Part shown: positions 1 through 64,000 of the stretch, one piece after another
How the letters are laid out: each line of letters opens with the position of its first letter
Numbering within the stretch: position 1 is the first letter of the stretch
Source of the DNA: Escherichia phage PECP14
Strand: one strand, 5' to 3'
Sequence record: OQ870555.1
Length of the DNA stretch: 64,000 nt
The notes under the pieces: model-generated
What the model was told of the DNA's origin: nothing
Seen by the model: the letters and a program-made list of their open reading frames with translations, nothing else
Database searches by the model: none
Made by a program: the position numbers and the translations under genes

Positions 1-28
1 AGTGTTTCTTCTCTAACTTACCAATATA

Positions 29-919
29 TTATACCAAATCTTTGAGCGATTCGGCAACTAAAATTTCAATACGTTGAGCCAACATATCGATCTCTTCTTT
101 ATTTAAATCACCTGGGTCTTTGCCTTCTGGAAGAAGGAAGTTACCAACTACAGGTGTTAAACGTGTTTTTGTACGAATTAGCTTCGCTAGTGCTTGAGCA
201 GCTTTATTACCAGAGGCATCATTATCTAATAGGATAACTACTACTCTTACTCCAGCAATAATGTAAGGACTGAACTTATCAGCAATGTTATCAGATGTAA
301 ACTGATGTGTACCAAAGCAGCAAGAAGCATAATCCACACCGTTATCTTCTAGATTTAACATATCAAAGATACCTTCAACTAGAACAAGAACTGGTGTATT
401 ATATCGTACAGGGAAAATCGGTGGTGAAACTTGTTTTGGTTTTACTAAGTATTTAGGAGGGGCAGAACCGTTTATAGAACGTCCCAGAAATAGGATATTG
501 CGTCCAACAGCATCTGTTATTGGGAATACAATTCTGCCTTCCCAGTCTGCTTGATGTTGGAAAGCAAAATATTTCTTCAAGGTCTTAGAACTGATACCTC
601 GGAAATCACCTTCGAAAAGGTAAGCAGATTCAGGAATTGCAAGATTCGTAGATCCATTCCTAATCTCTGAAATCTTTTTACGTACTTGTGACAATCTTGG
701 TGACTGTCTGTACTGAGTCTCATTAAAATAATGGTAAATGCTCGGTATTCCTCTACCGAAGCCACAACTCAAGCAGTGCATAATACCTGATTCAGGATCA
801 ATACGCAAACTTGGGTGTTTATCATCATGATCTGGATTGAGACAACAGATGAGGATGTCCCCACCTGTGTCTTTGTATTCAATGCCTTTCAGATCAAGTA
901 GTTCTGTTATTCTACTCAT
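29..919 (-). CDS. DNA primase (zinc-finger + TOPRIM-like)
   Basis: N-terminal Cys/His cluster (CCLNPDHDDKHP...HCLSCGFG) and acidic TOPRIM-like core (VLVEGIFDM, LLDNDASG); adjacent to helicase. Confidence 0.65.
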   Translation of the reverse strand: MSRITELLDLKGIEYKDTGGDILICCLNPDHDDKHPSLRIDPESGIMHCLSCGFGRGIPSIYHYFNETQYRQSPRLSQVRKKISEIRNGSTNLAIPESAYLFEGDFRGISSKTLKKYFAFQHQADWEGRIVFPITDAVGRNILFLGRSINGSAPPKYLVKPKQVSPPIFPVRYNTPVLVLVEGIFDMLNLEDNGVDYASCCFGTHQFTSDNIADKFSPYIIAGVRVVVILLDNDASGNKAAQALAKLIRTKTRLTPVVGNFLLPEGKDPGDLNKEEIDMLAQRIEILVAESLKDLV

Positions 920-2439
920 ATATCGCTGGCCTGTTCACCTGTTGAATTTTCAGCTTTGTCTTTCTTAGCACGTTTAGGTTGAGCTGGTTTATCCTTTTCA
1001 ATAGGAATAACGAACTCAGCTTCCATTTGCGCAATATCTTCCATTGCTAGGTTGGTAGTATTATCCATTCGCAGAGTTTCCCAGTTCATCTTAGGCATAA
1101 ACTTCACACTATCAGAGGAACGAGTCTTAACGAAGTCAAACATAATAGCACCTTGACCGTTATCAGCTTTTGCAGCATTAAGATTAGCAGCCATATCTGC
1201 GGAATCAAGAATCCCTTTAGACATACGCGTTCTACCATCTTGGTCAATCTGGTAAGGGGCAACACCAGCCACGTTATGTTTCTGGCAGATAGATTTGAAA
1301 GATGAACTAACAACCATCTGTTCTTTCCAGTCATACATATCAATGGTCTTTGAATCTGGAAGTCTTGTTTGGTTAATATAGTCTAGAAGAGCTACAGTAA
1401 CCTTATCACCATACTTAGCAACTAGTTTATTTAATTCTACGTCAACCGTCGTAATAGACAGTTCAGGATCGTAAACGATGATCATAGGAGTGTGAAGCTC
1501 ATAGCCTTCAAGGAGTTTACTTTCCATATCATAGAAGTCACTCATTTTAGCCATAGTGTATTGCTTAACGAAGTTATCGAAAAGCTCTTCACCACCATTA
1601 AACATCCTAGCCCTAGTTCTGGCTAATCTCAACAGAGCAGCACCTTCAAGAGTGTTATTACGCATTGCTAATGCAGATACTCCAGCTAACATAGCCAGAT
1701 TACGTCTAAACACTTCGTGCTCTTTCATCTCAATTGAGAAGTATGGAGCAATGTCTCCATTCAAATATTGCTGAACCTGTATGTTTGAACAGATAATGGA
1801 TTTACCAGTACCACGCCAACCACCAAGCAGTAACGTTTCTGTGCGAGCTAAACCAATTTGAGCGTCGAACTCATTACAAATACCAAGAGCGATCAAGTTC
1901 AGTTTGGTATCTTCTTCTCTCTGGAAAATACGCATTGTGTCTGCGTTGAATACCTTTCCAGTATTCGTTACTTTCTCTTCTAATTTTAAGTGAAGGGAGG
2001 CAACTCGGTTGAGAATTTCTCCCTGATCCAGCATTGTTAAATCTTGAAGCACGTCTGTTTCTAGAAGTTTCAGGAATAGATCCTGTGTATATTCGGCTTC
2101 TAGGACTTCAAGCGCCTGTTCCATGCTCACTTCTGGAATTTGAGTGTTAGCTAAGACGACAAGAGCTTGAGAAAGGCGGGCGTTCCTATTGGCCTCAAGC
2201 ATCAGTGCGTCAATGGACGGCATTGCGTTATATTTCTTATAATAATTCTGGACGGCTTGGTAAATTGAGGAGAAAGCGTCATTAAAATGATCTTTATGCA
2301 GTTTTGAGAATGTTTCCAATGCTATTTGCTTCTGTTCAGAAGCGAGAAGCATCTTCAACACTACAGCTTGCACGTTAAACAAGGTCATTCTCCTTTGCAC
2401 GCTTTCGTGCCTTCTAAATGCAAAAAGGGGAAGGAGCAT
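916..2439 (-). CDS. DnaB-like replicative DNA helicase
   Basis: Walker A-like GGWRGTGKS and FSIEM motif; 4-bp overlap with primase ORF; start may instead be the internal Met at 2388. Confidence 0.65.
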   Translation of the reverse strand: MLLPLFAFRRHESVQRRMTLFNVQAVVLKMLLASEQKQIALETFSKLHKDHFNDAFSSIYQAVQNYYKKYNAMPSIDALMLEANRNARLSQALVVLANTQIPEVSMEQALEVLEAEYTQDLFLKLLETDVLQDLTMLDQGEILNRVASLHLKLEEKVTNTGKVFNADTMRIFQREEDTKLNLIALGICNEFDAQIGLARTETLLLGGWRGTGKSIICSNIQVQQYLNGDIAPYFSIEMKEHEVFRRNLAMLAGVSALAMRNNTLEGAALLRLARTRARMFNGGEELFDNFVKQYTMAKMSDFYDMESKLLEGYELHTPMIIVYDPELSITTVDVELNKLVAKYGDKVTVALLDYINQTRLPDSKTIDMYDWKEQMVVSSSFKSICQKHNVAGVAPYQIDQDGRTRMSKGILDSADMAANLNAAKADNGQGAIMFDFVKTRSSDSVKFMPKMNWETLRMDNTTNLAMEDIAQMEAEFVIPIEKDKPAQPKRAKKDKAENSTGEQASDI

Positions 2440-2470
2440 AGCCCCCTCCCCTTAGGTTTAATTTACCAGA

Positions 2471-3238
2471 TTATTCAGCAGCCGCAGCTTTTGCATCCAG
2501 TTTAGCACGCTTAGCGGCACCATCATAGTCCTTAGCAACCAGACCACGACGAGACAGCATAGATTTAACACCGCGCTCAGACTTACCAGTTTTCTCAGCG
2601 ATCTCAGCAACAGTCATGTTAGCCAGATCCAGACCTTCTAACAGATCTTCACGAGTTTTAGCACTTGAAGTTTCCTGTACCGGCATAGCAGCGATACGAC
2701 CTTCACGAAGCAGACTCAGAGCTTTACCACGGATCTGCTTAATATTGCGACCGAAGTGAGCAGCGATAGCTTCAATAGTAGCACCAGCAACAACCTGATT
2801 AACGAAATCAGTTTCTTCGTCAGGAGTGAAGGAACGAACAGCAGCAGCTTTTTCGGTTGGCTTAACAGAAGCAGTCATTTCCAGACTCAGGATCTTACCC
2901 TGTACCTGCTTAGCACCGAACTGACCACCAGCTACAGCAGCAGCGATTTCAGCGTAAGTATACTGACCAGCATGAGCGTTCAGGAAATCAACCAGTTCAG
3001 CTTCCTGCTCAGGAGTCCACGGGGATTTCTGTACTTCGTTTGCTTTCTGTACTTCGAAACCTTCTTTACGCAGCTTAGAGCCAACAGAGCGAGCGGTAAC
3101 GTCTTTGCCAGTCTCGGTAGCCAATTCAGCAGCGATAGCAGCTACTTGTTCTTGAGAGATTACAGCAACACCCAGAGCAGTGGCTTTTGCTTTCAGAGAC
3201 TCGGTTACACCTTCTACGTTCCAGTTCAGTTTAGACAT
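2471..3238 (-). CDS. hypothetical protein with three HTH-like repeats
   Basis: three repeated segments (YAEIAAAVAGG.., IEAIAAHFGRN.., VAEIAEKTGKS..); E. coli-optimal codon bias. Confidence 0.5.
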   Translation of the reverse strand: MSKLNWNVEGVTESLKAKATALGVAVISQEQVAAIAAELATETGKDVTARSVGSKLRKEGFEVQKANEVQKSPWTPEQEAELVDFLNAHAGQYTYAEIAAAVAGGQFGAKQVQGKILSLEMTASVKPTEKAAAVRSFTPDEETDFVNQVVAGATIEAIAAHFGRNIKQIRGKALSLLREGRIAAMPVQETSSAKTREDLLEGLDLANMTVAEIAEKTGKSERGVKSMLSRRGLVAKDYDGAAKRAKLDAKAAAAE

Positions 3239-4013
3239 TATTATTTTTCTCCAATAGTTCTTTAATCGACAGGATTTCTATCCCATTCGTTTCGGCTTTC
3301 TTATAAGATGAGGAAGAACGTTTTGATTCATCCTCACAGATTAGGTATTTGACGTCTTTGGTAACGGACTTCTTAACCGTATATCCTAGACTTTCTAAAT
3401 AGTTTGTTGCATCCGTTCGATTTGCAAAATCTTGCAAAGATCCGGTAATACAGACCGTGATTCCATTTGGCTGGGTAACTAAATCATCTGTAATGATGAT
3501 ATCCGCTTTAGCACCTCGAATACCTGTTGAGAATTTCCACGGTAATTCAATAACATCCTTGCCTTGTGGGGAATTTAGCCAGGTTTTGTAATTTTCTCCA
3601 GCCTTGCCGTCAGCCTTCACATCGTGGAAGCTAGTGCAATTTTGGGACAGTTTCTTTGCTGCAACCTCTCCAATAAGAGGAATTCCTAAAGAACCGAGAA
3701 CTGAACCAAAGTCAGTGTCTCCGCGAACCTTAGTATTTAACTCGCTAATCAATTTAGCGGCAACCTTGCTACCCACAGCTCCGACCAAATCTTCTTCGGT
3801 CAGGTAAAACAGTTCTGAGATCTTAGTCAGCTCCAGCTTCTCAATAGTTTTCGGGCCAAAGCCCTTTAACTTCATTTTTGTGCAGAAGTTCTCGATTAAC
3901 TTACTTGATTGCGCTGGACAGTTGGACTTATTCCTACAGAATAATTGCCCGTTGACAAGATCTAGCTTAGAACCACAAGAGGGACATTGTGTTGGAATTT
4001 CGATTTTCATCAA
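3231..4013 (-). CDS. NAD-dependent DNA ligase, C-terminal fragment (Zn-finger/HhH/BRCT)
   Basis: CPSCGSKL..C..C zinc finger, HhH-like GIPLIGEVAAKKL, BRCT-like tail. Confidence 0.7.
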   Translation of the reverse strand: MMKIEIPTQCPSCGSKLDLVNGQLFCRNKSNCPAQSSKLIENFCTKMKLKGFGPKTIEKLELTKISELFYLTEEDLVGAVGSKVAAKLISELNTKVRGDTDFGSVLGSLGIPLIGEVAAKKLSQNCTSFHDVKADGKAGENYKTWLNSPQGKDVIELPWKFSTGIRGAKADIIITDDLVTQPNGITVCITGSLQDFANRTDATNYLESLGYTVKKSVTKDVKYLICEDESKRSSSSYKKAETNGIEILSIKELLEKNNNV

Positions 4014-4040
4014 ATTTCTTCCTTATCAATTTATATAAAT

Positions 4041-4069
4041 ATTATAACAAGTATTTAAGCATTTAGCAA
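4041..4069 (-). promoter_or_regulatory. leftward early promoter inside the ligase gap
   Basis: minus strand TTGCTA-17-TATAAT + TATAAATTGATAAGGAAG directly upstream of the ligase C-terminal ORF. Confidence 0.5.
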
Positions 4070-4212
4070 CTACAATTTTAACTAACTTTGCTTACCCTCG
4101 CCATAACTTTCTATCCCTCAACTGAATGATAATAGTATATACCTAAGCGGCGAAAATGTCAATAACCACTTTATAATTCCGACATGGTAAACGGGTAGCA
4201 AAGGGTTACGAA

Positions 4213-5184
4213 TTAGTCGTATACTCGCTCTACTATACAAGGGATTACACCACCAGCACGAATCACTCGAATCTGGCAACCGATCTCTAAATCGAGAGCG
4301 TTAATATAATCAACGTTATTAAGAGTTGCTTTAACGATTGTGGCATCATCAATAATCACCGGCTCGAAATAACCAACTGGAGTTACTTTACCAGAAGCCC
4401 CTACTTGCCATTCAACTTTAACAAGTGTGGTAATTTCGCCTTCTTCATCCTCTTTAATAGCAAATGCGCCACGAGGAAATTTATTAGTCCAACCTTCACG
4501 GAAGAATTTGTTGTTATCATTAATACGAACAACTTTACCATCTGTCGGAATCCATTTAAAGAAGGAACGAACATTAACAACTGTCAAGAAGTTCTCATTC
4601 TCTAGCCAAAGCATATCTTTTAAATAGGCTTCTGTAATACCGACTGTTTCCGCTGAACACTGGATACCATATGCAACGAAGATTAAACCACCTTCACCAA
4701 TACGTTGGATGAAATCATCGCTGTCTTTCAGGTTAATAGCACCTGAAGCGTAGTTACGTTTGTTCTCTACTTCTTTAGTAATGAGAACTTCACCAGTGAT
4801 TTGAGTTGGAACTTTTTGGGAAATAGTTTTAGGGATGTTCAGCATTTTAACATTATGCGTTACATCATTCCCTAGAATACCGTTACCACGAGTTAACGCT
4901 TGAACAAATTCACCATTAATATATAATAGAGAAATCGCACAACCATCTAACTTATCAGTTTCAACCTGACCTAATGGATTGAATGGAGCTTTATCACCGC
5001 GACCGTAATAGACTTTCTGCAAAGAATACATACGATACAAATGAGGAATATCACCTTTCGGTCCGATTTCTTCCTCCAGTGGGAATCTTTTAATCAGACG
5101 ATCATATTCTTCATCGGAAATAAGACTCATTCCCTGGTAGTACGCTTCTTGACAACGTTTGATAAAGTCTTTTACATTATTCAT
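4213..5184 (-). CDS. NAD-dependent DNA ligase, N-terminal adenylation fragment
   Basis: KLDGCAIS (KxDG adenylation motif), OB-fold region; separate ORF upstream of the C-terminal fragment. Confidence 0.7.
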   Translation of the reverse strand: MNNVKDFIKRCQEAYYQGMSLISDEEYDRLIKRFPLEEEIGPKGDIPHLYRMYSLQKVYYGRGDKAPFNPLGQVETDKLDGCAISLLYINGEFVQALTRGNGILGNDVTHNVKMLNIPKTISQKVPTQITGEVLITKEVENKRNYASGAINLKDSDDFIQRIGEGGLIFVAYGIQCSAETVGITEAYLKDMLWLENENFLTVVNVRSFFKWIPTDGKVVRINDNNKFFREGWTNKFPRGAFAIKEDEEGEITTLVKVEWQVGASGKVTPVGYFEPVIIDDATIVKATLNNVDYINALDLEIGCQIRVIRAGGVIPCIVERVYD

Positions 5185-5395
5185 CGTCTGCGATTTCCAT
5201 TTTGAGTTCTTTGTTATACTGAGCAGCCATACCAGCTAAATCAGCAGCTTCTTTCAACCACGCATCTTTGTACGCTTTCTGGTTTGGAGTGCCGATACTA
5301 TCCTGGTAATTGATTCTTGCTATGGAGAGCAAATTAAGTTTTGCTTGAATCTTTGGAAGTGTTATTGTCATTGCCATAATTGATCCTCTCATCAA
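5177..5395 (-). CDS. hypothetical protein
   Basis: ORF with early-type promoter immediately upstream (5407-5435); overlaps ligase start by 8 nt. Confidence 0.4.
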   Translation of the reverse strand: MMRGSIMAMTITLPKIQAKLNLLSIARINYQDSIGTPNQKAYKDAWLKEAADLAGMAAQYNKELKMEIADDE

Positions 5396-5406
5396 TTTAT
5401 ATAAAT

Positions 5407-5435
5407 ATTATATATGAAAACTGAGTCGAAAGCAA
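5407..5435 (-). promoter_or_regulatory. leftward early promoter cassette
   Basis: minus strand TTGCTT-17-TATAAT + ATAAATTGATGAGAGGA. Confidence 0.5.
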
Positions 5436-5462
5436 GTACATTTATAAAGAAAAAGCCAAGAA

Positions 5463-5771
5463 CTAGGCATTCTTGGCTTTGAGTTCTTCAGCTCGTTTCT
5501 GTACTTCATGCAAGACCTCGGATTCACTGAGGATTTGCGTAAAAGCGTAGAATAGCTGTGATGTAGTTTCTAGGGTATAAGGAAAAGAGAAGCCGGATTT
5601 CGTTGGAAACCACTCTCCAGTAATATCTTGGAGCCAGTAACGAATTCCCATGTATAGATTCCCACGAAATTCAGATACGGTTAGTCTTACTTGTTCCCCC
5701 TCCTTCTCCCAAAGCATGATGGACTGGTCGTCAACGTGTCCTTCATAGTTTTGATTTACCTGATCGCTCAT
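5463..5771 (-). CDS. hypothetical protein
   Basis: ORF in gene-dense minus-strand block; hairpin terminator just downstream (5794-5812). Confidence 0.5.
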   Translation of the reverse strand: MSDQVNQNYEGHVDDQSIMLWEKEGEQVRLTVSEFRGNLYMGIRYWLQDITGEWFPTKSGFSFPYTLETTSQLFYAFTQILSESEVLHEVQKRAEELKAKNA

Positions 5772-5789
5772 TTACATATCCCAAATACA

Positions 5790-5815
5790 CAAAAAGCCCC
5801 ATATAGGGGCTAATT
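5790..5815. terminator. hairpin, possibly bidirectional terminator
   Basis: AAAAAGCCCCATATAGGGGCT palindrome between minus-strand genes. Confidence 0.4.
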
Positions 5816-5821
5816 GGTTTC

Positions 5822-6118
5822 TTATCGGCCTACTGGAGAAGCACGATCTAACTCTGACTGGAGGCTCGTCACACGGCGAACTTTCGCAACAGGAATGAAA
5901 CGGAAGCTATCGTTAGTACGAGAGAAAACGAGGATTTCATCTTCTTTCGGCTTACGGATGCGCTCACGTTTAATACGCTCAGCCAGGTATTTATCCTGAG
6001 CTGGATCAAATTCCATTGTACCCTGAAGGTACGTGGTTCCTTTCTGACGAAGTTTTTCGTAATGAAGATAAAACTCACCAAATTTTTCGCATTGAGCAAT
6101 AATTTCAGCTTTATTCAT
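5822..6118 (-). CDS. hypothetical protein
   Basis: ORF, same strand as neighbours. Confidence 0.45.
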   Translation of the reverse strand: MNKAEIIAQCEKFGEFYLHYEKLRQKGTTYLQGTMEFDPAQDKYLAERIKRERIRKPKEDEILVFSRTNDSFRFIPVAKVRRVTSLQSELDRASPVGR

Positions 6119-6154
6119 AACTGTATTCCTTGTGTTGGTGGATTTATCTAAGAA

Positions 6155-6565
6155 TTACTTAGTGATAGCTCGGATAGCTTCTGCCAGATGAGCAGCTGCT
6201 TTACCGGTCAGCTTGTCGATGATTGCGTCGTCCAGGAAGTCCGGTGCTAAGCCAGCATCAGAGAATGCAGAGCGAAGATCGGAGTGAGCCTGAGCTTTGG
6301 AAGTACGAGAACCACCAGAAGCTTTTTCTCCAGTAGATGCGCTTGATTTAGAAGTAGAGCCAGCAGCTTTCTTGATATACAGACCTGCTTTGGTCAGCTT
6401 CATACGGAAACCGTTCGGAGTTACACCATTTTCCTGAGCAATTTCGCTAACAATTTCCATGCTAACGCCCGGACGCTCATCTTCTGGGAATTGCTCCATA
6501 CGAGCAACGTAGTCGGAAGACATTTTTTCGAACAGTTCATCAGTCCACTGAGTTGGAGTAGTCAT
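6155..6565 (-). CDS. hypothetical protein (Ala/Ser-rich, high-expression codon usage)
   Basis: ORF with early-type promoter upstream (6624-6652); GC3-rich codons. Confidence 0.5.
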   Translation of the reverse strand: MTTPTQWTDELFEKMSSDYVARMEQFPEDERPGVSMEIVSEIAQENGVTPNGFRMKLTKAGLYIKKAAGSTSKSSASTGEKASGGSRTSKAQAHSDLRSAFSDAGLAPDFLDDAIIDKLTGKAAAHLAEAIRAITK

Positions 6566-6623
6566 ATTTTTCGATTTCCTTAATTAAGAATTAAACAGAA
6601 TAGTTCTTTCAAACTATGAGAAT

Positions 6624-6652
6624 ATTATATCAAGAATTACAGGATTAAGCAA
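6624..6652 (-). promoter_or_regulatory. leftward early promoter cassette
   Basis: minus strand TTGCTT-17-TATAAT. Confidence 0.5.
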
Positions 6653-6672
6653 CTGAAATTTTTCAGTAACTG

Positions 6673-6927
6673 CTACACATCTAGTTCAACGATCTCCCAA
6701 TCGTTGGCCAGAGCTTCGTCTAGAGTTAGCTCAGTGGTTTTCCACGATGCATCGTCTAGCGTGAGTTTAGTGCGTCCATCTTTAGACCACCACCATGTAA
6801 ATTCTACGATGTCATTATTATCAACATCTACTTTGATAATAGTAGTAGAATAAGTATTGTTTTCCCAGCTATCTCGCTGGAGATATTTTACATCTCCAGC
6901 TTTTAACAGATCAGTTAGTTTACTCAC
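6673..6927 (-). CDS. hypothetical protein
   Basis: ORF; 8-nt overlap with upstream gene. Confidence 0.45.
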   Translation of the reverse strand: MSKLTDLLKAGDVKYLQRDSWENNTYSTTIIKVDVDNNDIVEFTWWWSKDGRTKLTLDDASWKTTELTLDEALANDWEIVELDV

Positions 6928-7624
6928 GGCGTTTTCCTTTCTCTTTATCGAGTTTCAGGGCAGCTTTAACAGCTTCATTAACCAACGTGATAACTTCTTC
7001 ACGACTCCACTTAAAGCCTAGAGCTTTAACGTCAACACCCAGCTTTTCCAGATGTTTAACAGAAGCTAATTCGTAGTGCATATAGTGCACGTTCTGTTGT
7101 TTACCTTCTGATAACAACCAAACACGATAACAACCAACTGGATTAGTCATTGCTTTCTTGATCTCACCAATACACTGATAGCCAGGAACCCAAACAAGTT
7201 CACCAACTTCAAACTCTTCTGCCATTGCATCATCAGGAATCAGCGGAGGATTCAATGGATCAACAATATCGTTTAAACGAAGCAGAGCACCATAACGTTC
7301 CAGAACAGATTTAATCATCGCTACAGAACGATAGTTACGATCAGCAATTTCTTCAAAAGAATCACCAGAAAGATACTGTTCAATTACGTTTGCAAGCTCA
7401 ACACCCTCAATCAGTGTTCCGCGCTTCTTCTTTTTCATTTCCGCAACTTGAACCTGACGATCTCTCCATTCTTCGATCATTCGTTCCATAGTTGGGTTAG
7501 AAGAAACACCGAGCATTTCACATGCTGCTTTCTTAGTACCACCATTCTCCAGATGTTCAATAACCTTTTTAAAGGTTTCATCAGGGATTTCATGGATAAG
7601 TTTCTTTCTACGAGAACCAGCCAT
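6920..7624 (-). CDS. putative DNA-binding protein (HTH)
   Basis: N-terminal HTH-like segment (TKKAACEMLGVSSNPTMERMIEEW); early-type promoter upstream. Confidence 0.5.
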   Translation of the reverse strand: MAGSRRKKLIHEIPDETFKKVIEHLENGGTKKAACEMLGVSSNPTMERMIEEWRDRQVQVAEMKKKKRGTLIEGVELANVIEQYLSGDSFEEIADRNYRSVAMIKSVLERYGALLRLNDIVDPLNPPLIPDDAMAEEFEVGELVWVPGYQCIGEIKKAMTNPVGCYRVWLLSEGKQQNVHYMHYELASVKHLEKLGVDVKALGFKWSREEVITLVNEAVKAALKLDKEKGKRRE

Positions 7625-7655
7625 ATTTAAACTCCTCTCTCAAATTTATGAATCT

Positions 7656-7684
7656 ATTATACAGAAAATTTTTCCTGAAAGCAA
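7656..7684 (-). promoter_or_regulatory. leftward early promoter cassette
   Basis: minus strand TTGCTT-17-TATAAT + AGATTCATAAATTTGAGAGAGGAG. Confidence 0.5.
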
Positions 7685-7693
7685 ATAAAATTT

Positions 7694-7927
7694 TTATGAT
7701 TCTTTGAGCAAAGAAGCAAGTTCAGCATAGACTTTATCTAACTCAAAGCCAATGCGAAGAGACACACGAGTCTTCCGTTGTTTAAGTAACCATATGGAGA
7801 CATTAGGGATGCCAGCGAGACGAGGTGGTACAACCCTACATAGTTTCTCCGCAGTATCGTAAACAGAAGTTTTACGTTCTTTTATGGGAAACTTCCTTGT
7901 TTCCCACTTTTTATTCTTCACTGTCAT
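7694..7927 (-). CDS. hypothetical protein
   Basis: ORF 7694-7978 trimmed to the internal Met to limit overlap with the upstream helicase gene; start uncertain. Confidence 0.35.
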   Translation of the reverse strand: MTVKNKKWETRKFPIKERKTSVYDTAEKLCRVVPPRLAGIPNVSIWLLKQRKTRVSLRIGFELDKVYAELASLLKES

Positions 7928-10700
7928 TTCTAGCTCCCAATTCAGCAAGAGCTTCCTCATGCATCTGACGTTCTTCATCTGTCATAAACTTAACTGGAAT
8001 CGGCATACATTCGATCTTACAGTAAGTTCTGTACCAGTCCACAATCTTTTCCGTATCCAGATCTTTACCGATACCCATCATGCCAAGATACATACGAGCA
8101 TATTTTGGGTTAGCGCTCTGACCTGTCTTAAGGAAGAAATCCTTCTTCTTATTCTTAAGAGCTTCGATAAACGGTTTGATTGTTACGTTTGAACACTTTT
8201 TAATATCTTCCCAGAACATCTCGTGCATCTTATGGAAAAATGCAGCTCGATCATTCGGTTTATCCTTGATATACTGTTCAACGTGTTCCACTGTTACATC
8301 TTTAATAGAATCCAGATGATAATAGCGAACCAGAAGTAACTTGGCTTCATAGGCATCTGCATGACGTGGTGCGCAATATTCAGGAGTTGAGTGCAGAATA
8401 GCTTTGATTCGCTCTTCTGTATACTCTTTGCCTGCACCTTCGATAGTCCCCCAGCTTTCACTGAAGATATCAATAGTTGCACCTTGATCGAGAAGATAAT
8501 AACGCAAAGTACTGGTATAGTTTCTAGATTCCAGCTCACGACGGCGTGCGTACAGTTGCTGAGCTAACTCAATCCAACCCTCGTCAATATTATATTGCTC
8601 GGAACCCGCAGAGAATCCACTCGTAGATTTATCAATAAAATAATAAATGTTCTGAGCACCACGGTCGCGCCTGATTGCTTGAAAACGCATGTTTGGCGCT
8701 TGGTTTGAGGTTCTAGTGATTACGAATACGTTATCAAAATAGTTAAAGTCAACACCACTCGTTACAGATGGACTACATAATAAACAATCAATCTGTTGAT
8801 CAATTAGCTCATTAGTTGTATAATCCAGAATACGTCGGATATCTACATCAGACGTAGAGTTTGAGTGAATTTCTTTAACTAACGCACCAGTATTACGACG
8901 TAATGCCATTCCCTTCTCATTCAGTTCATCCGGGCCACAGTCAGATACTAGGATTGATTTCTCCCCCATCTCTAAAGATGTTTGAAGTGCAACCCAAATA
9001 CTGGATTCATCAGGGAATTCATAAGCATGAGCTTTCGCCAGCATTTTACGGTGGTGATTATAAAATGCGACTGGTTTATCAAAATCAATCAAAGAACCAT
9101 AGGCTTCAATCGTTTCTGCACTGATATCACCATCGGATAAGATAACAGTTTTAGCAGTAATAAGGATATCACGAAGAACCTGAATACATTCACGACGGTT
9201 TTTAACAACCGGAGCGAATAACAGATCATTCATTACTGCGTCACATTCATCAATAAAGATCGTATCAATCTGACCCACAAAGCTCTTGAACTTATGGATA
9301 GAGTGAATAGTTGAAGACATACGATCAATGGCACCACGTTTGAAGTTCAGCATATCAACTGACTTATCATACTGACCAGCACCGAATTTCTTCGCGTTAG
9401 AAGATACAAGTGCCCTAGTATTTGTGATTGCAATAAAGTTTCCTGGAAGAACACCTGCATCTAGCCACTTAGTTACTGCTGTAGTTTTACCCGTACCAAG
9501 ACTTGCCTTAACAAATGTTAAATGTCCTTTTGGGGGTACAATGTTAATTTTCAGGTACGGAACTTCTGGTGGAGAATCTGTGTCTAGACGTTTTAATGGT
9601 ACACCTTTTAAGTTTGGTGGAATCTCACGTTTGGAGTTATTTACAAAGGCTTTGAGAGCCTGCTTACGACCGTTATTAAAGTAATCTTGAATATTACGAC
9701 TATTATCTTTAGTCGCAATATACTCAGATAAAGCTGGTTTAATCTCACGTTCTAACCACGTAAAGTCAACACCATCTTCTAACGCTCTGTGATAAAGTTT
9801 TGGGATAATACGCAGGTACACTCCATCCTCAGCTTCTTCTAGTTCGCTGATGGTTTCTTCCACTTTATCAGATGCAGCCTTCTTGCCTTTAATTTGATCA
9901 AGTAAGGAGTAGAACTCTTCTTTAAACTCACCTCTAGTTGTTTCAAAGTCAACTAGGTTATTAGGTAGATTCACCTTCGAACCCTTAACATATACAAGAC
10001 GTGGTTTATTCTCCGCTTTAAACGGATCGACTATACCATCATCAAATAAGGGATCTGCAAAATAGTGAAGCTGAACAGAAGAATAATAAGCTAAGTCAGC
10101 AATATCAAAGCCATACTTTTGCTTACTACTGTCATTGATAGATGTAAATAAGAACTTTAACTGTCCCTGCGTTACCTTGACATTAGATTCTAGCATTAAG
10201 TGCATTCGGATACCTGGTTTTAATCCAGCCGAAGACGATGCATGGGCAATAAACCCTGCATCAAGAGGAAACATATCCTCACTAATACTATTCAACATCT
10301 TAATAATATGACGTGCCATGCCAACAAGATTAAACTTGTCATAGCCACCAGTATCTACAATACCATCCACGTCCATAGCAATAATATGACTAGGATTGGA
10401 TACGTTAAAGTTTCCCCTGGTACGACGCACATTATCTTTTGGAGCTAAACATTTACCACGAATAGCTACAATATGCGGGTCTTTGGTAAGACGACGCATG
10501 ATAGGTAACATTTCAGCAAGGTTTTGCGGGTCAAGTTCTTCAAGTACATCAAATTTGAAGGGCATGGAAGCTGGTTTACCTTCTGGATGCTCTTTAGAGA
10601 ATCGCTTTGCAAAGGTGTAATCTTCCACTTTGATCTCTTTCCAGATGCCAGTGGCTTTATCTCTGGAAAATCCTGCGTGACCTTGTAGGATTGAGAACAC
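7911..10700 (-). CDS. SF2 helicase / replication-origin-binding-type protein
   Basis: Walker A VKASLGTGKTT, Walker B FIDECD; ORF is open to 10823 but GTG at 10698-10700 has an AGGAG 7 nt upstream. Confidence 0.55.
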   Translation of the reverse strand: MFSILQGHAGFSRDKATGIWKEIKVEDYTFAKRFSKEHPEGKPASMPFKFDVLEELDPQNLAEMLPIMRRLTKDPHIVAIRGKCLAPKDNVRRTRGNFNVSNPSHIIAMDVDGIVDTGGYDKFNLVGMARHIIKMLNSISEDMFPLDAGFIAHASSSAGLKPGIRMHLMLESNVKVTQGQLKFLFTSINDSSKQKYGFDIADLAYYSSVQLHYFADPLFDDGIVDPFKAENKPRLVYVKGSKVNLPNNLVDFETTRGEFKEEFYSLLDQIKGKKAASDKVEETISELEEAEDGVYLRIIPKLYHRALEDGVDFTWLEREIKPALSEYIATKDNSRNIQDYFNNGRKQALKAFVNNSKREIPPNLKGVPLKRLDTDSPPEVPYLKINIVPPKGHLTFVKASLGTGKTTAVTKWLDAGVLPGNFIAITNTRALVSSNAKKFGAGQYDKSVDMLNFKRGAIDRMSSTIHSIHKFKSFVGQIDTIFIDECDAVMNDLLFAPVVKNRRECIQVLRDILITAKTVILSDGDISAETIEAYGSLIDFDKPVAFYNHHRKMLAKAHAYEFPDESSIWVALQTSLEMGEKSILVSDCGPDELNEKGMALRRNTGALVKEIHSNSTSDVDIRRILDYTTNELIDQQIDCLLCSPSVTSGVDFNYFDNVFVITRTSNQAPNMRFQAIRRDRGAQNIYYFIDKSTSGFSAGSEQYNIDEGWIELAQQLYARRRELESRNYTSTLRYYLLDQGATIDIFSESWGTIEGAGKEYTEERIKAILHSTPEYCAPRHADAYEAKLLLVRYYHLDSIKDVTVEHVEQYIKDKPNDRAAFFHKMHEMFWEDIKKCSNVTIKPFIEALKNKKKDFFLKTGQSANPKYARMYLGMMGIGKDLDTEKIVDWYRTYCKIECMPIPVKFMTDEERQMHEEALAELGARNDSEE

Positions 10701-11196
10701 AACAATACTCCTATGTTGGTTATTCGGATATCTTTCTTTAGGACTATTCAAAAGAATAGAACAACTATTACTACCATTTACACAAACATTAATCATCATC
10801 AAGCAGTATGAATAAGTTATCATACCTCAGTGCTGCGCTCTCTTAACTCTTATCCAGATCAGAACCTAGGTCATTGGCCGCTAAGCCGATTCTGATTGCC
10901 CTCACTATCCTATTGGTAGGTGGCTACTGGACGTGTCACCATTCGCTGCTCTTTTCGTTCGCACCCCCATATAAAGCTCTGCCTATATAACGAGCTAAAT
11001 ATGCACGGTTTGGATTTACCTTTCCGAATTCAGGGTACGCAGATCACTTAATTGATAATTAACTAATGCAGTATAAACACTAGTAATAGTTAAAACAACC
11101 CTTAATGGGGCAGCCTAACTGTTCCGTATTGCGGATTGTAAACAAGAAAAATTAGCAAAATCAATTTTTACTAATGTCTCTCAATTCAATATAAAT

Positions 11197-11225
11197 ATTA
11201 TATCAAGATTTTGAGCATCCTGCAA
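11197..11225 (-). promoter_or_regulatory. leftward early promoter followed by long leader
   Basis: minus strand TTGCAG-17-TATAAT; ~500 nt ORF-free before the helicase ORF. Confidence 0.45.
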
Positions 11226-11316
11226 GTAAAATTTTTCCGAAGGTGCTATCAGTGTCTTTGAGCACAGAGAAAACCGAGTCAAAACGACTCGGTAATCAGG
11301 ATTGAGCTAATGAAAA

Positions 11317-11712
11317 TCAATCATCATTTAGGCCTGGGACATAGATTCCAATGCGATTTAATCGACCTTTAGCTTCTTCGAGAATATCTTCGGTGTACTC
11401 CCAAATATCATCTTCTACTTGCAAAAGATAAGGGGATTCACCAGTTTCGGGGTCACGTGTAATGGCTAAACCACGTGGATGGAATATAGAGAAGTTGAGG
11501 GCAACAATCAAGCCCATGCTGGACAATTCATTCCAGTCAGCTTCCCAACCATCATCTTCATCTTCGTCCACAAAGACACCTACACTAGGGTCTGTTACAG
11601 AAGTAAACGGAAATGTTACACTAACCTTGTCAACCCCCAACCAACGTGCAAGGAGCCCCTCAGCACGCTCTACCAAACTAGGATCTATCTGACGCCAAAA
11701 TACTTGTTCCAT
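11317..11712 (-). CDS. hypothetical protein (paralog 1 of tandem pair)
   Basis: shares DW.EL..MGL..ALN...F.P and C-terminal G(I/Y)x(V/I)PGL with the adjacent ORF. Confidence 0.5.
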   Translation of the reverse strand: MEQVFWRQIDPSLVERAEGLLARWLGVDKVSVTFPFTSVTDPSVGVFVDEDEDDGWEADWNELSSMGLIVALNFSIFHPRGLAITRDPETGESPYLLQVEDDIWEYTEDILEEAKGRLNRIGIYVPGLNDD

Positions 11713-11721
11713 TCTGCCTCC

Positions 11722-12150
11722 TTAAGCAGTTAAACCTGGGATCATATACCCGAAACGACGAAGTTTCTGAATCCCCTCATTTACTTCTTCGGGCGAGTAT
11801 GACCAGCCCTCACGTTCATTTACCTGGAAAGCAGGAGCTTCACCAGTGCGATAATTTACAATAAGACGGTGATTTGCAGGCATAAACAGCTTATGGTTCA
11901 AGGCAAAAACCAGACCCATTTCATCAAGTTCTTTCCAGTCTACAATCTCTTCTACTCCCTCGCCTAAATCCACACTAACTCCAATACACGGAGCTTCCTC
12001 TAGCGGGCCTTTAAAGGATAAGAAGATATCGTTATTCTCACACCAAATCTTGAGCAGATTGATGGTTTCATTATACATACCATTAGGGAGAGAGCGCCAG
12101 AAGTTGAGAAGCATAGGATTTACCTCTTTCATGAAAATATTATTGAACAT
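11722..12150 (-). CDS. hypothetical protein (paralog 2 of tandem pair)
   Basis: paralogous to 11317-11712. Confidence 0.5.
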   Translation of the reverse strand: MFNNIFMKEVNPMLLNFWRSLPNGMYNETINLLKIWCENNDIFLSFKGPLEEAPCIGVSVDLGEGVEEIVDWKELDEMGLVFALNHKLFMPANHRLIVNYRTGEAPAFQVNEREGWSYSPEEVNEGIQKLRRFGYMIPGLTA

Positions 12151-12152
12151 GC

Positions 12153-12692
12153 TTATACCTTAAGTTTCTGAAGAGCCTTACACATTTCAAGATCTGGACT
12201 AAATTCCAGCATATAGCTGATAGCATTTAAATCTTGAAGGTTTATTCCAGTCCTGCCATTTACAATAACAGTAGGAAATTGGTACATCATAGCACCAGCA
12301 TCATCTAGGACGCACCAATGCTTGAGCTTATGTTTTTCTACGAAACGTAAGACAGAATTACCCCGAGATAAACCACCTCCAGTAAAATCTGTTGTACCAA
12401 GAAAACGATCGATCAAACCGAGTCCGGTCATAATCTGAACGTTCTCCATTTCATTTCGTACAGAAAACCATGAAGATACCCCAACAATCATTATTGGGGA
12501 TGGCTTAAGAAAGTTCTGAAAAGCCTGGAGTAATGGCTTGTAAACCCAATCACCACCAAAGAATAGCTTCTCACTATCTGGAGCATGATGGTGAGAGATG
12601 CTCGAATTGAGCACCCCATCAATATCCAGGAAAATCACAGGAGTATTACTTATTTCCACCAGTAGCATCCCACGTCCAGACTTTAACTTCAT
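12153..12692 (-). CDS. HAD-superfamily hydrolase/phosphatase-like
   Basis: motif I VIFLDIDGVLN near N-terminus. Confidence 0.45.
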   Translation of the reverse strand: MKLKSGRGMLLVEISNTPVIFLDIDGVLNSSISHHHAPDSEKLFFGGDWVYKPLLQAFQNFLKPSPIMIVGVSSWFSVRNEMENVQIMTGLGLIDRFLGTTDFTGGGLSRGNSVLRFVEKHKLKHWCVLDDAGAMMYQFPTVIVNGRTGINLQDLNAISYMLEFSPDLEMCKALQKLKV

Positions 12693-12831
12693 CAGTAAAA
12701 GGAACTGGAACCTTCAATTCACCTTTACCCCACATAACAGATAGGAACAGAGAATAAATGGTAATCATACCGATTAGGTTGACAAACCATACTAGACCTT
12801 TCCAGATACCCTTAAAAATCTTCTTCACCAT
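12646..12831 (-). CDS. small membrane protein
   Basis: start reassigned to the Met preceded by AAGGAGGG; hydrophobic segment LVWFVNLIGMITIYSLFL. Confidence 0.4.
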   Translation of the reverse strand: MVKKIFKGIWKGLVWFVNLIGMITIYSLFLSVMWGKGELKVPVPFTDEVKVWTWDATGGNK

Positions 12832-12994
12832 ATTCTCCCTCCTTAATAAGGAACTCTTTCCATTCTGCTGTATCCTCATAGATAACGCAGAAATCATCAC
12901 TCTTCCATGAGAAGTCATCAGTAGCAAATTCGAAACGGTAGCACCAACTACCGTCTGGCCATACTAAAAGATCACACATGCTTTTCTGGGACAT
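12812..12994 (-). CDS. hypothetical small protein
   Basis: internal Met start with GGAGGG SD; acidic C-terminus. Confidence 0.35.
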   Translation of the reverse strand: MSQKSMCDLLVWPDGSWCYRFEFATDDFSWKSDDFCVIYEDTAEWKEFLIKEGEYGEEDF

Positions 12995-13823
12995 AAATAT
13001 TTCCCTCCATAAAAGCTTCAACTTGATCAATAAAGTGTTTATTACCAAAAACTTCGGCAGCTCCAGCACGCCATACAGTAACACCACGTTTCTCATACTC
13101 AAGCTGTTCGTCATAACGAACTTGTGGGTTAACAACCATCATCTTAGTTCCACGACATACAGCAGGAAATAGCTCCCAGTTGAAGTCGATTACTTGGTTG
13201 CTACAACCTACTACAATAACCATATCATTGCTAGTAAGTGTATCAAACAGGTTAATCTGACCCATATACCACGGAGCCGTCTCACCAAAGAATGTTACGT
13301 TTGGTTTTACCCATTCGTAATCCTCAGGGGCAATCGCAGTATACCCAACATCTTCGATGATTTGGTTGCGACCCTGACGATAGATCACCTCTTTCAAGTA
13401 CCCGTGAGCGTGAATGATTTCATCACGAGGGATACCAGCACGTTCCAGAAGGTCATCAACGTTAGTAGTGAAGTTCTTCACGCTATCCTCACCATAACGC
13501 TGGAACCATTCTGCAATTCGCAGATGGGCAATGTTAGGCTCAACAGTCTGTAATTCCTGACGACGCATGTTGTAGAACTCATGAGTCTTGAGATACAGAT
13601 CGTTACCATCTTTATCAATGCCAGGGAAACGAGCACTGAAGTAGTTAGGATCATCTTCACCACAGAAGCGACGGAAGCCAGCTTCAAAGTTAGGCAAGCT
13701 ACATACTTCCTCTAGATCGTACTCATCCCACAAGGATTTCCCACTAGCAGTATCAGTACGGAAAGCACGAACACCACTATCTACACTCAAACCTGCACCA
13801 CTAACAACGATTAGTCTACGCAT
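12972..13823 (-). CDS. Sir2-like NAD-dependent deacylase/ADP-ribosyltransferase
   Basis: GAGLSVDSGVRAFR (Rossmann NAD motif), TTNVDDL (TQNID-like), catalytic HG. Confidence 0.65.
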   Translation of the reverse strand: MRRLIVVSGAGLSVDSGVRAFRTDTASGKSLWDEYDLEEVCSLPNFEAGFRRFCGEDDPNYFSARFPGIDKDGNDLYLKTHEFYNMRRQELQTVEPNIAHLRIAEWFQRYGEDSVKNFTTNVDDLLERAGIPRDEIIHAHGYLKEVIYRQGRNQIIEDVGYTAIAPEDYEWVKPNVTFFGETAPWYMGQINLFDTLTSNDMVIVVGCSNQVIDFNWELFPAVCRGTKMMVVNPQVRYDEQLEYEKRGVTVWRAGAAEVFGNKHFIDQVEAFMEGNIYVPEKHV

Positions 13824-14017
13824 TATACGATTCCTTGCTTGAATCCTTCGATGATATTTTGGAGCAGAATTGCTTCTTCTGGGCGAACCTTCTCTTGCTT
13901 AATAAGCATATCCAAACCAGCAATACAGGTAGCTACTCCAGCATTATACCCAGCATTCCACTGCTCCATGAGCATATTTTCTAAATTACTTTTTAGATTC
14001 TGATTCAAGAAGTCCAT
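13823..14017 (-). CDS. hypothetical protein
   Basis: start set at the internal Met with GGAGG SD (ORF extends to 14101). Confidence 0.35.
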   Translation of the reverse strand: MDFLNQNLKSNLENMLMEQWNAGYNAGVATCIAGLDMLIKQEKVRPEEAILLQNIIEGFKQGIV

Positions 14018-14189
14018 AAAGTTTTTCCTCCAATTCCATAATACGATTTTCGTAAGAAGCACGCAGCTTCTCGATGGACAAAGCACGAACTGTAACTTCA
14101 TCTGAATTGATCGCTAGCTGAGCTAGATCTTCTGTTTCCATACGTCCGTTGTAAATTAAGCGATATTTAAGATGTTTTACGTTTTTCAT
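13986..14189 (-). CDS. hypothetical protein (coiled-coil)
   Basis: ORF with AAGGA SD. Confidence 0.4.
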   Translation of the reverse strand: MKNVKHLKYRLIYNGRMETEDLAQLAINSDEVTVRALSIEKLRASYENRIMELEEKLYGLLESESKK

Positions 14190-14198
14190 TCTTGTTCC

Positions 14199-14480
14199 TT
14201 AGTTCTGTACTGTAAATTCATTCTTATCACAGTGAGCATAATAATACCCATACATACGATAAATTTTCACAGCCTTAGTAGACCCCTTCGATTCTTCATA
14301 ATCAATCCAGAGCCACTTGTCTTTACCTACATAATGTACCCGAAACTTCTTAACTTTCTTATCATTCCATGTTGCAACAACACGACGATAATCAAATCCG
14401 CCCAACCAATCTAGAGCCTTACGTTCTTCACTAGGCTCTCCAAGATGGGAAACATCTACTTTTGGAAGCAATTCGCTCAT
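14199..14480 (-). CDS. hypothetical protein
   Basis: ORF with early-type promoter upstream (14509-14537). Confidence 0.5.
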   Translation of the reverse strand: MSELLPKVDVSHLGEPSEERKALDWLGGFDYRRVVATWNDKKVKKFRVHYVGKDKWLWIDYEESKGSTKAVKIYRMYGYYYAHCDKNEFTVQN

Positions 14481-14508
14481 AGCTTTCTCCTCTCAAATTT
14501 ATAAATCA

Positions 14509-14537
14509 ATTATACATAAGTTTTAGCTCGAAAGCAA
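14509..14537 (-). promoter_or_regulatory. leftward early promoter cassette
   Basis: minus strand TTGCTT-17-TATAAT + ATAAATTTGAGAGGAG. Confidence 0.5.
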
Positions 14538-14573
14538 ATAAAATAAAAGCCAGGTCGACTAGCAACCTGGCTG
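14535..14573 (-). terminator. intrinsic terminator after nrdD
   Basis: minus strand AGCCAGGT...ACCTGGCT + TTTTATTTTATTT. Confidence 0.55.
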
Positions 14574-14578
14574 ATTCA

Positions 14579-16453
14579 TTATTTAGCGCGAATGTCTTGA
14601 TGTTTCACTCGACCCATAACCTCATGTTGTTTACCTGGGTTAAACGGACGAGCACCTGGATTTCCAAGATATCCACAAACTCGACGAGTTACCTCAAGAG
14701 TCTCAGGATCATGATTGCCACAAATTGGGCATTTGAAACCATCCTCAGAAGCTATAGTTTCACCCAAGAACCCACATTCCCCACAAGAGTCTACTGGAGT
14801 ATTAATACCGAAGTAATGAACTTTACTTGCAGCATAGTTAATAACCCATTCCAGTGCATCAGGGAATCGTTTCATATCCGGTAATTCCACATAGGAAATG
14901 CACCCACCAGAAGCAATAGGAGTAAAGTTAGACTCATAATCAAACTTCACATTTGGAGCAACCTTACGTTCTACATCAAGGTGATGGGAATTAGTGTAAT
15001 ATCCTTTAGCCAGAATATCTTCATGCTCTGGGAAATACTCACGGTCTAGGCGACAGAAGCGATCACATAGAGATTCAGATGGTGTAGCATACAGACTATA
15101 CCCTAATTGAGTCTCTTCCTTCTTCTGATCAGCACGATCACGCATGTATTGTAGCACACGTTGAACGAACTTGATACAAGACTCAGACATTGTATCTACA
15201 TCTTTACCAAACATGAGCTGCAACATTTCGTGGCAACCAATATATCCTAGAGATACAGAAGCACGCTTGTAGAAATGATCAAATACATATTCATCTGGCC
15301 CCAGACGTAATCCAAAGGCTCCTGACATATAGAGGATGGGCGCAGCTTTAGCTTGAATGTATTTTAAGCGATCAACCCTCCACTCCAATGCTTTTAACGC
15401 GGTATCCACACGCAGCTCAAGCAGATCGAAGAATAGATCAATATTTCCTTCCGCTTCGATAGCGATTCGAGGAAGGTTTACGGAAACAACGCCTAAGTTG
15501 TTACGACCAGAAGTTTCACCATCTTCCGCAGCAGCCAGGAACGAACGACAGCCCATAGAGACTTTGTAGTCCCCCGTAACTTCTACAACCTTATCATAAC
15601 TGATGTAGTCAGGATACATACGTTCAGCAGTACATTTCATAGCTAACTTCTTGATATCATAGTTAACATCACCAGGTTTCATGTTTACGCCCTCACGCAA
15701 AACAAATACCAGTTTAGGGAAGATAGCTGTACGTTTATTGATACCCAAACCATCCATACGTACTTCTAGTATTGCTTTCTGTACAAGACGTGCTTCCCAA
15801 GAAGTTCCTAGACCAAAACCAAAGGTAATAAACGGACTTTGACCATTAGAGTTGAACATCGTATTGATTTCATACTCCAGGCCCTGACAGGCATCGTAAA
15901 CTTCTTTCTCAGTCATTTCCGTAGCCATTACAGATGCTTTGGCTTCATCCTTAGTCCAACGCTTTGCAAACGCATGATTCTTATCATAAGACTTACGAAC
16001 ATAAGGAGCCAATACTTCATCTAATCGGTCTACAGAAGTACCCCCATATTGATGTGAACTAACCTGAGTGATAATCTGAGCTGTGATAGCAGCCGCAGTA
16101 GTAATAGAGTTTGGTGTACTGATTTCAGCATTACCAACCTTCATACCATTCTTCAACATATCTTCCAAAGCAACCAGGCAACAGTTAGTCATACCTAATG
16201 CAGCGTAATCAGCATCATGGAAGTGAATATCACCAATCATGTGAGCATTTCGAATCTGGATTGGCATTTCTTCCAGAATCAGATATTTACTCAATTCCCC
16301 TGCAAGCATATCCCTTTGTGTAGGGAAACGTTCTGAGGGCTTATTGGCATTATTAAACAGCAGCTCTTCATCTGCTGAACCTTCGATAATTTCTTTGCAG
16401 TTTCGAATCAAGGACTGCATTCCTTTATACTTTAGTTCTTCATTGCGATTCAT
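14579..16453 (-). CDS. nrdD: anaerobic ribonucleoside-triphosphate reductase (class III)
   Basis: C-terminal Cys cluster (CGECG...CPICG) and glycyl-radical motif RVCGYLG. Confidence 0.85.
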   Translation of the reverse strand: MNRNEELKYKGMQSLIRNCKEIIEGSADEELLFNNANKPSERFPTQRDMLAGELSKYLILEEMPIQIRNAHMIGDIHFHDADYAALGMTNCCLVALEDMLKNGMKVGNAEISTPNSITTAAAITAQIITQVSSHQYGGTSVDRLDEVLAPYVRKSYDKNHAFAKRWTKDEAKASVMATEMTEKEVYDACQGLEYEINTMFNSNGQSPFITFGFGLGTSWEARLVQKAILEVRMDGLGINKRTAIFPKLVFVLREGVNMKPGDVNYDIKKLAMKCTAERMYPDYISYDKVVEVTGDYKVSMGCRSFLAAAEDGETSGRNNLGVVSVNLPRIAIEAEGNIDLFFDLLELRVDTALKALEWRVDRLKYIQAKAAPILYMSGAFGLRLGPDEYVFDHFYKRASVSLGYIGCHEMLQLMFGKDVDTMSESCIKFVQRVLQYMRDRADQKKEETQLGYSLYATPSESLCDRFCRLDREYFPEHEDILAKGYYTNSHHLDVERKVAPNVKFDYESNFTPIASGGCISYVELPDMKRFPDALEWVINYAASKVHYFGINTPVDSCGECGFLGETIASEDGFKCPICGNHDPETLEVTRRVCGYLGNPGARPFNPGKQHEVMGRVKHQDIRAK

Positions 16454-16483
16454 TATACCCTCCTTCTCTAACTAAGACTACTA

Positions 16484-16512
16484 TTATAACTCATTCGAAG
16501 GCGGATGTCAAC
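16484..16512 (-). promoter_or_regulatory. leftward consensus promoter for nrdD
   Basis: minus strand reads TTGACA-17-TATAAT, then GAAGGAGGG SD and nrdD ATG. Confidence 0.55.
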
Positions 16513-16562
16513 AATATTTTACTATAAAGTTCTGTAACATGATCTGAGTCAAAAAATTTTAT

Positions 16563-16591
16563 TTGCCAACCTCTACTAAAAATAGTATAAT
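16563..16591 (+). promoter_or_regulatory. rightward promoter in divergent control region
   Basis: TTGCCA-17-TATAAT on plus strand upstream of phoH. Confidence 0.45.
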
Positions 16592-16703
16592 CACGCACCC
16601 GTGTACGCGATATAAAATGATTATCTAGTACCATACATCTCCCAGTAAAAGCAAGTAAATTTTTTATTTAAATGCAATATCATAGGCTTATTTAAAATTG
16701 TAG

Positions 16704-16738
16704 TTGCCTTTTACTGTATATAATGGTATAATATATTT
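16704..16738 (+). promoter_or_regulatory. rightward promoter(s) upstream of phoH
   Basis: TTGCCT followed by two overlapping TATAAT hexamers. Confidence 0.45.
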
Positions 16739-16805
16739 GTAAGTTGATAAACAAGATCTTTTTGTTGATCCTCTGTTAGCGAAGTACACTATAGGAGTGT
16801 TATTT

Positions 16806-17558
16806 ATGGGAAAACCGCGTCAGAAAAGAGAGAACCGTAATGGTTCAAGAAAGCGTAGCAACAAGTACGAGAGTAACGTAATTCAGGCTGACTTTTCGAA
16901 TGATTACGCCAATCCAGTTGCTAAATCCCTAGTTGGTAAAAACCGTGAGCAAAAATCATATATCAATATGATCAAGAATAACACAGTGACTGTGGGTATT
17001 GGTGAACCAGGTACTGGTAAAACCTTCATCCCGTCAGTTCTTGCAGCTCAGGAACTCGTAGACATTCACTCAGATATTGAGCAAGTGATCCTCGTGCGTC
17101 CGAACGAACCTCTAGGTAAATCTCTTGGTATGCTCCCAGGTGATCTGGCAGAAAAGCTAGAGCCTTGGTTGGAACCAATAGCCGATGGCATGAAATGGGC
17201 AATCGGTGATCACGCCTACAAAGGATATGTCGAACGCCAGAAAATTAAATTCCTGGCTATCGAACATGCCCGTGGCCGAACTTTCAACAACTCCTATGTA
17301 ATTGTCGATGAAGCTCAGAATATCTCCGTTGAAGCAATGATCTGTCTCCTGACTCGTGTCGGACAGGATTGCCGTTTAATCATCTGTGGAGATATCGCTC
17401 AGAAAGACATTAAGGGTGACTCCGGTCTAGCACTTCTTATGGAAGTCTATGAGAAGTACGAGAACGCCCCTTTCTCAATGATCGAACTAATTGATAACGT
17501 TCGTTCTGTTGAGTCTAAAGCATTCTACGATATCTTTAAGGATATGGGGAAGGTATAA
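16806..17558 (+). CDS. phoH: PhoH-like ATPase
   Basis: Walker A GEPGTGKTF, Walker B VIVDEAQN; TAGGAG SD before ATG 16806. Confidence 0.75.
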   Translation: MGKPRQKRENRNGSRKRSNKYESNVIQADFSNDYANPVAKSLVGKNREQKSYINMIKNNTVTVGIGEPGTGKTFIPSVLAAQELVDIHSDIEQVILVRPNEPLGKSLGMLPGDLAEKLEPWLEPIADGMKWAIGDHAYKGYVERQKIKFLAIEHARGRTFNNSYVIVDEAQNISVEAMICLLTRVGQDCRLIICGDIAQKDIKGDSGLALLMEVYEKYENAPFSMIELIDNVRSVESKAFYDIFKDMGKV

Positions 17559-17559
17559 T

Positions 17560-17802
17560 ATGGGAAACGTCGTACATCTGCACCGCAAAACTAAGATCCA
17601 CCGTACTTCACTGAGTGCTGCTAATATGATTACACGCAAAGAAGGGGAAGAAAGTCCAAAGACTTCCCTAGCGTGGAAAATTGTAGCCTCTAACCCAAAC
17701 CGGCCATTCAATTATAACGAACTTTCAACATCAGTAGATATTCTTCTGAGGGCGAATGCGAAAGCAAAAGTAATTAATCAAGCCGAAAAACTAGACTGGT
17801 AA
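17560..17802 (+). CDS. hypothetical protein
   Basis: ORF starting at ATG 17560 directly after phoH. Confidence 0.4.
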   Translation: MGNVVHLHRKTKIHRTSLSAANMITRKEGEESPKTSLAWKIVASNPNRPFNYNELSTSVDILLRANAKAKVINQAEKLDW

Positions 17803-17923
17803 TATAGAAGGCCTGGGTATGAAAATACTCGGGCCTTTTCTATCAGAAAATTTTATTTGCCAAATGACTGAGAATAAAGTAAACTATTTCCTTAATCCTG
17901 ATAATTACAAAAAGGAAAGCCAA

Positions 17924-20254
17924 ATGAGCCATCGCATCGAAAAAGTAATTAAACGTGACGGTACTGTTCAGGACTTTGCTCCTGAAAAACTCAATGATTG
18001 GGCCGCATGGGCATGTAAAGATACTGACGTAAGTTGGTCTGCCGTAGTTATGGCTGCCCTGAAAAATCTACCCAAAGGTGTTGTAGACTCCGATACACTC
18101 CAAGATGTGTTAATTAAAGCCGCTGAAGGTCTTATCAAAGACAATCCAGCATATGATACTGTAGCAAAGGAATTACGTCTTGCGCAGATGCGTAAACGCC
18201 TATATGATTCCTTCGAACCACCTTCTCTGCGTTTCTTCCACGATCATATGGTTCGTGTTGGCGCTTGGGAAGACATGAGTGCATGGATTAGCGATGATCA
18301 GTTTGACGCTCTGAATCAAGTTATTGACCATGATCGCGATCGTTTATTCACCAGTGGTGGACTGAAACAGTTCTTCGACAAGTATTCCCGTCGTAATATT
18401 GCAACTGGTGAAATTTATGAAACCCCGCAGTTTGCCTACATGGGTATGGCAATGGCGATGTTATCTCAACCTAACTGGACAATTCTAGATGCAATCGACC
18501 TCTACAATGCAATGTCGCTCCACAAAATCAACGTTCCTACGCCGCCACTGGTTGGCCTGCGCTCTAGTGACCGTGGATTTGCTAGTTGCTGCCTCGTGGA
18601 TTCCACTGACACTCTGGATTCAATCGACACAGCCGAGCACATCGTCTTCAAAATGGTCGCAGCCAGAGCGGGAATCGGGTATCATCTTGAAAGCCGATCA
18701 ATTGCTGATCCGGTGCGAAATGGGGCATTCCCGCATTCCGGAAAACTGCCATATTATCGACACATTGACCGTTCAGTAAAAGCTAACACTCAGCAAACCC
18801 GTGGCGGTTCTGCTACTGTGTCTTATCCATACTTCGATCCTGAAATCATTCAGTTGATGCAGGTTAAACAGCAACGTGCTACAGACGAGAATAAAATCGA
18901 TAAAATGGATTACTCTCTGAGCTTTAACAACCTTCTGTTAAAACGTTACCTGAAAAACGAAGATATTACGCTAATGTCCTACTTCTACGCACCAGAAGTT
19001 CATGAAGCGTTTTATGGCGAAGATGAGGCTAAGTTTGAAGAAATCTACATGGCAGCGGAGAAACGTGTGGCATCTCTTACAAAGATCGACCACGAAGGGA
19101 AAACAATTCCAGCAGCTCCTAGAATCTCTGCAAAAGAAATCCTAGATACTTGGTTACGCATCCGTATGGAAACAGGGCGTATGTACGCTCATCATATTGG
19201 TGAATCTAACCGTCATGGTAACTTCCTTGACCCGATTCGTATGACCAACCTTTGTGTAGAGATTACTCAGCCTACTCGTCCATTCCAGCACATTACGGAA
19301 CTGTACAAAACTGCGGATCAATTAGATGATATGCGTCCAGAAGATATTGGTGAAGTATCTCTGTGTAACTTAGGTGGTGTTGTACTTGGACGCATGGAAT
19401 CTCTGGCTGAGTGGGAAAAAACTTGCTACATCCTACTGAAATTCGTTGATACAATTATTGAAATTCAGGATTATCCGTTCCCAACTATGGAATATACAGC
19501 TAAGAAACGTCGTAATGTTGGTATTGGCCTGATGAACGCAGCAGGTGCAATGGCAGCAGAAGGTCTGGCTTATGAAGGTATTGAAGCCCGTAACTGGATT
19601 CACCGTGAGGCTGAAAAACTGTCTTACTTCCTGCATAAAGCCTCTGTACGCCTAGCTAAAGAACAGGGTGCATGTGAGTGGTTTGATCGTACTAAACCAT
19701 CTAAAGGAATTCTGGTAATCGACACGTACAAGAAAACTGTTGATGAACTGGTATCCGTAGGTCTAGAAATGGATTGGGAGTCTCTGCGTGCAGATATTCT
19801 GAAATATGGTATGCGTAATTCTGTTCTGACTGCTCAGATGCCAGGAGAAAGTTCTTCTGTTCTGCTAGGAGTTACTAACTCTATCGAACCGCCTCGTAAG
19901 ATTGTATCTATCAAGGGTAGTGCAGTGAATAAAGTAATTGCAATTGCTCCAGGTGCAACCGATTGGGAAACGTTAATGAGCTATAAACTGGCTTATGATG
20001 TAGATCGTATCGAGTGGATCAAATGGGTAGCAACTATGCAGAAATTCTTCAGTCAGTCTATCAGTACGAATATGTACTATGACTACACCAAGTTTGATAA
20101 TGAAATCATTCCTGGCCCAGTAGTAGTTCGTGATTTCATGACTGCTGTTAAGTATGGGTGGAAAACTTTCTACTATGCAAACTTCAATACCGCAAATGGT
20201 GGAGGTGCTGGAGAAGAAGCAGCCGGTTGTGCATCCGGCGGTTGTACTATTTAA
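17924..20254 (+). CDS. nrdA: ribonucleotide reductase large subunit (class Ia)
   Basis: ATP-cone N-terminus (VIKRDGTVQDF), catalytic-site Cys motifs, C-terminal CxxC tail; start at Met with AAGGA SD. Confidence 0.85.
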   Translation: MSHRIEKVIKRDGTVQDFAPEKLNDWAAWACKDTDVSWSAVVMAALKNLPKGVVDSDTLQDVLIKAAEGLIKDNPAYDTVAKELRLAQMRKRLYDSFEPPSLRFFHDHMVRVGAWEDMSAWISDDQFDALNQVIDHDRDRLFTSGGLKQFFDKYSRRNIATGEIYETPQFAYMGMAMAMLSQPNWTILDAIDLYNAMSLHKINVPTPPLVGLRSSDRGFASCCLVDSTDTLDSIDTAEHIVFKMVAARAGIGYHLESRSIADPVRNGAFPHSGKLPYYRHIDRSVKANTQQTRGGSATVSYPYFDPEIIQLMQVKQQRATDENKIDKMDYSLSFNNLLLKRYLKNEDITLMSYFYAPEVHEAFYGEDEAKFEEIYMAAEKRVASLTKIDHEGKTIPAAPRISAKEILDTWLRIRMETGRMYAHHIGESNRHGNFLDPIRMTNLCVEITQPTRPFQHITELYKTADQLDDMRPEDIGEVSLCNLGGVVLGRMESLAEWEKTCYILLKFVDTIIEIQDYPFPTMEYTAKKRRNVGIGLMNAAGAMAAEGLAYEGIEARNWIHREAEKLSYFLHKASVRLAKEQGACEWFDRTKPSKGILVIDTYKKTVDELVSVGLEMDWESLRADILKYGMRNSVLTAQMPGESSSVLLGVTNSIEPPRKIVSIKGSAVNKVIAIAPGATDWETLMSYKLAYDVDRIEWIKWVATMQKFFSQSISTNMYYDYTKFDNEIIPGPVVVRDFMTAVKYGWKTFYYANFNTANGGGAGEEAAGCASGGCTI

Positions 20255-20263
20255 TAAAAACAA

Positions 20264-20290
20264 GGAGATCTTCGGGTCTCCTTTTTCTTT
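20264..20290 (+). terminator. intrinsic terminator after nrdA
   Basis: GGAGATC-TTCG-GGTCTCC hairpin + TTTTTCTTT. Confidence 0.6.
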
Positions 20291-20335
20291 GAAATTTTAC
20301 TTGCTAATCGCTACCAGATTTGCTATAATATCTAT

Positions 20336-20833
20336 ATGAAATTAACACAGAGTAGATTAAAAGAGCTAATCTCCTATGACCCTGAAACTGGCGAATTTAC
20401 CTGGCTCCCAAGAAAAACTTTAGCAAAGCATTTATGGAACGCTAAAGCAGGAACCTATGATAAATTAGGGTATCTTCGTATAAAAGTTGAAGGAGTTCAA
20501 TATTTAGCTCATCGCCTAGCCTTCTTGTATATGACTGGAGAAATACCAGAAGGAAAAATTGACCATAAAGATACTAATCCGTCTAATTGCGCCTGGGATA
20601 ATCTCCGTGAAGCCACGAGTTCTCAAAATTCTATGAACTCGTGTGCAAGATCGGATAACCAGCTTGGAATGAAAAATATTCGTGTAAAAGGCACTTCATT
20701 TCAGGTTAGGATAGGCAAAGACGGCAAATCTTATACAAAAACTTTTAAAACCCTAGAAGAAGCTATAGAATGGAGAGACACCAAACTACTAGAACTTCAT
20801 GGGGACTTTGCAAACAACGGAGAAGCTAAATGA
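20336..20833 (+). CDS. HNH homing endonuclease with AP2-like DNA-binding domain
   Basis: IDHKDTNPSNCAWDNLREATSSQN (HNH), NIRVKGTSFQVRIGKDGK (AP2-like); sits between nrdA and nrdB. Confidence 0.7.
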   Translation: MKLTQSRLKELISYDPETGEFTWLPRKTLAKHLWNAKAGTYDKLGYLRIKVEGVQYLAHRLAFLYMTGEIPEGKIDHKDTNPSNCAWDNLREATSSQNSMNSCARSDNQLGMKNIRVKGTSFQVRIGKDGKSYTKTFKTLEEAIEWRDTKLLELHGDFANNGEAK

Positions 20834-21975
20834 CTACTTTACTTAACTTAGAATGGGATCATACTAACGCTGATCTTTTCCTCGGTGATTCTTTGGGTAT
20901 CGCAGATTATGTGCGTGTGGCACACCCCGAACTAGAGCGATTAGCTCTGTTGCAGCGTTCCCAGTTCTGGACTGAAACTGAAATTAGTCTTGAAGCTGAT
21001 AAAAAGCAGTGGGGTAATCTCCCACGTGATATTCAGGAAATTACTCTCCTGAACTTAGCATGGCAGACCCAAACAGATTCTTTCATTAGCCGTGCTCCTG
21101 AAGCAGCTATTATGCCGCTTGTAAGCCGTCCTGAATTGGAGGGTATGCTCAAGCAGTGGAGCTACTTCGAAGATCTGCACAGCCGTGCGTATAGTAATAT
21201 TATTCGTAACGTTCTGACTGATCCAGCAGAATTTATTGATTCTGTAACTAAAAACCAAGAAGCATTTGCACGTATCGCAGATTCTGTTGAACTGTTTGAT
21301 GAATTGTATCTGTTAGGTCAGTATTTCCTTGCAGTACGTGATCATCGTGGTGATAATACTTATCCAGAAACTGAGTTCCCTGAAGTTAAACGTGAAACTC
21401 AGGCTAAGCTGTTAGATGCTTACTTTGCAATCTACGGTCTGGAAGCAATGCAGTTCTACGCATCCTTTGCATGTACCTTTGCTCTAGCAGAGAACGATAT
21501 TCTGCAAGGTATTGCTAAGAACCTGCAATTAATCGCTAAAGATGAAGCTCTACATACTCAAATGTCTAAAGCTATCATCCAGATTATGTTCCAGCAGTTT
21601 GATAAAGATCTGGTAGACGAAGCATTAGCTAAAGCACCAGCACAACTCCTAAAAACTCTGAAAACTGAGATTGAATGGGGTCACTTTATCTTTAAAGGCC
21701 GTAGTCTGATTGGTTTGAACGCAGAACTGCTTGAAGAATACCTTTACTTTGTAGGACGTAACGCATTTATGCACATTGGTGTAGAATGGCCAAGCCACTT
21801 ACCTGTAATTACTAAGAATCCGATTCCGTGGATCATGAACTGGTTGGATACTACTTCTCTACAACCTGCTCCGCAAGAGATTCAGATTGGTGCAGCCTAC
21901 CGCGTAGGTCAAGTCACAGAAACCTCTGCTGATACTCTGAAAGATCTTGGCAACGAATTTGAGGGTATGTTCTAA
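20830..21975 (+). CDS. nrdB: ribonucleotide reductase small subunit
   Basis: di-iron ligand E/H motifs (FEDLHSRAY, DEALH). Confidence 0.8.
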   Translation: MTTLLNLEWDHTNADLFLGDSLGIADYVRVAHPELERLALLQRSQFWTETEISLEADKKQWGNLPRDIQEITLLNLAWQTQTDSFISRAPEAAIMPLVSRPELEGMLKQWSYFEDLHSRAYSNIIRNVLTDPAEFIDSVTKNQEAFARIADSVELFDELYLLGQYFLAVRDHRGDNTYPETEFPEVKRETQAKLLDAYFAIYGLEAMQFYASFACTFALAENDILQGIAKNLQLIAKDEALHTQMSKAIIQIMFQQFDKDLVDEALAKAPAQLLKTLKTEIEWGHFIFKGRSLIGLNAELLEEYLYFVGRNAFMHIGVEWPSHLPVITKNPIPWIMNWLDTTSLQPAPQEIQIGAAYRVGQVTETSADTLKDLGNEFEGMF

Positions 21976-22505
21976 TGATAGCAGCAATCTATGCAACTGG
22001 GCCGAATGGGGAGTTCGGCCTCAATGGTAAGCTCCCCTGGGGTTCTTTCAAAGAAGAACTAGATATCTTCTATGCTACATTGGATTCTCTAGCACCTGAT
22101 AATATTATTGTAGGAGCAGGAACTTGGTTAGCCTTCCCTGAGACTCTGCAAAAAAGAATACTAGGAGATTCTGACCTATTTATTTATGCAAATAGACCAC
22201 TACCTAACTCTGTAGGATCAGCTACACGCATAAGCAACATTGGATACCGTCTGCCTGATTTTCTCAAGGAAGAGGTAACTGTAGTATTAGGGGGAGCAAC
22301 TCTGCTTCTTGAAATGTATGTCAAAAATCATCTAGATATGGCGTATATCTCTACTATTACTTCAGCCACACCATTATCCGCTGATGTACATCTGCATCAT
22401 CATATTACTTTAACTAATTCAATGGCAACTAGAATGGACTATGTGGCAGGACAGAATGCAGATAAAACGCTTTCATTCTTACAAGAATTGGTGATATTTA
22501 AATGA
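21975..22505 (+). CDS. frd: dihydrofolate reductase
   Basis: [23 protein letters not shown]-terminus typical of DHFR. Confidence 0.7.
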
Positions 22506-23356
22506 AGCAATATATTGAAACTGGAAAACGTATTCTTGAAGAGGGTGTATGGGTAACGAATCCTAGAACAGGGGTTCGTTGCCTAACCATTATTGATGCA
22601 GACTTTACCTTTAACGTAGGGGCGGGAGAACTGCCGCTAGTAACTACTCGTAAAGCATTTGCTAAACAAGCAATAATGGAAATGATCGGATATCTCCGTG
22701 GGTACGACTCAGCAGCACAATTCCGCGCTATTGGTGTTAATACATGGAATGCTAATGCAAATGAAAATATTGCCTGGCTAGGTAATCCATTCCGTAAAGG
22801 CGAGGATGATATGGGACGAGTCTATGGTGTTCAAGGACGTCATTGGACTAATTCTGATGGTATGGTATTTGATCAGTTAGCCAAAGTCTATCATAATTTG
22901 AAGAAAGGGATTGACGATCGTGGAGAAATTTTAACTTTTTGGAACCCTGGGGAATTTCGTAAAGGATGCTTACGTCCATGTATGCATACCCATCAATTCT
23001 CTATTTTAGGTGATACACTATACCTAAACTCTTTCCAGAGGTCTAATGATTTCTTGCTGGGCCAAGTATTTAATATGGTGCAATGTTATGCACTTCTAGC
23101 TATTATGGCACAGATTACAGGTCTTAAGCCAGGTATTGCTCGTCAAAAGATTATCAATCTTCATATCTATGAAGATCAGTATAATGTTCTGATGGAGCAC
23201 AAGCAATTCGATCGTAAACCTTTTGCATCTCCTACTTTAGAAATCAATCCAAATATCCAAACTTTGGATGATGTATTAACGTGGGTAAATAAGGATGATT
23301 TTACTGTTCGTGGCTATGAACACCATCCTGCTATTGCATACCCATTCACAGTCTAA
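22502..23356 (+). CDS. thyA: thymidylate synthase
   Basis: ThyA-like length and motifs including catalytic-site CLRPCMHT. Confidence 0.8.
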
Positions 23357-23362
23357 TTCAAA

Positions 23363-23388
23363 TAGCCCTTCGGGGCTATTATATTTAA
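23363..23388 (+). terminator. intrinsic terminator after thyA
   Basis: AGCCC-TTCG-GGGCT hairpin followed by AT-rich tract. Confidence 0.5.
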
Positions 23389-23396
23389 ATTTCATT

Positions 23397-23424
23397 TGCT
23401 TACTGAGTGAAATTCAAATATAAT
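23397..23424 (+). promoter_or_regulatory. early promoter cassette (TTGCTT -35, TATAAT -10)
   Basis: A-rich upstream tract, TTGCT, 16-18 bp spacer, TATAAT, then conserved leader; precedes 23450 CDS. Confidence 0.5.
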
Positions 23425-23449
23425 ATATTTTATAAATTGGAGACACTTA

Positions 23450-23703
23450 TGGGACTCTTTAAAAAGAAAGTTTATTTAACACAAAGTCAAGAACGCAGGT
23501 TCTTAGCTCTGTCTCAGTATTACCATTTACCTTTCGATCATTTCATAGAACGGGCGTTAGAACAATTCCTAGAAAAGGAATTAAGGGCAATTAGACCTGA
23601 ACCGCCAAGAGCACCAAATGATGCACAGAGAGGTCATCCACGTATCCCACCTATGCCGCCAGTTCCACCAGCGACTAGGGTCATTATAGAAGGTGATAAA
23701 TAA
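23450..23703 (+). CDS. hypothetical protein (Pro-rich C-terminus)
   Basis: start after promoter cassette and GGAGA SD. Confidence 0.45.
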
Positions 23704-23972
23704 TGTCTATTCTTTTATCTGCTTTAGAAGCAAAGCAAAATACTATTGCTAGTATTAAAAAGGAAGTAATTGATCTGGAATCACTTATCGCCGTAGAAAT
23801 CGATAAAGCCATTAAAGATAAAGAATTTAACTGCCACATCCAGGGACTGACTGAATACTCAGAAAACGCTAGAAATAGCGTTATGCAAAAACTTAGCAAA
23901 CTAGGTTATGTTGTAGAAGCTAAGTATGAACAGCGTGAAGGTTTTTGGCTTGAAATTGATTGGAGCAAATAA
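23703..23972 (+). CDS. hypothetical protein
   Basis: ORF. Confidence 0.45.
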   Translation: MSILLSALEAKQNTIASIKKEVIDLESLIAVEIDKAIKDKEFNCHIQGLTEYSENARNSVMQKLSKLGYVVEAKYEQREGFWLEIDWSK

Positions 23973-24448
23973 TGTCGGTTTTCCACATATATACAGATGG
24001 TGCATGTAAAGGCAATCCTGGTTTAGGTGCGTGGGGATTTGTTGTCTATAATGATAATGATGATCGTATTGGCTCTAAATCTGGCTTTAGCCCTAAAACT
24101 ACTAATAACGAAATGGAACTTACTGCAATTGTAGAAGTTCTTCGTTGGTCTACTAAGAAAGATAATCGTCCAGTAATTATCTACACTGATTCTGCTTACT
24201 GCAAAAATGGTATGGAAAGCTGGATGTGGTCTTGGCAGAAGAAAGGCTGGAAGAAGGGAGATGGTGAAACTCCTCTCAATTTAGAACTCTGGCAAGAAGC
24301 GTTTAAACTAACTCAACAGTATATTAATTTCCATGATACTAACCCAACCTTTGTTAAGGTTAAAGGTCACTCAGGTATTCGTGGTAATGAAGAAGTTGAT
24401 GCTCTATGCAATACTGTAATTACTGAGCAAGAACTTGATGAGATGTAA
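23972..24448 (+). CDS. rnh: ribonuclease H
   Basis: YTDGAC...ELTAIVE...YTDSAY RNase H motifs. Confidence 0.75.
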   Translation: MSVFHIYTDGACKGNPGLGAWGFVVYNDNDDRIGSKSGFSPKTTNNEMELTAIVEVLRWSTKKDNRPVIIYTDSAYCKNGMESWMWSWQKKGWKKGDGETPLNLELWQEAFKLTQQYINFHDTNPTFVKVKGHSGIRGNEEVDALCNTVITEQELDEM

Positions 24449-24468
24449 TAAATAAATTAAAAATTCAC

Positions 24469-24497
24469 TTGCTTAAAGCCCTCGAATTTAGTATAAT
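24469..24497 (+). promoter_or_regulatory. early promoter cassette
   Basis: AAAAATTCACTTGCTTAAAG...GTATAATATT; 17-bp spacer. Confidence 0.55.
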
Positions 24498-24524
24498 ATT
24501 CGTATTGAAAGTGAGGAGGGCTTT

Positions 24525-24803
24525 ATGCGAATTTACAACTCAAATTCATTAGGATTTAAACCTTTGAGAAAACGCGCACAATCTCCGCGTCAGATCAGAA
24601 AGGCAAATATTGGTGAGCCAGAAACTAGGCTTCCACCACCTCCGGAGCAACGTCTAGTTTACCTAGACGAAGAATTAGCCGAAAGGGAACGCAAAGCTCA
24701 AGAAGAAATTGAGCGTAAGAAACTATGTACTGCTCCTGCATATAATAAGGGTGGTTATCAGTACGTTTCCAGTGAGGAACAAGCTAAGATGATCGGCAGA
24801 TAA
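24525..24803 (+). CDS. hypothetical protein
   Basis: promoter cassette + GAGGAGG SD. Confidence 0.5.
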   Translation: MRIYNSNSLGFKPLRKRAQSPRQIRKANIGEPETRLPPPPEQRLVYLDEELAERERKAQEEIERKKLCTAPAYNKGGYQYVSSEEQAKMIGR

Positions 24804-24820
24804 TTTTTAAAAAATTCATT

Positions 24821-24849
24821 TGCTAAACGCTTCAAAATTTCGTATAATA
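24821..24849 (+). promoter_or_regulatory. early promoter cassette
   Basis: TTGCTA-17-TATAAT followed by ATAAATTGAT leader. Confidence 0.55.
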
Positions 24850-24887
24850 TATCTCATAAATTGATTAACAAAAAAGGAAAACAAATA

Positions 24888-25403
24888 ATGGCTAAGCAGA
24901 AAAACGCAAAAACTCAGGCAGCTCCGGCAGTTAAAACTTTCGCTCAGACCGAAGCCAATCGTAAGGCTCGTCTGGAACGTCATCTGCGTAAGCATCCTAC
25001 TGATGCTCAGGCTCAGACTGCCCTGAAGTCTGCGGCTCCGGTTCGCCAGAAGCCGAAGGCCAAGAACTCTACTCGCGCAACTGCTAAGCAGGTTGTGTTC
25101 ATCAAGGGTGAAGGTCATAAGTCTGTACCGGTAACTCTGAGCTTTAACGGCGGTGCTGAGATGTTCGCCCGCAACGGTATGGCTCTGAAAGACTACGAAA
25201 AAGCAGTCAATCAGAAGCGTAAGCCAATGGCTGACGTAATACGTGAATCCCGTGGACAGTTTGGCTCCGTTAAACCGAATATTTTCGGTGTAGAGTATAG
25301 CCGTGACAACGTTCGCGCTCTGTGCTACGGTATCGGTATTAAGTTTACTGGTGCTTCTGATCGTAAATCCGCTAAACCTACTCGTAAGCGTAAAGCGAAG
25401 TAA
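24888..25403 (+). CDS. highly basic Lys/Ala-rich protein
   Basis: promoter cassette upstream; GC3-rich high-expression codon usage. Confidence 0.5.
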   Translation: MAKQKNAKTQAAPAVKTFAQTEANRKARLERHLRKHPTDAQAQTALKSAAPVRQKPKAKNSTRATAKQVVFIKGEGHKSVPVTLSFNGGAEMFARNGMALKDYEKAVNQKRKPMADVIRESRGQFGSVKPNIFGVEYSRDNVRALCYGIGIKFTGASDRKSAKPTRKRKAK

Positions 25404-25408
25404 TGATT

Positions 25409-25432
25409 GATGGGGCGAAAGCCCCATATACT
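25409..25432 (+). terminator. GAAA-tetraloop hairpin (terminator/stability element)
   Basis: GGGGCGAAAGCCCC; same hairpin recurs at 25689-25704. Confidence 0.4.
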
Positions 25433-25464
25433 AACTCTTTCTCTGACTAATTAAGGATATTTTT

Positions 25465-25680
25465 ATGTTCTCTAAGAAACCACGTTCCGTTACTGAAATC
25501 GTTGCTTCCTTTACCACTATTACTGATGAACTTCAAGCTCGTATTGAAGCTGACCAGAAAACTGCTGCTGATATTCAGAAACAGCAGGAAGAACTCGCTC
25601 TGAAACTGGCTGAAACCAATAAGAGTGAAAAATCTGCTCAAACTATTAAGGAAAATATCCTTAAACTGCTGGACAAGTAA
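25465..25680 (+). CDS. hypothetical small coiled-coil protein
   Basis: ORF with SD; between two GGGGCGAAAGCCCC hairpins. Confidence 0.45.
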   Translation: MFSKKPRSVTEIVASFTTITDELQARIEADQKTAADIQKQQEELALKLAETNKSEKSAQTIKENILKLLDK

Positions 25681-25688
25681 TTTAAATC

Positions 25689-25712
25689 AGGGGGCGAAAG
25701 CCCCTCTTATTT
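25689..25712 (+). terminator. GAAA-tetraloop hairpin (terminator/stability element)
   Basis: GGGGCGAAAGCCCC + CTTATTT. Confidence 0.4.
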
Positions 25713-25721
25713 GGAGAAACT

Positions 25722-25934
25722 ATGCGTAACTTCGTTGCAAAGAATGATTTTAACCGTGCTAGCACTCACAAGTCTGCTAGAGACTACACTCGTCTTTCTA
25801 AACATGAGCTTCTAGAAGAAATCATGGAAGAAAACTGGGATGTTAGTGAAAATGGAACAGACCTGTTTGAAGAAGAGGAACTTCCTCTGAAAGACCCCAA
25901 ACAGTGGGAGTCTATTAAAGAGACAGCTCTTTAA
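25722..25934 (+). CDS. hypothetical protein
   Basis: ORF. Confidence 0.4.
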   Translation: MRNFVAKNDFNRASTHKSARDYTRLSKHELLEEIMEENWDVSENGTDLFEEEELPLKDPKQWESIKETAL

Positions 25935-25964
25935 TAGTTTTCTACAACAATAAAGGACATAATT

Positions 25965-26666
25965 ATGAAATTCAAGCCCTTTGGTATGCTGGACATTGAA
26001 TCTCTAGGTACTCCAGGAAATTGCGGTACTACTCATATTGCAATGCCTTCTTTCGCTTTTGTAGCGATGCACGGAATTGATAAAGATCCTGATCTGGTAT
26101 TCGTTACTCTAGACGTTCAAGATCAGCTTAATGCGGGTGCTAAGGTAACTGCCTCTACTATTGCATTCTGGATGGATCAAGCTAAAAACAGTCCATCTGC
26201 GCTCCATATTATGGAGGCTCTAAATGGTCGTAATCCTAAACTGATTGCCTTCCGTGATGGTAAGCATCACTGCACTAATGACGTAGGCTCTAATTATGCT
26301 GCCTTCTCTATGGCTCAGAACATTATGGAATTGTCTCTAGGAGATAATGCTCTGTATTACGGCAATGGCCCAGAGTTTGATATGACAATCTACTCTGCAA
26401 ATACGTTCCATGCCGGAACCCATGAAGAAATAGTTCCGTGGAAATTCTGGAACTTAGGTAACGTTCGATCTTTCCGTAATCAGTGGATGCAAGCTGGTTA
26501 TAGCTATAAAGATCTAGAAGCCGAAGGTGCTAGCTGGGCAAAAGCTAAAATGGAAAAGATGGACACCATTCGTTATGGAATCTATCCTGTGAAGCATGAT
26601 CCAGCATTCGATGCTTTAGTTGAAAGTTATTGTGTAGCCGTCATGATCGAAAAAATCAAAATTTGA
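25965..26666 (+). CDS. putative DEDDh-type 3'-5' exonuclease
   Basis: MLDIESLG (exo I-like) and HDPAFDALV (exo III-like H..D) motifs. Confidence 0.45.
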   Translation: MKFKPFGMLDIESLGTPGNCGTTHIAMPSFAFVAMHGIDKDPDLVFVTLDVQDQLNAGAKVTASTIAFWMDQAKNSPSALHIMEALNGRNPKLIAFRDGKHHCTNDVGSNYAAFSMAQNIMELSLGDNALYYGNGPEFDMTIYSANTFHAGTHEEIVPWKFWNLGNVRSFRNQWMQAGYSYKDLEAEGASWAKAKMEKMDTIRYGIYPVKHDPAFDALVESYCVAVMIEKIKI

Positions 26667-26667
26667 T

Positions 26668-26696
26668 TTGCTTTCAGCTCCAAAATTCTGTATAAT
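26668..26696 (+). promoter_or_regulatory. early promoter cassette
   Basis: TTGCTT-17-TATAAT. Confidence 0.55.
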
Positions 26697-26736
26697 ATAT
26701 TCATAAATTTGAGAGAACAACAAAAGGAAAACAATT

Positions 26737-26919
26737 ATGCCAGTATCTAAAAACGTCCGTAAAAATGGTAAAGTAGCAAAACGTAACCTGGGTCTGCGTC
26801 GTATGGCTGAACGTCAGTCCGGCATCCAGAAAATCTTTAACGTACTGAATCGCGCCAATCCGAATATTGATAACAGTTCTGATACTGTTCTGCGCACTCT
26901 GCTGGCAATCGGTCTGTAA
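26737..26919 (+). CDS. small basic protein
   Basis: promoter cassette upstream. Confidence 0.45.
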   Translation: MPVSKNVRKNGKVAKRNLGLRRMAERQSGIQKIFNVLNRANPNIDNSSDTVLRTLLAIGL

Positions 26920-26973
26920 TAGACCGTTTTTAAAACAAATTCAAATCTCAAACTTCATATAAGGAAGCAAATA

Positions 26974-27612
26974 ATGACTACTCGTATCTCTAAAACTCGT
27001 GCTCTGGCAACTATCAAGTCTCTGGAAGCTAAAATCCGTAAAGCTACTGAACAACAGCTTTTGATTGCTGTTGGTGAAGGTAAAGACAAGAATCAAGTTG
27101 TCGTTGGTGCTGCAATCGAAGTAGATGCTCTGTCTACTCGTATTAAAACTGATTTCCAGTCTCTGCTGGATATGATGACCCAGCGTGATCATCTGAAAGC
27201 AGCGCTGATCAAGAGCAATGCTGAAACTGTTGTAGAGATCGGTTCCCGCTCTATGACTGTTGCGGAAGCAATCGAAGCTAAGCGTTCTATGGAACTCAAA
27301 GCTCAGTTGCTGGCTAACATGCGTAAGCAGTTCCATGCTGCTACTGTTAAGTTTAACACTCAGAAGGCTCAGTTTGATGCCAAGTATGAGCGTTTGCAGG
27401 ATACCATGGCTACCCGCGACAAGAAGACTTCCGAGGATGAAGTTAAGATGCAGCTTAACCTGCTGGAACTCAAGAACACTCCGTTCCTGATCGATCCGCT
27501 GGAGCTGGAAAAGCTGATCAAGCAACACGACGAAGAATACCAGGACTTTGCAACCAACGTTGACTTTGTTCTGTCTGAGTCCAACGCCTCTACTTTTATC
27601 GAAGTAGAGTAA
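26974..27612 (+). CDS. hypothetical protein (coiled-coil)
   Basis: ORF with strong codon bias. Confidence 0.5.
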   Translation: MTTRISKTRALATIKSLEAKIRKATEQQLLIAVGEGKDKNQVVVGAAIEVDALSTRIKTDFQSLLDMMTQRDHLKAALIKSNAETVVEIGSRSMTVAEAIEAKRSMELKAQLLANMRKQFHAATVKFNTQKAQFDAKYERLQDTMATRDKKTSEDEVKMQLNLLELKNTPFLIDPLELEKLIKQHDEEYQDFATNVDFVLSESNASTFIEVE

Positions 27613-27996
27613 TAATTTAAAAGACTAGTAAATCGGTAGACGAAAGCCCAAGCATCTTACCTCGCAGCAGCGGTTGAAATACGAGGTTAAATAAGACCGC
27701 TGACCATACTATAAAGTATAATCTATTGGAGATTATGTTTATTACATCAGACATTTAATCTGACACGTAAAAACAAAAGGTCGTTGGTAGTACCAACACA
27801 ACTTCAAAGATCAACGCTCAAGTATGAAAGCTGAAAAGTTAAAAGCACTCAAACTTCTAACCTTCTAAAGCTAAAAGATGCAAAGTATTCGTTGATGATT
27901 CAAACCCTAGATCAAAGGTACATGGCTCATAAGATATGGCCTGTGGCGCCTCTAGGCTGTTTATCGGTTTACTAGTCTCTCAATTTAAAAATGTAT

Positions 27997-28025
27997 TTGC
28001 TAATTAGTTTAGTTTTCTGTATAAT
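27997..28025 (+). promoter_or_regulatory. early promoter cassette
   Basis: TTGCTA-17-TATAAT + ...TAAATTGATGAGA. Confidence 0.55.
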
Positions 28026-28055
28026 ATATTTTTAAATTGATGAGACGAGGCTATT

Positions 28056-28373
28056 ATGATTTTTCATATTCTGATTGATGATGTGCGTAACCTTCATGGA
28101 ATGGACATTATCATTCGAACCCCCGAAGCCGCTGTTGAGTTTCTGAATAAAACCGATACCACAGGTCATTTCGTTTATATGGATAACGATCTGGCTGTAG
28201 ATGGTATGGAAGGTTATCAAATTCTTCGTTTACTCCTAGAATTTGGTCAGAGACCCAAGAAAGTGGTACTAGTAACCTCGAACCCAGTAGCTAAAGAGAC
28301 CATGCGTAATGATCTCTTAGACGAAGGGTATCAAGAAAGCCCTAATCGTATTGAGTACGATTGGCCGGAGTAA
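28056..28373 (+). CDS. standalone receiver (CheY-like) domain protein
   Basis: ILIDD ... FVYMDNDLAVDGMEGYQIL ... KVVLVTSNP matches receiver-domain landmarks. Confidence 0.45.
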   Translation: MIFHILIDDVRNLHGMDIIIRTPEAAVEFLNKTDTTGHFVYMDNDLAVDGMEGYQILRLLLEFGQRPKKVVLVTSNPVAKETMRNDLLDEGYQESPNRIEYDWPE

Positions 28374-28378
28374 ATAAA

Positions 28379-28828
28379 ATGAAGGCAGCTTTGCTTTTAA
28401 TAGCTGCCCTAACCTATAGCTTCAATAGTCATGCGACCTACGACTCAAAGCAGATTGATTGCATTGCAAAAAATATCTACTTCGAAGCACGAGGTGAGGG
28501 CACTAAAGGAATGATCGCAGTTGCACAGGTTACTAAAAACCGTGTTAACTCTGGTACTTTTCCTGATTCTTACTGTAAAGTAGTATATCAGTCTAACCAG
28601 TTCTCTTGGGTGGCCAAGAGACCAAAAGTTGATAAAACCGATGAGGCTTGGCAAGTTGCTAAGAATTTAGCTAGAGTGATATACTACGTTGATTTACCAC
28701 AAGATCCAACACATGGAGCGTTATACTTCCATAGTGGTAAAGATAAACCGTACTGGACAAAGAAGTTTAAGAAAACAACGAAGATTCAAGGCCATACGTT
28801 TTACAAGCCTGTGGTTAAGAAAACTTAA
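28379..28828 (+). CDS. SleB/CwlJ-type cell-wall hydrolase, secreted
   Basis: signal peptide MKAALLLIAALTYSFNSHA; NIYFEARGE...AVAQVTKNRV...QFSW motifs. Confidence 0.7.
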   Translation: MKAALLLIAALTYSFNSHATYDSKQIDCIAKNIYFEARGEGTKGMIAVAQVTKNRVNSGTFPDSYCKVVYQSNQFSWVAKRPKVDKTDEAWQVAKNLARVIYYVDLPQDPTHGALYFHSGKDKPYWTKKFKKTTKIQGHTFYKPVVKKT

Positions 28829-28837
28829 AAAATTCGA

Positions 28838-28866
28838 TTGCTTAAAGCCTTAAATTTCTGTATAAT
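28838..28866 (+). promoter_or_regulatory. early promoter cassette
   Basis: TTGCTT-17-TATAAT + ATAAATTAATGAGAGGA. Confidence 0.55.
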
Positions 28867-28897
28867 ACTTTCATAAATTAATGAGAGGAAGCGAAAT

Positions 28898-29068
28898 ATG
28901 AAATCAGTTGTAATTATTGGTGTTAATACTCGTGGTATCCGTACTACGAAAACAGTTAAAACTACTAACGTTGCTGAAATTACTACAAACCCTAAGAAGT
29001 TTGATTTCGCCAAAGTCTCGGCAGTTATGACAGAACAATCTTTTAACCAAGCACTGGGAATTAAATAA
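28898..29068 (+). CDS. small hypothetical protein
   Basis: 56-codon ORF after promoter cassette and GAGAGGA SD. Confidence 0.3.
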   Translation: MKSVVIIGVNTRGIRTTKTVKTTNVAEITTNPKKFDFAKVSAVMTEQSFNQALGIK

Positions 29069-29517
29069 TGGAAGAGAATATTCTAGATGTTTTGCGTAGG
29101 GCTTTGCAGGAATCTAAGGTTGATGGTTCTGATAAAGAAGTAGCTAAAAGCTACCAGACCATAATCGGAGATCTTCAGCGTGTTGATAAAGACTTCATTA
29201 CTTCTGAACAGTTTGTATCTTATCTAAAAGCTCAACTGAAAAGCATTAATCAGACGAAAGCTAAACTTCACGGTCAAGACCTTGATAATTATAGCTTGCA
29301 GTCTGCTCAGTATGAATATATACTGAACAAATGGTTACAACAGTATCTGCCGCCTCAGCTTTCTGATTCTGAGATTCGCAAATACTTTGCAGAATTAGTT
29401 AAGTTGAACCCTGGGATTACGAAGGGTATGCTGATGAAAGCGATTAAGGAAGAATTCCCTGGTCGTTATGATGGTGGTATTGCTGCTCAAGTTGCTGGCG
29501 AATTCAATAAAAATTGA
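29068..29517 (+). CDS. GatB/YqeY-domain-like protein
   Basis: C-terminal GMLMKAIKEEFPGRYDGGIAAQVAGEF. Confidence 0.4.
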   Translation: MEENILDVLRRALQESKVDGSDKEVAKSYQTIIGDLQRVDKDFITSEQFVSYLKAQLKSINQTKAKLHGQDLDNYSLQSAQYEYILNKWLQQYLPPQLSDSEIRKYFAELVKLNPGITKGMLMKAIKEEFPGRYDGGIAAQVAGEFNKN

Positions 29518-29518
29518 T

Positions 29519-29547
29519 TTGCTAAACGCTTCAAAATTCTGTATAAT
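29519..29547 (+). promoter_or_regulatory. early promoter cassette driving a non-coding region
   Basis: TTGCTA-17-TATAAT; no ORF downstream until tRNA-Arg at 30382. Confidence 0.55.
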
Positions 29548-29569
29548 AGATTCATAAATTAGAGAACAG

Positions 29570-30381
29570 CGAGCCGATTACGCTGAGTGAGTTTAGTGAT
29601 TCCTAATAGGATAGCTATTCCACTGAATAGAGTCGGTGAGTTGGAGACTAGTAAGTACTCTGAGAGAGGCTACGAGCTAACGCTTATTGCTATTGATAGG
29701 GAACTGAAAATCTGCGGAAAACTCGGGAGCTGTCCCGAAATCTCGTAAACTCTTCTCTAGTTTATGTTAGTGGGGTGTCGAACTGACTTATGTGATAACA
29801 CTGCCAGATGCTCACAGGCTGACATTGAGCTTTACTGCTCCTTCTGGAAAGAATCGGATAACTCGGGCTTATACCGGATAAGCATTCGCTGCTGGAGTAC
29901 ATACTATGACGGTTCAGGAGGTACGCCACCTGATCAGTATTAGGTTAGAATCGAAACAGCTAAACCACGAGGAAACCTGACGGCCTCAACCAAACTCGGA
30001 ACTCGGGATCACTGCCTAGTGTGTACCCCGTTTAACCTGAGACTAGGCATCCAGCTTCGCATCGAAAATCGGAGGTGCGATTCTAACAGACCGCGTAACT
30101 ATGAGAGTGGGAAACGCTGACATGAGAGATGTCACTAATGGTGCCCAATAGTACAGGTAATTCGCGATAATTCCTGTTGAGCGGCAGCAGTAGGCTGGGA
30201 GTCATGACCTAAGCCTAACCGAGTTCTTCACATACGGAGAACATAACCACAAAGTCACCCTGACTTAAACTGGAAGATATTGTCTGACGGAAGGGCTGCA
30301 GAGCTTAATCTGAGGGGGCTGACCCTACCTACCGTCGGGTATCTTTAAGAGCTTTTATAAGAGTTCTTAAAAATACCTAAA
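29570..30381 (+). ncRNA. candidate long structured non-coding RNA / leader co-transcribed with tRNA-Arg
   Basis: ~810 bp downstream of an early promoter with no ORF of 60 aa or more on either strand; visibly GC-richer than flanking coding DNA. Confidence 0.35.
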
Positions 30382-30456
30382 CGGGGTGTAGTCTAAGGGA
30401 TAGGCAGGAGTCTTCTAAATTCCTTTATGCAGGTTCGAATCCTGTCACCTCGGCCA
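30382..30456 (+). tRNA. tRNA-Arg(TCT)
   Basis: hand-folded cloverleaf; AC loop CTTCTAA; T-arm GCAGG-TTCGAAT-CCTGT; CCA encoded. Confidence 0.6.
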
Positions 30457-30694
30457 ATTTTATTAACTGCTAGGAAAATAAAGTGAAAACACGATATATA
30501 GTAAAAGTAGTAGGTGAACATTCACAAGTAAATACCACCGATGTTACAGCGCTAGCATTTGAAGTAGTCTCCGGTATAGTCATATTTCATAACGGAGATA
30601 TCAAAGCTCCTGAATTTGCTGTGGATGCTAGCCTGTTTATTTCTGCAACTAAAGTAACTGTAGTAGCTAACTCTTCTAAATAATAAGGAAATAT

Positions 30695-31639
30695 ATGTTT
30701 ACTAAAAACACTAAAGAACTGACTTCCGATCAAAAAGTAATTCGTACTATTAAACGTTGGGGTGTTGGTGCTGTAGTTGGTCTTGGCGCTCTTATTCTGG
30801 CTCTCAATTCCTATACAGTTGTTCAGGACGGTACGGTTAAAACTCAGACTTTCCTGGGTAAAGTTAGTCCTAATCCTGTATTGCCGGGGTTCCATATTGT
30901 CAACCCATTCGCCTCTTTTGATACTTTTAGTACGAAAGATATTTCTATGAAACTGGATAAACTTCAGGTTCCTAGCCAGGATAAGTTTAAGTCTACAGTT
31001 GACATTACCGTTATGTTGCAGTTTGATGGTGCTAAAGCTCCTATGAACCGTGTTAACGCAGGTACTCAGGATCAAGCTCTGAACAAGTACGTTGAAGAGA
31101 AGATGCTGTCTACGATTCGTGAGTTTGGTAAGTCTGTACCAAAAGCACAAGATCTGTTCGACGCTAAGATTCAGGCTCAACTGCAAACCGCTATTCAGCA
31201 AGAAGTAGAAGAGTATGCGCGTCCTTATGGTTACACCGTTAAGCAAGTATTCCTTCAGGATATTACTCTGCCACCGGTAATCATGGAACAGGTACAGAAC
31301 ACCAAAGTTCGTGAAGAACAAGTTAACGCTGCAAAAGCTGAACTGGCTCGTGTTGAACAAGAAGCACAGCAGAAAGTTAAGCAAGCTGAGGCAGATCGTT
31401 CCGCTCGTGAAAACATGGCAGTAGCTAACGAACGTGACGCAGATGCTAAACTGTACGCAGCTAAGAAAGAAGCTGAAGCTAACGCCGCTCTGCAACGTAC
31501 CATTACTCCTGAAATGATTCGTTGGAAGCAGCTGGAAGTTGAAATGCTTCGTGCTGAAAAATACCAAGGGGGTGTACCACAGACTGTTGTCGGTACTGGC
31601 TACGATGGTCAAATGATCATGGATATGCGTAACAAGTAA
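30695..31639 (+). CDS. SPFH/band-7 (prohibitin/HflK-like) membrane protein
   Basis: N-terminal TM helix, SPFH core, long Ala/Glu/Gln coiled-coil tail; two terminators downstream. Confidence 0.65.
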   Translation: MFTKNTKELTSDQKVIRTIKRWGVGAVVGLGALILALNSYTVVQDGTVKTQTFLGKVSPNPVLPGFHIVNPFASFDTFSTKDISMKLDKLQVPSQDKFKSTVDITVMLQFDGAKAPMNRVNAGTQDQALNKYVEEKMLSTIREFGKSVPKAQDLFDAKIQAQLQTAIQQEVEEYARPYGYTVKQVFLQDITLPPVIMEQVQNTKVREEQVNAAKAELARVEQEAQQKVKQAEADRSARENMAVANERDADAKLYAAKKEAEANAALQRTITPEMIRWKQLEVEMLRAEKYQGGVPQTVVGTGYDGQMIMDMRNK

Positions 31640-31662
31640 TAGTTACACGTAATCTTCGAACC

Positions 31663-31698
31663 AAGCCCGCGTTTCCTTCGAGAGCGCGGGCTTTTCTG
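31663..31698 (+). terminator. intrinsic terminator after SPFH gene
   Basis: AGCCCGCG...CGCGGGCT stem + TTTTCTG. Confidence 0.6.
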
Positions 31699-31714
31699 TA
31701 TTTAAGGCAAAAGA

Positions 31715-31754
31715 AAAAGCCCCTTACCTTTCGGCAGGGGCTTTTGTTTTTTGG
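31715..31754 (+). terminator. second, possibly bidirectional terminator
   Basis: AAAAAGCCCCT...AGGGGCTTTTGTTTTTT at the convergence point of plus and minus genes. Confidence 0.6.
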
Positions 31755-31959
31755 TTTAGAACCATACTCTCTTGTTACAACAACCACTCATACGGGAGAC
31801 CAATCTTGACTGAAAATCTACTCTAGGGGGCAGGATAAGAGTAGGCTTAAAGGCAAACGGATTGAACACCGGTATTTGTGTAAACATTGCTGGAGAGCAA
31901 CAACGTGCTACAGGTATTGGGCAGCACGAAACAGATTTTCTGCAACACATAATTCCTCC

Positions 31960-32376
31960 TTAGGAGTTATTACCGCCATTTTGAGCTTTTGCAACTTGGC
32001 TTTGGCAGAAGCTATTAAACTTACCCATAAGTGCTACAAGCTGTTTCCCATCCTCTGTCTTTGCGAAGTCTTCGAAAAGGGCTAGTACTGCCTGTCCTTC
32101 CGCAGAAACCTGCGGTTGTTGGGTTTGTTGCTGAACTTGCTGCTGAGGCACCTGTTGCTGCATTTGTTGAGGCATTTGCGACTGCCCGCTCATTTGCTGC
32201 ATCATTTGCATAGGACTCACACTTCCAGGGTTTTGCTGGAGTTGCTGCTGCATCTGTTGCGCTTCTGCTAAACGCTGTTGCAACTGTTGTAGGTAAGGGT
32301 TATCCAGACCCGGAATGGGCTGCTGAGAGCCCATTGGTTGATTAAATCCGTTGTTCACAAAACCATATTTACTCAT
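31960..32376 (-). CDS. glutamine-rich low-complexity protein
   Basis: over 30% Gln with poly-Q(M/P) tracts; convergent with neighbouring plus-strand genes. Confidence 0.45.
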   Translation of the reverse strand: MSKYGFVNNGFNQPMGSQQPIPGLDNPYLQQLQQRLAEAQQMQQQLQQNPGSVSPMQMMQQMSGQSQMPQQMQQQVPQQQVQQQTQQPQVSAEGQAVLALFEDFAKTEDGKQLVALMGKFNSFCQSQVAKAQNGGNNS

Positions 32377-32398
32377 AATGGGCTCCTCCCCTTAAAGA

Positions 32399-33400
32399 TT
32401 AGGCTGGTACTTTAGCCTGTAGAGCTGCTAGAGTCTGAGTAATTGCACCCAGGCTTACAGCGATTTGATTGATTACCTGACCGTTTGCACCGCTACCTGC
32501 AGCGATTGCTTCACGCAGACGGCATTCATTCAGTTCGTCTTGGATACGCGCAGTAGTTACACCAGCAATCGCAGTCTGAAGTTCGCAGCAGCACTCAGCA
32601 AGCTGACGTTCGATAGCGTTCTGGTTAGCACACATCTGAGCCTGAACAGCGGCAAACTGGTTGTTAGTCTGAAGAGACTGCTGGAAAGCAATCTGGGCAG
32701 AGTCAAACTTGTCTTGTGCACGAGCGATCTGGTTAGCAGCGAAAGCTTGATCCATCTGGCGAGAAAGATCGAACTGACCCTGAATAACGTTACGAGTTTC
32801 CTGACAGATCTGGTTGGACAGGTTAGCACCAGTACCATACACAGTAGTCAGAATCTGTTGAGTGCTAGAAGCTTGAGCAGCACCTACACCATTAACAGCG
32901 CTCAGAACAGCACCAGTACCTTGATTCGCTTCGGTACGAGCAGTGTTGATTGCAGCTAGAATACTTGCAGTATCCTGGTTAGATAGGATAGCATCCACAG
33001 CAGTTCCCTCAGCGGCAACACCAGCACCACGTCCGAAACCACCGAAACCACCGAATCCGCCTGTTAATAGAGCACCAATCAGGATAGCTCCGAATAGACC
33101 CATACCTTCACCGCCGAAAGCACCATTTGCTACTGCTGGGTAACCACCCATCAGACCTGGGAAGCCGCTAGTGAATACGTTTACTGGTTCTTGCATTTTA
33201 TGTTTCCTATGTTTATGACAGCCCTCATGGTCGTCATCTTCATCATCTTCATCGTCATCATCGTGATCACGATGTTTCTTTTCGTAGGCCTTGACCTTCT
33301 CCCACTTATGTTTGTCTGATTCCTCATGACGTCTCAGTTCTGCTGCGACTTCACTGACGGTCTCAGGTTTCTTAGTTGCTTCTTCTGTCATTTTTGACAC
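32399..33400 (-). CDS. hypothetical protein: acidic/His-rich N-term, Gly-zipper segment, Ala/Gln-rich domain
   Basis: DDDDEDDEDDDHEGCHKHRKHK then GGFGGFGGFGRG; TTGACA-type promoter and AGGAGGTG SD upstream. Confidence 0.5.
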   Translation of the reverse strand: MSKMTEEATKKPETVSEVAAELRRHEESDKHKWEKVKAYEKKHRDHDDDDEDDEDDDHEGCHKHRKHKMQEPVNVFTSGFPGLMGGYPAVANGAFGGEGMGLFGAILIGALLTGGFGGFGGFGRGAGVAAEGTAVDAILSNQDTASILAAINTARTEANQGTGAVLSAVNGVGAAQASSTQQILTTVYGTGANLSNQICQETRNVIQGQFDLSRQMDQAFAANQIARAQDKFDSAQIAFQQSLQTNNQFAAVQAQMCANQNAIERQLAECCCELQTAIAGVTTARIQDELNECRLREAIAAGSGANGQVINQIAVSLGAITQTLAALQAKVPA

Positions 33401-33459
33401 CTCCTAGTATATAGAAAATGTGTGTCTCTTTGATCACTCATCTATAACATATACTTTAC

Positions 33460-33500
33460 ACTACCCCAGCGAAAATGTCAAGGGGTCTTTAAAAATTGCC
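33460..33500 (-). promoter_or_regulatory. leftward sigma70-like promoter for the convergent module
   Basis: minus strand CCTTGACATTTT...TAAAGT, then TAGGAGGTG SD before 33400 ATG; coordinates approximate. Confidence 0.4.
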
Positions 33501-33597
33501 CCCGGATTTTTAGTGGGATAACAATTTCTGGACCTCACCACTCACCTGCTACCCTTAAGTGCCCTGCGATTTTCCACTAAAAAGTTTAAAAATTCGA

Positions 33598-33626
33598 TTG
33601 CTTGAATGCTAAATTCTCTGTATAAT
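33598..33626 (+). promoter_or_regulatory. early promoter cassette
   Basis: TTGCTT-17-TATAAT + TTATAAATTTGAGAGAGGAA. Confidence 0.55.
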
Positions 33627-33656
33627 ATATTTATAAATTTGAGAGAGGAATCAAAT

Positions 33657-34712
33657 ATGATTAAGACTGGTCTAGTAATTGGTAAGTTCGCACCATTAAC
33701 GCGTGGTCATATTAACCTAATAAACACAGCAGCAACTATGTGTGAACGAGTTATTGTTGTAGTTAGTCATGATAATCGTTGGCTGGATAAGCAGAACACA
33801 CGTGATCAGGAAGTATTACAGTTAAAGAATCGACTTCGTTGGTTAGAACAAACTTACGCGGATATTGAGCACGTTTCGGTAGAGTACATTATTGAAGATG
33901 ATATTCCTGAATATCCGAATGGTTGGCCGGAATATGCTAGAATCCTTAATGAAAATTATGGACATTTGCCTGAGATCACCATTTTCTCTAGCGAACTAGA
34001 CTATGATGCAGAATATAAGAAATATCTGCCGAAGTTTGGTCATTATATTGTAGATTCTGATCGGACTCGTGTTCCAATCTCAGCTACAATGATTCGTAAT
34101 GATCTTATGAAGTATTGGGAGTTTCTTCCTAGCGTAGTTCGTAAAGATTACGTGCGTAAGGTTGTAATCATTGGGACTGAAAGCTCAGGCAAAACAACTT
34201 TAACAAAGTACCTTGCGAAATTATATAATACTTCGTGGGTAGAAGAATATGGTCGTACTTACTGCGAAGTTGATCTAGTTGGTAATGAAGAACTCCTGAC
34301 TAGCGAGGACTATAATAAAATTGCATTCAGGCACAAAGAGCTAGAGTTTGAGGCAGAACGTACTGCAAATAAGATCATGTTTGTAGACACAAATGCTTTC
34401 ATTACAGAGTTTTATCACAGACTTTACGAGCATCGTAAAAATCCGGTTGTAACAGCTATTGCTAAAGAAGAGCATTATGATTTAGTTATAGTTTTAGCAC
34501 CTACTGTTAAGTGGGTAGATGATGGTTTACGTATTAACTCCGATCGTTCAATTACTTCTGAACTGTTCGAGCAGATGAAGAAAGAATTTCCTAATCAGTT
34601 TCCAGAAGGGCGTACTGTATATATTGACTCCCCGGACTATAAGGTTCGTATGGACGAAGCAGTAAACGCAGTAGACTGGCTGATTCATCACTTTAACGTT
34701 GGAGAGTTTTAA
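33657..34712 (+). CDS. NadR-like NMN adenylyltransferase / ribosylnicotinamide kinase
   Basis: GKFAPLTRGH (HxGH nucleotidyltransferase) and GTESSGKTTL (Walker A kinase). Confidence 0.65.
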   Translation: MIKTGLVIGKFAPLTRGHINLINTAATMCERVIVVVSHDNRWLDKQNTRDQEVLQLKNRLRWLEQTYADIEHVSVEYIIEDDIPEYPNGWPEYARILNENYGHLPEITIFSSELDYDAEYKKYLPKFGHYIVDSDRTRVPISATMIRNDLMKYWEFLPSVVRKDYVRKVVIIGTESSGKTTLTKYLAKLYNTSWVEEYGRTYCEVDLVGNEELLTSEDYNKIAFRHKELEFEAERTANKIMFVDTNAFITEFYHRLYEHRKNPVVTAIAKEEHYDLVIVLAPTVKWVDDGLRINSDRSITSELFEQMKKEFPNQFPEGRTVYIDSPDYKVRMDEAVNAVDWLIHHFNVGEF

Positions 34713-34713
34713 T

Positions 34714-35391
34714 ATGACTAACTATCTTGTAAATGACTTTAAAAACTGGAAACCTTTGGAATATCTGTGGCTGTTTATAGCAGTCGCCTTTATTAGTTTA
34801 GCTAACTATAATGGTACAGCTCTAGATTGGGCTACTGCAATAACCAACGTGGTTTGTGTTATTCTGGTTGCAAAAGGACGTGTTTCCAACTATATTTGGG
34901 GCTTAGTTGGTGTTCTTACCTATGGTATTACAGCTTTAAACGCAGATCTTTATGGTAACGCTGCACTAAACCTGCTATACTACGTTCCTATGCAGTTTTA
35001 TGGAATGTACTTATGGCATAAAAATAAGCCAAGTAATCTGCCAGATGTTCCAACTAAGGTTCTGACTAAAGCCCAAGCTCTGCTGACTCTAGGGATTCTA
35101 GCAGTAGCCACGTTAGGGTATGGTAGTTTCTTAGCTACTACGGCTGATCCATTCCCAATGTTGGATGCATTTACTGCGGTAGGTAGTGTGATCGCTATGT
35201 GGCTTATGGTTAAGCAGTATGCCGAGCAGTGGCTGATCTGGATTGCTATTAACATTGGTACTGTATATATTTGGCTTGTAACTGCCCAGTCTACGGGTGC
35301 TTCTTATGCAATCCTAGCAATGTGGCTGGTGTTCTTAGGTAACTCTATTATGGGAGCCTATAAAGGCTACTTTGTAAGAGTTAACAAATAA
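34714..35391 (+). CDS. pnuC: PnuC-like nicotinamide riboside transporter
   Basis: polytopic membrane protein with PnuC-like W/Y-rich helices; directly follows NadR-like gene. Confidence 0.6.
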   Translation: MTNYLVNDFKNWKPLEYLWLFIAVAFISLANYNGTALDWATAITNVVCVILVAKGRVSNYIWGLVGVLTYGITALNADLYGNAALNLLYYVPMQFYGMYLWHKNKPSNLPDVPTKVLTKAQALLTLGILAVATLGYGSFLATTADPFPMLDAFTAVGSVIAMWLMVKQYAEQWLIWIAINIGTVYIWLVTAQSTGASYAILAMWLVFLGNSIMGAYKGYFVRVNK

Positions 35392-35396
35392 AGTAG

Positions 35397-35425
35397 TTAT
35401 AGCCCTCTAAGCGAGGGCTATTATA
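35397..35425 (+). terminator. hairpin terminator after pnuC
   Basis: ATAGCCCTC-TAAGC-GAGGGCTAT. Confidence 0.5.
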
Positions 35426-35438
35426 CAGAAATTTTCAC

Positions 35439-35467
35439 TTGCTTTATATAGAAAATTTCTGTATAAT
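35439..35467 (+). promoter_or_regulatory. early promoter cassette
   Basis: TTGCTT-17-TATAAT; near-identical leader to the 33598 copy. Confidence 0.55.
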
Positions 35468-35497
35468 ATATTTATAAATTTGAGAGAGGAATCAAAC

Positions 35498-35794
35498 ATG
35501 AAACACATTGTACTTGCATTGACTCTAGTATCTACTTCTGTATTTGCTGCTCCACAACAGGAACTTTGTCAAGTTCAAGTTTGTAATAAGCTAGAACGAT
35601 TTACTCTAGACATTTGGTCGCACATTAAAGATAATATGGGTGAACAGTGTTTTGATATTGTTCTGCCAAAAGAACAAGCTGTTCCTGGGGCTGTTCTCAG
35701 CTCAGAATCACGTTGGTGGCAGGGTTCTTCTATCAACCCAACTAAGAAGTCAGTGACACGTATCAAACAAGTATATCAGTGCAATGTTCAGTAA
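35498..35794 (+). CDS. small secreted Cys-containing protein
   Basis: signal peptide MKHIVLALTLVSTSVFAAP. Confidence 0.45.
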   Translation: MKHIVLALTLVSTSVFAAPQQELCQVQVCNKLERFTLDIWSHIKDNMGEQCFDIVLPKEQAVPGAVLSSESRWWQGSSINPTKKSVTRIKQVYQCNVQ

Positions 35795-35802
35795 AATTTC
35801 AC

Positions 35803-35831
35803 TTGCTTAATGCCGAAATTTTCTGTATAAT
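35803..35831 (+). promoter_or_regulatory. early promoter cassette preceding tRNA-Ser
   Basis: TTGCTT-17-TATAAT. Confidence 0.55.
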
Positions 35832-35845
35832 ATATTCATAAATTC

Positions 35846-35939
35846 GGAAGATTAACCCTAAAGGTAAGGGAGCTGTTTGCTAAACAGCCAGTAGCTGTGG
35901 AGACACGGTGTGCCAGTTCGAATCTGGCATCTTCCTCCA
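35846..35939 (+). tRNA. tRNA-Ser(GCT)
   Basis: acceptor GGAAGAT/ATCTTCC; AC loop TTGCTAA; long variable arm; follows promoter. Confidence 0.7.
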
Positions 35940-35944
35940 AATTT

Positions 35945-36022
35945 GGTTCTCAAGCTCATTTGGTATGAGCCGTCGCCTCATAAGCGAAAGGTAGGTAGGT
36001 TCGAATCCTCCGGGAGCCACCA
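35945..36022 (+). tRNA. tRNA-Met/Ile2(CAT)
   Basis: D-stem GCTC/GAGC; AC loop CTCATAA; T-loop TTCGAAT; CCA encoded. Confidence 0.55.
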
Positions 36023-36039
36023 ATTAACTAGGAGACTAT

Positions 36040-36225
36040 ATGTCTAGATTCTATGAAATGAAGAAAGCATTAGAAGAATGTCGGTGTAAGGATTGTCATG
36101 GTGGTGGTAGGCAGGATGATGCAGAACCTGGGGATATTTTCTGTAGAGAATGGGAATGTCCTACATGTAAAGGTACTGGTATCAACCCTGAATATGCAAT
36201 TTGTCTAGACATTGAGCGAGGCTAA
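36040..36225 (+). CDS. small Cys-rich (zinc-ribbon-like) protein
   Basis: CRCKDC...CREWECPTC. Confidence 0.4.
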   Translation: MSRFYEMKKALEECRCKDCHGGGRQDDAEPGDIFCREWECPTCKGTGINPEYAICLDIERG

Positions 36226-36565
36226 GATGGATATTTTTACTACTCCGGCAATAAACCTTTTAGGTGTTGGCTTGTTCCAAGCTACGGTGTATCGTACTGA
36301 TGATTCTACTGATGTGGTAACGTTCATCGTACCTGAGTTCTTCCTAGAAAAGTTCTTTGAAGAGTTTGAGCAGTTCCGTGAAGAACACAATGCTCATTCC
36401 GATATGGAAGATCTAGCAGCTATGTTCCCTGTGGTTTACGGCTATATCTTTGAAGGTAATGGCCTAGATCTTAATAAATCTGAACTCGTTGAACTTAATT
36501 GGGGCATCAATTTTGAAGTTGGCTCTCCATTCCCTCGATATTTCCAGGGTTTAGAGATTCGCTAA
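36212..36565 (+). CDS. hypothetical protein
   Basis: ORF. Confidence 0.45.
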   Translation: MSEAKMDIFTTPAINLLGVGLFQATVYRTDDSTDVVTFIVPEFFLEKFFEEFEQFREEHNAHSDMEDLAAMFPVVYGYIFEGNGLDLNKSELVELNWGINFEVGSPFPRYFQGLEIR

Positions 36566-36573
36566 GATTACAT

Positions 36574-36650
36574 GGGGGTGTAATCGAATTGGCATAGGTA
36601 CTGGACTTAAAATTCAGGTTTTGTGGGTTCGAATCCCACCACCCCTACCA
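36574..36650 (+). tRNA. tRNA, anticodon TAA (isotype uncertain)
   Basis: acceptor GGGGGTG/CACCCCT; T-arm GTGGG-TTCGAAT-CCCAC; AC loop CTTAAAA with short variable loop. Confidence 0.5.
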
Positions 36651-36665
36651 AATTAAGGAAATAAA

Positions 36666-36788
36666 ATGAAAGCTATTAAGAAAGCACTACGTAAATTTAT
36701 GTACTGTCGTTTTCATAGCATCAAGACTTCAACTAATGGTACGACTTATGATCGCTATGATCCTAAGTTTGGCTTACATTCTAAATAA
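36666..36788 (+). CDS. small hypothetical protein
   Basis: 40-codon ORF with AAGGAAA SD after a tRNA. Confidence 0.3.
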   Translation: MKAIKKALRKFMYCRFHSIKTSTNGTTYDRYDPKFGLHSK

Positions 36789-36801
36789 CTGGAGATAATA
36801 A

Positions 36802-37008
36802 ATGGCTAATCCTGAAATTACTGCACAGCGCTTTATGCTGAAAGGTATTATTGCTGAAGCAGGCATGACAGAAGAAGTTGCAGATTTTCAAAAGCAGTTC
36901 CTAAATATTCTCACTCAAGCCAAAGAGCTAGGAGAGAAAGAACATGGCGCGGCTATTATGGCAATCACATTGGTTGGGCTTGATCTGGCAGAAGAATCAG
37001 GAGTTTAA
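36802..37008 (+). CDS. hypothetical protein
   Basis: ORF. Confidence 0.4.
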   Translation: MANPEITAQRFMLKGIIAEAGMTEEVADFQKQFLNILTQAKELGEKEHGAAIMAITLVGLDLAEESGV

Positions 37009-37038
37009 CTCCTCCAAGCAGAAATTTTAAAAATGTAC

Positions 37039-37068
37039 TTGCTTTTTACTTAAGATTTCTGCTATAAT
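37039..37068 (+). promoter_or_regulatory. early promoter cassette
   Basis: TTGCTT-18-TATAAT. Confidence 0.5.
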
Positions 37069-37098
37069 AGTTATATAAATTGATGAAGGAGTTAACGA

Positions 37099-37374
37099 AT
37101 GTCAAAACGTGTTACTGCAACTGGTGTTGAAAGTGCTGTTTGTAAATCCTGGGGTGGCTGGGAAGGTGAGATTGAATGGCTTTATTTCTACGATGTAGAA
37201 CTTCTGCCGGAAGTCAAAGCTAAATGTGTGGAAGCTGGTATGGCTCCTGATGCAAAGGCTGATATCGAAATCACCATGACTAAGCTAGAAGGTCGTGTAA
37301 TTACGCTCAATGATGATTATGAAGAAGTGTTCGAGCTTCCATTCAAACTGAGTGTCACCCCTAGCTTCGAGTAA
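37099..37374 (+). CDS. hypothetical protein
   Basis: promoter cassette + AAGGAG SD. Confidence 0.45.
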   Translation: MSKRVTATGVESAVCKSWGGWEGEIEWLYFYDVELLPEVKAKCVEAGMAPDAKADIEITMTKLEGRVITLNDDYEEVFELPFKLSVTPSFE

Positions 37375-37410
37375 CTGATATAGCACTGAGCAAGTTCTTT
37401 AAAATTTGAC

Positions 37411-37439
37411 TTGCTCAGTCCTTCAAAACTTGATATAAT
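37411..37439 (+). promoter_or_regulatory. early promoter preceding tRNA cluster
   Basis: TTGACTTGCTC / TATAAT. Confidence 0.5.
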
Positions 37440-37503
37440 AGTTATCTAATTTGGAAAACATATTTAAAAGTGTTTAAACTAGTATTTGAATATTTCTAAA
37501 TAT

Positions 37504-37594
37504 GTTGGATTAGTATCGTAGAGGTAGCGAAGCAGACTGTAAATCTGCCGACTCGGAAGGGTCTCGGGTGGTTCGACTCCATCATCCAACACCA
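37504..37594 (+). tRNA. tRNA-Tyr(GTA)
   Basis: AC arm GCAGA-CTGTAAA-TCTGC; long variable arm. Confidence 0.6.
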
Positions 37595-37601
37595 AATTTA
37601 A

Positions 37602-37678
37602 GTCCTGTTAGACAAACTGGTAAAGTCACTACCCTTTCAAGGTAGGATTTGCGGGTTCGATCCCCGCACAGGACGCCA
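37602..37678 (+). tRNA. tRNA-Glu(TTC)
   Basis: acceptor GTCCTGT/ACAGGAC; AC loop CTTTCAA; T-arm GCGGG-TTCGATC-CCCGC. Confidence 0.7.
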
Positions 37679-37687
37679 AATTCTGCA

Positions 37688-37763
37688 TTCCTAGAGTGTT
37701 ACTGGACAGCATGTCGGTCTCCAAAACCGTACGGTCTAGGTTCGAGTCCTAGTAGGTTTGCCA
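37688..37763 (+). tRNA. tRNA-like, anticodon CCA (Trp?), non-canonical acceptor
   Basis: AC arm TCGGT-CTCCAAA-ACCGT and T-arm CTAGG-TTCGAGT-CCTAG are good but acceptor stem does not pair. Confidence 0.35.
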
Positions 37764-37769
37764 ATATTT

Positions 37770-37844
37770 GCACCTTTAGCTGAGATGGATTAGCGCTTGC
37801 CTGAAGAGCTTGAGAGGTTGGATCGTTACCAACGGGGTGCACCA
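37770..37844 (+). tRNA. tRNA-Phe(GAA)
   Basis: acceptor GCACCTT/GGGGTGC; AC loop CTGAAGA; T-arm GTTGG-ATCGTTA-CCAAC (atypical loop). Confidence 0.5.
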
Positions 37845-37846
37845 AT

Positions 37847-38134
37847 TTGAAGGAGATGCTGATGCATCCTGAAAACTTCTTTATTTACTGTGCGGATAAG
37901 TCACTGAAACGCAGAATTAACAAAGTCTATCATTATCGTGCTAGTCAACAGCCTTATGTTTATGCTTTTGATGGAGAAACCATTCCACTAGAGCAGTTGG
38001 CTTGTGATTACATGGTATTGAAGAACTTTGATGAGACAAAGATCTCAAGCGTTCATAATCGACAGAACCCATTAACGTGGAAGTATAAGAAGAAAAAGAA
38101 AGGCATCATATTTCTGAAAAATGTAGTTGCTTAA
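37847..38134 (+). CDS. hypothetical protein
   Basis: ORF after tRNA cluster. Confidence 0.4.
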   Translation: MKEMLMHPENFFIYCADKSLKRRINKVYHYRASQQPYVYAFDGETIPLEQLACDYMVLKNFDETKISSVHNRQNPLTWKYKKKKKGIIFLKNVVA

Positions 38135-38155
38135 CCGCTTAAAGTTCTGTATAAT
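38127..38155 (+). promoter_or_regulatory. early promoter cassette
   Basis: TTGCTT-17-TATAAT. Confidence 0.5.
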
Positions 38156-38184
38156 TATTACATAAATTGAACTGGAGAAGCAAC

Positions 38185-38409
38185 ATGACAGAACAAGAAT
38201 TGAAAGAACGTAAGCTGGTAATGCTTCGCTTACTAAACATTTTCTCTGGTATGGATGGTGGTATTGACTTCGTTAATCTACGTTGCTTTGTAGAAGAAGC
38301 AGAAGGTGAGGCTATCACTAGGATTCTTAAACATATGGGTTTGTTATTAGATGTTGCTAATGTGGCTACTCAATATAAGCTCGAAGATTTACCGGAGCGT
38401 GTTAAATGA
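38185..38409 (+). CDS. hypothetical protein
   Basis: promoter cassette + GGAGA SD. Confidence 0.4.
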   Translation: MTEQELKERKLVMLRLLNIFSGMDGGIDFVNLRCFVEEAEGEAITRILKHMGLLLDVANVATQYKLEDLPERVK

Positions 38410-38597
38410 AAATGTTAGTTAAATTTAAGTGTTGTGGTTCTGAACATATTTTCACTCGTTATAGAGAGTTTAAGATGTGTGAGTGTGGTAAGTCAGGCTA
38501 TGATGCTGGAGATGGCTATTATGCTAGATCTATAGGACATTATAAAGATCTAGAGTTTACTAATCTCGAAAAGCAAGATAAATCGACCGTTGGCTGA
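38406..38597 (+). CDS. small Cys-containing protein
   Basis: ORF overlapping previous stop. Confidence 0.4.
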   Translation: MKMLVKFKCCGSEHIFTRYREFKMCECGKSGYDAGDGYYARSIGHYKDLEFTNLEKQDKSTVG

Positions 38598-38659
38598 ATG
38601 GCTTAGGCGGAGGCCTGCAAAACCTCCTTATGTGAGTTCGAATCTCATGCGGTCGTCCA
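38584..38659 (+). tRNA. tRNA-Cys(GCA)
   Basis: acceptor CGACCGT/GCGGTCG; AC loop CTGCAAA; T-loop TTCGAAT. Confidence 0.6.
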
Positions 38660-38666
38660 AATTTTA

Positions 38667-38749
38667 GGGTCGTTAGCCAAGCGGTTTGGCGGTGGACTGT
38701 TAATCCATGTCGAAAGACAACGTAGGTTCGAATCCTACACGGCCCGCCA
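38667..38749 (+). tRNA. tRNA-Asn(GTT), extended variable region
   Basis: acceptor GGGTCGT/ACGGCCC; AC arm GTGGA-CTGTTAA-TCCAT; T-arm GTAGG-TTCGAAT-CCTAC. Confidence 0.55.
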
Positions 38750-38852
38750 TATTCTGTGTAGAGTTAAGTAAACCGGTAGCCAACCAGCTATCATTACTGA
38801 TATCGAATTCAGTCACAGATACCATTTTTCATTAACAACTGAGGAAATAGAT

Positions 38853-39038
38853 ATGACAACTCGTGCAATTGCTCGACTAGAAGCTGATCGTGATAATCTG
38901 ATTAATAATATTAAGGTTCGTGGTAATATTATTAAGGCTCTGAAAGCTGAACTTCTTGAAGAACTTCAAGGTCAAGTAGAGCGTCGTGAAGCTCTAAAAG
39001 AGGTTGAGGAAGCTATCGAAAAACTCAAAACTGAGTAA
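38853..39038 (+). CDS. small coiled-coil protein
   Basis: ORF with GAGGAAA SD. Confidence 0.4.
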   Translation: MTTRAIARLEADRDNLINNIKVRGNIIKALKAELLEELQGQVERREALKEVEEAIEKLKTE

Positions 39039-39047
39039 ATAAATTAT

Positions 39048-39124
39048 GCGATCGGGGCTGGCTTGGTAATGGTACTCCCCTGTCACGGGAGAGAATGTGG
39101 GTTCGAATCCCATCGGTCGCGCCA
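39048..39124 (+). tRNA. tRNA-Asp(GTC)
   Basis: AC arm CTCCC-CTGTCAC-GGGAG; T-arm GTGGG-TTCGAAT-CCCAT. Confidence 0.7.
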
Positions 39125-39138
39125 ATTTAGGCTATAGT

Positions 39139-39330
39139 ATGACACGCAAATATTTAGTTATTAAAGGTGAACATGCAGGACAAACTGTATACTCATTGAA
39201 ATTTCATGATTATGGTTTAGCCTCAGATGATACTCGATATACTGGAATAGAGCATACAAGTGTAACATTAGACGAAACAGGTGATTATCCTAGTTTTACT
39301 ATTCCTAAAGATTTCTTAAAAGAGATTTAA
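39139..39330 (+). CDS. hypothetical protein
   Basis: start moved downstream of tRNA-Asp. Confidence 0.4.
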   Translation: MTRKYLVIKGEHAGQTVYSLKFHDYGLASDDTRYTGIEHTSVTLDETGDYPSFTIPKDFLKEI

Positions 39331-39331
39331 T

Positions 39332-39408
39332 GCTTCCATAGCTCAACTGGTTAGAGCTACCGCCTCTTAAGCGGAGGGTTGAAGGTTCAAGTCCTTCTGG
39401 GAGTACCA
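39332..39408 (+). tRNA. tRNA-Lys(CTT)
   Basis: D-stem GCTC/GAGC; AC loop CTCTTAA; T-arm GAAGG-TTCAAGT-CCTTC. Confidence 0.6.
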
Positions 39409-39611
39409 AACAAATAGAGTAAAGGCTACAGTAGGTGCACCCTTACGGACTGCTACACCGGACTCTATTCATTAACAAACATTCTAGCGTGGTGGAGAGG
39501 GGACACCAGCTTGCCGAGGGTAGAAGCTCGTTCGATTCGAGTGAAAGAATGGTTCTCGTAAATCCGCACAAGTGATAGCAGGTTCAAGTCCTGCCTAGAT
39601 TGACTTATTAT
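39409..39611 (+). other. degenerate tRNA-like elements
   Basis: two T-arm-like hairpins (CTCG-TTCGATT-CGAG; GCAGG-TTCAAGT-CCTGC) with no complete cloverleaf. Confidence 0.3.
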
Positions 39612-39685
39612 GCGTTCGTAGTTAAAAGGTATAATTTTTGGTTGCCAACCAGAAGTTGAGGGTTCGATTCCCTCCGACCGCACCA
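39612..39685 (+). tRNA. tRNA-Gly(GCC)
   Basis: AC arm TTTGG-TTGCCAA-CCAGA; T-arm GAGGG-TTCGATT-CCCTC. Confidence 0.6.
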
Positions 39686-39933
39686 AATTTAGGTTTCTGC
39701 TTCCTAGAGAACGAACTCCTAGATAAACAAGGTGATGAGTTTCCGGCCGGTTCTAGTCGCTGAAAATCCTCCCGACCAGGTAGGTGTAAGTAAACGAAAG
39801 TTTACTTATTAAGTAAGTCCGACACATCGGCGGGTGTGTTCTAGTACTTAAAGAAGGTCTAGCAAACTTTCTCGCTAGCATGAGTTGATAGCTCGGTGAC
39901 TTACCTAATAAGTAAATTTATTAAAAAATGTAG

Positions 39934-39962
39934 TTGCTATTTAGCTTAATTCTCTGTATAAT
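39934..39962 (+). promoter_or_regulatory. early promoter preceding tRNA-Pro/Met cluster
   Basis: TTGCTA-17-TATAAT. Confidence 0.5.
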
Positions 39963-39994
39963 ATATTTTATAAAGTGAGTTAACAAAGAATATT

Positions 39995-40072
39995 CTCCGT
40001 GTAGCTCAGTTTGGCCAGAGCGTTTCGTTTGGGGCGATAGGGTCGGGGGTTCAAATCCTCCCACGGAGACCA
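39995..40072 (+). tRNA. tRNA-Pro(TGG)
   Basis: acceptor CTCCGTG/CACGGAG; D-stem GCTC/GAGC; AC loop TTTGGGG. Confidence 0.7.
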
Positions 40073-40078
40073 AACAAT

Positions 40079-40156
40079 TGCGGGTTAGATCTCTGGTAGA
40101 GATCGCTAGTCTCATAAGCTAGAAAGAGGTAGGTTCGATTCCTGCACCCGCTTCCA
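40079..40156 (+). tRNA. tRNA-Met(CAT), possibly initiator (1:72 mismatch)
   Basis: D-stem GATC/GATC; AC arm CTAGT-CTCATAA-GCTAG; T-arm GTAGG-TTCGATT-CCTGC. Confidence 0.55.
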
Positions 40157-40177
40157 ATTCAATAGAAGGATTTCGAA

Positions 40178-40342
40178 ATGAAATTATTTCGCTTAAAAGT
40201 AAGTGATCTACGTTCTAGTAAAGATCGTAAGAAGTATCTATTAGCCCATTACGGTAAAGATAAAAATGAAGTAATGGCGGAATTTGGTATTAATCATCCT
40301 TACTTGAAAGTCTACTCTATTAAAGAAGTATACATGTACTAA
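40178..40342 (+). CDS. small hypothetical protein
   Basis: 54-codon ORF between tRNAs. Confidence 0.3.
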   Translation: MKLFRLKVSDLRSSKDRKKYLLAHYGKDKNEVMAEFGINHPYLKVYSIKEVYMY

Positions 40343-40344
40343 AT

Positions 40345-40423
40345 AGATCGCTAGCTCAATTGGTTTAGCAGCACCCGGCTTTTAACCGGAAGGTTCTGGG
40401 TTCGAGTCCCAGGCGGTCTACCA
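40345..40423 (+). tRNA. tRNA-Lys(TTT)
   Basis: acceptor AGATCGC/GCGGTCT; AC loop CTTTTAA; T-arm CTGGG-TTCGAGT-CCCAG. Confidence 0.65.
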
Positions 40424-40440
40424 ATTTAAAGGAATTTGTT

Positions 40441-40758
40441 ATGAATATTAACAAAGTTCTAGAAACAATATCAGAAATGTCTGGTAGAGCTGGAAAACGC
40501 TTTACTGAACTATGTATTAAAAATCAAAAAGTACCAGAACATCAATGTCATTATTGTCGAGATTGTGAACAATACCATGAAATGTGTATGGTTGAAGATT
40601 GGGTCTGGAATCAGATAAGAAAAGAACAACCCAAAGATATTGTTCTATGTTTTACTTGTATGGAACGACGTTTAGGACGTAAAATTACTCTTAAAGATCT
40701 TAAACATGTTCCCTGTAACGCTCCTTACTTCATTGGCTTTAGAATGGAGAGATTTTAA
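40441..40758 (+). CDS. Cys/His-rich protein, possible HNH-type nuclease
   Basis: CHYCRDCEQYHEMC...CFTCMERR. Confidence 0.35.
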   Translation: MNINKVLETISEMSGRAGKRFTELCIKNQKVPEHQCHYCRDCEQYHEMCMVEDWVWNQIRKEQPKDIVLCFTCMERRLGRKITLKDLKHVPCNAPYFIGFRMERF

Positions 40759-40891
40759 TGACTATCTGGTTTTACTTAATGAAGCAGAAAATAAAAGATC
40801 CCTATGTATTCTCTGCCGATTTTACAATAGGTATGTTTATAGCAGGTTTCTGTGAATTTGTAGTTGAAGCCTACATTATAGGAAGTCTTTT

Positions 40892-40965
40892 GCTCGGTTA
40901 GTTTAATGGGAGAACCCCGTCTTTACACGGCGGTTGCGATAGTTCGATTCTATCACCGAGTACCA
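40892..40965 (+). tRNA. tRNA-Val(TAC)
   Basis: AC arm CCGTC-TTTACAC-GGCGG; T-arm GATAG-TTCGATT-CTATC. Confidence 0.65.
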
Positions 40966-40990
40966 ATTAACTCAAAATAAGGAATTGCAA

Positions 40991-41344
40991 ATGCAATTAT
41001 CAAGCAAGGTTCAAGGCTATTTCGGACATGTAACAATGGAGTTCGCTATCTCTAAAGGTTGGGACTTCGAACAAGATTTAGCTGAGTTCTACAAAGATAT
41101 TGATCTGAACGTACCGTACATGGGACTCTCAACTGGTCAAGAGATCACAGAAGCCGACGTGTTCAAGGCAAGTCAAGGTGAGGTAACACCTAGTTTTGCC
41201 GAGTTCTGGTTAGGTATCACACTGAAAGAAGATGCACCGGATAGTGGAGTACTAATGACTAGTATGCACTCTGGAAGCTCTGATTACCTTTTCGTTAGTG
41301 ACGTTAAGGAAATACAAGAAATCTGCAAAAATGTACTTGCTTGA
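40991..41344 (+). CDS. hypothetical protein
   Basis: ORF after tRNA-Val. Confidence 0.45.
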   Translation: MQLSSKVQGYFGHVTMEFAISKGWDFEQDLAEFYKDIDLNVPYMGLSTGQEITEADVFKASQGEVTPSFAEFWLGITLKEDAPDSGVLMTSMHSGSSDYLFVSDVKEIQEICKNVLA

Positions 41345-41365
41345 TGCTTAATTTCTTGTTATAAT
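41337..41365 (+). promoter_or_regulatory. early promoter driving a non-coding stretch
   Basis: TTGCTT-17-TATAAT; next ORF starts 360 bp downstream. Confidence 0.5.
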
Positions 41366-41725
41366 ATTTATATAAATTGATGTGAAAATAGCTGCCTAGA
41401 TATTAGGTGTATGACGTCTACACTAGCAGAGCTACCGAAAAAAGAGATCCTCAGGATAAACGCCGTAGCAAAATTAGTCTGATATCCATCAATTTAGTTC
41501 ACTAAGGTATTAGCTCGACCTAGGACTGGCTGCCAAAAAGCACGGTTGCAATTAGACCCATAATGGCGGGGGATACTTTGCAAGAAGTTCTAGATTAGTC
41601 CACTAGATTCAGCGGCAACTGAATAGTGTATCGGGTTTGTGGAGAGCGGTTATCCTCTACTGGCTAATGTCTGAGGGTAATACGCACACCGAGCTAATAG
41701 CCTTAGTAAACTAGAAGGAATATCT
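41366..41725 (+). ncRNA. candidate promoter-driven non-coding RNA
   Basis: 360 bp with no ORF after the promoter at 41337-41365; GC-rich. Confidence 0.3.
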
Positions 41726-41989
41726 ATGTTTGATCTTAAAGATATGGCTAAGAAACTAATGTCGCAACGTTATCAACAAAGAACCCTCCATAAACGAGTT
41801 TCCGATATGAAGAAACGTTGCAATAATGCTAAGTATTATAATAGTCTTAATAAACTATCTGATATAGATCTTGCTAAAACTGAAGCAATATATAATCACT
41901 TAGTAGTAGAATCTGATATAGTGAATAAAGATATTGCTAGGCTAGAAGCTCAGATTGTAGCAACTGTTCTCGATATGTATAGAGAATAA
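41726..41989 (+). CDS. hypothetical protein
   Basis: ORF. Confidence 0.45.
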   Translation: MFDLKDMAKKLMSQRYQQRTLHKRVSDMKKRCNNAKYYNSLNKLSDIDLAKTEAIYNHLVVESDIVNKDIARLEAQIVATVLDMYRE

Positions 41990-41998
41990 ATAAATTTT

Positions 41999-42077
41999 GG
42001 GGAATGGGTCTGCATGGAGTGGACACCTCGCTTGCACCGAGGACATCAGAACGGTTCGATTCCGTTATTCTCCACCA
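41999..42077 (+). tRNA. tRNA-Ala(TGC)
   Basis: AC arm CCTCG-CTTGCAC-CGAGG; T-arm AACGG-TTCGATT-CCGTT. Confidence 0.6.
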
Positions 42078-42083
42078 AAATTC

Positions 42084-42159
42084 GGGGTCATAGGTTATTT
42101 GGTTAAACTTACTGCCTTGCAAGCAGTGGAACTCAGTTCAATTCTGAGTGACTCCACCA
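42084..42159 (+). tRNA. tRNA, anticodon TGC (second Ala-type)
   Basis: AC arm ACTGC-CTTGCAA-GCAGT; T-arm CTCAG-TTCAATT-CTGAG. Confidence 0.55.
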
Positions 42160-42178
42160 AACAAATTAAGGAAATAAT

Positions 42179-42397
42179 ATGGTATTCTTAGCAGCCTCTG
42201 TAGTTCTTGCAGCTTTAGCACTAGCTATCTATTTTAGAACTATTAAAGATTTAGCTAAAGAAAAGAAAACTTTCTTTACTGATTATTCTTGGGGCGCTCC
42301 ATATACCGTCCGCTTTATCAGCTTAGAAGCTATGCTGATAATGGTATTCAGTGGTATAGGTTCCGTTGTTACAGGGTTACTATTTATTTCTAACTAA
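42179..42397 (+). CDS. small membrane protein
   Basis: two hydrophobic helices. Confidence 0.45.
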   Translation: MVFLAASVVLAALALAIYFRTIKDLAKEKKTFFTDYSWGAPYTVRFISLEAMLIMVFSGIGSVVTGLLFISN

Positions 42398-42404
42398 ATA
42401 AAAT

Positions 42405-42485
42405 GGGGATGTGGCGAAATTGGCAGACGCGCTAGATTTAGGTTCTAGTCTTCGGGTGTGGGTTCGAGTCCCTCCATCCCTACCA
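42405..42485 (+). tRNA. tRNA-Leu(TAG)
   Basis: AC arm CTAGA-TTTAGGT-TCTAG; long variable arm. Confidence 0.6.
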
Positions 42486-42659
42486 AACATTGGATTAACT
42501 CATGATGAAAACTCCTATAACTGATATCTGGTTAGCTGTTAATACATTAACTAAAGAGTATGTGTTTATAGAGTATGGTCAGAGGTATGACCAAAAGATG
42601 TATAATCTCATACTTCCAGTATCCGCTAATGAAGTTTATGATTTAATCCTGAGATCTAC

Positions 42660-42750
42660 GGAAGAGCAAATCGATTAGGTGACGAAAACCACTTGGAAAG
42701 TGGCTGACTGGTAAAACGGCTTGAGAGTTCGAATCTCTCTTCTTCCGCCA
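42660..42750 (+). tRNA. tRNA-Ser(GGA)
   Basis: AC loop TTGGAAA; long variable arm; T-arm GAGAG-TTCGAAT-CTCTC. Confidence 0.55.
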
Positions 42751-42757
42751 AACAACT

Positions 42758-42847
42758 GGAAGGTAGGACATAGTGGTATGTAACAGGTCTTGAAAACCTG
42801 CCCGCTGTAGCGATATGGTGATGGTTCGACTCCATTACCTTCCTCCA
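42758..42847 (+). tRNA. tRNA-Ser(TGA)
   Basis: AC arm CAGGT-CTTGAAA-ACCTG; long variable arm; T-loop TTCGACT. Confidence 0.65.
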
Positions 42848-42865
42848 ACTAATAAGGAAAACCTT

Positions 42866-43069
42866 ATGAAACACATTGTTAAGTATACCGAAAGCGAACG
42901 TGGCTGGGGTGGTGAAATCTGGTATCGTCCATTTGACACCGAGGCCGAAGCCTTGATGGAAGTTAATGATGTAAATAAAGATCTACCTAAAGATCATGTG
43001 CCAACATACTACATCCAAGCTGAGTATATTGGTGTTAAGGATAAGGTTCCCGAAGGTTACAAGTTTTAA
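42866..43069 (+). CDS. hypothetical protein
   Basis: start after tRNA-Ser with AAGGAAA SD. Confidence 0.45.
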   Translation: MKHIVKYTESERGWGGEIWYRPFDTEAEALMEVNDVNKDLPKDHVPTYYIQAEYIGVKDKVPEGYKF

Positions 43070-43388
43070 ATAATTCTTGAAGTATGCCGGAATCGGTAGA
43101 CGGGGCTTCCTAAAGGGCGTAAGGGGAACATCCACTCCTCATAAGATACCCGAAAACGAGGCTGAGATAAATGGTCTATCTCGTGAAGGTTCAAGTCCTT
43201 CTGCTTCTTGATACATCAATGGCTCAAAGAGTAACGGTGCACCTTTCTAGAGAATTTCCTGGGCGAGAATCCAGGTGTAATCAACTAGTTGTTAGTGTGA
43301 TGAGTTTCGGAGAGCCGCCACAATTGAAGTCTTTAGAATGGGTATCGCCCTTTAGCCCCTCCGAAAGGGATAACTAGAGATTTCAATT

Positions 43389-43465
43389 GTGGCTATATCA
43401 TAATTGGTTAATGATCCTGATTGTGAATCAGGCCTATGTGGATTCGAATTCCACTAGCCACCCCA
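43389..43465 (+). tRNA. tRNA-His(GTG)
   Basis: AC arm CCTGA-TTGTGAA-TCAGG; T-arm GTGGA-TTCGAAT-TCCAC. Confidence 0.7.
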
Positions 43466-43471
43466 AATATT

Positions 43472-43546
43472 GCGTCCTTATTTCAATGGAAAGAATGTAA
43501 AGCTACGAACTTTACGATCGGGGTTCGATTCCCTGAGGATGCACCA
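43472..43546 (+). tRNA. tRNA-Arg(ACG)
   Basis: AC arm TAAAG-CTACGAA-CTTTA; T-loop TTCGATT. Confidence 0.65.
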
Positions 43547-43570
43547 ATTAACTTATATAGGAACTAAAAT

Positions 43571-43771
43571 ATGGCTGATTTCTGCAAAGAATGCTCTATC
43601 GATATGTGGGGCAAAGATACTGGTGATCTTTCTGGTCTGATTACAGAAGCCGAAGTTAAAGAAGGCTATGGTGCTGTTGTAATCTGTGAAGGTTGTGGTA
43701 TTATTCGTGTTGATCATAATGGTAAACGTCTAGAAGAACCAGATCCAATTGCCACGGTTCCTGTAGAATAA
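43571..43771 (+). CDS. small Cys-rich protein
   Basis: CKEC...CEGCG. Confidence 0.4.
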   Translation: MADFCKECSIDMWGKDTGDLSGLITEAEVKEGYGAVVICEGCGIIRVDHNGKRLEEPDPIATVPVE

Positions 43772-43778
43772 AAATTAT

Positions 43779-43854
43779 TGGGATGTAGATCAATTGGCAG
43801 ATCGTCGGCCTCTGACTCCGAAGGTTCCACGTTCGATCCGTGGCATCCCAGCCA
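43779..43854 (+). tRNA. tRNA-Gln(CTG)
   Basis: AC loop CTCTGAC; T-arm CCACG-TTCGATC-CGTGG. Confidence 0.65.
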
Positions 43855-43860
43855 AATACT

Positions 43861-43936
43861 TGGAGAGTAGTGTAACGGTTAGCACAACGGCCTTTGACTC
43901 CGTTAATGGTAGGTTCGATTCCTCCTTCTCCAGCCA
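43861..43936 (+). tRNA. tRNA-Gln(TTG)
   Basis: AC loop CTTTGAC; T-loop TTCGATT. Confidence 0.6.
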
Positions 43937-43942
43937 ATTTAT

Positions 43943-44017
43943 GCGTGATTAGTTCAGTGGCTAGAATAACTGGCTTCCAACCAGTAGACACGAGTTCGAC
44001 TCTCGTATCCCGCACCA
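43943..44017 (+). tRNA. tRNA-Gly(TCC)
   Basis: AC arm ACTGG-CTTCCAA-CCAGT; T-arm ACGAG-TTCGACT-CTCGT. Confidence 0.65.
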
Positions 44018-44033
44018 AATATAAGGAAACGTT

Positions 44034-44255
44034 ATGCACGTTTTTGAGTTTCGTAATAAAAACCCTAATAGACGAGTTTTAATTATTGGTGAAACATATC
44101 GAGCTTATGAGCAAGAAGATGGTTCGGTTTTATTAAATGATGAAAAGCAAGGCTATAGTTTTCATCCAGAAGAAACATATGAGGAATTTCGTACTAAGTT
44201 TCTTTTACCAGACTGGCTAGCAATAGCTGAGCAAAGAGAACCCGAAGATGGCTGA
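44034..44255 (+). CDS. hypothetical protein
   Basis: ORF. Confidence 0.45.
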   Translation: MHVFEFRNKNPNRRVLIIGETYRAYEQEDGSVLLNDEKQGYSFHPEETYEEFRTKFLLPDWLAIAEQREPEDG

Positions 44256-44422
44256 TAATCTAAAGCTAAAGGTAGATAAACAAATGAAGTGCGTTGAGGT
44301 TGAGTTGGGTGAAGAACGTTTAAAACTCTCCTTCGAATTCTTACAACAGTTGGCTATGACAGTAATGTCTGATAAGTCTCCTGTATTTGAAAAAGAAATT
44401 CCGTTGAAATAACGGGTTTATT

Positions 44423-44497
44423 GCTCCTAAAGCATTGCTGGCAATGCAGTTGCCTTGTAAGCATCTGAACCGGGTTCGATTCCTGGTGGGAGCACCA
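44423..44497 (+). tRNA. tRNA-Thr(TGT)
   Basis: D-stem GCAT/ATGC; AC loop CTTGTAA; T-loop TTCGATT. Confidence 0.65.
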
Positions 44498-44512
44498 AAT
44501 TTAAAAATTCAT

Positions 44513-44541
44513 TTGCCTTCTCTCTTATTTCTTGTTATAAT
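44513..44541 (+). promoter_or_regulatory. early promoter cassette
   Basis: TTGCCT-17-TATAAT. Confidence 0.5.
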
Positions 44542-44571
44542 ATTTATATAAATTAATGAGAGGGAAGGCAA

Positions 44572-44865
44572 ATGAAACGTTATCTTTCTGTCGTATTCCA
44601 AACGGGTGGTCAACGCTACACTTACGAATTTCCTGAGTCTTGGAAAATCAAAGAGGGTGATCAAGTTGTTGTGCTAACACCTCGTGAAGGCTTCAAAGTA
44701 GTAACGGTTAAACAAGTATTTCCAAAAGATCACGAACCATCTAAGTCTATTAACTATAAGATGATTCATGGTCTGGTACGAAAAGTACCTAGAACAGAAG
44801 TCGAAGTAGATAAAACTGGAGAAGCTAAATACCAGTATACCTCTTACTTAGACGAAATGATGTAA
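44572..44865 (+). CDS. hypothetical protein
   Basis: promoter cassette + GAGGGAAGG SD. Confidence 0.5.
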   Translation: MKRYLSVVFQTGGQRYTYEFPESWKIKEGDQVVVLTPREGFKVVTVKQVFPKDHEPSKSINYKMIHGLVRKVPRTEVEVDKTGEAKYQYTSYLDEMM

Positions 44866-44866
44866 T

Positions 44867-44942
44867 GCTCCGATAGTTCAAACGGTTAGAACAGGCGACC
44901 GATAATCATCAAATCTTGGTTCGATCCCAAGTCGGAGTACCA
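44867..44942 (+). tRNA. tRNA-Ile(GAT)
   Basis: D-stem GTTC/GAAC; AC loop CCGATAA; T-arm CTTGG-TTCGATC-CCAAG. Confidence 0.55.
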
Positions 44943-44948
44943 AATTAT

Positions 44949-45021
44949 AGTTAGTTGGCAGAGTGGTTATGCACCTCCTTCATACGGAGTGACTACAGTG
45001 GTTCAAATCCACTACTAACTA
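44949..45021 (+). tRNA. tRNA-Met/Ile2(CAT), CCA not encoded
   Basis: acceptor AGTTAGT/ACTAACT; AC loop TTCATAC; T-arm AGTGG-TTCAAAT-CCACT. Confidence 0.55.
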
Positions 45022-45393
45022 CTAAACAGAGGATCAGGTCATTGTACCAGATCCTGCTGAGAAGAGAGTCCACATTCTATAAATGCCCGGGCGTGACAGC
45101 AGGAAGTAGACTGCAACTCCATGCTATCCAGGAGTATAAATGTAGAAGCTAGGACTTTAGATAGACATTGTCTTAGCGTGAGCAATCACGTAGTTGCAAC
45201 AGACCTGGAAGATCGCAACGTTAAAATCAAAGTTCCAGTGCTTATTTATCTAATCGAGACCATCAATCTCACCGGAATGCTAGCACCCCAACAGTAGCTA
45301 GTGATTAGATAATAAGCAAGCCTGCCTTCCAGTTTTTATCTTGCTTCTGGGTTAACAAAAAGCTGAGCCAAATTCTAACATCAGGGAGATCTA
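45022..45393 (+). ncRNA. candidate non-coding RNA downstream of tRNA cluster
   Basis: 370 bp ORF-poor GC-rich stretch between the last tRNA and the grcA-like gene. Confidence 0.25.
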
Positions 45394-45762
45394 ATGAAAG
45401 CATATCAAAGTCTTAAGTCTGGCGTAATTAACATTGTTCATAACAATCAGATCATTCAACTATATTCTAAAGATGGTGAACTTAAACAGAAAGTTCTAGT
45501 CGAAGATCTAGAAGGTATCACACCTCACTTTGACCCTGAGGCCTTTCGCATTGTAGATGTGGAAGTGGTTCCTCAAGTCGAGGGTGGTCAGCACCTAAAT
45601 GTCAATGTGTTAAGCCGTGATCAGCTTTTGGATGCACAGAAACATCCTGAAAAATATCCTCAGTTGACCATCCGTGTCTCTGGCTATGCTGTTCGATTTA
45701 ACGCATTGACGCGTGAACAACAGAACGACGTTATTAGTCGTACATTTACTCAGGCGATATAA
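45394..45762 (+). CDS. grcA: autonomous glycyl-radical cofactor (GrcA/YfiD-like)
   Basis: C-terminus [35 protein letters not shown] (glycyl-radical motif RVSGY). Confidence 0.75.
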
Positions 45763-45843
45763 TGGGGTTTGGATACGATTTCTCCCAGCTACGCAAGGTA
45801 GTCGAGCAAACTCCATTTATCTCCCAAGTTTTAGGAGAAATGT

Positions 45844-46137
45844 GTGGATCGAGCATTAAGACGCCATCACCGGCAACGTGTGAAAAACAATCGCAAGAAG
45901 TATTGGACAGTCTTCCCACATGAAGAAAGCCCTAAGCGGTTAGGCATTATCACTACCACTCCTTGCATCTGTTCTTGTTGGATGTGTGGGAATCCTCGCA
46001 AATACCATAAGAATAGTAAAGCAGGCATGAAAATCTCGGAGATTAAAAAGATGGATGCAATGATCTTAGGTATCGGATACGGCGAAGGTATTTCAAATGA
46101 TGAATTTGATGGCTTCGTAGGTTTCGGTGAAGGTTAA
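45844..46137 (+). CDS. hypothetical protein
   Basis: ORF followed by hairpin terminator. Confidence 0.4.
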   Translation: MDRALRRHHRQRVKNNRKKYWTVFPHEESPKRLGIITTTPCICSCWMCGNPRKYHKNSKAGMKISEIKKMDAMILGIGYGEGISNDEFDGFVGFGEG

Positions 46138-46145
46138 TTAATAAC

Positions 46146-46184
46146 AAACCCCAGCTATTGAATAAGTAGTCTGGGGTTTTCTTG
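46146..46184 (+). terminator. intrinsic terminator
   Basis: AACCCCAG...CTGGGGTT + TTTCTT. Confidence 0.55.
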
Positions 46185-46201
46185 TATATAGGATTTTCGA
46201 A

Positions 46202-46387
46202 ATGAAAATTTTTAAAGTGAACTATAGCGGCCTGTGGTTAGGTGGTACAGCTATTGTTGTTGCGGAAACTGCGGAAGAAGCAATCGAACTGGCTAGAAAC
46301 CATAGAAGTTCTATAGAATTCGAGAATGTGACAGTAGAAGAACTCCCTAGCAGTGGGGTAGTGTACAACGACAACGGAGATTACTAA
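46202..46387 (+). CDS. hypothetical protein
   Basis: ORF. Confidence 0.4.
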   Translation: MKIFKVNYSGLWLGGTAIVVAETAEEAIELARNHRSSIEFENVTVEELPSSGVVYNDNGDY

Positions 46388-46445
46388 TGTTATATTTTGA
46401 AGTTCGTCCACATTAAGTTAATTTAAGAGACTTAATGGAGGTAAT

Positions 46446-46841
46446 ATGAGCCGTACATATCGTAAACAATCTGGTAATCGTCACTGGCGTGATGCACATC
46501 GTTCTACTTATAATTTTCATAGCACTAATATCCGTATTCCATATATCTACACGGATAGGGATGGTAAGCAGTGGAAATATTATCAAGTTCGATCCAATGA
46601 AGCATGGGCTAAAACTTGGGATGAAATTGAGAAGGAGATCCAGGAAAACATCATTCGTAACGAGAAGAAAGATGGGCACTGGTGGGATTCTATTAGTAGA
46701 AGTGTTAAGTGGCATTCTAACAAAATGGTTCGTCAGGGAAACCGTCGTGAACTTCACCGTGTGATGAAAGATCCAGAAAATTACGACTATAATCGTGATC
46801 ATGACCTGCGTAAGCGTGGGTTATGGTGGGTTTACGACTAA
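46446..46841 (+). CDS. hypothetical protein (basic, Trp-rich)
   Basis: ORF. Confidence 0.45.
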   Translation: MSRTYRKQSGNRHWRDAHRSTYNFHSTNIRIPYIYTDRDGKQWKYYQVRSNEAWAKTWDEIEKEIQENIIRNEKKDGHWWDSISRSVKWHSNKMVRQGNRRELHRVMKDPENYDYNRDHDLRKRGLWWVYD

Positions 46842-46858
46842 TTTCATAAATAATTCAT

Positions 46859-46888
46859 TTGCTAAAACCCTCTCCTTTTGATATAATA
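46859..46888 (+). promoter_or_regulatory. early promoter cassette
   Basis: TTGCTA-18-TATAAT + ATAAATTGATGAGAGGG. Confidence 0.5.
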
Positions 46889-46917
46889 TTTATATAAATT
46901 GATGAGAGGGCTTTGAA

Positions 46918-47190
46918 ATGAAAGAAGCAGAAATTAATGAAATGGCTAGAGTATTCATCGTTTCCTATATGCAAGGCAGTTGCAATAGTTTATTCGAGTC
47001 TGCTGTAGTATTTCAGGAAATGTTAGCCGAGAAAGGCGTACATATGGAAGATACTGAAATTGAAGATCTTCTAATGGAAACTTGTAGTAGTGCTGAAGTC
47101 TTCCAGTGTGGTAACTGTAATTGGTGGTGTCCAGAGCATGACCGTTCTGAAGAAGGTTCCTACTGTTCCGATTGTGAAGGAGAAGAATAA
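46918..47190 (+). CDS. Cys-rich hypothetical protein
   Basis: CGNCNWWC...CSDCEGEE. Confidence 0.45.
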   Translation: MKEAEINEMARVFIVSYMQGSCNSLFESAVVFQEMLAEKGVHMEDTEIEDLLMETCSSAEVFQCGNCNWWCPEHDRSEEGSYCSDCEGEE

Positions 47191-47489
47191 TGAATAAGTT
47201 TATTATTGCTCTGGTAATTTCAGCAGTCAGTTTCGGTTCTCTGGCATCTACCAAAGTTTCTATGAAAAATGGTAATGTTAAAGTTCAGCAGAATGGCATT
47301 ACCACCGAATATGGTAAAGTACGTGATGTAAAAGAACGTAATGGCAAAGTAGAAATATATACTAATAAAAACTTCTCTACTCCGGCTGTTACTGTTAGTA
47401 AACGTGGTGAAATCACTACTCAACGTACTAATAGTTCTGATTCTTTTACTTGCCGTTATGACTGCGGCTTTGAAGGTGAAGATGAGTAA
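47190..47489 (+). CDS. secreted hypothetical protein
   Basis: signal peptide MNKFIIALVISAVSFGSLAS. Confidence 0.45.
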   Translation: MNKFIIALVISAVSFGSLASTKVSMKNGNVKVQQNGITTEYGKVRDVKERNGKVEIYTNKNFSTPAVTVSKRGEITTQRTNSSDSFTCRYDCGFEGEDE

Positions 47490-47901
47490 TTTAGACCCTA
47501 GAATTAAACATGCAGTTGAAGAAATCCAAGATCAAATCGATGAGGATTTCACTGTTTGGTCAAGATTTGGTAATGGTGAAGGTTGTCAGCTTTATAGCAT
47601 GAAAATGGGTATCTCGATTGAACTTAGTATCAATCCCGAGGGTAACGTAGAAGCCCAACCCATGTTCAGTGTTCCAGGCTTCTCTGGATTTGTTATGGGC
47701 ATGAAACTATGTCTACCAAATAAACATCTTTACCGTGTTATCTGTCAGCTAGAAACAATTAAACATTTCTTGCCAGAAGATAACATTAATGACTACTATC
47801 ATGAAGTTGTAGCAGCTTACATGATGAAAGAACGCAAACGTCGGAGAGCAGAACGTGAAAGAGCTAAATCTCAACAGTCTAGTACAGATTCCAGCAACTG
47901 A
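47482..47901 (+). CDS. hypothetical protein
   Basis: start set to the internal Met overlapping previous stop. Confidence 0.4.
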   Translation: MSNLDPRIKHAVEEIQDQIDEDFTVWSRFGNGEGCQLYSMKMGISIELSINPEGNVEAQPMFSVPGFSGFVMGMKLCLPNKHLYRVICQLETIKHFLPEDNINDYYHEVVAAYMMKERKRRRAERERAKSQQSSTDSSN

Positions 47902-48151
47902 TGCTGTACTAGACTTCCTCAAGCAGGAACATATTAAGTTCTGGACTAACTATGCAGAACAGTACGAAGAAACTTCTAGTGCAATAACATTCGCGGATAA
48001 ACGAATAGCTGAGTATACAGATCCTAGAGTTAAGAATGGTATGATTACTTTACCGCTTTGGGATGTAATGGAAAAGTTTGGTAAAGATTTGTGCCCAGGT
48101 TGTATACCATTATTTGTTACTATTCTAATTGATGAAAAGGATCTTAAATGA
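47855..48151 (+). CDS. hypothetical protein
   Basis: GTG-initiated ORF. Confidence 0.35.
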   Translation: MKELNLNSLVQIPATDAVLDFLKQEHIKFWTNYAEQYEETSSAITFADKRIAEYTDPRVKNGMITLPLWDVMEKFGKDLCPGCIPLFVTILIDEKDLK

Positions 48152-48432
48152 TTATCTCTCCATTTGCTTTGTGGTTTGTTATTGGTGCAGTTGTCGCGAT
48201 TTACAGTCTGATTGATGATCTGTATATCTCTAAAAATAAAGATGTTATTCTTTATGTTATAAACAAATATCGTCCACCAGAATTAGCAGAATTTGACGAT
48301 GAAAAGATGTTCAAATTCATTATGTCAGGTATGCTTATTATGGACACCTTGTTCGGGCCAGTAGCTACTTATTTCTTCTTCCGTAAAACTCGTAAGATGA
48401 AAAAGTTCCGTGCTGAAATGCAGAGCAAGTAA
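48148..48432 (+). CDS. small membrane protein
   Basis: hydrophobic helices. Confidence 0.45.
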   Translation: MIISPFALWFVIGAVVAIYSLIDDLYISKNKDVILYVINKYRPPELAEFDDEKMFKFIMSGMLIMDTLFGPVATYFFFRKTRKMKKFRAEMQSK

Positions 48433-48548
48433 AGAACTCGCGTAGGACCGAGTTGCGTCACCTGCAACTGTTACGGATAAGGGAGTCGTGCCCCTTAGTG
48501 CGGTAAGTGGTGAGTTGGTCGCTGACCTCAACTTTAACTGGAGATATC

Positions 48549-48896
48549 ATGAGCTTTATTTTATTCATTGTAGCAACATGGTTTATTATTGGTTTAGGCT
48601 ATGCTATTGCAGTTATTCGTCATCTGGATGAATACTCTGCTGAATGGTTTATTAAGTACCTACGTTTAGACGATCAAGAACACGAGTTCGACAGTGCTGA
48701 GGAAAGGCAGGCTGTCCAGTCAATGACTCCCAAAGAATGCTTGCTTTACATGCGTGTAATTGGTTTCTTTGGACTGTTGGTAGCAGGGCCATTAGGTCTT
48801 ACTATTGCTCCCTACAAAGAAGTTGTTGACGACATTAAACTATGGAGAACCGCTGGATCGCTACGTCGTGCTAGAGAATTAAGTAAACAAGAGTGA
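48549..48896 (+). CDS. membrane protein
   Basis: GGAGA SD; TM helices; terminator follows. Confidence 0.45.
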   Translation: MSFILFIVATWFIIGLGYAIAVIRHLDEYSAEWFIKYLRLDDQEHEFDSAEERQAVQSMTPKECLLYMRVIGFFGLLVAGPLGLTIAPYKEVVDDIKLWRTAGSLRRARELSKQE

Positions 48897-48930
48897 TGAT
48901 AATCACCTCCTAGCAAGAATAATAATGACA

Positions 48931-48968
48931 AAGCCCAGCCTGCAATTTTGCGACTGGGCTATTTTTGT
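48931..48968 (+). terminator. intrinsic terminator
   Basis: AGCCCAG...CTGGGCT + ATTTTTG. Confidence 0.55.
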
Positions 48969-48981
48969 AATAAAATTTCAG

Positions 48982-49010
48982 TTGCTCAGATGCCACAAGT
49001 ATTGTATAAT
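48982..49010 (+). promoter_or_regulatory. early promoter
   Basis: TTGCTC-17-TATAAT. Confidence 0.5.
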
Positions 49011-49041
49011 ATGTTTATAGATTGAGGCAAAAGGATAATTT

Positions 49042-49740
49042 ATGAGAATCATTTCAAAGTTCAATGATGTATACGATTTGCAGAATAGTTTATTTGATCC
49101 AGATCGTGTCTGGGAGCGTAAAACTGAAGAGCTGCTAGTAAAAGTAACTGACGATGTAGAAAAGAATATCGTTCATAATCGTCAGGTGTTTCGTGAGGGT
49201 TCCTTATCCTTCCGTGGTGACTTCGAATACTCAGTAAATCCACTGTTTATTGCAGGTGAAGTTTACTGGTTACATGAACTGTCCTGCTGGCATCCAGCAT
49301 TCAGTTTCAAAACGTTCAACATCGATGCTGTGTTCGATAAAATGGAAGAAATGGGATTACATGCCCGTTCTTACTTACTAGATAAGAATCGTGGTGATGT
49401 TCGTGAAACCATGCGAGATATGTTGGTTGAAGCAAAACCTAAAGCAGAACGTATCTTATCTGAACTGCGCGTACCAATTGCATATGTGAAGGGTATTAAG
49501 AAGAACGATAACGACGATGTTCGTAACTTCGTAATTCAGACCAACATTCGTTTCCACCAGTCGGGTATTCCGTGGCAGGAAATTGAAAGTAACTTATACC
49601 GTTTACACCAAGTTCTCGAACAGTATATTTTCGGTGTACTAGGAACTGGTGAGCCTGATATGATTACCGTATCAGATAAAGACAGGTTAGCAGCACATGG
49701 ATTTGATACAAAAACTTCTTTCAGGAATATGGCAAGGTAA
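49042..49740 (+). CDS. hypothetical protein
   Basis: promoter cassette upstream. Confidence 0.5.
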   Translation: MRIISKFNDVYDLQNSLFDPDRVWERKTEELLVKVTDDVEKNIVHNRQVFREGSLSFRGDFEYSVNPLFIAGEVYWLHELSCWHPAFSFKTFNIDAVFDKMEEMGLHARSYLLDKNRGDVRETMRDMLVEAKPKAERILSELRVPIAYVKGIKKNDNDDVRNFVIQTNIRFHQSGIPWQEIESNLYRLHQVLEQYIFGVLGTGEPDMITVSDKDRLAAHGFDTKTSFRNMAR

Positions 49741-50146
49741 GTGGTATATCCTGGGAGCTGGTCTTGCGATAGGTATCGGATTCGGTGCTTATCACTTAGT
49801 AAGTAAGGTTGAAACTCTAGCTGGAGATCTTGCAGTTGCGACTAAAAAGATCTCCACTCTAGAGACTTCCCTTAATAAGGTGAAAACTGAGAGTGAACTT
49901 CGTGAGACTCGAATGAACCAGTATTTCACAATGAATAATATTTCGCAAGCAGATCTAGACAAAAAGATTAAGCAGCTAGATAAAGCTCTTAGTCGTCAAG
50001 ATGTTATCGCTGCAAAGCCTGGATTGGTAACATTAATTGCTAAAAAGCAGAATAAAGAGTTCGAGGAAAGATTAGCATGTTTAACTGGAAACTTGGAGTA
50101 CTGCTCGCAGCCGCAATCACAATCACAGGCTGTGCAGAAGAAATAA
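49697..50146 (+). CDS. membrane-anchored coiled-coil protein
   Basis: N-terminal TM then coiled coil. Confidence 0.45.
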   Translation: MDLIQKLLSGIWQGKWYILGAGLAIGIGFGAYHLVSKVETLAGDLAVATKKISTLETSLNKVKTESELRETRMNQYFTMNNISQADLDKKIKQLDKALSRQDVIAAKPGLVTLIAKKQNKEFEERLACLTGNLEYCSQPQSQSQAVQKK

Positions 50147-50430
50147 AACCAGAGCCATCTCATGAGTTAAAGCAAGCTCATGTTGACTGGCCTAAAGGAC
50201 TTCAGCCGTGTAGCTTTGATTTCAAATTCGAAAAGAAATTAGCTACAAATGGTGAAGATGGCGTAGTAGTTGTTGTACCTTACAAAGATTGGAATGCAAA
50301 AGCAAAATGCGAGGAAGCAGTTTACTCTTACATTTCACGACTGACCGGTATGGTTTGCTTCTATCGTCAAGATTTACAAGAAAAACGTTGCTTAGTTTAC
50401 TATCCACCCATTACAAATAGGAAAGATTAA
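50077..50430 (+). CDS. putative lipoprotein
   Basis: lipobox LAAAITITGC. Confidence 0.45.
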   Translation: MFNWKLGVLLAAAITITGCAEEIKPEPSHELKQAHVDWPKGLQPCSFDFKFEKKLATNGEDGVVVVVPYKDWNAKAKCEEAVYSYISRLTGMVCFYRQDLQEKRCLVYYPPITNRKD

Positions 50431-51182
50431 TGTCAGTATTAGTCGGTTTACATGGTGAGGCTGGTGCGGGAAAAGATACCGTTGCAGAATTAATGATTGA
50501 CTGGTGTAATGACACGTTCCCAACGTGTTTATCCCGTCGTTACAGTTTTGCTAAACCCGTTTACGAACTTGCATCCGTAATCCTCGGGGTAACTCCAGAG
50601 TTTCTGGGAGAGCGCAGGGGAAAAGAGATTGACCAATGGTTTACGGTCACACAATCTCAATTGGAGCGAGCTAGAGACGTATGGTTTAAGTATGGTATCG
50701 ATAAGTTTGAGGACTTCTCGTACGTTTGGCCGATTTTTGAAGGAAAATACCTTGATCCTCAGCAGTTAATTGGGCAAGCTGATGATGCGCTGTATAGCGT
50801 ATTTATCTCCCCAAGAAAAATGCTACAGCTTGTAGGTACTGAGTTAGGAAGGCAGCTGGTGCATGAACGCATTTGGCTCATAATTCTGGAGCAATCCATC
50901 GATAAAGACGACCCAGACGTCGCAATCGTTACCGATGTGCGTTTCCCCAATGAGGGAGAGCTAATCATGGAAACCAATACTCTAGATATGGATTCCATGC
51001 TTATTAAGGTTGAATCTGGTATTACTAATAAGTATCGCATCGAGACAGATCATCCGTCTGAAAGCGGTATTCCTGAAAAATACATTTCTCATAAATTTGA
51101 GAATACCTTCAACGGACTTGATGCACTTCGTACTGATGTGTACCACTTCTGTGACTTAGAGCTAGAACCACTAGTTGGATAA
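50430..51182 (+). CDS. deoxynucleoside monophosphate kinase-like P-loop kinase
   Basis: P-loop GEAGAGKDT at N-terminus. Confidence 0.55.
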   Translation: MSVLVGLHGEAGAGKDTVAELMIDWCNDTFPTCLSRRYSFAKPVYELASVILGVTPEFLGERRGKEIDQWFTVTQSQLERARDVWFKYGIDKFEDFSYVWPIFEGKYLDPQQLIGQADDALYSVFISPRKMLQLVGTELGRQLVHERIWLIILEQSIDKDDPDVAIVTDVRFPNEGELIMETNTLDMDSMLIKVESGITNKYRIETDHPSESGIPEKYISHKFENTFNGLDALRTDVYHFCDLELEPLVG

Positions 51183-51194
51183 TTAAGGATCACT

Positions 51195-51794
51195 ATGACT
51201 AATAAGAAAGAAGAAAAGACTAACCTGTTTCACACTGTTCGCCAATCTAACGAATATACCTTTTTCTTTGATGAAGAATTAGGCTCACCGGATGAGTATC
51301 GTGACCTATCCATGATACTGATGCAGGCTGGTGAAGATGATGAAATTAATCTGATGATTAATGGGCCTGGTGGTTACGTTGATACTGCTGCACAACTATC
51401 TAATCTAATCGCTAACTGTCGTGGAACGGTTATTGGACACCTGCTCGGTCCTAGTGCTTCTGCTTACTGCACAATCTTCCTGTCTTGCCACGGTTGGGTT
51501 GTACATCCACATGCTACGCTTATGGGACATACGTTCTCTGGCGGATTCTGTGAGAAAGGTCAAGAAATCAAGAAAGCCTATGAATCTTACAACCAGTTTG
51601 TAGAAGATATGATGCTCGATGTTTACTTCCCGTTCTTCTCTATTGACGAGATCGAGGACATGGTAAAAGAGAATAAGAATATCTACCTCAACAGCAAAGA
51701 AATCAATAAGCGTATTGAAATTTTGGCGAATTATCGCAAAGAGCAATATAGTAAAGCTCAAGCTCCACATCCAGAAGAACATGGAGAAGTGTAA
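51195..51794 (+). CDS. ClpP/S14-like peptidase domain protein (tentative)
   Basis: INGPGGYVDTAAQLSNLI...GPSASAYCTIFLSC resembles ClpP core. Confidence 0.35.
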   Translation: MTNKKEEKTNLFHTVRQSNEYTFFFDEELGSPDEYRDLSMILMQAGEDDEINLMINGPGGYVDTAAQLSNLIANCRGTVIGHLLGPSASAYCTIFLSCHGWVVHPHATLMGHTFSGGFCEKGQEIKKAYESYNQFVEDMMLDVYFPFFSIDEIEDMVKENKNIYLNSKEINKRIEILANYRKEQYSKAQAPHPEEHGEV

Positions 51795-51802
51795 GTAGTT
51801 TT

Positions 51803-51836
51803 AAGCCAGAGTTGTTAAACTCTGGCTTTTCTTTTG
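51803..51836 (+). terminator. intrinsic terminator
   Basis: AGCCAGAGTT-GTTA-AACTCTGGCT + TTTCTTTT. Confidence 0.6.
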
Positions 51837-51897
51837 CCTAAAATTCTTCTTGACAACGACAAAAAATTATGCTCCAGAAGTGATCTTTAAAAACACG

Positions 51898-51926
51898 TTG
51901 TAATTTTCCTCTAGAATTAGTATAAT
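51898..51926 (+). promoter_or_regulatory. sigma70-like promoter upstream of holin-like gene
   Basis: TTGTAA-17-TATAAT followed by GGAGG SD and GTG start. Confidence 0.45.
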
Positions 51927-51950
51927 GGTAATGGTTAGAGGAGGTTACAA

Positions 51951-52607
51951 GTGGAAAAGTTTCTACAACTATTAACGGTACTGCTCCAAGAAGCGAAAGA
52001 TCCAGCTTCGCTACTAAAACGTCTGCTAACTATCTTAGTTGCTGTCATTATTTTCTTGTTTGTAAGTAACACTAGCGAGGTGATGTCATTTTTAAAGACT
52101 TTCTCCACGTCTGCGGTTTTACAGGATGTTCAAACCCAAAGGATAGATAACTTTCCTAATGTAGCACGAGAAAAGAGCATGGTCCTTTTCTCTCAGACGG
52201 GTGCGGATGCTGTTTTTGTAGTCAAGTATAAACCCGATGCTATAAACGATTATTCGAACATTATTGCATGGGAAAGCAATGCGCAATTGGATAGGGCTGA
52301 CTTGGCCGATAAAGCAGTAAACAAGACGTCTGAACTTTATAGACGTCACCTGGAAGGCTTTAACTACGCTTCGGATTTAAGTGTAAAAGTAAATAAATAT
52401 ATGGGGTCAAATATACCCGCGTTTAAGAACGTTACTTTTAATTACGTCTACACTTGTCCGTATTTCAATCTAAATAATATCTATGCTGGATACATAGGTA
52501 TTGCCTGGAAGGATAAACCCGTAGATACAGCTGACTCGGAACAATTTAATGAGTACTTAACAAAGCTTTGCTCACCGCAGCAAAGATCATTAGGTAGATC
52601 TATATGA
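51951..52607 (+). CDS. membrane protein, holin candidate
   Basis: GTG start with GGAGG SD; N-terminal TM; immediately upstream of endolysin. Confidence 0.4.
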   Translation: MEKFLQLLTVLLQEAKDPASLLKRLLTILVAVIIFLFVSNTSEVMSFLKTFSTSAVLQDVQTQRIDNFPNVAREKSMVLFSQTGADAVFVVKYKPDAINDYSNIIAWESNAQLDRADLADKAVNKTSELYRRHLEGFNYASDLSVKVNKYMGSNIPAFKNVTFNYVYTCPYFNLNNIYAGYIGIAWKDKPVDTADSEQFNEYLTKLCSPQQRSLGRSI

Positions 52608-53017
52608 GTTTTAAATTTGGTAAAAATAGCGAAAAACAATTAGCAACTGTTAAGCCCGAGCTACAAAAGGTAGCTCGTAGGGCTTTAGAACTATCTCCGT
52701 ATGATTTCACAATCGTACAAGGTATTCGTACAGTAGCACAAAGTGCCCAAAACATTGCTAATGGTACTTCATTTTTGAAAGACCCTAGCAAGAGTAAACA
52801 TGTAACGGGAGACGCTATCGATTTTGCACCATATATTAATGGTAAGATTGATTGGAAAGATCTGGAAGCATTTTGGGCTGTTAAGAAGGCTTTTGAACAA
52901 GCTGGTAAGGAACTTGGTGTCAAACTTCGTTTTGGTGCCGACTGGAATAGTTCTGGTGATTATCATGATGAGATCGATCGTGGTACTTACGACGGTGGTC
53001 ACGTAGAATTAGTCTGA
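52604..53017 (+). CDS. lys: endolysin, L-alanyl-D-glutamate peptidase (M15-like)
   Basis: SKHVTGDAIDF ... DGGHVEL zinc-ligand H/D/H pattern; 137 aa. Confidence 0.65.
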   Translation: MSFKFGKNSEKQLATVKPELQKVARRALELSPYDFTIVQGIRTVAQSAQNIANGTSFLKDPSKSKHVTGDAIDFAPYINGKIDWKDLEAFWAVKKAFEQAGKELGVKLRFGADWNSSGDYHDEIDRGTYDGGHVELV

Positions 53018-53027
53018 TAATAAATCA

Positions 53028-53052
53028 AGGCGGGGTAATTCCCGCCTTTTAA
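53028..53052 (+). terminator. intrinsic terminator after endolysin
   Basis: GGCGGG-GTAATT-CCCGCC + TTTT. Confidence 0.55.
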
Positions 53053-53092
53053 AGCAAAGGGGGCTTTAAAAACTTAATGATAGGAGAAAGCC

Positions 53093-53509
53093 ATGTTTGC
53101 AGAACTATTCACCATGATATTACTAGGAATATGGAAAATAAGCCTAGTAATTTTCATCTTAATGATAATTCTCACTATTGTCGCACTAGTTACCCAAAAT
53201 GATACATTAAAGAAAGTCGTTCATGGGCTAGAGTATATAATTATGGGCACATTCGGCGTTTGCAAATGCAACTGCCAGAGGAATACGAAATATTGTTGGC
53301 TTTGGATGGAGTTAGAGAACTGCATCACAGTAGCCCTGGCTGTCTCATTCGGTATGATTCTTATGGCCCTTACTCTAGCATTGATACCACTAATGTTAGC
53401 TGGGGGAGTCACGGCTTATTTCACCCTTTTCTCCCCTATACTTATGTATTCAATATATCCAATAACTATGTACTTAGTTAGGAAGAGATTCCCACATCAA
53501 GCACACTAA
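53093..53509 (+). CDS. polytopic membrane protein
   Basis: four hydrophobic helices. Confidence 0.45.
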   Translation: MFAELFTMILLGIWKISLVIFILMIILTIVALVTQNDTLKKVVHGLEYIIMGTFGVCKCNCQRNTKYCWLWMELENCITVALAVSFGMILMALTLALIPLMLAGGVTAYFTLFSPILMYSIYPITMYLVRKRFPHQAH

Positions 53510-53522
53510 TATAAAAAAGTAG

Positions 53523-53551
53523 TTGACTTTCCGCTGAAATTTTTATATAAT
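53523..53551 (+). promoter_or_regulatory. early promoter (TTGACT variant)
   Basis: TTGACT-17-TATAAT + ATAAATTGAATCAGAGGAG. Confidence 0.55.
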
Positions 53552-53584
53552 ATTTGTATAAATTGAATCAGAGGAGTTTCACAA

Positions 53585-53995
53585 ATGTCAGATCGTTACT
53601 ATACTCAGATGGCTAACCATTACAATATGGCTCCGTATGAATTGAACATCGCATTACGTGACCTCGATTCACCAGAGCGTGCAAAACTTGAGAAAAAGGC
53701 GGGAATTCGTATGTCTAGCAAGGGCAAGAAACTTACTCGTATTGACTTAAATACCATGCTAATGGAAGAGCTTGGCGTGAATATTGAAGGTCAGAAGTTG
53801 CCTCTCAATGTTCTTGAAACGATGCTGGATAAAGTCAAAAAGAAAACCTATAAGAAAGTACAAGTACCGGAAGGCAGGCTAAAAGCCCCTTATCAGGCTG
53901 CTGTATCTGAGTGCTTAGGTGCTACCTTAGATCTTAGCACTGCAACAGTAAAAGTAATGAAGGCATTTTTGGAGGCCATTAATAAACATGAGTAA
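53585..53995 (+). CDS. hypothetical protein
   Basis: promoter cassette upstream. Confidence 0.5.
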   Translation: MSDRYYTQMANHYNMAPYELNIALRDLDSPERAKLEKKAGIRMSSKGKKLTRIDLNTMLMEELGVNIEGQKLPLNVLETMLDKVKKKTYKKVQVPEGRLKAPYQAAVSECLGATLDLSTATVKVMKAFLEAINKHE

Positions 53996-54278
53996 ATTAG
54001 TATATCTATTGAAGGGATCTACCTGCAATCCATGCAAGATGTTTGAGCCTGTATTTGATAAAGTAGTACAGGATTACAGTTTAGAAGTTCATAAAGAGAC
54101 TGATAACACAGAACTTATGCAGAAATTTGGCGTTCGTCAGGTTCCTGTAGTAGTTCTAGCAGATCGTCTCCCGAATGGTCGTGTGGAAGCCAACCACATT
54201 CTGATTGGTCGTCAGCTTCGTAAGGAAACTATGCACGATGCAATCAAAAACTTCCTGGAAGATAATCCAGAAGATTAA
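53988..54278 (+). CDS. thioredoxin/glutaredoxin-like protein
   Basis: CNPC active-site-like motif. Confidence 0.5.
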   Translation: MSKLVYLLKGSTCNPCKMFEPVFDKVVQDYSLEVHKETDNTELMQKFGVRQVPVVVLADRLPNGRVEANHILIGRQLRKETMHDAIKNFLEDNPED

Positions 54279-54284
54279 TACCCA

Positions 54285-54316
54285 AAGCCTAGTCTTAGCT
54301 GACTAGGCTTTTTTAT
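54285..54316 (+). terminator. intrinsic terminator
   Basis: AAGCCTAGTC...GACTAGGCTT + TTTTT. Confidence 0.6.
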
Positions 54317-54319
54317 TAC

Positions 54320-54349
54320 TTGCTTTCTGCTAAAAATTTTGATATAATA
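54320..54349 (+). promoter_or_regulatory. early promoter cassette
   Basis: TTGCTT-18-TATAAT. Confidence 0.5.
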
Positions 54350-54379
54350 TATGTATAAATTGATGAGAGGAGTATCACA

Positions 54380-54760
54380 TTGAATTACGCATATCTTATA
54401 ATACATAACAACGTGGTCTGTGGTACTCGTGCTGTAGAAATGGGAATCACAGAAGAAAAATATAAGTCACTGCCTGAAAAGGAGCAAGAATATTATGTTG
54501 AGCAAGCTGCTTGGGAATATGCTGAAGTTTATCCCGAAGAACGTGAAGGCCGTGTTACTATTGTTGTTGCTCTGGGGCTGGTGGGCTGTGATACCGAAGT
54601 TGATACAGATCTAGAAACACTTGAAGAATGGGAAGGATTGGATATTGCAGAACAAAATGCTATCATCCGTCAATCTTTCTGGGAAGTAGTAGACTGTCAC
54701 GTTGTCTTTGAGCCAAATGATACAGAAGCTGAAAAACACACTAATTGGATGACTCGATAA
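54380..54760 (+). CDS. hypothetical acidic protein
   Basis: TTG start after promoter cassette. Confidence 0.4.
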   Translation: MNYAYLIIHNNVVCGTRAVEMGITEEKYKSLPEKEQEYYVEQAAWEYAEVYPEEREGRVTIVVALGLVGCDTEVDTDLETLEEWEGLDIAEQNAIIRQSFWEVVDCHVVFEPNDTEAEKHTNWMTR

Positions 54761-55623
54761 TGAAAAAAGAATTTAACCTGCACGAAATGTTAGTAGTACC
54801 AGACGATGTTAACCTGTTCTTCGTAGGAGATATTCACGGCTGTAATGATATGCTGGAAGATGCTCTTAAACTAGCAGGATATAAAGAAAAGCGTGACTAT
54901 GTTGTCTGTGTTGGCGACTTAATTGACCGTGGCCCGCAGAACTTACAGGTTCTAGCCAAATTCTTATATAACCCACGCTTCCGTAGCGTTCGTGGCAACC
55001 ATGATCAGTTTATGATTGCCGGGGATTATGCCAACTGGATGTATAATGGTGGAATGTGGGCAATGAATGATCTGGATACCGATACAATTAAAGGTATCGC
55101 AGAAGATATGGCAGTTAAAATGCCAGTATTCATGACTGTACTCCATCGTGGCAAGAAATACGGTGTTGTTCATGGTGGAATACCATTCCAGTATAAAGAT
55201 GCGGGATTCGATGTACATACACCTAATTGGGACGATATTATTGATCATATCGCTGCAAGTGAAAATGATCCTAATGATCATCCTAGTTATTACATTGAGC
55301 CATATCTATGGGATCGTGATGTAATTCAGGAAATTGGTTTTCATCTGTCTAAGCAAGGTGCAGAGCACCCCTATTTCCAGCGTTATGCAGGATTTAAAGA
55401 TGAATTGACTGTGGAAGTACCAGAAGTTGAGAGTGTGGATTTCGTATTCCACGGACACACTGGTGTTCCTTACCCAATTCTGTACAAGAACCGTGTTTAT
55501 CTCGATACTGGCGGTGTTTTCAACGGGCAGTTGACGGTTGCGCAAGTTAATGATGAAGCTGGTAAGATTATGACATTTACCACTGACAAAGATGATAGCT
55601 GTGGTGTACAGAGGATTCTATAA
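54760..55623 (+). CDS. Ser/Thr protein phosphatase (PPP-family metallophosphatase)
   Basis: GDIHGC, GDLIDRG, RGNHD motifs. Confidence 0.75.
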   Translation: MKKEFNLHEMLVVPDDVNLFFVGDIHGCNDMLEDALKLAGYKEKRDYVVCVGDLIDRGPQNLQVLAKFLYNPRFRSVRGNHDQFMIAGDYANWMYNGGMWAMNDLDTDTIKGIAEDMAVKMPVFMTVLHRGKKYGVVHGGIPFQYKDAGFDVHTPNWDDIIDHIAASENDPNDHPSYYIEPYLWDRDVIQEIGFHLSKQGAEHPYFQRYAGFKDELTVEVPEVESVDFVFHGHTGVPYPILYKNRVYLDTGGVFNGQLTVAQVNDEAGKIMTFTTDKDDSCGVQRIL

Positions 55624-55991
55624 TGGAACGTGAAGAACGTTATGTAGTTATAAAGCTGTCTGATATTGAGAAAGCCCTAGAATTAGGGCATATCACTCAA
55701 AGTAACTTTACCACTTTGGAACATATCTTGTCCAAACTATGGTATAGTCGAGCACAACGTGGTAAAGAAGATCTCAAAACCGTCGTGGTAGAGCATGATT
55801 GGCCAGAGTACGAAGAAGTCTGGAAAATGCTAGAGAATCGTGTTGGTTTTGAGCAAGCACGACAGGAAGAACTTGACAAAGGATATCAAGAAGCGAAAGA
55901 GCACCATGAGGTTTATGATGAAATATTCAAACTTCGTGGTATTAGTAGTTATTGTCAGGGTTGGAATAAATATGCGGAGGAAGTTCTGTAA
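55623..55991 (+). CDS. hypothetical protein
   Basis: ORF. Confidence 0.45.
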   Translation: MEREERYVVIKLSDIEKALELGHITQSNFTTLEHILSKLWYSRAQRGKEDLKTVVVEHDWPEYEEVWKMLENRVGFEQARQEELDKGYQEAKEHHEVYDEIFKLRGISSYCQGWNKYAEEVL

Positions 55992-56197
55992 TGAAGAGAT
56001 TACTACTATTATCAGTACTAATACTAGCTGGATGTGATTCCTACGATGATAATATGAGATTTACTGCAGAAGATACAAAACACTTATGTGATGTAGCTGG
56101 AGGTGAGCTAGATTATTCCAGTATTCAAATTGGACTCACAAAAGGTATATTCTACGATAGTTATACTATTACATCCACATGTGTAAGGGATAAATAA
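55991..56197 (+). CDS. putative lipoprotein
   Basis: lipobox LILAGC. Confidence 0.4.
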   Translation: MKRLLLLSVLILAGCDSYDDNMRFTAEDTKHLCDVAGGELDYSSIQIGLTKGIFYDSYTITSTCVRDK

Positions 56198-56787
56198 TGA
56201 AAGTTAAATTCTGGAGTGAACTCCACTTAGACCACCCAGGGATTCTTCGTTTTCGCCCCTGGTTTAAGAACATGAAAGAGCACGATGAGTATATCCTAGA
56301 TACTTTGTCCAAGCACATTGGCAAGCGTACAAAACTTGTGCTGCTAGGAGATAGTGCCGTGGGGCGAGAAGGGTTGGCCAAGTTGAAGTCGGTTATCCAC
56401 AACGTGCCTAACCAGCTAATTATGGGAAACCACGATGCAGAGCGTCAGGGTCTACGTATTAAAGATCTTGTAGACGTTTATGACGATATTCAGGCTCTAG
56501 GTAAGCAAACAGGTGGTGGCAAGAAGTTCTGGCTGTCGCACTGTCCTTTACACCCAGAGGAACTTCGTGGTAAGCTGAACATTCACGGACATGTGCACAC
56601 CAATTCTGTGCGTGACCCACGTTATATCAACGTCTCTTTTGAGATGAGCAAGACTCCTATTCCTTTAGAGGATATTGTGTCTGGCAAGTTCACAAGCTAT
56701 GATAAAGTGGTTAACTGCACTACTGGTGAAGTACTCCAAATCGATGAAGATGTGGTAGCGGTATTGAGGGAAGATATCAATGTTTGA
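56197..56787 (+). CDS. calcineurin-like metallophosphoesterase
   Basis: LLGDSAVG, GNHD, GHVHT motifs. Confidence 0.55.
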   Translation: MKVKFWSELHLDHPGILRFRPWFKNMKEHDEYILDTLSKHIGKRTKLVLLGDSAVGREGLAKLKSVIHNVPNQLIMGNHDAERQGLRIKDLVDVYDDIQALGKQTGGGKKFWLSHCPLHPEELRGKLNIHGHVHTNSVRDPRYINVSFEMSKTPIPLEDIVSGKFTSYDKVVNCTTGEVLQIDEDVVAVLREDINV

Positions 56788-56849
56788 TTTTGATGGCATG
56801 GCTCGTGAGATATTTATAGCAATAGGGATAGTAGTTCTTATCTCTTTCT

Positions 56850-56880
56850 TTATAGGCCTAGGCTTAGGCCTTTTATTTTA
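56850..56880 (+). terminator. palindromic hairpin + T-run
   Basis: GGCCTAGGCTTAGGCC + TTTTATTTTA. Confidence 0.45.
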
Positions 56881-56888
56881 AAACTTCA

Positions 56889-56918
56889 TTTGCTAAAACG
56901 CTTAGTTTTCTGTATAAT
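56889..56918 (+). promoter_or_regulatory. early promoter cassette
   Basis: TTGCTA-18-TATAAT. Confidence 0.5.
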
Positions 56919-56948
56919 TACTTTATAAATTGATGAGAAGGAATCAAA

Positions 56949-57380
56949 ATGCAAAAGATTGATAAAGCACTCTTAATCGCAACAGCAGATAAGTTTGAGC
57001 AAGTTAAAGCTACTTTTAAGGCAGTCTTTCAGTCCTATGTTCAAGACAAATCGAACCCGATTTCTGAGCGTTTGATGATGTGGGAATGTTTTGCTTGCAA
57101 TGCTCTGCTAATTTCCGATTATAAGGGAGAAGTATCTGAGGAATTGCATGAGATCTTTATTAATGAGGATACTCCACGCTATCAGTTAGTGAACTTCCAA
57201 GATCTAGCTGAGCAAGTTATTCCTGATGATCTTTGGGACAAGTATTACGGTGATCCTGAAGAAGATGGTATGGAACCTGAGAAGTGCATTGAACTGATCT
57301 GTAAGGATCATCCTGAAATTGCTGAGAAATTTGAGTTAGTATTTGCTTCTGAGTTCTCAGGTTTCGTTAACGATTGGTAA
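56949..57380 (+). CDS. hypothetical protein
   Basis: promoter cassette upstream. Confidence 0.5.
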   Translation: MQKIDKALLIATADKFEQVKATFKAVFQSYVQDKSNPISERLMMWECFACNALLISDYKGEVSEELHEIFINEDTPRYQLVNFQDLAEQVIPDDLWDKYYGDPEEDGMEPEKCIELICKDHPEIAEKFELVFASEFSGFVNDW

Positions 57381-57397
57381 GTAAATAAAAAATTCAG

Positions 57398-57426
57398 TTG
57401 CTTTTAGCTTTAAAATTCTGTATAAT
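57398..57426 (+). promoter_or_regulatory. early promoter cassette
   Basis: TTGCTT-17-TATAAT. Confidence 0.5.
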
Positions 57427-57458
57427 AAGTTCATAAATTAATGAGAGAGGAAATTCTA

Positions 57459-57710
57459 ATGGAAAACATGACTAAAACTGAAATGGCTAACGTTCTGGCA
57501 ATTCTCCTCGATATGCAGGGTTTTGAAGGTCAGCTCATGAAGATGTCTATTCCGGCAATGAAAAAGATGTACGATTCTCTGAACAAGAATGCTATGGCAT
57601 TCAACCTCGCAAAACAGGAAGCACGTTTTGCGAAAGAGCATCAAGCAACTGCCGAACGTCGTGCAGCATCTTTTGAGCGTGAAGTTAAGCAACTAAAAGG
57701 TAAGAAATAA
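57459..57710 (+). CDS. hypothetical protein
   Basis: promoter cassette + GAGAGAGG SD. Confidence 0.45.
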   Translation: MENMTKTEMANVLAILLDMQGFEGQLMKMSIPAMKKMYDSLNKNAMAFNLAKQEARFAKEHQATAERRAASFEREVKQLKGKK

Positions 57711-58123
57711 TGACTTACAGCCAATTCTTCTATTCACTAGGGCTTGGTGCCTTAGTTTCACTCTGTATTTCGATGGGCACGACGGGCTATATGCTTAGTC
57801 AAAGAGATGCAGATTTACCAAAACCAGTAACTAAAGAAGTATACGTTTATTCTAGTCCTGAAGTACAAGCAATAGCGGAACGTAATAGAGTGCTCGCAGA
57901 AGCAAACGTTGCACTTAAACAAACAGAATTAGATGAAGCGTTATCGAAATATTCTGGGGTTGAAGTAGTAGATGCCTACAAAATGGAAGACTCAATTGAA
58001 GTCAAGCTTCAAATTGAAGAGGGTAAAAGATTCTGTAAAATGAATGATTCCTCCTTATTAAAAATTAAGTTTTATGAAACTATAAGCCCCTACATTAAAT
58101 GTAGTAATGGAGTAACGGATTAA
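57710..58123 (+). CDS. membrane-anchored protein
   Basis: N-terminal TM. Confidence 0.45.
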   Translation: MTYSQFFYSLGLGALVSLCISMGTTGYMLSQRDADLPKPVTKEVYVYSSPEVQAIAERNRVLAEANVALKQTELDEALSKYSGVEVVDAYKMEDSIEVKLQIEEGKRFCKMNDSSLLKIKFYETISPYIKCSNGVTD

Positions 58124-58404
58124 TGATTACAGAAATTTTAATTGGATTGCTGGTTCTCACGACTTTAGCAGCAATTGGTGGAATCATTGGCATTCTTAAT
58201 GCTAATAAAAATATGGAAGCAATGAAGGCCACCAATAATGCGCTTTGGGAAAAATATATAGCTGCTGAAAAAGATATCGAAGACACGCAAAGACGTTCAG
58301 ATCTTCTTAAAGAAAAGCTAAAGAATGTTGAAGCTCTTGTTGGTAACACTAAACTTCCTATTAAAGTCCTGCGCGCTCAGGTAATCACGGAGATTAAGAA
58401 ATGA
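58123..58404 (+). CDS. small membrane protein
   Basis: ORF. Confidence 0.4.
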   Translation: MITEILIGLLVLTTLAAIGGIIGILNANKNMEAMKATNNALWEKYIAAEKDIEDTQRRSDLLKEKLKNVEALVGNTKLPIKVLRAQVITEIKK

Positions 58405-58646
58405 TGTTAATTATCTTAGCTTTTTATCTGGTTATTATTGGTGTTCTGGTTACTAAGTATCACACCTGGACTCCAAAGAACGTTGGTAAAGTAGCACTGT
58501 TTGTTCTGCCAGTTCCTATCATCATTGTTGCTATGTTGTTCACGATGTTGGCAGGTAAAGTGACAAAAACTGACGTAAAACGCATTGTAGACGAACTACA
58601 GCAATCTTCTGACCTGATCGAGGATATTCTGAAAGATGAAGCTTAA
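58401..58646 (+). CDS. small membrane protein
   Basis: ORF. Confidence 0.4.
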   Translation: MMLIILAFYLVIIGVLVTKYHTWTPKNVGKVALFVLPVPIIIVAMLFTMLAGKVTKTDVKRIVDELQQSSDLIEDILKDEA

Positions 58647-58968
58647 TTTTAGTGAATTAACCCTGCTGGACGAGTTTCTAGGTTTTGTTACTGAACGTGG
58701 GTTTATTAACGTAGACCCCCAGACACTAGAAGTCCTTCAATCTATCCAGAATAAAACTAAAACAGATCTGGAAGACTTATGGCGACCGCTTTCTGAGTTA
58801 ACTCCTCTTAATATGAAGGTGATTGTTAAAAATATTGAAACTGGTGAAGAACGTGAGATGGTTCGTAAAGAACTAGCTAATAGTTATTCTCCAGAGTCCT
58901 TAGTGATGCATCATGACGATGAACCAGAAACACTTTGGACAGCCCATTACGTTTGGCGTCTACCTTGA
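58636..58968 (+). CDS. hypothetical protein
   Basis: ORF. Confidence 0.45.
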   Translation: MKLNFSELTLLDEFLGFVTERGFINVDPQTLEVLQSIQNKTKTDLEDLWRPLSELTPLNMKVIVKNIETGEEREMVRKELANSYSPESLVMHHDDEPETLWTAHYVWRLP

Positions 58969-59067
58969 TTGATTTAACAACTGTTACGGCAATCCTAATC
59001 TTCGGTTTAGTGGTTGCCGTTTTCATAATCGTTGAGCAGGCCAAAGTAATACGGAGACTTAAAAACA

Positions 59068-59268
59068 ATGCTAAGACTTCTTAGTTCTAAGCTCTCCCAA
59101 TCCATTTGGGAGTATTTTATAATTTTACCAGCTTTTATGTTAAGTTGTGCAATCATTAACATTATGTATCAAGAAGCTGGTTGGACAGTTCAAGATTTCC
59201 ACATTTCACAAGTTCTTCCTTTCATGTATGAAGGCGTTATCGCAGCAATAAATGGAGTTCGTAAATGA
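59068..59268 (+). CDS. small membrane protein
   Basis: ORF. Confidence 0.4.
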   Translation: MLRLLSSKLSQSIWEYFIILPAFMLSCAIINIMYQEAGWTVQDFHISQVLPFMYEGVIAAINGVRK

Positions 59269-59732
59269 CAGCACTGCAAAGATTACAGAATTACTGGTTT
59301 GATGGCCAATTTAATGATCTATTCATCCAGTTGTTTGTCGAAACGAACGGACGTTTTAATTACCGCTTCTTTAATACTTTCCATGAGACGAAGTTCTCGC
59401 ATACAGAGATTAATGCAGCGATTCAAGATCTCACCGGTTCTAAGGTAATTCCTTATCGTGATGTAGATTTTGCACCTGATTGTTTTGGTTTTGAACTGTT
59501 TAAGAAAGCGTATAAGTTCGGTAAGTTCGAAGATGCACGACATTGGATTCATGACTTCTGGTATAACACCGATATCGTTCCTAGCCGTGTACTGATCCTC
59601 AACTGGATTGCTAAACAACATCCGCCGAAAGCACAGTCGGCATTCCTTCCAACTGATACAGGAAATCTTTACCATGACACAAAAGAAAAATCCAGTGCTA
59701 GAGCAGATGAAGCAGTTGGAGAAGCAGATTGA
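59265..59732 (+). CDS. hypothetical protein
   Basis: ORF. Confidence 0.45.
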   Translation: MTALQRLQNYWFDGQFNDLFIQLFVETNGRFNYRFFNTFHETKFSHTEINAAIQDLTGSKVIPYRDVDFAPDCFGFELFKKAYKFGKFEDARHWIHDFWYNTDIVPSRVLILNWIAKQHPPKAQSAFLPTDTGNLYHDTKEKSSARADEAVGEAD

Positions 59733-60057
59733 GGAAGGAAGCGTTGATGGGCAGTCAATTGTCAATCATGCTTTCGATCTTACAGTAGGATGTGCTAATC
59801 CGCTGGTGGCAGGTGAAACAGCAGATATTCTTGGGCTTTTAATGGCAGTTGGCCAGTTAATCGAGATTACCCAAGAAGAGCTAGATAATGATGAAGAAGT
59901 AACTGTTCATGATGTTCTCGGTGCTCTAGATCTGATTGTTAATGCTTATGCCTATAAACGCCGCCACTCAATTGATGAATATCTAGTTTCTCGTGAGATT
60001 ACTGAATCTCTTCTGGAAACTGCTGATATGGCCTTAAACGGCAAGCAACTTCACTAA
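59674..60057 (+). CDS. hypothetical protein
   Basis: internal Met start; overlaps previous ORF by 59 nt; terminator follows. Confidence 0.35.
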   Translation: MTQKKNPVLEQMKQLEKQIEEGSVDGQSIVNHAFDLTVGCANPLVAGETADILGLLMAVGQLIEITQEELDNDEEVTVHDVLGALDLIVNAYAYKRRHSIDEYLVSREITESLLETADMALNGKQLH

Positions 60058-60062
60058 TCCTA

Positions 60063-60092
60063 GAGGCCAGGACTTAATTGTTCTGGCCTTTC
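60063..60092 (+). terminator. hairpin terminator
   Basis: GGCCAG...CTGGCC + TTTCGTG. Confidence 0.45.
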
Positions 60093-60614
60093 GTGTATAC
60101 TATGAGAGATAAAATAAACGAATTACTTTATGAGGAAGCATTACAATTCCCCATAAATAGATTCACTAAATCAGATGGATCTATTAATAGAACTAAGCTC
60201 AAACAACTTCATCCAGACTTCCAGCAAGATGCACTTAATCTTATCTTTATCAGGAGAGCTGTAGAAGCACATGGTAAGTTCTTTGGATATGAAAGAGTTA
60301 AGTATAGAACTATGCAGCAGCAGGTTGAGATCTATTGCCCAGATCACGATGGTTACTTCTTGCAAACTGCACGGTCTCACTTAGAAGGACATGGTTGCCG
60401 ATTATGCGCTCATAAAGTTGTGACACGCTTAACAGAATATGGAGTGTACACCGTACCAGCACCTTTCCACAAATTTGTAGTTGACGGTGAGCATATAATT
60501 TGGTATAATAAAGATCAAAAGTTAAAACAGGAGTTAAAGAAAGATGGAGTACGTAGTCTGGTCAAACCCATTAGCTCTACTCTCCCACAAACTGTTCAAG
60601 ACGACGTGGGGTAG
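60078..60614 (+). CDS. hypothetical Cys/His-containing protein
   Basis: YCPDHDG...HGCRLCAHK. Confidence 0.4.
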   Translation: MFWPFVYTMRDKINELLYEEALQFPINRFTKSDGSINRTKLKQLHPDFQQDALNLIFIRRAVEAHGKFFGYERVKYRTMQQQVEIYCPDHDGYFLQTARSHLEGHGCRLCAHKVVTRLTEYGVYTVPAPFHKFVVDGEHIIWYNKDQKLKQELKKDGVRSLVKPISSTLPQTVQDDVG

Positions 60615-60828
60615 GAATGAGATAACTGTTAATGAGAATCCACTTAATCATCAACATCCTTTAGTCCCAATTCTCTATAAGATTATTATAAATGGTACAG
60701 AATACTTATTAGATGATTTTGGTAAAGAGTTTGTACAAGAAGCCATAGAAGATAATAGTATCTCTATGCGTGAAGTAATTAATAGAGCAGCCAACTTTGA
60801 TAAGAGTTGGATGCTAATCTGGGGTTAA
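60544..60828 (+). CDS. hypothetical protein
   Basis: ORF overlapping previous by 71 nt; start uncertain. Confidence 0.3.
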   Translation: MEYVVWSNPLALLSHKLFKTTWGRNEITVNENPLNHQHPLVPILYKIIINGTEYLLDDFGKEFVQEAIEDNSISMREVINRAANFDKSWMLIWG

Positions 60829-60829
60829 T

Positions 60830-61063
60830 ATGGAAATTATAGCAAGTGTCTTAGTAGTTATGTTATTCATCGTAATACTTGTATCTTTCGTTATTATGCG
60901 TAGAGCTAGAGAACTAGCGGAGGACGTAATGAAGTTACGTGGCGAGGTGGCTACTCTTAAATTACAGCGTGAGTCTCTTAAGTTATTTGTGGCTCAAGGT
61001 AGCCTAGAACATACAGCGGAAGACTTCATCGTATATCTTAAACGTTACATGGGAATCAAATAA
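60830..61063 (+). CDS. small membrane protein
   Basis: ORF. Confidence 0.4.
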   Translation: MEIIASVLVVMLFIVILVSFVIMRRARELAEDVMKLRGEVATLKLQRESLKLFVAQGSLEHTAEDFIVYLKRYMGIK

Positions 61064-61248
61064 TGGAAACACTACTTCTTGTACTACTAGGTGGCTCACT
61101 CTTAACCATTCTAGGCTTGATAATTGTATGCAGTCGCCTCAATGTTAAGAATCTAGAATTAAATAGTGAGAATGAGATTCTTAACCGAGAAATTAAACAA
61201 CATAATATCGCAGCTCGTAAGCTATTAGATAAACTGGAGAATAAATAA
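61063..61248 (+). CDS. small membrane protein
   Basis: ORF. Confidence 0.4.
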   Translation: METLLLVLLGGSLLTILGLIIVCSRLNVKNLELNSENEILNREIKQHNIAARKLLDKLENK

Positions 61249-61859
61249 TGTTTACACAACAAACCATTAAAGTAGTTGCAGATCATGAACTAGACACATG
61301 GGATTACAGCTTTAAAGATCTGACTGCTACAGTACAGTTTAAATCTATGCAACTGTCGTTTTTACACACTGATCTTCAAGGTTGTAAAGAGTTTCAGGCT
61401 AAACTCATGAATGCTCGTGCTATCTTTGGCACAGCTCGCATTCCGGCTGATAATCTGATTAATGCACTGATCGATGCAGGATACAAACTTGTGAAGACTG
61501 AGGTGAACCGCCCAAGTACTCCAGTGACTATTCGGGATCCGTGGCAGTCAGGGCCAATCGCAATGCTGAATAATTCTGATAAAAGATTAATGTCGGATAT
61601 GCACAATGTTCCTTGTGGTGGCGTGGTAAGTAATACGCAATCATATAAGTTTGGGGAAGATTGCAGTCCTTCTGTACAATTGAAACATACTCAAGAAGCT
61701 CTCGAATCTGATATGCGAAGCGTAGCACCTGCGGATGCTGGAGTTTCTAGGAACTCATATACTATTCATCTGAGCACGCCATCTAGTAAGAATGAGAGCT
61801 TAGCTGATGCTGTTATGGAAGCTCTTGTTGATCTGACTAACAGTAAGGGTTTTAATTAA
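61248..61859 (+). CDS. hypothetical protein
   Basis: ORF. Confidence 0.5.
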   Translation: MFTQQTIKVVADHELDTWDYSFKDLTATVQFKSMQLSFLHTDLQGCKEFQAKLMNARAIFGTARIPADNLINALIDAGYKLVKTEVNRPSTPVTIRDPWQSGPIAMLNNSDKRLMSDMHNVPCGGVVSNTQSYKFGEDCSPSVQLKHTQEALESDMRSVAPADAGVSRNSYTIHLSTPSSKNESLADAVMEALVDLTNSKGFN

Positions 61860-62590
61860 TGAAAGATTTGGCTGTAAAGTTTAAGAATATTCTAGCCCTC
61901 GCTAAGGGGGCAGATCATCGCTGTTTCTCTGATCTAACCGCTGAGGAGAAACATGCAGTAATGTTTGTTTGTGAGATGTTCCCTGCTAGATGGGAAGGTG
62001 GTAAGATTAAGTATGATAACAAAGCTGCAAAAGCTGACCTTGCTTACTCTTACGTTGATATGAATAAACTTCTCAAGTCTTTAGACCCAACTGCTAAAGG
62101 CCACATGGGAAACTATATTCACGTTATTATTGATGAACCTCTCCCAGCTTATAGAGAAACATCCGCTAGAGAAGCATTAGAAGCATATCCAGAACAATTG
62201 TACATTCCACCTAAGAAATGTAAGTTCGATCATCTTCCAACATTAGCATTTGAAACTAGCATCACATTTGAAGATATTTATAGAACGATTGGAGCTGTAG
62301 TAGCACGGATTGCAGTGGCACATCATCGTGATATAGAACTTACTACAGCGGAAGATTATATTCTATATGCTATTCATGATGAAAAGGATTCTTTCAAACG
62401 TTTAATGGATGCCCTAGGATTAGGTAGTCTCACTGCGCTTGTGCTTAACCAGGCTCCTAGAACCAAGCGTTATGCAAAAGGATCTATTACTCTCGAAGAA
62501 ACAGGATCTACATCTTCATTCCTTGCTACATATATTTATCTAGCATCTAAAGGAATCTATCTAAAGGCTAGAAAGAATGTCACTATATAA
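61859..62590 (+). CDS. hypothetical protein
   Basis: ORF. Confidence 0.5.
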   Translation: MKDLAVKFKNILALAKGADHRCFSDLTAEEKHAVMFVCEMFPARWEGGKIKYDNKAAKADLAYSYVDMNKLLKSLDPTAKGHMGNYIHVIIDEPLPAYRETSAREALEAYPEQLYIPPKKCKFDHLPTLAFETSITFEDIYRTIGAVVARIAVAHHRDIELTTAEDYILYAIHDEKDSFKRLMDALGLGSLTALVLNQAPRTKRYAKGSITLEETGSTSSFLATYIYLASKGIYLKARKNVTI

Positions 62591-62933
62591 AGTATATATT
62601 CTTGCAAATAGGGATCTGACGAAGATCCCTAAGAGAACAAAGATCGGTATTAGTATGAATCCACATAATAGGATTCAAACACTAAACTTAGATAAGATAG
62701 TTTATCGAGGTTTTGACGATCTATATGTATATGGAATCTATGAAACCCACAATCCTAGAGATCTAGAAGCCGCTGCACATATCTACTTTAAGAAATACCG
62801 CTGTAACTTAAAAGGATTCGAAGGATGCACAGAGTTCTTTGATATTCACCCACAACTTGCAGAACGATTCCTATTAAATACAGGAGCCAAGAAGATTTAC
62901 GAACCCAATATCAATCTCGAAGAGGATGTATAA
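62577..62933 (+). CDS. GIY-YIG-like (T5orf172-type) domain protein
   Basis: YKVYILAN...KIGISMNPHNRIQTLN resembles GIY-YIG/T5orf172 core. Confidence 0.45.
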   Translation: MSLYKVYILANRDLTKIPKRTKIGISMNPHNRIQTLNLDKIVYRGFDDLYVYGIYETHNPRDLEAAAHIYFKKYRCNLKGFEGCTEFFDIHPQLAERFLLNTGAKKIYEPNINLEEDV

Positions 62934-62950
62934 ACGTTAACAAAATCTTC

Positions 62951-62980
62951 TTGACAACTCATTGCGGCACATGTTATAAT
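62951..62980 (+). promoter_or_regulatory. sigma70 consensus-like promoter facing the repeat region
   Basis: TTGACA-18-TATAAT; no ORF downstream within the window. Confidence 0.5.
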
Positions 62981-63256
62981 AATCTCATAGATTAAAAACA
63001 ACTCTTGTTTTGAACTCTAGGGGCGATGATTATTACACTTAGTATTACGTCTATACGTTGCGACAGCACGAGTATAGATCTAATTACTAAGTCTTCCGTA
63101 ATACTCACGCGCCCCACGGGTAAGCTCTCATGAAATGGGGGCTACTTTACTTTTTTATTTATATGAATATATTTAAAGGCAATATTTGTGTTCAAGATGA
63201 TACACTTGTTGCCTCCGCTCTTCCTAGGATGGCACAACACTTTCTAGTAGACTCCT

Positions 63257-63880
63257 AAGTTTCTAGGAAAACTCTTGCATTCTAGGGCAGTTTCTCACCT
63301 ACTATAAATATCCTAGGCCGGTTTCCTATACAGGGCGGTTATAGGGAGGGCGGTTATTTCTAGAAGACATTTTTCCAAAACACATTTCTGGAAATTGCTA
63401 TCGGATTTGCACATTATGTTTCTAGAAATTTATGGTCGGATTTGCACATTGATAGGAGTCTCCGAAGTTTTTAGGAACACTGAAAATAGCAGCATTATTT
63501 CGGGCCGAAGGCCCATGATTGCCTGAGTTTTTAGAGCCACAGGAATTTTCACTTGTCAAGCGATTTTGCCCCATTTTGCTAATAAAATTTCGCAGAATCT
63601 CCACTAATCTCAATTCTAGCCAAAACATCTCACATTATCCCCAAAAACGCAGCAAATCGGTGCTAAAGCACCAACACCGCTGCTCCTCTCGTAGTTCCTC
63701 CCAAAATCTCGTCGAATTCGCACTTCTCCCCAAACTCACACAATCACACACCCTCTCATCGAAGTCACAAAAATCTTGTCGGATTCGCACACCTTAACAC
63801 TTGCCAGATTTGCACATATTCTAGCTAATTCCACAAGAATCGAGCCGCGCTCGTGATTGCTGGAGTTTTTAGGAAAATTC
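63257..63880 (+). repeat. second dispersed repeat family (A/G)AGTTT(T/C)TAG(G/A)
   Basis: copies near 63257, 63463, 63525, 63862; plus GGGCGGTTAT tandem pair at 63335-63358 and GGGCCGAAGGCCC hairpin at 63501-63515. Confidence 0.55.
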
Positions 63881-64000
63881 ATTGTCGGATTCGCACATAT
63901 AAAAAATATTTCCCATCGGATTTGCACACTACCAAAAATTGTCGGATTCGCACATGCACGCTGGCACGTAATCCGTGGGGGCAAATGTCGGATTTGCACA
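63401..64000 (+). repeat. array of 8 direct copies of a ~15-bp motif (T)GTCGGAT(T/C)(T/C)GCACA
   Basis: copies near 63401, 63435, 63777, 63807 (partial), 63883, 63915, 63939, 63986; same orientation, irregular spacing, no ORF. Confidence 0.7.

Follow-up and report, generated by a model that had tools for sequence, protein, structure and literature searches.

The window, a 64,000-nucleotide stretch of Escherichia phage PECP14 (OQ870555.1), comes from a T5-like phage with 99.3% identity to Salmonella phage 3-29 and Escherichia phage DaisyDussoix. Between nrdD and the primase gene lies a block that encodes a Sir2-like protein, a predicted HAD-superfamily phosphatase, several small ORFs and two DUF7415 paralogues (Table 1), flanked just as it is in T5. 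This synteny backs the first-pass annotation, which had placed the block in the early region. The ORF positions given there were borne out, as were the claims of a neighbouring HAD-like hydrolase with a DIDG motif and of two small overlapping ORFs, one membrane-anchored: the hydrolase matches HAD_SAK_2, with DIDG at residues 23-26 of the long form, and both small ORFs overlap their neighbours. From the two ORFs at its head onward the gene run is tightly packed, and the stop codon of the 64-residue ORF overlaps the Sir2 start codon (ATAATG); this ORF shares only 34% identity with its T5 counterpart. A terminator-like hairpin after nrdD marks the upstream edge of the run, and a second one lies at the downstream edge; its tail, TTTCTCTGTG, is T-rich as defined in our hairpin scan (5 or more T per 8 bases). 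ORFs on the plus strand within the region are short and antisense to conserved genes. Elsewhere in the window an NMNAT-RNK enzyme gene adjoins a PnuC transporter gene, forming the NadR-like and PnuC-like pair termed NARP3 (PMC13464706), which we treat as context outside the Sir2-HAD finding. The phage also encodes an NAD-dependent ligase.

Table 1. Coordinates of the Sir2-HAD gene run, its bounding hairpins and the NARP3 genes in the window.
Feature	Position	Strand	Remarks
Terminator-like hairpin after nrdD	14548-14572	-	10-bp stem, 6 GC pairs, T tract
Two small ORFs heading the gene run	14199-14480 and 13986-14189	-	PHROGs 5236 and 7953 (listed for 13986-14189 and 14199-14480)
Small ORF, 64 aa	13823-14017	-	PHROG 5827
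Sir2-like protein, 283 aa	12972-13823	-	Zinc-less, class-III-like; phage-restricted sirtuin clade
Small acidic ORF, 60 aa	12812-12994	-	pI 4.05; PHROG 5116
Small ORF, 61 aa	12646-12831	-	One predicted TM helix; PHROG 11166
HAD-superfamily phosphatase (predicted)	12153-12692 (longest ORF)	-	Pfam HAD_SAK_2
Two tandem DUF7415 paralogues ending the run	11722-12150 and 11317-11712	-	Pfam PF24187, 9e-37 and 3.2e-28
Terminator-like hairpin, downstream edge	11273-11293	-	9-bp stem, then T-rich tail
NARP3 enzyme gene	33606-34712		CTP_transf_like and AAA_28
NARP3 transporter gene	34699-35391		NMN_transporter, 3.1e-43

The Sir2-like protein scores above the gathering cutoff of Pfam SIR2 (PF02146; E = 1.2e-21, 77.9 bits, cutoff 24) and matches PHROG 2162 at E = 1.4e-107. 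The GAGxS, TTNVDD and HG signatures previously claimed for it are all present (GAGLS at residues 9-13, TTNVDD at 119-124, HG at 140-141), together with FGE at 179-181. The NAD-binding and catalytic set is in place (G9, A10, G11, S13, F21, R22, N121, D123, H140, G141, F179, G180 and E181), and all but G180 are listed as invariant among 58 clade members with 56-86% identity to the query. The closest sequence match in the PDB is CobB (1s5p; phmmer 1.3e-16), followed by Sir2Af1/Af2 and SIRT5. Residues were mapped from the phmmer alignment, with CobB numbering checked against the mutant names in PDB titles (A76, Y92, I131 and V187). H140 corresponds to H147 of CobB, V122 to I131, Y84 to Y92, R87 to R95, V176 to V187 and F179 to F190; N121 and D123 also have CobB equivalents, and every one of these mapped residues is invariant in the 58 clade members. 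The class III Tyr-x-x-Arg pair, which binds acidic acyl groups in CobB and SIRT5, is present in the segment F83-Y84-N-M-R87-R88, aligned to CobB Y92/R95, and R88 is likewise invariant. For an AF2 model of the protein (pLDDT 89.1), the top Foldseek match was CobB, with a TM-score of 0.82-0.84 normalised to the target, and the 50 fold matches listed were all canonical sirtuin deacylases (CobB, Sir2Af1, SIRT5, SIRT2 and Hst2). With CobB and SIRT5, which are NAD+-dependent lysine deacetylases/desuccinylases, the phage protein shares the Rossmann fold, the GAGxS, FR, (T)xN(V/I)D, HG and FGE motifs and the catalytic histidine.

Unlike these enzymes, to which it is about 27% identical, the phage protein lacks all four zinc-binding cysteines. 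It has no Cys between residues 141 and 179, and a Cys-rich column between HG and FGE is absent across 121 clade members. The CobB zinc cysteines C155, C174, C176 and C177 lie opposite Tyr or gaps in the alignment, and a β-hairpin occupies the place of the lost residues. The Cys4 zinc module of canonical sirtuins (classes I-IV and U) is therefore missing from the phage Sir2; CxxC...CxxC returns only in more distant TQNxDD relatives. The phage protein also has TTNVDD where CobB and SIRT5 have TQNID, and it carries, at residues 54-75, a 20-30-residue insertion peculiar to the T5-like subgroup. Acidity is uniform across the clade, with a median pI of 4.95 and net charges of -6 to -20 among 120 members, and the clade is restricted to phages: only 2 MAG contigs matched its signature motifs among 185,579 species genomes. 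We conclude that the phage Sir2 belongs to an offshoot of the CobB/SIRT5 (class III) branch that lacks the zinc module and is confined to phages. The allele in the window, of the Epseptimavirus/Stitch type, shares just 52% identity with the Sir2 of T5, against 89-94% for the flanks.

The start of the HAD gene is ambiguous between ATG 12692, ATG 12668 and GTG 12659, the last being the start used in GenBank relatives and giving 168 residues. The protein matches Pfam HAD_SAK_2 (PF18143; E = 4.4e-19, 69.7 bits, cutoff 27.5) and has the four motifs (DxD nucleophile, S/T, K/R and DD) and the Rossmannoid fold of HAD-superfamily phosphatases; it is predicted to be an active, Mg-dependent phosphatase. 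Of 61 loci scanned, 33 have a HAD gene no more than about 0.4 kb from Sir2, all but one of them in genomes of T5-like size (104-123 kb). The window and T5 have Sir2 ahead of HAD, Erwinia phage KEY and two further loci (L004 and L064) the reverse, so the linkage is preserved across both gene orders in T5-like phages. Several T5-like phages have Sir2 without HAD (L009, L010 and L018), and the two genes are unlinked in loci of Vequintavirinae size (~146-153 kb); Sir2 would therefore function independently of HAD, which would be a frequent yet dispensable companion.

The small ORFs between the two genes are variable accessories. The 61-residue ORF has a 19-residue Kyte-Doolittle window of 1.93 (VWFVNLIGMITIYSLFLSV), on which we assign it a single TM helix, and occurs only sporadically (7 of 62 Sir2 loci). 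The 60-residue ORF overlaps the 3' end of Sir2 by 23 nt; its homologues directly follow Sir2 in 28 of 62 loci, some of which have no HAD, and are missing where HAD abuts Sir2. With none to two ORFs separating Sir2 and HAD from locus to locus, we rejected the small ORFs as obligatory partners of the pair.

The gene, its zinc loss and the sirtuin-HAD pairing are already known. Hundreds of GenBank records label the gene "Sir2-like". Skliros et al. 2016 (PMC5107563) described the zinc-less Sir2/CobB of KVP40-like Vibrio phages, and both zinc loss and the membership of T5 in the family are in print (PMC9503650, PMC5107563). Iyer, Burroughs, Anantharaman & Aravind 2022 (PMC9503650, section 3.7.3) distinguished three neighbourhood types for the viral sirtuin clade; in one, a SAK-type HAD stands beside the sirtuin, with the T5-like phage SP15 as the published type example and KptA-like RNA repair as the predicted function. 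In the window, too, a phage-clade sirtuin adjoins a HAD_SAK-type phosphatase in a T5-like phage; gene family and neighbourhood show no essential difference from the published ones, apart from the two small ORFs inserted between Sir2 and HAD. Our literature search turned up no biochemical evidence for any member of the clade and, for T5-type phage sirtuins, neither biochemical nor genetic work. The first-pass annotation had missed the absence of the four zinc-binding cysteines, the Swiss-army-knife RNA-repair type of the HAD, the RNA-repair prediction in print for the pair and the long annotation of the gene in T5. Members of the clade occur in virulent phages of enterobacteria and of Vibrio, across several large groups that include therapeutic T5-like and rV5-like phages, and the same phages carry pathways that rebuild NAD+. 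Establishing what an NAD+-consuming enzyme does there, be it resetting host protein acylation, repairing tRNA or processing an ADP-ribose derivative, would fill a gap in the picture of NAD+-centred phage-host conflict.

We infer the substrate and biological role of the phage sirtuin, and our best guess, at a probability of roughly 40%, is that it is an NAD+-dependent protein deacylase. This reading fits the homology because CobB, Sir2Af1 and SIRT5 are the best sequence and fold matches and the Y-x-x-R pair is invariant. The enzyme is predicted to be catalytically competent and NAD+-dependent, and it would be expressed alongside the phage's early genes for replication and nucleotide metabolism. 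NAD+ would be bound in the Rossmann cleft through GAGxS, FR, TTNVDD and VNP; nicotinamide would be expelled as an anionic oxygen nucleophile attacks C1' of the ribose, and His140, acting through the ribose 2'-OH, would drive the second step. The most likely acceptor would be acyl-lysine on host or phage proteins, probably with an acidic acyl group (succinyl or malonyl). Such a deacylase would reset acylated proteins during infection, yielding nicotinamide and O-acyl-ADP-ribose. The acidity of the clade suits basic protein substrates better than RNA. NAD-salvage genes, as expected of a real NAD+ consumer, adjoin distant Sir2 relatives, for example an NAMPT gene in L144, and NARP3 is present in the window.

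Several features count against a deacylase. The NCBIfam equivalog scores fall far under their cutoffs (at best 87.8 bits against 243 for NF001753, and 70.5 against 320 for prot_deacyl_CobB), and the protein has lost the zinc module, which shapes the peptide cleft. The peptide-binding segment V-Y-P is altered to V-I-D (I212/D213 in place of CobB Y220/P221), and an invariant Cys41 stands where CobB has the pocket residue Ala76. The same catalytic residues could equally serve a Tpt1-like reaction on phosphate, and a deacylase role leaves the linkage to HAD in both gene orders unexplained.

These last two points bear on the main rival, the RNA repair proposed by Iyer et al. 2022 (PMC9503650), which we regard as unlikely. 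Here the sirtuin would act like KptA/Tpt1: an RNA 2'-phosphate would attack NAD+, and the ribose 2''-OH would then free 2'-OH RNA and ADP-ribose 1'',2''-cyclic phosphate. The HAD would clean RNA 2'/3'-phosphate ends or dephosphorylate the ADPR-phosphate by-product, and phage tRNAs would be shielded from host anticodon nucleases. The neighbourhood described for SP15 recurs in the window, with the neighbour confirmed as HAD_SAK_2; the linkage outlasts gene-order inversion, and the phage has a large tRNA array. Two-step sirtuin chemistry and the invariant Tyr/Arg/Arg may also be compatible with a phosphate acceptor. KptA/Tpt1 likewise uses NAD+ as ADP-ribose donor to an anionic oxygen, in two steps through the ribose 2''-OH, and has been proposed as a functional analogue; the likeness is one of analogy, since KptA/Tpt1 has the ART superfamily fold and the phage enzyme that of a Rossmann sirtuin. 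The strong acidity of the whole clade, however, would be unusual for an RNA-binding enzyme, and HAD is missing from some Sir2-bearing T5-like phages and unlinked in Vequintavirinae-size loci. In near-identical phages the annotated early/tRNA half contains neither an RNA ligase nor a polynucleotide kinase, 2H or Macro gene, and the annotations for about 46 kb to either side (Bas31 and phage 3-29) include no RNA ligase, kinase or 2H cyclic phosphodiesterase gene that would make or join 2'-phosphate junctions, so an RNA-repair pathway would depend on host enzymes, which could substitute. Nor were the published RNA-repair neighbours of Sir2 reproduced in a V5-like phage (ECO340P2, L002) with Pfam and PHROG, an outcome that neither supports nor contradicts the publication (PMC9503650), which used more sensitive methods; the only matches there were a distant Metallophos gene, an Acb2/Tad1-hairpin gene, a DprA-like gene, a methyltransferase-like gene and unknowns.

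A more doubtful proposal takes the Sir2-HAD pair to be neither a deacylase nor a classical RNA-repair unit but part of an NAD+/ADP-ribose toolkit in the phage's NAD+ counter-defence economy. The HAD would be a phosphatase for ADPR-phosphate (ADPR-1''P, 2'-phospho-ADPR or NADP+), a counterpart of the Macro-domain Adpp of NARP1-AP, and the sirtuin would act on or supply a small-molecule ADPR/NAD derivative and not a macromolecule. NARP1-AP comprises Adps, Adpp and Namat (Osterman et al. 2026 preprint, doi 10.64898/2026.01.28.702374). The proposal draws on a new lead: in some Vequintavirinae a homologue of this HAD lies directly upstream of NARP1-like genes. In three independent Vequintavirinae-type contigs, HAD homologues (38-42% identity) stand directly upstream of Prs-like and NAPRTase-family genes, overlapping the Prs-like gene in one (L062) and separated from it by one short ORF in the others (L063 and L139). 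The same pair of Pfam families is the annotation of NARP1 (Adps and Namat) in Vequintavirinae phage Bas63. NARP1-AP, too, has a phosphatase gene set among genes for NAD reconstitution, and NARP1 operons recruit an ADPR-1''P phosphatase against RES-type defence; the characterised one, however, is Poa1p-like, with a Macro domain, rather than a HAD. NARP3 and the NAD-dependent ligase in the window, and the NADAR and NAMPT genes that adjoin a distant Sir2 relative, are further points in favour. Against it, the HAD-NARP1 adjacency is rare: of 440 phage records that carry this HAD, only 3 fall in the ChuuTotoro group (HAD at least 80% identical to that of ChuuTotoro), in which NARP1-like neighbours were checked in ChuuTotoro itself. 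More distant HAD_SAK-like genes in viral contigs lie mostly away from Sir2, Prs and NAMPT, so that only the close HAD orthogroup is informative. The window has NARP3 and not NARP1, its HAD adjoins Sir2, Adps and Namat, which could use ADPR, are absent from T5-like phages, and class III sirtuins have no known small-molecule acceptor. If the proposal were true, the HAD would stand in for the Macro-domain Adpp without being its homologue, feeding NARP1 in some Vequintavirinae, for example against RES-type NAD+ phosphorolysis or NADP+ cleavage products, and in T5-like phages it would be paired with a zinc-less sirtuin that acts on a phosphorylated derivative of ADPR or NAD.

Lack of zinc in a Sir2 domain is typical of NADase effectors, sirtuin chemistry would allow hydrolysis or ADP-ribosyl transfer, and the divergence of the Sir2 allele beyond its flanks is often a conflict-gene pattern; yet an effector that depletes host NAD+ or ADP-ribosylates host proteins, for host shut-off or the exclusion of competing phages, is the least probable reading, because the phage's own ligase requires NAD+ and its NARP3 rebuilds NAD+, so that constitutive destruction would be self-harming. 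The defence NADases (ThsA, DSR1/2, SIR2-HerA and pAgo-associated Sir2) belong to the Sir2 superfamily and likewise have no zinc module, but the phage Sir2 has no sensor or partner gene (SLOG, HerA, pAgo or TPR) and no Macro or antitoxin gene nearby, and the deacylase-specific His and Y-x-x-R pair are invariant. No PADLOC profile matched Sir2, HAD or the small ORFs at E<=0.1, and we rejected a defence-type Sir2, none appearing among the 50 fold matches listed. The first-pass annotation had offered a deacylase or an NADase effector and called for a comparison with sirtuins and defence-type Sir2 proteins. That comparison, with catalytic residues retained and true deacylases closest in sequence and fold, favours the first of the two for an enzyme borne by a virulent phage that rebuilds NAD+.

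The genes described in the first-pass annotation, a Sir2-like protein, a HAD-like hydrolase and two small overlapping ORFs, were all found where it had placed them, within a tightly packed minus-strand gene run. The feature exists as described, although as a sequence observation it is unremarkable. A 3.2-kb query around Sir2 and HAD matched 465 phage records from Demerecviridae (T5-like phages); in many of them, including Salmonella phage 3-29, Escherichia phage DaisyDussoix (Bas31) and Stitch, the entire query aligns at 99.3% identity. Most records name the sirtuin gene "Sir2-like protein" or "NAD-dependent deacetylase". A zinc-less Sir2/CobB was reported in KVP40-like Vibrio phages by Skliros et al. 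2016 (PMC5107563), who mentioned the T5 homologue and proposed that host enzymes are deacetylated. Iyer, Burroughs, Anantharaman and Aravind 2022 (PMC9503650, section 3.7.3) placed viral sirtuins in "a distinct clade", for which they predicted KptA-like removal of RNA 2′-phosphates. This long-annotated T5-family gene is therefore already known as annotation and hypothesis, its zinc loss and HAD neighbour being in print; we found no experimental study of any clade member in the literature searched. The interest left lies in the biochemistry of the sirtuin and HAD, and in the adjacency of HAD to NARP1, a phage NAD+ reconstitution pathway.

Downstream of the hairpin that follows nrdD, the start and stop codons of nine genes overlap or abut. 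The tandem DUF7415 paralogues, acidic and directly 3′ of HAD, are kept in T5-like phages, even HAD-less ones. The gap between nrdD and phoH (16483-16737) is a divergent promoter region; besides the minus-strand sigma-70 site it carries plus-strand sites matching at 11/12 and 10/12 positions, the latter with an extended -10 TG. Between nrdA and nrdB lies an ORF for a free-standing HNH_3 homing endonuclease (20336-20833, +); Bas31 has no such ORF at this position, and its nrdB begins at 20361.

Features of the Sir2-HAD gene run, NAD-related genes of the phage, and loci with HAD homologues beside NARP1-like genes
Feature	Coordinates	Strand	Remark
NAD-dependent DNA ligase, split: BRCT domain	3231-4013	-	
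NAD-dependent DNA ligase, split: adenylation + OB domains	4213-5184	-	
Second terminator-like hairpin	11293-11273	-	end of run, before primase gene
Two DUF7415 paralogues	11317-12150	-	
HAD	12153-12659/12692	-	alternative starts
ORF with one TM helix, 61 aa	12646-12831	-	
Acidic ORF, 60 aa	12812-12994	-	
Sir2	12972-13823	-	
Three small ORFs		-	head of nine-gene run, 5′ of Sir2
Terminator-like hairpin	14572-14548	-	after nrdD
nrdD	14579-16453	-	
Sigma-70 promoter	16511-16483	-	perfect 12/12 consensus match, 5′ of nrdD
NARP3 NadR-like enzyme (CTP_transf_like + AAA_28)	33606-34712	+	tRNA region
NARP3 PnuC-like NMN_transporter	34699-35391	+	overlaps NadR-like gene
HAD + Prs-like + NAPRTase-family, ChuuTotoro	L062 7001-10217		
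HAD + Prs-like + NAPRTase-family, metagenomic	L063 7001-10569		
HAD + Prs-like + NAPRTase-family, metagenomic	L139 5001-8519		

The sirtuin matches Pfam SIR2 (E=1.2e-21) and PHROG 2162 (E=1.4e-107), and its Sir2 motifs are borne out: GAGLS (residues 9-13), TTNVDD (119-124), HG (140-141) and FGE (179-181). The solved protein nearest in sequence is E. coli CobB (1.3e-16), followed by Archaeoglobus Sir2Af1/Af2, SIRT5, Thermotoga Sir2, SIRT2 and SIRT3. With an AlphaFold model (58 homologues as input; pLDDT 89.1, pTM 0.87), the best Foldseek matches in the PDB were CobB (27% identity; TM 0.82-0.84, CobB-normalised), Sir2Af1 and SIRT5. NCBIfam deacylase models match with scores far under their curated cutoffs; the phage protein is therefore a relative of CobB, not an orthologue. 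Residues were mapped by sequence alignment in CobB numbering, checked against mutant names in PDB titles (A76, Y92, I131, V187). In this comparison with sirtuins, which the first pass had called for, the catalytic histidine (H140; CobB H147) and the NAD-ribose residues N121 and D123 are kept, V122, V176 and F179 map to the acyl-pocket residues I131, V187 and F190, and Y84 and R87 to the class-III acidic-acyl pair Y92 and R95. All eight are invariant in 58 clade members, whose identity to the query is 56-86%.

The four zinc cysteines are absent: CobB C155 aligns opposite a tyrosine and the CHCC stretch opposite a gap, and a β-hairpin fills the zinc-module region in the model. No Cys-rich column occurs in this region among 121 clade members. 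Whereas CobB has Ala76 in its pocket, the clade has an invariant Cys41, and the CobB peptide-binding segment V-Y-P is V-I-D in the phage protein. The Cys41 codon lies at about 13701-13703; Ala76 is an acyl-pocket residue, changed to Gly in engineered CobB variants with PDB structures. A survey of 1.84 billion cluster representatives shows the zinc-less TTNVDD form in many sequences of 40-50% identity, and CxxC...CxxC is present again in remoter TQNxDD relatives. A search of 185,579 species genomes for the signature motifs yielded just 2 MAG contigs, and the clade is therefore essentially phage-restricted. A phage-like contig from a Bacilli MAG (L144 2664-9669) encodes, in order, NADAR, an unknown gene, NAMPT, Sir2, endonuclease VII, NrdD and NrdG; its Sir2, 36% identical to the PECP14 protein, is a distant relative again beside nrdD and genes of NAD salvage or ADP-ribose processing. 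Relative to phage T5 (L035), 12812-14017 is a locally divergent segment (identity 52% for Sir2, 34% for the 64-aa ORF 5′ of it, 53% for the acidic ORF), with nrdD, HAD and primase 89-94% identical on its flanks. In a rough NJ tree, Sir2 genes from ~150-kb phages are interleaved with those from T5-like phages, which suggests allele exchange.

Read from its conserved chemistry, the sirtuin would cleave NAD+ and hand ADP-ribose on to an anionic oxygen, and His140 would drive the second step via the ribose 2′-OH. This chemistry fits acyl-lysine and RNA 2′-phosphate equally, so the active-site residues cannot choose between the two. We tentatively favour a protein deacylase, at a probability of roughly 0.4. 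This first-pass reading is plausible. The nearest characterised relatives are all deacylases, the Y-x-x-R pair is retained, and Sir2 also occurs without HAD. The clade is strongly acidic (median pI 4.95, net charge -6 to -20, 120 members), which suits basic protein substrates.

The HAD-like neighbour likewise stands. It matches Pfam HAD_SAK_2 ("HAD domain in Swiss Army Knife RNA repair proteins"; 4.4e-19) and keeps all four motifs (D12/D14, S62/S63, R99, D119/D120), invariant in 14 homologues at identities down to 38%. PHROG 18062, labelled 'Sir2 (NAD-dependent deacetylase)', matches HAD residues 88-179 (12153-12430, the C-terminal half) and not the sirtuin; many RefSeq/GenBank phage records therefore have two 'Sir2' genes, or a HAD called Sir2. 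We scanned 61 loci (57 viral-contig Sir2 loci and four others) and found HAD at most about 0.4 kb from Sir2 in 33, all but one (L004, a 71-kb contig) in 104-123 kb genomes. Between the two genes lie none to two small ORFs; the acidic ORF follows Sir2 in 28/62 loci, the TM ORF in only 7/62. The inverted order HAD - small ORF - Sir2, with HAD still close, is seen in Erwinia phage KEY and also in two metagenomic relatives; proximity has thus outlived a rearrangement. HAD is nevertheless a dispensable partner: it is missing from three T5-like loci that keep Sir2 (L009, L010, L018), and wherever the genome is of Vequintavirinae size (~146-153 kb), no HAD lies within 6 kb of Sir2.

That persistent linkage, the SAK type of the HAD, the phage's tRNA array and a published multi-context argument (PMC9503650) all speak for RNA repair, with Sir2 as an RNA 2′-phosphotransferase. 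We consider this unlikely: near-identical phages have no annotated ligase, kinase, 2H or Macro genes in their early and tRNA half, Pfam and PHROG revealed no RNA-repair neighbours of Sir2 in one V5-like phage, and the clade's acidity is awkward for RNA. In the V5-like phage ECO340P2, an Acb2/Tad1-hairpin gene (anti-CBASS/anti-Thoeris sponge family; L002 1940-2215) shares its strand with Sir2 and lies ~4 kb upstream of it.

Participation in an NAD/ADPR small-molecule module is rather improbable, and draws on HAD homologues in a NARP1-like setting. The closest non-T5 homologues (38-42% identical) occur in Vequintavirinae-type genomes, directly upstream of Prs-like and NAPRTase-family genes, the Pfam annotation of NARP1 (Adps + Namat) in the Vequintavirinae phage Bas63. 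In Serratia phage ChuuTotoro HAD overlaps the Prs-like gene; in two metagenomic contigs one short ORF intervenes. NARP1 operons can recruit an ADPR-1″-phosphate phosphatase against RES-type defence (2026 preprint, doi 10.64898/2026.01.28.702374); that phosphatase is a Macro-domain protein, and a HAD is not mentioned there. The HAD-NARP1 association was not found in the literature searched, and HAD may be an alternative NARP1-associated phosphatase. The adjacency is rare: the ChuuTotoro group accounts for 3/440 phage records with HAD, of which ChuuTotoro itself was checked for the neighbours, and most of the remoter HAD_SAK-like genes in phages have no NAD gene linked to them. On the other strand of one of the three contigs, ~5 kb off, lie genes for a T4-type RNA ligase and a Metallophos protein; this context therefore does not cleanly part RNA repair from ADP-ribose metabolism.

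An NADase or ADP-ribosyltransferase effector is very improbable, and the defence-type NADase suggested in the first pass is not plausible, with no PADLOC defence model matching at E<=0.1 and no defence-type Sir2 among the 50 Foldseek matches listed. A small remaining share of probability is assigned to none of these four readings. The split NAD-dependent ligase indicates that the phage's own replication uses NAD+, and the NARP3 pair (described in PMC13464706) would rebuild it; an unregulated NADase is thus unlikely cargo. No NARP3 pair is annotated in the examined stretch of the 99%-similar Bas31; in phage 3-29 the two genes are labelled NMN transporter and ribosylnicotinamide kinase.

What the first reader, a model, noticed from the sequence alone, without database searches (positions are those of the whole stretch)
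14579..16453. Anaerobic RNR NrdD without an adjacent NrdG activase, plus a GrcA-like cofactor 29 kb away
NrdD (glycyl-radical motif RVCGYLG) has no recognisable radical-SAM activase (CxxxCxxC) next to it; the adjacent ORFs are short and lack that motif. A separate 122-aa ORF (45394-45762) carries the GrcA/YfiD C-terminus ([10 protein letters not shown]), a spare glycyl-radical domain that in E. coli repairs oxygen-damaged pyruvate formate-lyase. The phage may rely on host activases (NrdG/PflA) while supplying its own glycyl-radical parts.
Basis: partly seen in the sequence, partly recalled or inferred. Interest (0 to 1): 0.6.

Follow-up and report, generated by a model that had tools for sequence, protein, structure and literature searches.

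The report
T5-like phage NrdD lacking its activase
A T5-like phage of Salmonella/E. coli carries an intact anaerobic ribonucleotide reductase and a small GrcA-type spare glycyl-radical protein but no enzyme to switch either on, so it most likely uses the host's activases; this gene pattern is real, but it is already in the literature and in T5 annotations.

Summary
The window is a T5-like phage (Demerecviridae, Epseptimavirus; about 97-99% identical to Salmonella phage Stitch). ORF 14579-16453(-) is a genuine class III ribonucleotide reductase, NrdD, with every catalytic residue present. It has its own consensus promoter and terminator. ORF 45394-45762(+) is a GrcA/YfiD-type protein that keeps the radical glycine.

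No glycyl-radical activase (NrdG- or PflA-like) was found in the window or in the complete genomes of Stitch and T5. I searched with tblastn, HMMs and a six-frame CX3CX2C scan. Both genes are under strong purifying selection (dN/dS 0.015 and 0.058 against T5), so neither is a relic.

The best explanation is that pre-existing host NrdG activates the phage NrdD and host PflA activates the phage GrcA-like protein. This is inferred, not shown.

None of it is new. Dwivedi et al. 2013 reported phages, listing the T5/EPS7/SPC35 cluster among their RNR-bearing phages, that carry nrdD with nrdAB but no nrdG. The T5 genome annotation lists both genes. Wagner et al. 2001 showed that the T4 homologue Y06I works as a GrcA. 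Interest is low. Which enzyme activates T5 NrdD is still untested but easy to test.

The parts
14579..16453 (-). nrdD: class III (anaerobic) ribonucleoside-triphosphate reductase, 624 aa, without the N-terminal ATP-cone
   Evidence: Pfam NRDD 1.8e-172. NCBIfam NF006732 840.6 bits, cut-off 657. 54% identical to E. coli NrdD from E. coli residue 113 onward. dN/dS 0.015 against T5.
14672..14674 (-). codon of Gly594, the predicted glycyl-radical site in RRVCGYLG
   Evidence: Motif located at residues 590-597. It aligns with E. coli and T4 RRxCGYLG.
14714..14785 (-). Zn-ribbon cysteines (CGEC...CPIC, residues 557-580), the region thought to dock NrdG
   Evidence: All four Cys are conserved with E. 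coli and T4 NrdD. The NrdG-docking role is a conjecture quoted in PMC4493059.
15548..15556 (-). M300-G301-C302: thiyl-radical cysteine and the methionine typical of formate-dependent NrdD
   Evidence: SMGCRSF aligns with E. coli PMGC(384)RSF and T4 PMGCRSF. The residue roles come from my knowledge of the E. coli and T4 enzymes.
16483..16511 (-). sigma-70 promoter-like site (TTGACA-17-TATAAT, 12/12) just upstream of nrdD
   Evidence: Consensus scan. T5 annotates a promoter at the equivalent place.
14548..14572 (-). intrinsic terminator-like hairpin (10 bp stem, T-run) starting 7 nt after the nrdD stop; nrdD is a single-gene unit
   Evidence: Scan. T5 annotates a rho-independent terminator at the same place.
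14199..14480 (-). 93-aa ORF in the position where nrdG would sit; not an activase and not an nrdG remnant
   Evidence: No Pfam hit. Only T5-like homologues. The weak NrdG-like 'GKDxWxW' stretch (E 0.4-0.6) is not conserved in its own family. hhalign probability 1.5%.
45394..45762 (+). GrcA/YfiD-like autonomous glycyl-radical protein, 122 aa
   Evidence: Pfam Gly_radical 4.1e-18. 74% identical to E. coli GrcA over 74 aa. 52% identical over the full length to the T4-like phage GrcA. dN/dS 0.058 against T5.
45682..45684 (+). codon of Gly97 in RVSGYAV, equivalent to GrcA G102 and PflB G734
   Evidence: Invariant column in the alignment with T5.056, T4-like GrcA, E. coli GrcA and the PflB C-terminus.
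45844..46137 (+). 97-aa basic Cys-rich ORF just downstream of the GrcA-like gene; considered as an activase candidate and rejected
   Evidence: It is the only real ORF with a CX3CX2C string. It is too short, has no Pfam or NCBIfam hit, and its first Cys is not conserved in the family.
17819..20254 (+). nrdA (class Ia reductase large subunit), context: the phage also has the aerobic enzyme
   Evidence: ORF translation. Stitch and T5 annotate nrdA and nrdB here.

Best explanation
The phage supplies only the stoichiometric glycyl-radical proteins and uses host activases that are already in the cell. (1) Shown: nrdD is a complete, selected, separately transcribed class III reductase of the formate-dependent type, and like T4 NrdD it lacks the ATP-cone. 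(2) Shown: T5-like Markadamsvirinae encode no glycyl-radical activase. (3) Inferred: in anaerobically growing E. coli or Salmonella, host NrdG is present because the host nrdDG operon is expressed. NrdG acts catalytically, so host NrdG puts the radical on Gly594 of the phage NrdD using S-adenosylmethionine and reduced flavodoxin. The phage then gets a highly expressed reductase without dATP feedback inhibition and does not need to carry nrdG. (4) Inferred by homology with E. coli GrcA and T4 Y06I: host PflA activates Gly97 of the GrcA-like protein, which then replaces the oxygen-cleaved C-terminal radical domain of host pyruvate formate-lyase. (5) More speculative: this keeps formate production going, and formate is the reductant of this NrdD type, so the two phage genes serve one purpose, namely dNTP synthesis during low-oxygen infection.
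For: NrdD is an intact family member with its own promoter and terminator. It is under strong purifying selection: dN/dS 0.015 at dS 0.63. No activase was found. tblastn with E. coli NrdG, E. coli PflA, T4 NrdG and a Vibrio-phage NrdG gave best E 0.58 against the window and Stitch and 1.9 against T5. An NrdG HMM and PflA phmmer over all six-frame ORFs gave best E 0.43. The CX3CX2C scan found nothing usable. No activase is annotated in Stitch or T5. The same queries do find NrdG in other phages (2,273 records) and in a Vibrio member of the same family at E 3e-61, so the negative result is not a sensitivity failure. Rough arithmetic agrees: 2,796 phage records hold NrdD, 2,273 hold NrdG, and about 551 carry the T5-type NrdD. 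The 32 residues around the radical glycine are 25/32 identical to E. coli NrdD, against 18/32 for T4, which brings its own NrdG; this is a trend only (p = 0.11). The GrcA-like protein keeps the PFL-type RVSGYAV motif and the whole C-terminal radical domain. Its T4 relative is reported to function as a GrcA (Wagner 2001, cited in PMC12338860). That E. coli NrdD needs its own specific activase is the title claim of Sun et al. 1995 (reference list).
Against: No experiment shows that host NrdG activates a T5-type NrdD. My recollection, which I could not verify here (the paper is not held), is that activase-reductase pairs of different origin cross-react poorly. T4 keeps its own nrdG in the same hosts. 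The phage NrdD is only 54% identical to the host enzyme. The excess similarity at the C-terminus is not statistically significant (p = 0.11-0.18). T5 degrades host DNA early, so only NrdG made before infection would be available. The half of this phage's genome that lies outside the window was not seen directly. The formate link between the two genes is pure inference.
Confidence: 0.7

Rival explanations
1. The phage encodes its own activase, either unrecognisable (non-homologous or highly diverged, for example the 97-aa Cys-rich protein next to the GrcA-like gene or the 93-aa ORF after nrdD) or located in the part of the genome outside the window.
For: The 97-aa ORF holds the string CICSCWMC (a CX3CX2C) and sits 82 nt downstream of the GrcA-like gene. 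The 93-aa ORF lies exactly where nrdG would be and gave the top, though non-significant, NrdG hits (E 0.43-0.58). About half of this phage's genome is unseen.
Against: At 97 aa the ORF is too short for even the smallest known radical-SAM activase fold (NrdG is 154-160 aa). Its first Cys is replaced in a family member, and it has no Pfam or NCBIfam hit. The NrdG-like stretch in the 93-aa ORF is not conserved in its own family, and hhalign gives 1.5% probability. Two complete related genomes contain no activase in any frame.
Confidence: 0.05
2. nrdD is inactive or dispensable cargo in these phages (no activation occurs), or it has a role that does not need the radical.
For: Dwivedi et al. state that it is unknown whether RNRs in phages with incomplete gene suites are functional. 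The laboratory T5 reference genome carries a 50-aa in-frame deletion inside NrdD that removes the conserved SLGYIGxHE segment, so the gene can be lost without killing the phage under laboratory conditions.
Against: dN/dS is 0.015 over dS 0.63 between this phage and T5. Every catalytic, Zn-binding and radical-site residue is conserved. About 390 T5-like records keep NrdD at 90% protein identity or more. The gene has a perfect consensus promoter.
Confidence: 0.1
3. A different host activase (PflA or another glycyl-radical-enzyme activase), rather than NrdG, activates the phage NrdD; or the GrcA-like protein acts on the phage NrdD itself. Some annotators call it a 'ribonucleotide reductase subunit'.
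For: Stitch and Sds2 annotate the GrcA-like gene as 'ribonucleotide reductase subunit'. PflA would have to be present anyway to activate the GrcA-like protein.
Against: The GrcA-like C-terminus is PFL-type ([10 protein letters not shown]; its last ~60 residues are near-identical to those of PflB), not NrdD-type (RVCGYLG). E. coli NrdD is reported to need its own specific activase (Sun 1995, title). The Gly loop of the phage NrdD is 25/32 identical to the host NrdD loop, which fits recognition by NrdG.
Confidence: 0.05

Closest known systems
Bacteriophage T5 nrdD (T5.099) and T5.056, and the same genes in other Markadamsvirinae (Stitch, EPS7, SPC35, BASEL T5-like phages)
   Same: Orthologous genes in the same genomic positions: nrdD divergent from phoH-nrdA-nrdB, and the GrcA-like gene at the edge of the tRNA region. 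The nrdD coding sequence is identical in protein to that of Stitch and matches T5 with dN 0.0097. The GrcA-like protein is 94% identical to T5.056. None has an activase.
   Different: Only allelic differences. The T5 reference NrdD has a 50-aa internal deletion that this phage lacks.
Bacteriophage T4 class III RNR system (nrdD + nrdG) and T4 Y06I (vs.6) GrcA homologue
   Same: NrdD also lacks the ATP-cone, is about 50% identical, and has the same catalytic residues and Zn ribbon. The phage GrcA homologue is 52% identical over its full length, including the shared N-terminus MKAYQ.
   Different: T4 carries its own activase gene nrdG just downstream of nrdD; this phage carries none. T4 nrdD is interrupted by a group I intron; this one is not.
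E. coli / Salmonella NrdDG and GrcA-PflA-PflB
   Same: NrdD is 54% identical. GrcA is 74% identical over the radical domain. The chemistry is presumed the same, and the host activases are the presumed partners.
   Different: The phage NrdD lacks the first ~110 residues (the ATP-cone region) of the host enzyme. The N-terminal half of the phage GrcA-like protein is unrelated to host GrcA, and the protein scores below the TIGR04365 cut-off (118 against 170).
Vibrio-infecting Demerecviridae (Ermolyevavirinae, e.g. phage Wyman)
   Same: Same phage family, and NrdD is 53% identical.
   Different: They have nrdD - glutaredoxin-like gene - nrdB - nrdA - nrdG. Their NrdG is a bona fide member (238 bits, cut-off 199; 57% identical to E. 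coli NrdG), and their NrdD is longer, 726 aa.

Membership tests
Class III ribonucleotide reductase catalytic subunit (NrdD) | Full-length match to curated NrdD models above their cut-offs | tested here: met
   NF006732 840.6 bits (cut-off 657); TIGR02487 589.4 bits (cut-off 326). Pfam NRDD 1.8e-172.
Class III ribonucleotide reductase catalytic subunit (NrdD) | C-terminal glycyl-radical motif RVCGY with the glycine | tested here: met
   RRVCGYLG at residues 590-597, Gly594, aligned with E. coli and T4.
Class III ribonucleotide reductase catalytic subunit (NrdD) | Active-site thiyl cysteine (E. coli C384), second cysteine (C175), Met382 of formate-type enzymes, and the four Zn-ribbon cysteines | tested here: met
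   C302, C91, M300, CGEC...CPIC all conserved. The residue roles come from my knowledge of the E. coli and T4 enzymes.
Class III ribonucleotide reductase catalytic subunit (NrdD) | Radical formation and NTP reduction | not testable with these tools
   Needs anaerobic biochemistry or EPR.
Glycyl-radical-enzyme activase (NrdG / PflA, radical SAM) | Homology to NrdG or PflA anywhere in the phage | tested here: not met
   Best tblastn E 0.58 (window, Stitch) and 1.9 (T5); best HMM/phmmer E 0.43. Positive control: Wyman NrdG at E 3e-61.
Glycyl-radical-enzyme activase (NrdG / PflA, radical SAM) | CX3CX2C [4Fe-4S] motif in an ORF of suitable size (about 150 aa or more) | tested here: not met
   Six-frame scans of the window, Stitch and T5 find the motif in only one real ORF, of 97-106 aa, and its first Cys is not conserved.
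Autonomous glycyl radical cofactor (GrcA/YfiD) | Small (about 120-127 aa) stand-alone protein whose C-terminus reproduces the PFL radical domain, with RVSGYAV and the glycine | tested here: met
   122 aa. Residues 63-119 are almost invariant with GrcA and the PflB C-terminus. Gly97 is conserved.
Autonomous glycyl radical cofactor (GrcA/YfiD) | Score above the curated equivalog cut-off (TIGR04365 spare_glycyl, 170 bits) | tested here: not met
   118.3 bits, matching only residues 54-121. The T4-like phage GrcA also falls below the cut-off (154.6), while E. coli GrcA scores 234. The cut-off separates bacterial from phage versions and does not bear on function.
Autonomous glycyl radical cofactor (GrcA/YfiD) | Activation by PflA and rescue of oxygen-cleaved PflB | not testable with these tools
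   Reported for E. coli YfiD and T4 Y06I (Wagner 2001, cited). Not tested for the T5-type protein.

The most novel reading that the evidence does not exclude
T5-like phages run a two-gene low-oxygen dNTP module that depends entirely on host radical-SAM activases made before infection. Host PflA arms the phage GrcA-like protein, which keeps host pyruvate formate-lyase producing formate. Host NrdG arms the phage's formate-dependent, ATP-cone-less NrdD, which consumes that formate. If so, anaerobic or microaerobic T5-type infection would depend on host nrdG and pflA, which would be a defined host-dependency factor for gut infections.
Probability: 0.3. Interest if true: 0.4.

Novelty: already known. 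Interest (0 to 1): 0.2.

Why it matters
T5-like phages are common in the gut and are used in Salmonella and E. coli biocontrol, and the gut is largely anoxic. If their anaerobic dNTP supply depends on host NrdG, and their formate supply on PflA plus a phage GrcA, then host nrdG and pflA are conditional host factors for infection in the very environment where these phages are meant to work. The gene pattern itself is ordinary and documented. Only the biochemical proof of cross-activation is missing.

Tried and rejected
(1) The 93-aa ORF just downstream of nrdD as a decayed nrdG. It gave the best NrdG hits of all six-frame ORFs (E 0.43-0.58, 'GKDKWLWIDY' against 'GKDIWVWTGY'). But the stretch is not conserved among its own homologues, T5 has an unrelated ORF there, and hhalign gives 1.5% probability. 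Rejected.

(2) The 97-aa Cys-rich ORF next to the GrcA-like gene as a mini-activase. It has no family hit, its homologues occur only in T5-like phages, and the first Cys of the CX3CX2C string is not invariant. Rejected.

(3) C-terminal similarity as evidence for host NrdG docking. The phage is closer to E. coli than T4 is (43/72 against 32/67; 25/32 against 18/32 around the glycine), but p = 0.18 and 0.11. Kept only as a weak trend.

(4) Literature on cross-activation between NrdG and NrdD of different origin (Torrents 2001; Young 1994). The papers are not held, and several full-text searches for T5 plus nrdD/nrdG found nothing specific. The one T5-family-tagged hit (BME3) is an rV5-like phage.

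(5) Finding the window's own complete genome. The best record covers only 95% of a 24.5-kb stretch at 97% identity, so relatives were used instead.

Full report
**What the window is.** Megablast of 14000-17000 finds 444 phage records. The best are Salmonella and Escherichia T5-like phages at 99% identity. The whole window aligns collinearly, at about 90-98% identity apart from a few short gaps, to positions 73195-9511 of Salmonella phage Stitch (Demerecviridae, Markadamsvirinae, Epseptimavirus). No record matches the window at near 100% across a 24.5-kb stretch. The source is therefore a mosaic relative, and its unseen half has to be judged from relatives.

**The observation.** ORF 14579-16453(-) encodes a 624-aa protein.
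- It matches Pfam NRDD at 1.8e-172 and Gly_radical at 8.8e-23.
- It scores 840.6 bits against NCBIfam equivalog NF006732, whose cut-off is 657.
- It is 54% identical to E. coli NrdD from E. coli residue 113 onward, so like T4 NrdD it lacks the ATP-cone.
- The thiyl cysteine (C302 in SMGCRSF), the second cysteine (C91), the methionine typical of formate-dependent enzymes (M300), the GRNNLGV asparagines, the four Zn-ribbon cysteines and Gly594 in RRVCGYLG are all present.
- A 12/12 sigma-70 consensus sits just upstream (16511..16483), and a 10-bp hairpin with a T-run follows the stop codon (14572..14548).
- T5 annotates a promoter and a terminator at the same places, so nrdD is a single-gene transcription unit.

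ORF 45394-45762(+) encodes 122 aa. It matches Pfam Gly_radical at 4.1e-18. It is 74% identical to E. coli GrcA over the last 74 residues and 52% identical over its full length to the GrcA of a T4-like phage, sharing even the N-terminus MKAYQ. In a five-way alignment with T5.056, T4-like GrcA, E. coli GrcA and the PflB C-terminus, the block [10 protein letters not shown]...[19 protein letters not shown] is invariant, including Gly97. Both parts of the observation are confirmed.

**Is there really no activase?**
- The ORFs flanking nrdD (93, 67 and 92 aa, then Sir2; a divergent PhoH on the other side) have no radical-SAM hit.
- A six-frame scan for CX3CX2C over the window, the 123-kb Stitch genome and the 122-kb T5 genome finds the motif in antisense or out-of-frame segments and in one real ORF, the 97-106-aa gene just downstream of the GrcA-like gene.
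- That ORF has no Pfam or NCBIfam hit and belongs to a PHROG of unknown function. Its homologues occur only in T5-like phages. The first Cys of the string is replaced in one family member, which leaves a CSCxMCxxPRK motif. It is not an activase.
- tblastn with E. coli NrdG, E. coli PflA, T4 NrdG and a Vibrio-phage NrdG gives nothing better than E 0.58 in the window and Stitch, or 1.9 in T5.
- An NrdG HMM and PflA phmmer over 4,586 six-frame segments give nothing better than E 0.43.
- The same queries readily find NrdG elsewhere: 2,273 phage records, and at 3e-61 a Vibrio-infecting member of the same family, phage Wyman, whose genes run nrdD - glutaredoxin-like gene - nrdB - nrdA - nrdG. The negative result is therefore not a sensitivity failure.
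- Neither the Stitch nor the T5 annotation lists an activase.
- The counts fit. NrdD occurs in 2,796 records and NrdG in 2,273. About 551 records carry the T5-type NrdD at 60% identity or more.
- A Klebsiella T5-like phage with a 62%-identical NrdD also has no annotated nrdG next to nrdD.

**A lead that failed.** The top non-significant NrdG hit fell in the 93-aa ORF immediately downstream of nrdD, where nrdG sits in other phages ('GKDKWLWIDY' against 'GKDIWVWTGY'). The stretch is not conserved in that ORF's own family, T5 has an unrelated ORF there, and the profile-profile probability is 1.5%. I treat it as chance.

**Are the genes functional?** Between this phage and T5, nrdD has dN 0.0097, dS 0.63 and dN/dS 0.015. 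The GrcA-like gene has dN/dS 0.058. Both are under strong purifying selection. The T5 reference NrdD carries a 50-aa in-frame deletion (window residues 392-441, including the conserved SLGYIGxHE segment). The gene can therefore be damaged without loss of viability in laboratory culture.

**Mechanism.**
- From established knowledge of these families, NrdG is a specific activase for NrdD (Sun et al. 1995, reference), and my understanding is that it works catalytically.
- Also from my own knowledge, the host nrdDG operon is expressed anaerobically, so NrdG made before infection would be available even after T5 shuts off the host.
- A strongly expressed phage NrdD without an ATP-cone would raise dNTP output without dATP feedback.
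- A weak supporting trend: the 32 residues around the radical glycine are 25/32 identical to E. coli NrdD, against 18/32 for T4, which brings its own NrdG (p = 0.11).
- The GrcA-like protein is PFL-type (RVSGYAV), not NrdD-type. By homology with E. coli GrcA and T4 Y06I (Wagner 2001, cited in PMC12338860), it should be activated by PflA and should replace the oxygen-cleaved radical domain of host PflB.
- This NrdD has the residues of the formate-dependent subtype, and PFL is the enterobacterial formate source. The two genes could therefore cooperate. That last step is inference only.

**Rivals.**
- A hidden phage activase: about 5%.
- nrdD as non-functional cargo: about 10%, and the selection data argue against it.
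- Activation by PflA, or the GrcA-like protein acting as an RNR subunit as some records annotate it: about 5%.

**Comparison with what is known.** Dwivedi et al. [quoted passage not shown] They describe the phoH-containing spacer between class III and class I genes in SPC35, EPS7 and T5, and they note that it is unknown whether such incomplete suites function. The T5 genome record annotates T5.099 as nrdD and T5.056 as matching the glycine-radical domain IPR001150. GrcA homologues are found in 1,585 phage records and are often annotated as 'autonomous glycyl radical cofactor'. The finding is therefore a correct rediscovery.

**Membership.**
- NrdD: all sequence criteria are met.
- Activase: tested and absent.
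- GrcA: architecture and motif are met. The score is below the bacterial equivalog cut-off (118 against 170), but the T4-like phage GrcA is also below it (155). The protein belongs to a phage branch of the GrcA family.

**Verdict.** Novelty is 'already known' and interest is low (0.2). The residual value is a cheap, clear experiment: does T5-type infection under anoxia need host nrdG and pflA?

Noticed in passing
L010:3961-5685 (T5 NC_005859.1 53961-55685), against window 14579-16453: The reference T5 NrdD is 574 aa. It lacks window residues 392-441 through a 150-nt in-frame deletion that removes the conserved SLGYIGxHE segment. The laboratory T5 nrdD may be inactive.
   Followed up: partly
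window 45844-46137 (+): A 97-aa basic protein with an invariant RALRRHHRxR...CSCxMCxxPRK motif lies directly downstream of the GrcA-like gene. It is conserved only in T5-like phages (T5.055, PHROG 4499) and its function is unknown.
   Followed up: partly
L014:3159-8765 (Vibrio phage Wyman OQ095915.1): A Vibrio-infecting member of Demerecviridae has nrdD (726 aa) - glutaredoxin-like gene - nrdB - nrdA - nrdG, all annotated only as 'hypothetical protein'. The absence of nrdG is therefore specific to the enterobacterial T5-like lineages and is not family-wide.
   Followed up: partly
window 17491-17802 (+); Stitch103 / T5.097: The small ORF between phoH and nrdA is annotated 'tail length tape measure protein' in the RefSeq records of Stitch, T5 and a Klebsiella phage. 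For a 50-100-aa early-region ORF this looks like a propagated misannotation.
   Followed up: no
window 12972-13823 (-) and 12153-12692 (-): A Sir2-family protein (Pfam SIR2 1.2e-21) sits a few genes downstream of nrdD. The nearby 179-aa ORF is also labelled 'Sir2' in Stitch and T5. Stitch further annotates NMN transporter (PnuC-like) and NMN adenylyltransferase genes in the region matching roughly window 33.5-35.2 kb, so the phage carries an NAD-metabolism set.
   Followed up: no
window 46446-46841 (+): A 131-aa protein matches Pfam DUF7295 over its full length (5.3e-59), two genes after the GrcA-like gene. Its function is unknown.
   Followed up: no
phage collection record OR851003.1 (3,544 bp, 'Salmonella phage S.Kent 1-2-1'): This record carries an NrdG 94% identical to E. 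coli NrdG. It is probably a fragment of host chromosome deposited as phage sequence. It is the only 'Salmonella phage' hit of that kind seen.
   Followed up: no
window 45394-45762 and its homologues in public records: The same 122-aa gene is annotated variously as 'ribonucleotide reductase subunit', 'pyruvate formate-lyase', 'putative formate acetyltransferase', '2-ketobutyrate formate-lyase' or 'hypothetical protein' in T5-like genomes. T4-like genomes call their homologue 'autonomous glycyl radical cofactor GrcA'.
   Followed up: yes

What the first reader, a model, noticed from the sequence alone, without database searches (positions are those of the whole stretch)
16454..16805. Divergent control region at the strand switch
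This 350-bp AT-rich stretch separates leftward nrdD from rightward phoH. It contains a perfect leftward TTGACA-17-TATAAT promoter and at least two rightward promoters. It is the only strand-switch point in the window and sits among replication genes, so it is a candidate replication origin or regulatory hub.
Basis: inference. Interest (0 to 1): 0.4.

Follow-up and report, generated by a model that had tools for sequence, protein, structure and literature searches.

The report
Divergent early promoters of T5-like phage
This AT-rich gap is the back-to-back promoter region that starts the two opposite-facing early gene blocks of a T5-like phage; it is already annotated in phage T5, and nothing in the sequence shows it is also a replication origin.

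Summary
The window is a T5-like phage, 100% identical to vB_SabS_Sds2 (Epseptimavirus). Positions 16454-16805 are exactly the gap between nrdD (leftward) and phoH (rightward). The described promoters are real:
- a 12/12 leftward promoter;
- an 11/12 rightward promoter (P1);
- a 10/12 rightward promoter with an extended -10 (P2).

GC is 29.8% against 40.3% for the window. All three promoters are conserved in relatives. The layout recurs in Klebsiella, Providencia and Proteus T5-like phages. The T5 GenBank record AY543070 already annotates the same three promoters.

The origin idea is not supported.
- There are no DnaA boxes, iterons or Rfam matches.
- The GC-skew flip follows gene orientation everywhere, including a small opposite-strand island.
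- P1 and its GC-rich block are naturally missing or replaced by homing-endonuclease genes in several relatives.
- Published recombitron data for T5 indicate mainly unidirectional replication from one end.

It is also not the only strand switch in the window.

Some points remain open. The 16614-16805 block is under purifying selection: the phoH leader is 97% identical against 81% at third codon positions. It is also the least stable 200 bp of the window, and T5's origin has never been mapped to sequence.

Verdict: an ordinary, known divergent early-promoter hub. An origin role is a low-probability extra.

The parts
14579..16453 (-). nrdD, anaerobic ribonucleotide reductase. First gene of the leftward early arm in this phage.
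   Evidence: ORF; Pfam NRDD E=1.8e-172 plus Gly_radical; annotated as nrdD in relatives.
16454..16805 (.). The whole nrdD-phoH intergenic region (352 bp, 29.8% GC).
   Evidence: Homologous to T5 53591-53960.
16458..16466 (-). Shine-Dalgarno sequence of nrdD (GAAGGAGGG on the minus strand), inside a leader of about 23 nt.
   Evidence: Read from the sequence. A ribosome-binding site is annotated at the same place in Stitch.
16483..16511 (-). PnrdD: leftward consensus promoter TTGACA-17-TATAAT (12/12).
   Evidence: Hexamers and spacing are conserved in all 11 Markadamsvirinae aligned, even where another gene follows. 12/12 in phiR201, Klebsiella K7_rec19 and Proteus phage 2; 11/12 in Providencia PSTCR5. 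Annotated as the nrdD promoter in AY543070.
16549..16591 (+). P1: rightward promoter. A/T tract AAAAAATTTTAT, then TTGCCA-17-TATAAT (11/12).
   Evidence: Annotated as a promoter in T5. Present in Stitch, T5, BF23, Kenya-K20/K38, TrudiGerster and phiR201. Absent or replaced in SP01, Shivani, AZ21 and SE19.
16590..16611 (.). GC-rich block directly after the P1 -10 (discriminator and first transcribed bases). It is an imperfect palindrome, ATCACGCAC-CCGT-GTACGCGAT.
   Evidence: It is one of only two GC islands in an AT-rich context in the window. A GC-rich block sits in the same relative place in Klebsiella, Providencia and Proteus phages. Pairing is not conserved in T5, Kenya-K20 or phiR201.
16614..16703 (.). 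Conserved AT-rich block upstream of P2, including the P2 UP-like tract TTATTTAAAATTGTAG. GC is 18-28%.
   Evidence: Retained in all relatives, including those with a replaced left half. Mean pairwise identity is 0.94 for 16656-16705. It is part of the least stable 200 bp of the window.
16704..16737 (+). P2: the T5-type early promoter of phoH. TTGCCT-17-TGgTATAAT followed by ATATT.
   Evidence: Universal in relatives, with equivalents in other genera. ATATT is the reported hallmark of T5 early promoters (PMC7472727). The TTGCTw/TATAATA consensus comes from PMC3326045. Annotated in T5 and BF23.
16739..16805 (+). phoH leader of about 67 nt. It holds an inverted repeat (16746-16754 / 16762-16770), a CCTCTG motif, and a small hairpin (16786-16800) that covers the Shine-Dalgarno GGAG (16794-16797).
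   Evidence: Mean pairwise identity is 0.968, against 0.813 at phoH third codon positions. Folds are; z-scores are only -0.9 to -1.4.
16806..17558 (+). phoH, first gene of the rightward early arm (followed by nrdA, nrdB, frd, td, RNase H and the tRNAs).

Best explanation
The region is the divergent early-promoter junction of a T5-like phage. Host sigma-70 RNA polymerase binds three strong promoters packed into 250 bp.
- PnrdD fires leftward into nrdD and the replication-gene arm.
- P1 and P2 fire rightward into phoH, the ribonucleotide reductase and thymidylate genes, and the tRNA cluster.
- P2 is a standard T5 early promoter: A/T-rich upstream tract, TTGCxT -35, extended -10, and an ATATT discriminator.
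- P1 is an accessory upstream promoter with an unusual GC-rich discriminator.

The AT-richness and low duplex stability follow from stacked promoters and their upstream tracts. The phoH leader and the block upstream of P2 are under extra selection, most likely for expression control (RNA polymerase contacts, leader structure or stability, or a regulator site).

Shown here: the motifs, their orientation, their conservation, and their prior annotation. Inferred: that they are active in vivo, and the reason for the extra conservation.
For: - Promoter matches of 12/12, 11/12 and 10/12 with TG, in the correct orientation and at the correct distance from the genes.
- Such high-quality matches are far above shuffles for the window.
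- P2 belongs to a class of about 15 co-oriented promoters in the window with the same architecture. That architecture matches published T5 and AKFV33 promoter features (PMC7472727; PMC3326045).
- PnrdD and P2 are conserved in all 11 aligned Markadamsvirinae. The three-part layout recurs in Klebsiella, Providencia and Proteus T5-like phages.
- AY543070 annotates the same three promoters, and OR083247 annotates two.
- Homing-endonuclease genes inserted here in relatives sit directly behind these promoters.
- No other element class was detected.
Against: - No transcription start data for these three promoters were found in the searchable literature, so activity is inferred.
- Promoter function alone does not obviously explain the near-invariance of the 67-nt leader.
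- It also does not explain why a GC-rich block follows P1 in several genera.
- The 16609-16808 segment is the least stable 200 bp of the window, so an added DNA-unwinding role is not excluded.
Confidence: 0.85

Rival explanations
1. The junction is also the primary, early replication origin of T5-like phages and is activated by transcription. An RNA from P1 (or from the divergent pair) runs through the GC-rich block and forms a stable hybrid. The adjacent conserved AT-rich block (16614-16750) melts, helped by negative supercoiling between diverging polymerases. The phage primase/helicase then loads there, as at the T7 primary origin or T4 oriF/oriG.
For: - The T5 homologue lies at 53.6-54.0 kb of 121.75 kb, or 44%. 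Electron microscopy put T5 origins near the centre (10.1101/866236).
- 16609-16808 is the least stable 200 bp of the window.
- The non-coding block is under purifying selection.
- A promoter followed by an AT-rich stretch is the form of the T7 and T4 origins (my own knowledge).
- T5 encodes a UvsW-like helicase, D10 (PMC5180179).
- The architecture is conserved across genera.
- A cumulative GC-skew minimum about 2 kb away was proposed as the origin in phage phiLLS (PMC5519627). The distance is my estimate and assumes collinear genomes.
Against: - There are no initiator-site repeats, DnaA boxes or iterons.
- The skew flip is explained by coding strand. The embedded minus-strand island has skew -0.05 between flanks of +0.08 and +0.11, and the minimum is a plateau with its lowest point at 19296.
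- P1 and the GC block are missing in SP01, Shivani, AZ21 and SE19. About one fifth of matching records do not cover 80% of the region.
- Homing-endonuclease insertions are tolerated here.
- At the 60-100 bp scale, several other promoter regions are equally or more unstable.
- Recombitron editing of T5 shows one strand preference across the genome (PMC10055335).
Confidence: 0.1
2. The hairpin at 16590-16611 is an intrinsic terminator, or the body of a tiny leftward RNA. It would stop or insulate leftward transcription entering from the phoH promoter region before it reaches PnrdD.
For: - The scan calls it a terminator on the minus strand: 9 pairs followed by a T-run.
- It folds at -11.0 kcal/mol on the minus strand, with z = -2.6, but hardly at all on the plus strand.
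- A weak leftward promoter, TTTACT-18-GATAAT, lies just upstream at 16649..16620.
Against: - The pairing is not maintained in T5, Kenya-K20, TrudiGerster or phiR201 (-4 to -7.5 kcal/mol with different pairs).
- The T-run is simply the spacer of P1.
- No leftward gene lies upstream that would need terminating.
- The element is absent in several relatives.
- There is no Rfam match.
Confidence: 0.05
3. The near-invariant phoH leader is a post-transcriptional control element. A hairpin hides the ribosome-binding site until a phage or host factor, or a change of conditions, opens it. This is an addition to the promoter explanation, not a replacement.
For: - The leader is 96.8% identical on average, against 81.3% at third codon positions of phoH.
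- The minimum-energy folds of leaders from four genera all give two hairpins. The second covers the Shine-Dalgarno sequence, although the sequences differ.
Against: - Fold energies are not better than shuffles (z -0.9 to -1.4).
- There are too few independent sequences for a covariation test.
- phiR201 changes the first hairpin without clear compensation.
- Conservation could instead reflect early-transcribed-region effects on promoter escape, or a DNA-level operator.
Confidence: 0.25

Closest known systems
The nrdD-phoH intergenic promoters annotated in phage T5 (AY543070, 53638-53958) and BF23 (OR083247)
   Same: It is the homologous locus, about 85-96% identical. The same three promoters lie in the same order and orientation.
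   Different: There are only point differences (P2 -35 is TTGCCT here, TTGCTT elsewhere) and an 18-bp length difference upstream of P1 relative to T5.
T5-type early sigma-70 promoters: A/T-rich tract near -43, TTGCTw, a 17-18 bp spacer, TATAATA, and an ATATT discriminator (PMC3326045, PMC7472727)
   Same: P2 fits every listed feature. P1 has the upstream tract and both hexamers.
   Different: P1 has a GC-rich discriminator (CACGCACC) instead of ATATT. PnrdD is a plain TTGACA/TATAAT consensus promoter without the TTGCTw or ATATT signature.
Transcription-activated phage origins: the T7 primary origin (tandem promoters plus an AT-rich stretch) and T4 oriF/oriG (a promoter plus an unwinding element). 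Described from my own knowledge.
   Same: Rightward promoter(s) are followed by a very AT-rich, easily melted, conserved stretch.
   Different: There is no evidence of RNA-DNA transitions or replication bubbles here. The upstream promoter is dispensable in natural relatives. T5 strand-bias data argue against a dominant internal bidirectional origin.
oriC-, lambda- or plasmid-type origins (clusters of initiator sites plus an unwinding element)
   Same: Only the AT-rich, low-stability stretch.
   Different: There are no DnaA boxes (one site with a single mismatch), no iterons and no tandem repeats.

Membership tests
Sigma-70 promoter (T5 early type) | -35 and -10 hexamers close to TTGACA/TATAAT with 17 +/- 1 bp spacing | tested here: met
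   12/12, 11/12 and 10/12, all with a 17-bp spacer. Matches of this quality are above shuffles window-wide.
Sigma-70 promoter (T5 early type) | A/T-rich upstream tract, TTGCTw -35, TATAATA -10, and an ATATT discriminator | tested here: met
   Met in full by P2 (TTATTTAAAATTGTAG, TTGCCT, TGgTATAATA, ATATT). P1 has the tract and hexamers but a GC-rich discriminator. PnrdD lacks the signature. The consensus comes from PMC3326045 and PMC7472727.
Sigma-70 promoter (T5 early type) | Placed upstream of, and co-oriented with, a gene; conserved in relatives | tested here: met
Sigma-70 promoter (T5 early type) | Transcription start demonstrated in vitro or in vivo | not testable with these tools
   No start-site data for this locus were found. 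The GenBank promoter features are predictions or transfers from T5.
DnaA-dependent (oriC-like) origin | Cluster of DnaA boxes (TTWTNCACA) | tested here: not met
   No exact box. One site with a single mismatch lies in 16400-16850, against 149 such sites in the whole window.
Iteron-type origin (lambda, plasmids) | Several direct repeats of an initiator-binding site | tested here: not met
   The only repeat is the shared upstream-tract/-35 string of P1 and P2. There are no tandem arrays near the site.
Any origin | DNA-unwinding element of low duplex stability | tested here: inconclusive
   16609-16808 ranks first of all 200-bp stretches. It ranks 4th at 100 bp and below the listed top 12 at 60 bp. 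Other promoter regions are similar.
Any origin | Strand-composition switch caused by replication | tested here: not met
   The skew follows gene strand, including in the island at 31756-33391 and at 63422-63882. The minimum is a plateau with its lowest point at 19296.
Transcription-activated phage origin (T7 primary, T4 oriF/oriG) | Promoter followed by an AT-rich unwinding region | tested here: met
   P1 is followed by 16614-16703 at 18-28% GC. This is a resemblance of form only.
Transcription-activated phage origin (T7 primary, T4 oriF/oriG) | Replication initiates there (bubbles, RNA-DNA junctions, copy-number peak, plasmid amplification) | not testable with these tools
   Indirect published data point the other way (PMC10055335). 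Electron microscopy says only 'near the centre'.
Herpesvirus-type origin bound by a UL9-like protein | Inverted UL9 boxes (CGTTCGCACTT) flanking an AT-rich spacer | tested here: not met
   No match with 2 or fewer mismatches in 16454-16805. Window-wide there are 10 matches against 11.9 expected. The specificity of the phage protein is unknown.
Intrinsic terminator | GC-rich hairpin plus U-run, conserved pairing, and an upstream transcription unit | tested here: not met
   The form is met on the minus strand in this phage. The pairing is not conserved, and there is no upstream leftward gene.

The most novel reading that the evidence does not exclude
The nrdD-phoH junction is the long-unmapped primary origin of T5-like phages. 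Divergent early transcription, and possibly an RNA from P1 anchored by the GC-rich block, would open the conserved AT-rich block 16614-16750 for the first round of replication. Recombination-driven or end-driven replication would then take over. That later mode would explain the single strand bias seen in bulk editing data.
Probability: 0.08. Interest if true: 0.6.

Novelty: already known. Interest (0 to 1): 0.15.

Why it matters
As a promoter junction it matters little, because it is a textbook feature of T5-family genomes and is already annotated.

It would matter only if the low-probability origin reading were true. T5 replicates prodigiously, yet its origin has never been placed on the sequence. 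A defined origin would allow origin-plasmid assays and clean studies of the T5 replisome.

The practical by-products are modest:
- a well-defined strong bidirectional promoter cassette;
- a documented hotspot where homing-endonuclease genes settle behind strong promoters;
- a highly constrained phoH leader that could be tested for translational control.

Tried and rejected
- **Host-factor sites.** Scans for DnaA, IHF, strict Fis and NrdR sites found nothing beyond one DnaA site with a single mismatch.
- **Known RNA families.** Rfam at E <= 10 gave only meaningless sub-threshold hits.
- **Repeats.** No iterons or tandem repeats were found.
- **The 47-aa ORF at 16491-16634 (minus strand).** It has no Pfam hit. 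It is intact only in this phage and Stitch, so it is spurious.
- **Minus-strand hairpin as terminator or small RNA.** Rejected because the pairing is not conserved and there is nothing for it to terminate.
- **Z-DNA idea for the alternating purine-pyrimidine GC block.** Such runs are not enriched in the window (7 against about 15 in shuffles). They are long in Providencia and Proteus phages (19-28 nt).
- **GC skew as origin evidence.** Rejected because it is confounded by gene strand.
- **HSV UL9 box search.** At chance level.
- **Exact-string literature search for the T5 promoter sequences.** No hits.
- **Supplement of PMC7472727.** It holds images only.
- **Bourguignon et al. 1976.** Not held in the library.
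- **IMG/VR scan for intermediate relatives.** Mostly unrelated PhoH phages.
- **Leader RNA structure.** The folds are not significant by energy.

Full report
**Identity of the window.** The 1.3 kb around the finding is 100% identical to phage vB_SabS_Sds2 and 98% identical to Salmonella phage Stitch (Demerecviridae, Epseptimavirus). It matches 443 T5-like records. The window runs in the opposite orientation to the standard T5 map. The left part, on the minus strand, carries nrdD, a Sir2-like gene, the origin-binding-protein-like helicase, D2, D3, D5, ligase, primase/helicase and polymerase. The right part, on the plus strand, carries phoH, nrdA, nrdB, frd, td, RNase H and 28 tRNA genes. Pfam confirms NrdD (E=1.8e-172), PhoH (E=3.2e-61) and NrdA.

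**The observation.**
- The interval 16454-16805 is exactly the gap between the nrdD start codon (16453, minus strand) and the phoH ATG (16806).
- GC is 29.8% against 40.3% for the window, falling to 18-28% between 16625 and 16775.
- The consensus scan finds a leftward TTGACA-17-TATAAT at 16511..16483 (12/12). It also finds a rightward TTGCCA-17-TATAAT at 16563..16591 (11/12), and a rightward TTGCCT-17-TATAAT with an upstream TG at 16704..16732 (10/12).
- The local count of weak matches is at chance (7 against 6.8). Window-wide, however, there are two 12/12 sites against 0.07 in shuffles, and seven sites at 11/12 or better against 1.9. Two of those seven lie in this gap.
- The description is therefore correct, except for 'the only strand-switch point'. 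Three minus-strand ORFs at 31756-33391 are embedded in the rightward arm, and two of them are annotated on that strand in Stitch. They give a convergent switch near 31.7 kb and a second divergent junction at 33392-33605, which has its own leftward TTGACA-17-TAAAGT. A further convergent switch lies at 62934-63421.

**Comparison with relatives.** I aligned the gap from 11 Markadamsvirinae. The results were:
1. PnrdD keeps both hexamers and its spacing in every phage, even where a different gene follows it.
2. P2, its upstream tract, the ATATT that follows it and the phoH leader are present in all.
3. P1 and the GC-rich block after it are present in Stitch, T5, BF23, Kenya-K20, Kenya-K38, TrudiGerster and phiR201. 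They are missing in SP01, Shivani and AZ21, and replaced in SE19.

In one search, 355 of 439 records cover at least 80% of the region. The listed partial matches mostly retain the part equivalent to 16615-16810; one truncated record ends before it.

The extra genes next to the junction in those phages are homing endonucleases. They are T5orf172 with a treble-clef zinc finger in SP01, Kenya-K20 and AZ21, HNH in phiR201, and a 163-aa rightward HNH-type gene in SE19.

Outside the subfamily the layout repeats: a leftward consensus promoter, then a rightward upstream promoter with a GC-rich block, then a rightward proximal promoter. It occurs in Klebsiella phage K7_rec19, Providencia phages PSTCR5 and PR1-like, and Proteus phage 2. 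A Vibrio T5-like phage keeps the strand switch at phoH but lacks nrdD.

**What is already known.** GenBank AY543070 (T5) annotates three promoters at 53638-53712, 53776-53850 and 53884-53958. These are the homologues of P2, P1 and PnrdD. The BF23 record annotates two. The BF23 paper says its promoters were predicted and compared with those reported for T5 by Wang et al. 2005 (PMC10644984). P2 fits the published description of T5-family promoters: TTGCTw, TATAATA, a 17-18 bp spacer and A/T-rich tracts (PMC3326045). It also has the ATATT discriminator found in all known T5 early promoters (PMC7472727). About 15 promoters of this class lie in the window, all co-oriented with their genes. P1 differs by a GC-rich discriminator (CACGCACC). 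PnrdD is a plain consensus promoter.

**Testing the origin idea.**
- There are no DnaA boxes, IHF, Fis or NrdR sites, no iterons, no tandem repeats near the site, and no Rfam family.
- Plus-strand GC skew is -0.117 over the left arm and +0.044 to +0.108 over the right arm. It also turns negative in the embedded minus-strand island (-0.050, between flanks of +0.080 and +0.114) and over the terminal minus-strand genes (-0.246).
- First codon positions carry a skew of about +0.25 to +0.34 on the coding strand in most of the genes tested, so the flip is a coding-strand effect. The cumulative minimum is a plateau from 16.5 to 19.5 kb, lowest at 19296.
- A published origin prediction for the T5-like phage phiLLS rests on the same kind of skew minimum. 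By my estimate, assuming collinear genomes, it lands about 2 kb to the left of the junction (PMC5519627).
- By nearest-neighbour stability, 16609-16808 is the least stable 200 bp in the window (z = 3.1). At 100 bp it ranks fourth, and at 60 bp it falls below the listed top 12. The competing sites are other AT-rich promoter regions.
- Literature: T5 origins were seen by electron microscopy 'near the centre' (10.1101/866236), and the T5 homologue of this gap is at 44% of the genome. [quoted passage not shown] T5's replication apparatus is otherwise little studied (PMC5180179; PMC3632103).
- Taken together, the origin reading has circumstantial support only. The natural loss of P1 and the tolerance of gene insertions argue against an essential element in the left half.

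**Features that promoters alone do not fully explain.**
- *Selection on the right-hand block.* Mean pairwise identity is 0.968 for the leader 16739-16805 and 0.940 for 16656-16705. For phoH codon positions 1, 2 and 3 it is 0.970, 0.981 and 0.813. The right-hand block therefore evolves about as slowly as protein-coding first and second positions.
- *Leader structure.* The leader contains a 9-bp inverted repeat (8 of 9 pairs) at 16746-16770. It also contains a small hairpin, ACACT-ATAGG-AGTGT, over the ribosome-binding site. Leaders of Klebsiella, Providencia and Proteus phages also fold into two hairpins, the second covering the Shine-Dalgarno sequence. None folds better than shuffled controls (z -0.9 to -1.4), so I treat this only as a lead.
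- *The GC-rich block after P1.* It is one of only two GC islands in AT-rich surroundings in the window, and it recurs in the same place in other genera. In this phage it forms a minus-strand hairpin (-11.0 kcal/mol, z = -2.6) that the scan calls a terminator. The pairing is not kept in T5, Kenya-K20, TrudiGerster or phiR201, and nothing upstream needs terminating.
- *Most economical reading of that block.* It is a GC-rich discriminator and initial transcribed region that gives P1 different kinetic or regulatory properties from the ATATT class. This is inference.

**Verdict.** The regulatory-hub interpretation is correct and already known for T5. The origin interpretation is unsupported by sequence, weakened by comparative and published functional data, and not formally excluded. 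Interest is low.

Noticed in passing
L004:1532-2395, L005:1532-2395, L007:1733-2401, L010:1696-2367, L058:350-850, L006:1708-2199 (equivalent to window about 16454-16615): The nrdD-phoH junction is a hotspot for homing-endonuclease genes in relatives. T5orf172/treble-clef genes lie between PnrdD and nrdD in SP01, Shivani, Kenya-K20 and AZ21, and an HNH gene in phiR201. A rightward HNH-type gene replaces P1 in SE19. Each sits directly behind one of the strong promoters.
   Followed up: yes
window 16739-16805: The phoH leader is almost invariant (96.8% mean identity, against 81.3% at third codon positions). In four genera it folds into two hairpins, the second covering the Shine-Dalgarno sequence. 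Fold energies are not significant (z -0.9 to -1.4).
   Followed up: partly
window 16590-16611; L011:2824-2845; L012:2757-2775; L059:993-1020: A GC-rich block follows the -10 of the upstream rightward promoter in several genera. It is largely alternating purine-pyrimidine, up to 28 nt in Proteus phage 2. It sits inside an otherwise AT-rich gap, and its function is unexplained.
   Followed up: partly
window 10824-11316: A roughly 490-bp unannotated non-coding stretch lies upstream of the 970-aa origin-binding-protein-like helicase gene. It holds a leftward terminator (11293-11273). A T5-type leftward promoter around 11237-11163 is conserved even in Proteus, Klebsiella and Providencia phages, which implies a leader of about 300 nt. 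The 9-mer CGTTCGCAC (core of the HSV UL9 box, from memory) sits at 10956, but that part is variable among relatives.
   Followed up: partly
window 7911-10823 (-): The 970-aa protein that relatives annotate as 'replication origin binding protein' gives no Pfam match at E <= 1e-5. Stitch annotates a shorter version (2790 nt), so the true start may be near 10700.
   Followed up: no
window 31756-33605: A minus-strand island of three ORFs lies inside the rightward arm. The 333-aa and 138-aa ORFs have no Pfam hits. Short 9-nt tandem repeats lie inside the 333-aa gene (33033-33055, 33225-33269). A second divergent junction at 33392-33605 faces a NadR-like gene.
   Followed up: partly
window 62577-63450: A T5orf172-type small gene (62577-62933) is followed by the only other 12/12 promoter of the window (62951-62980, plus strand, with TG). 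That promoter points towards minus-strand ORFs at 63422-63882. A 35-nt unit repeated 1.9 times lies at 63385-63450.
   Followed up: no
L001:34196-34270, 39663-39839, 40391-40467, compared with window tRNAs 30382-45022: The Stitch record lists its tRNA genes on the strand opposite to the neighbouring genes. ARAGORN places all 28 tRNAs of the near-identical window on the same (plus) strand as their neighbours. This looks like a strand error in that record.
   Followed up: no
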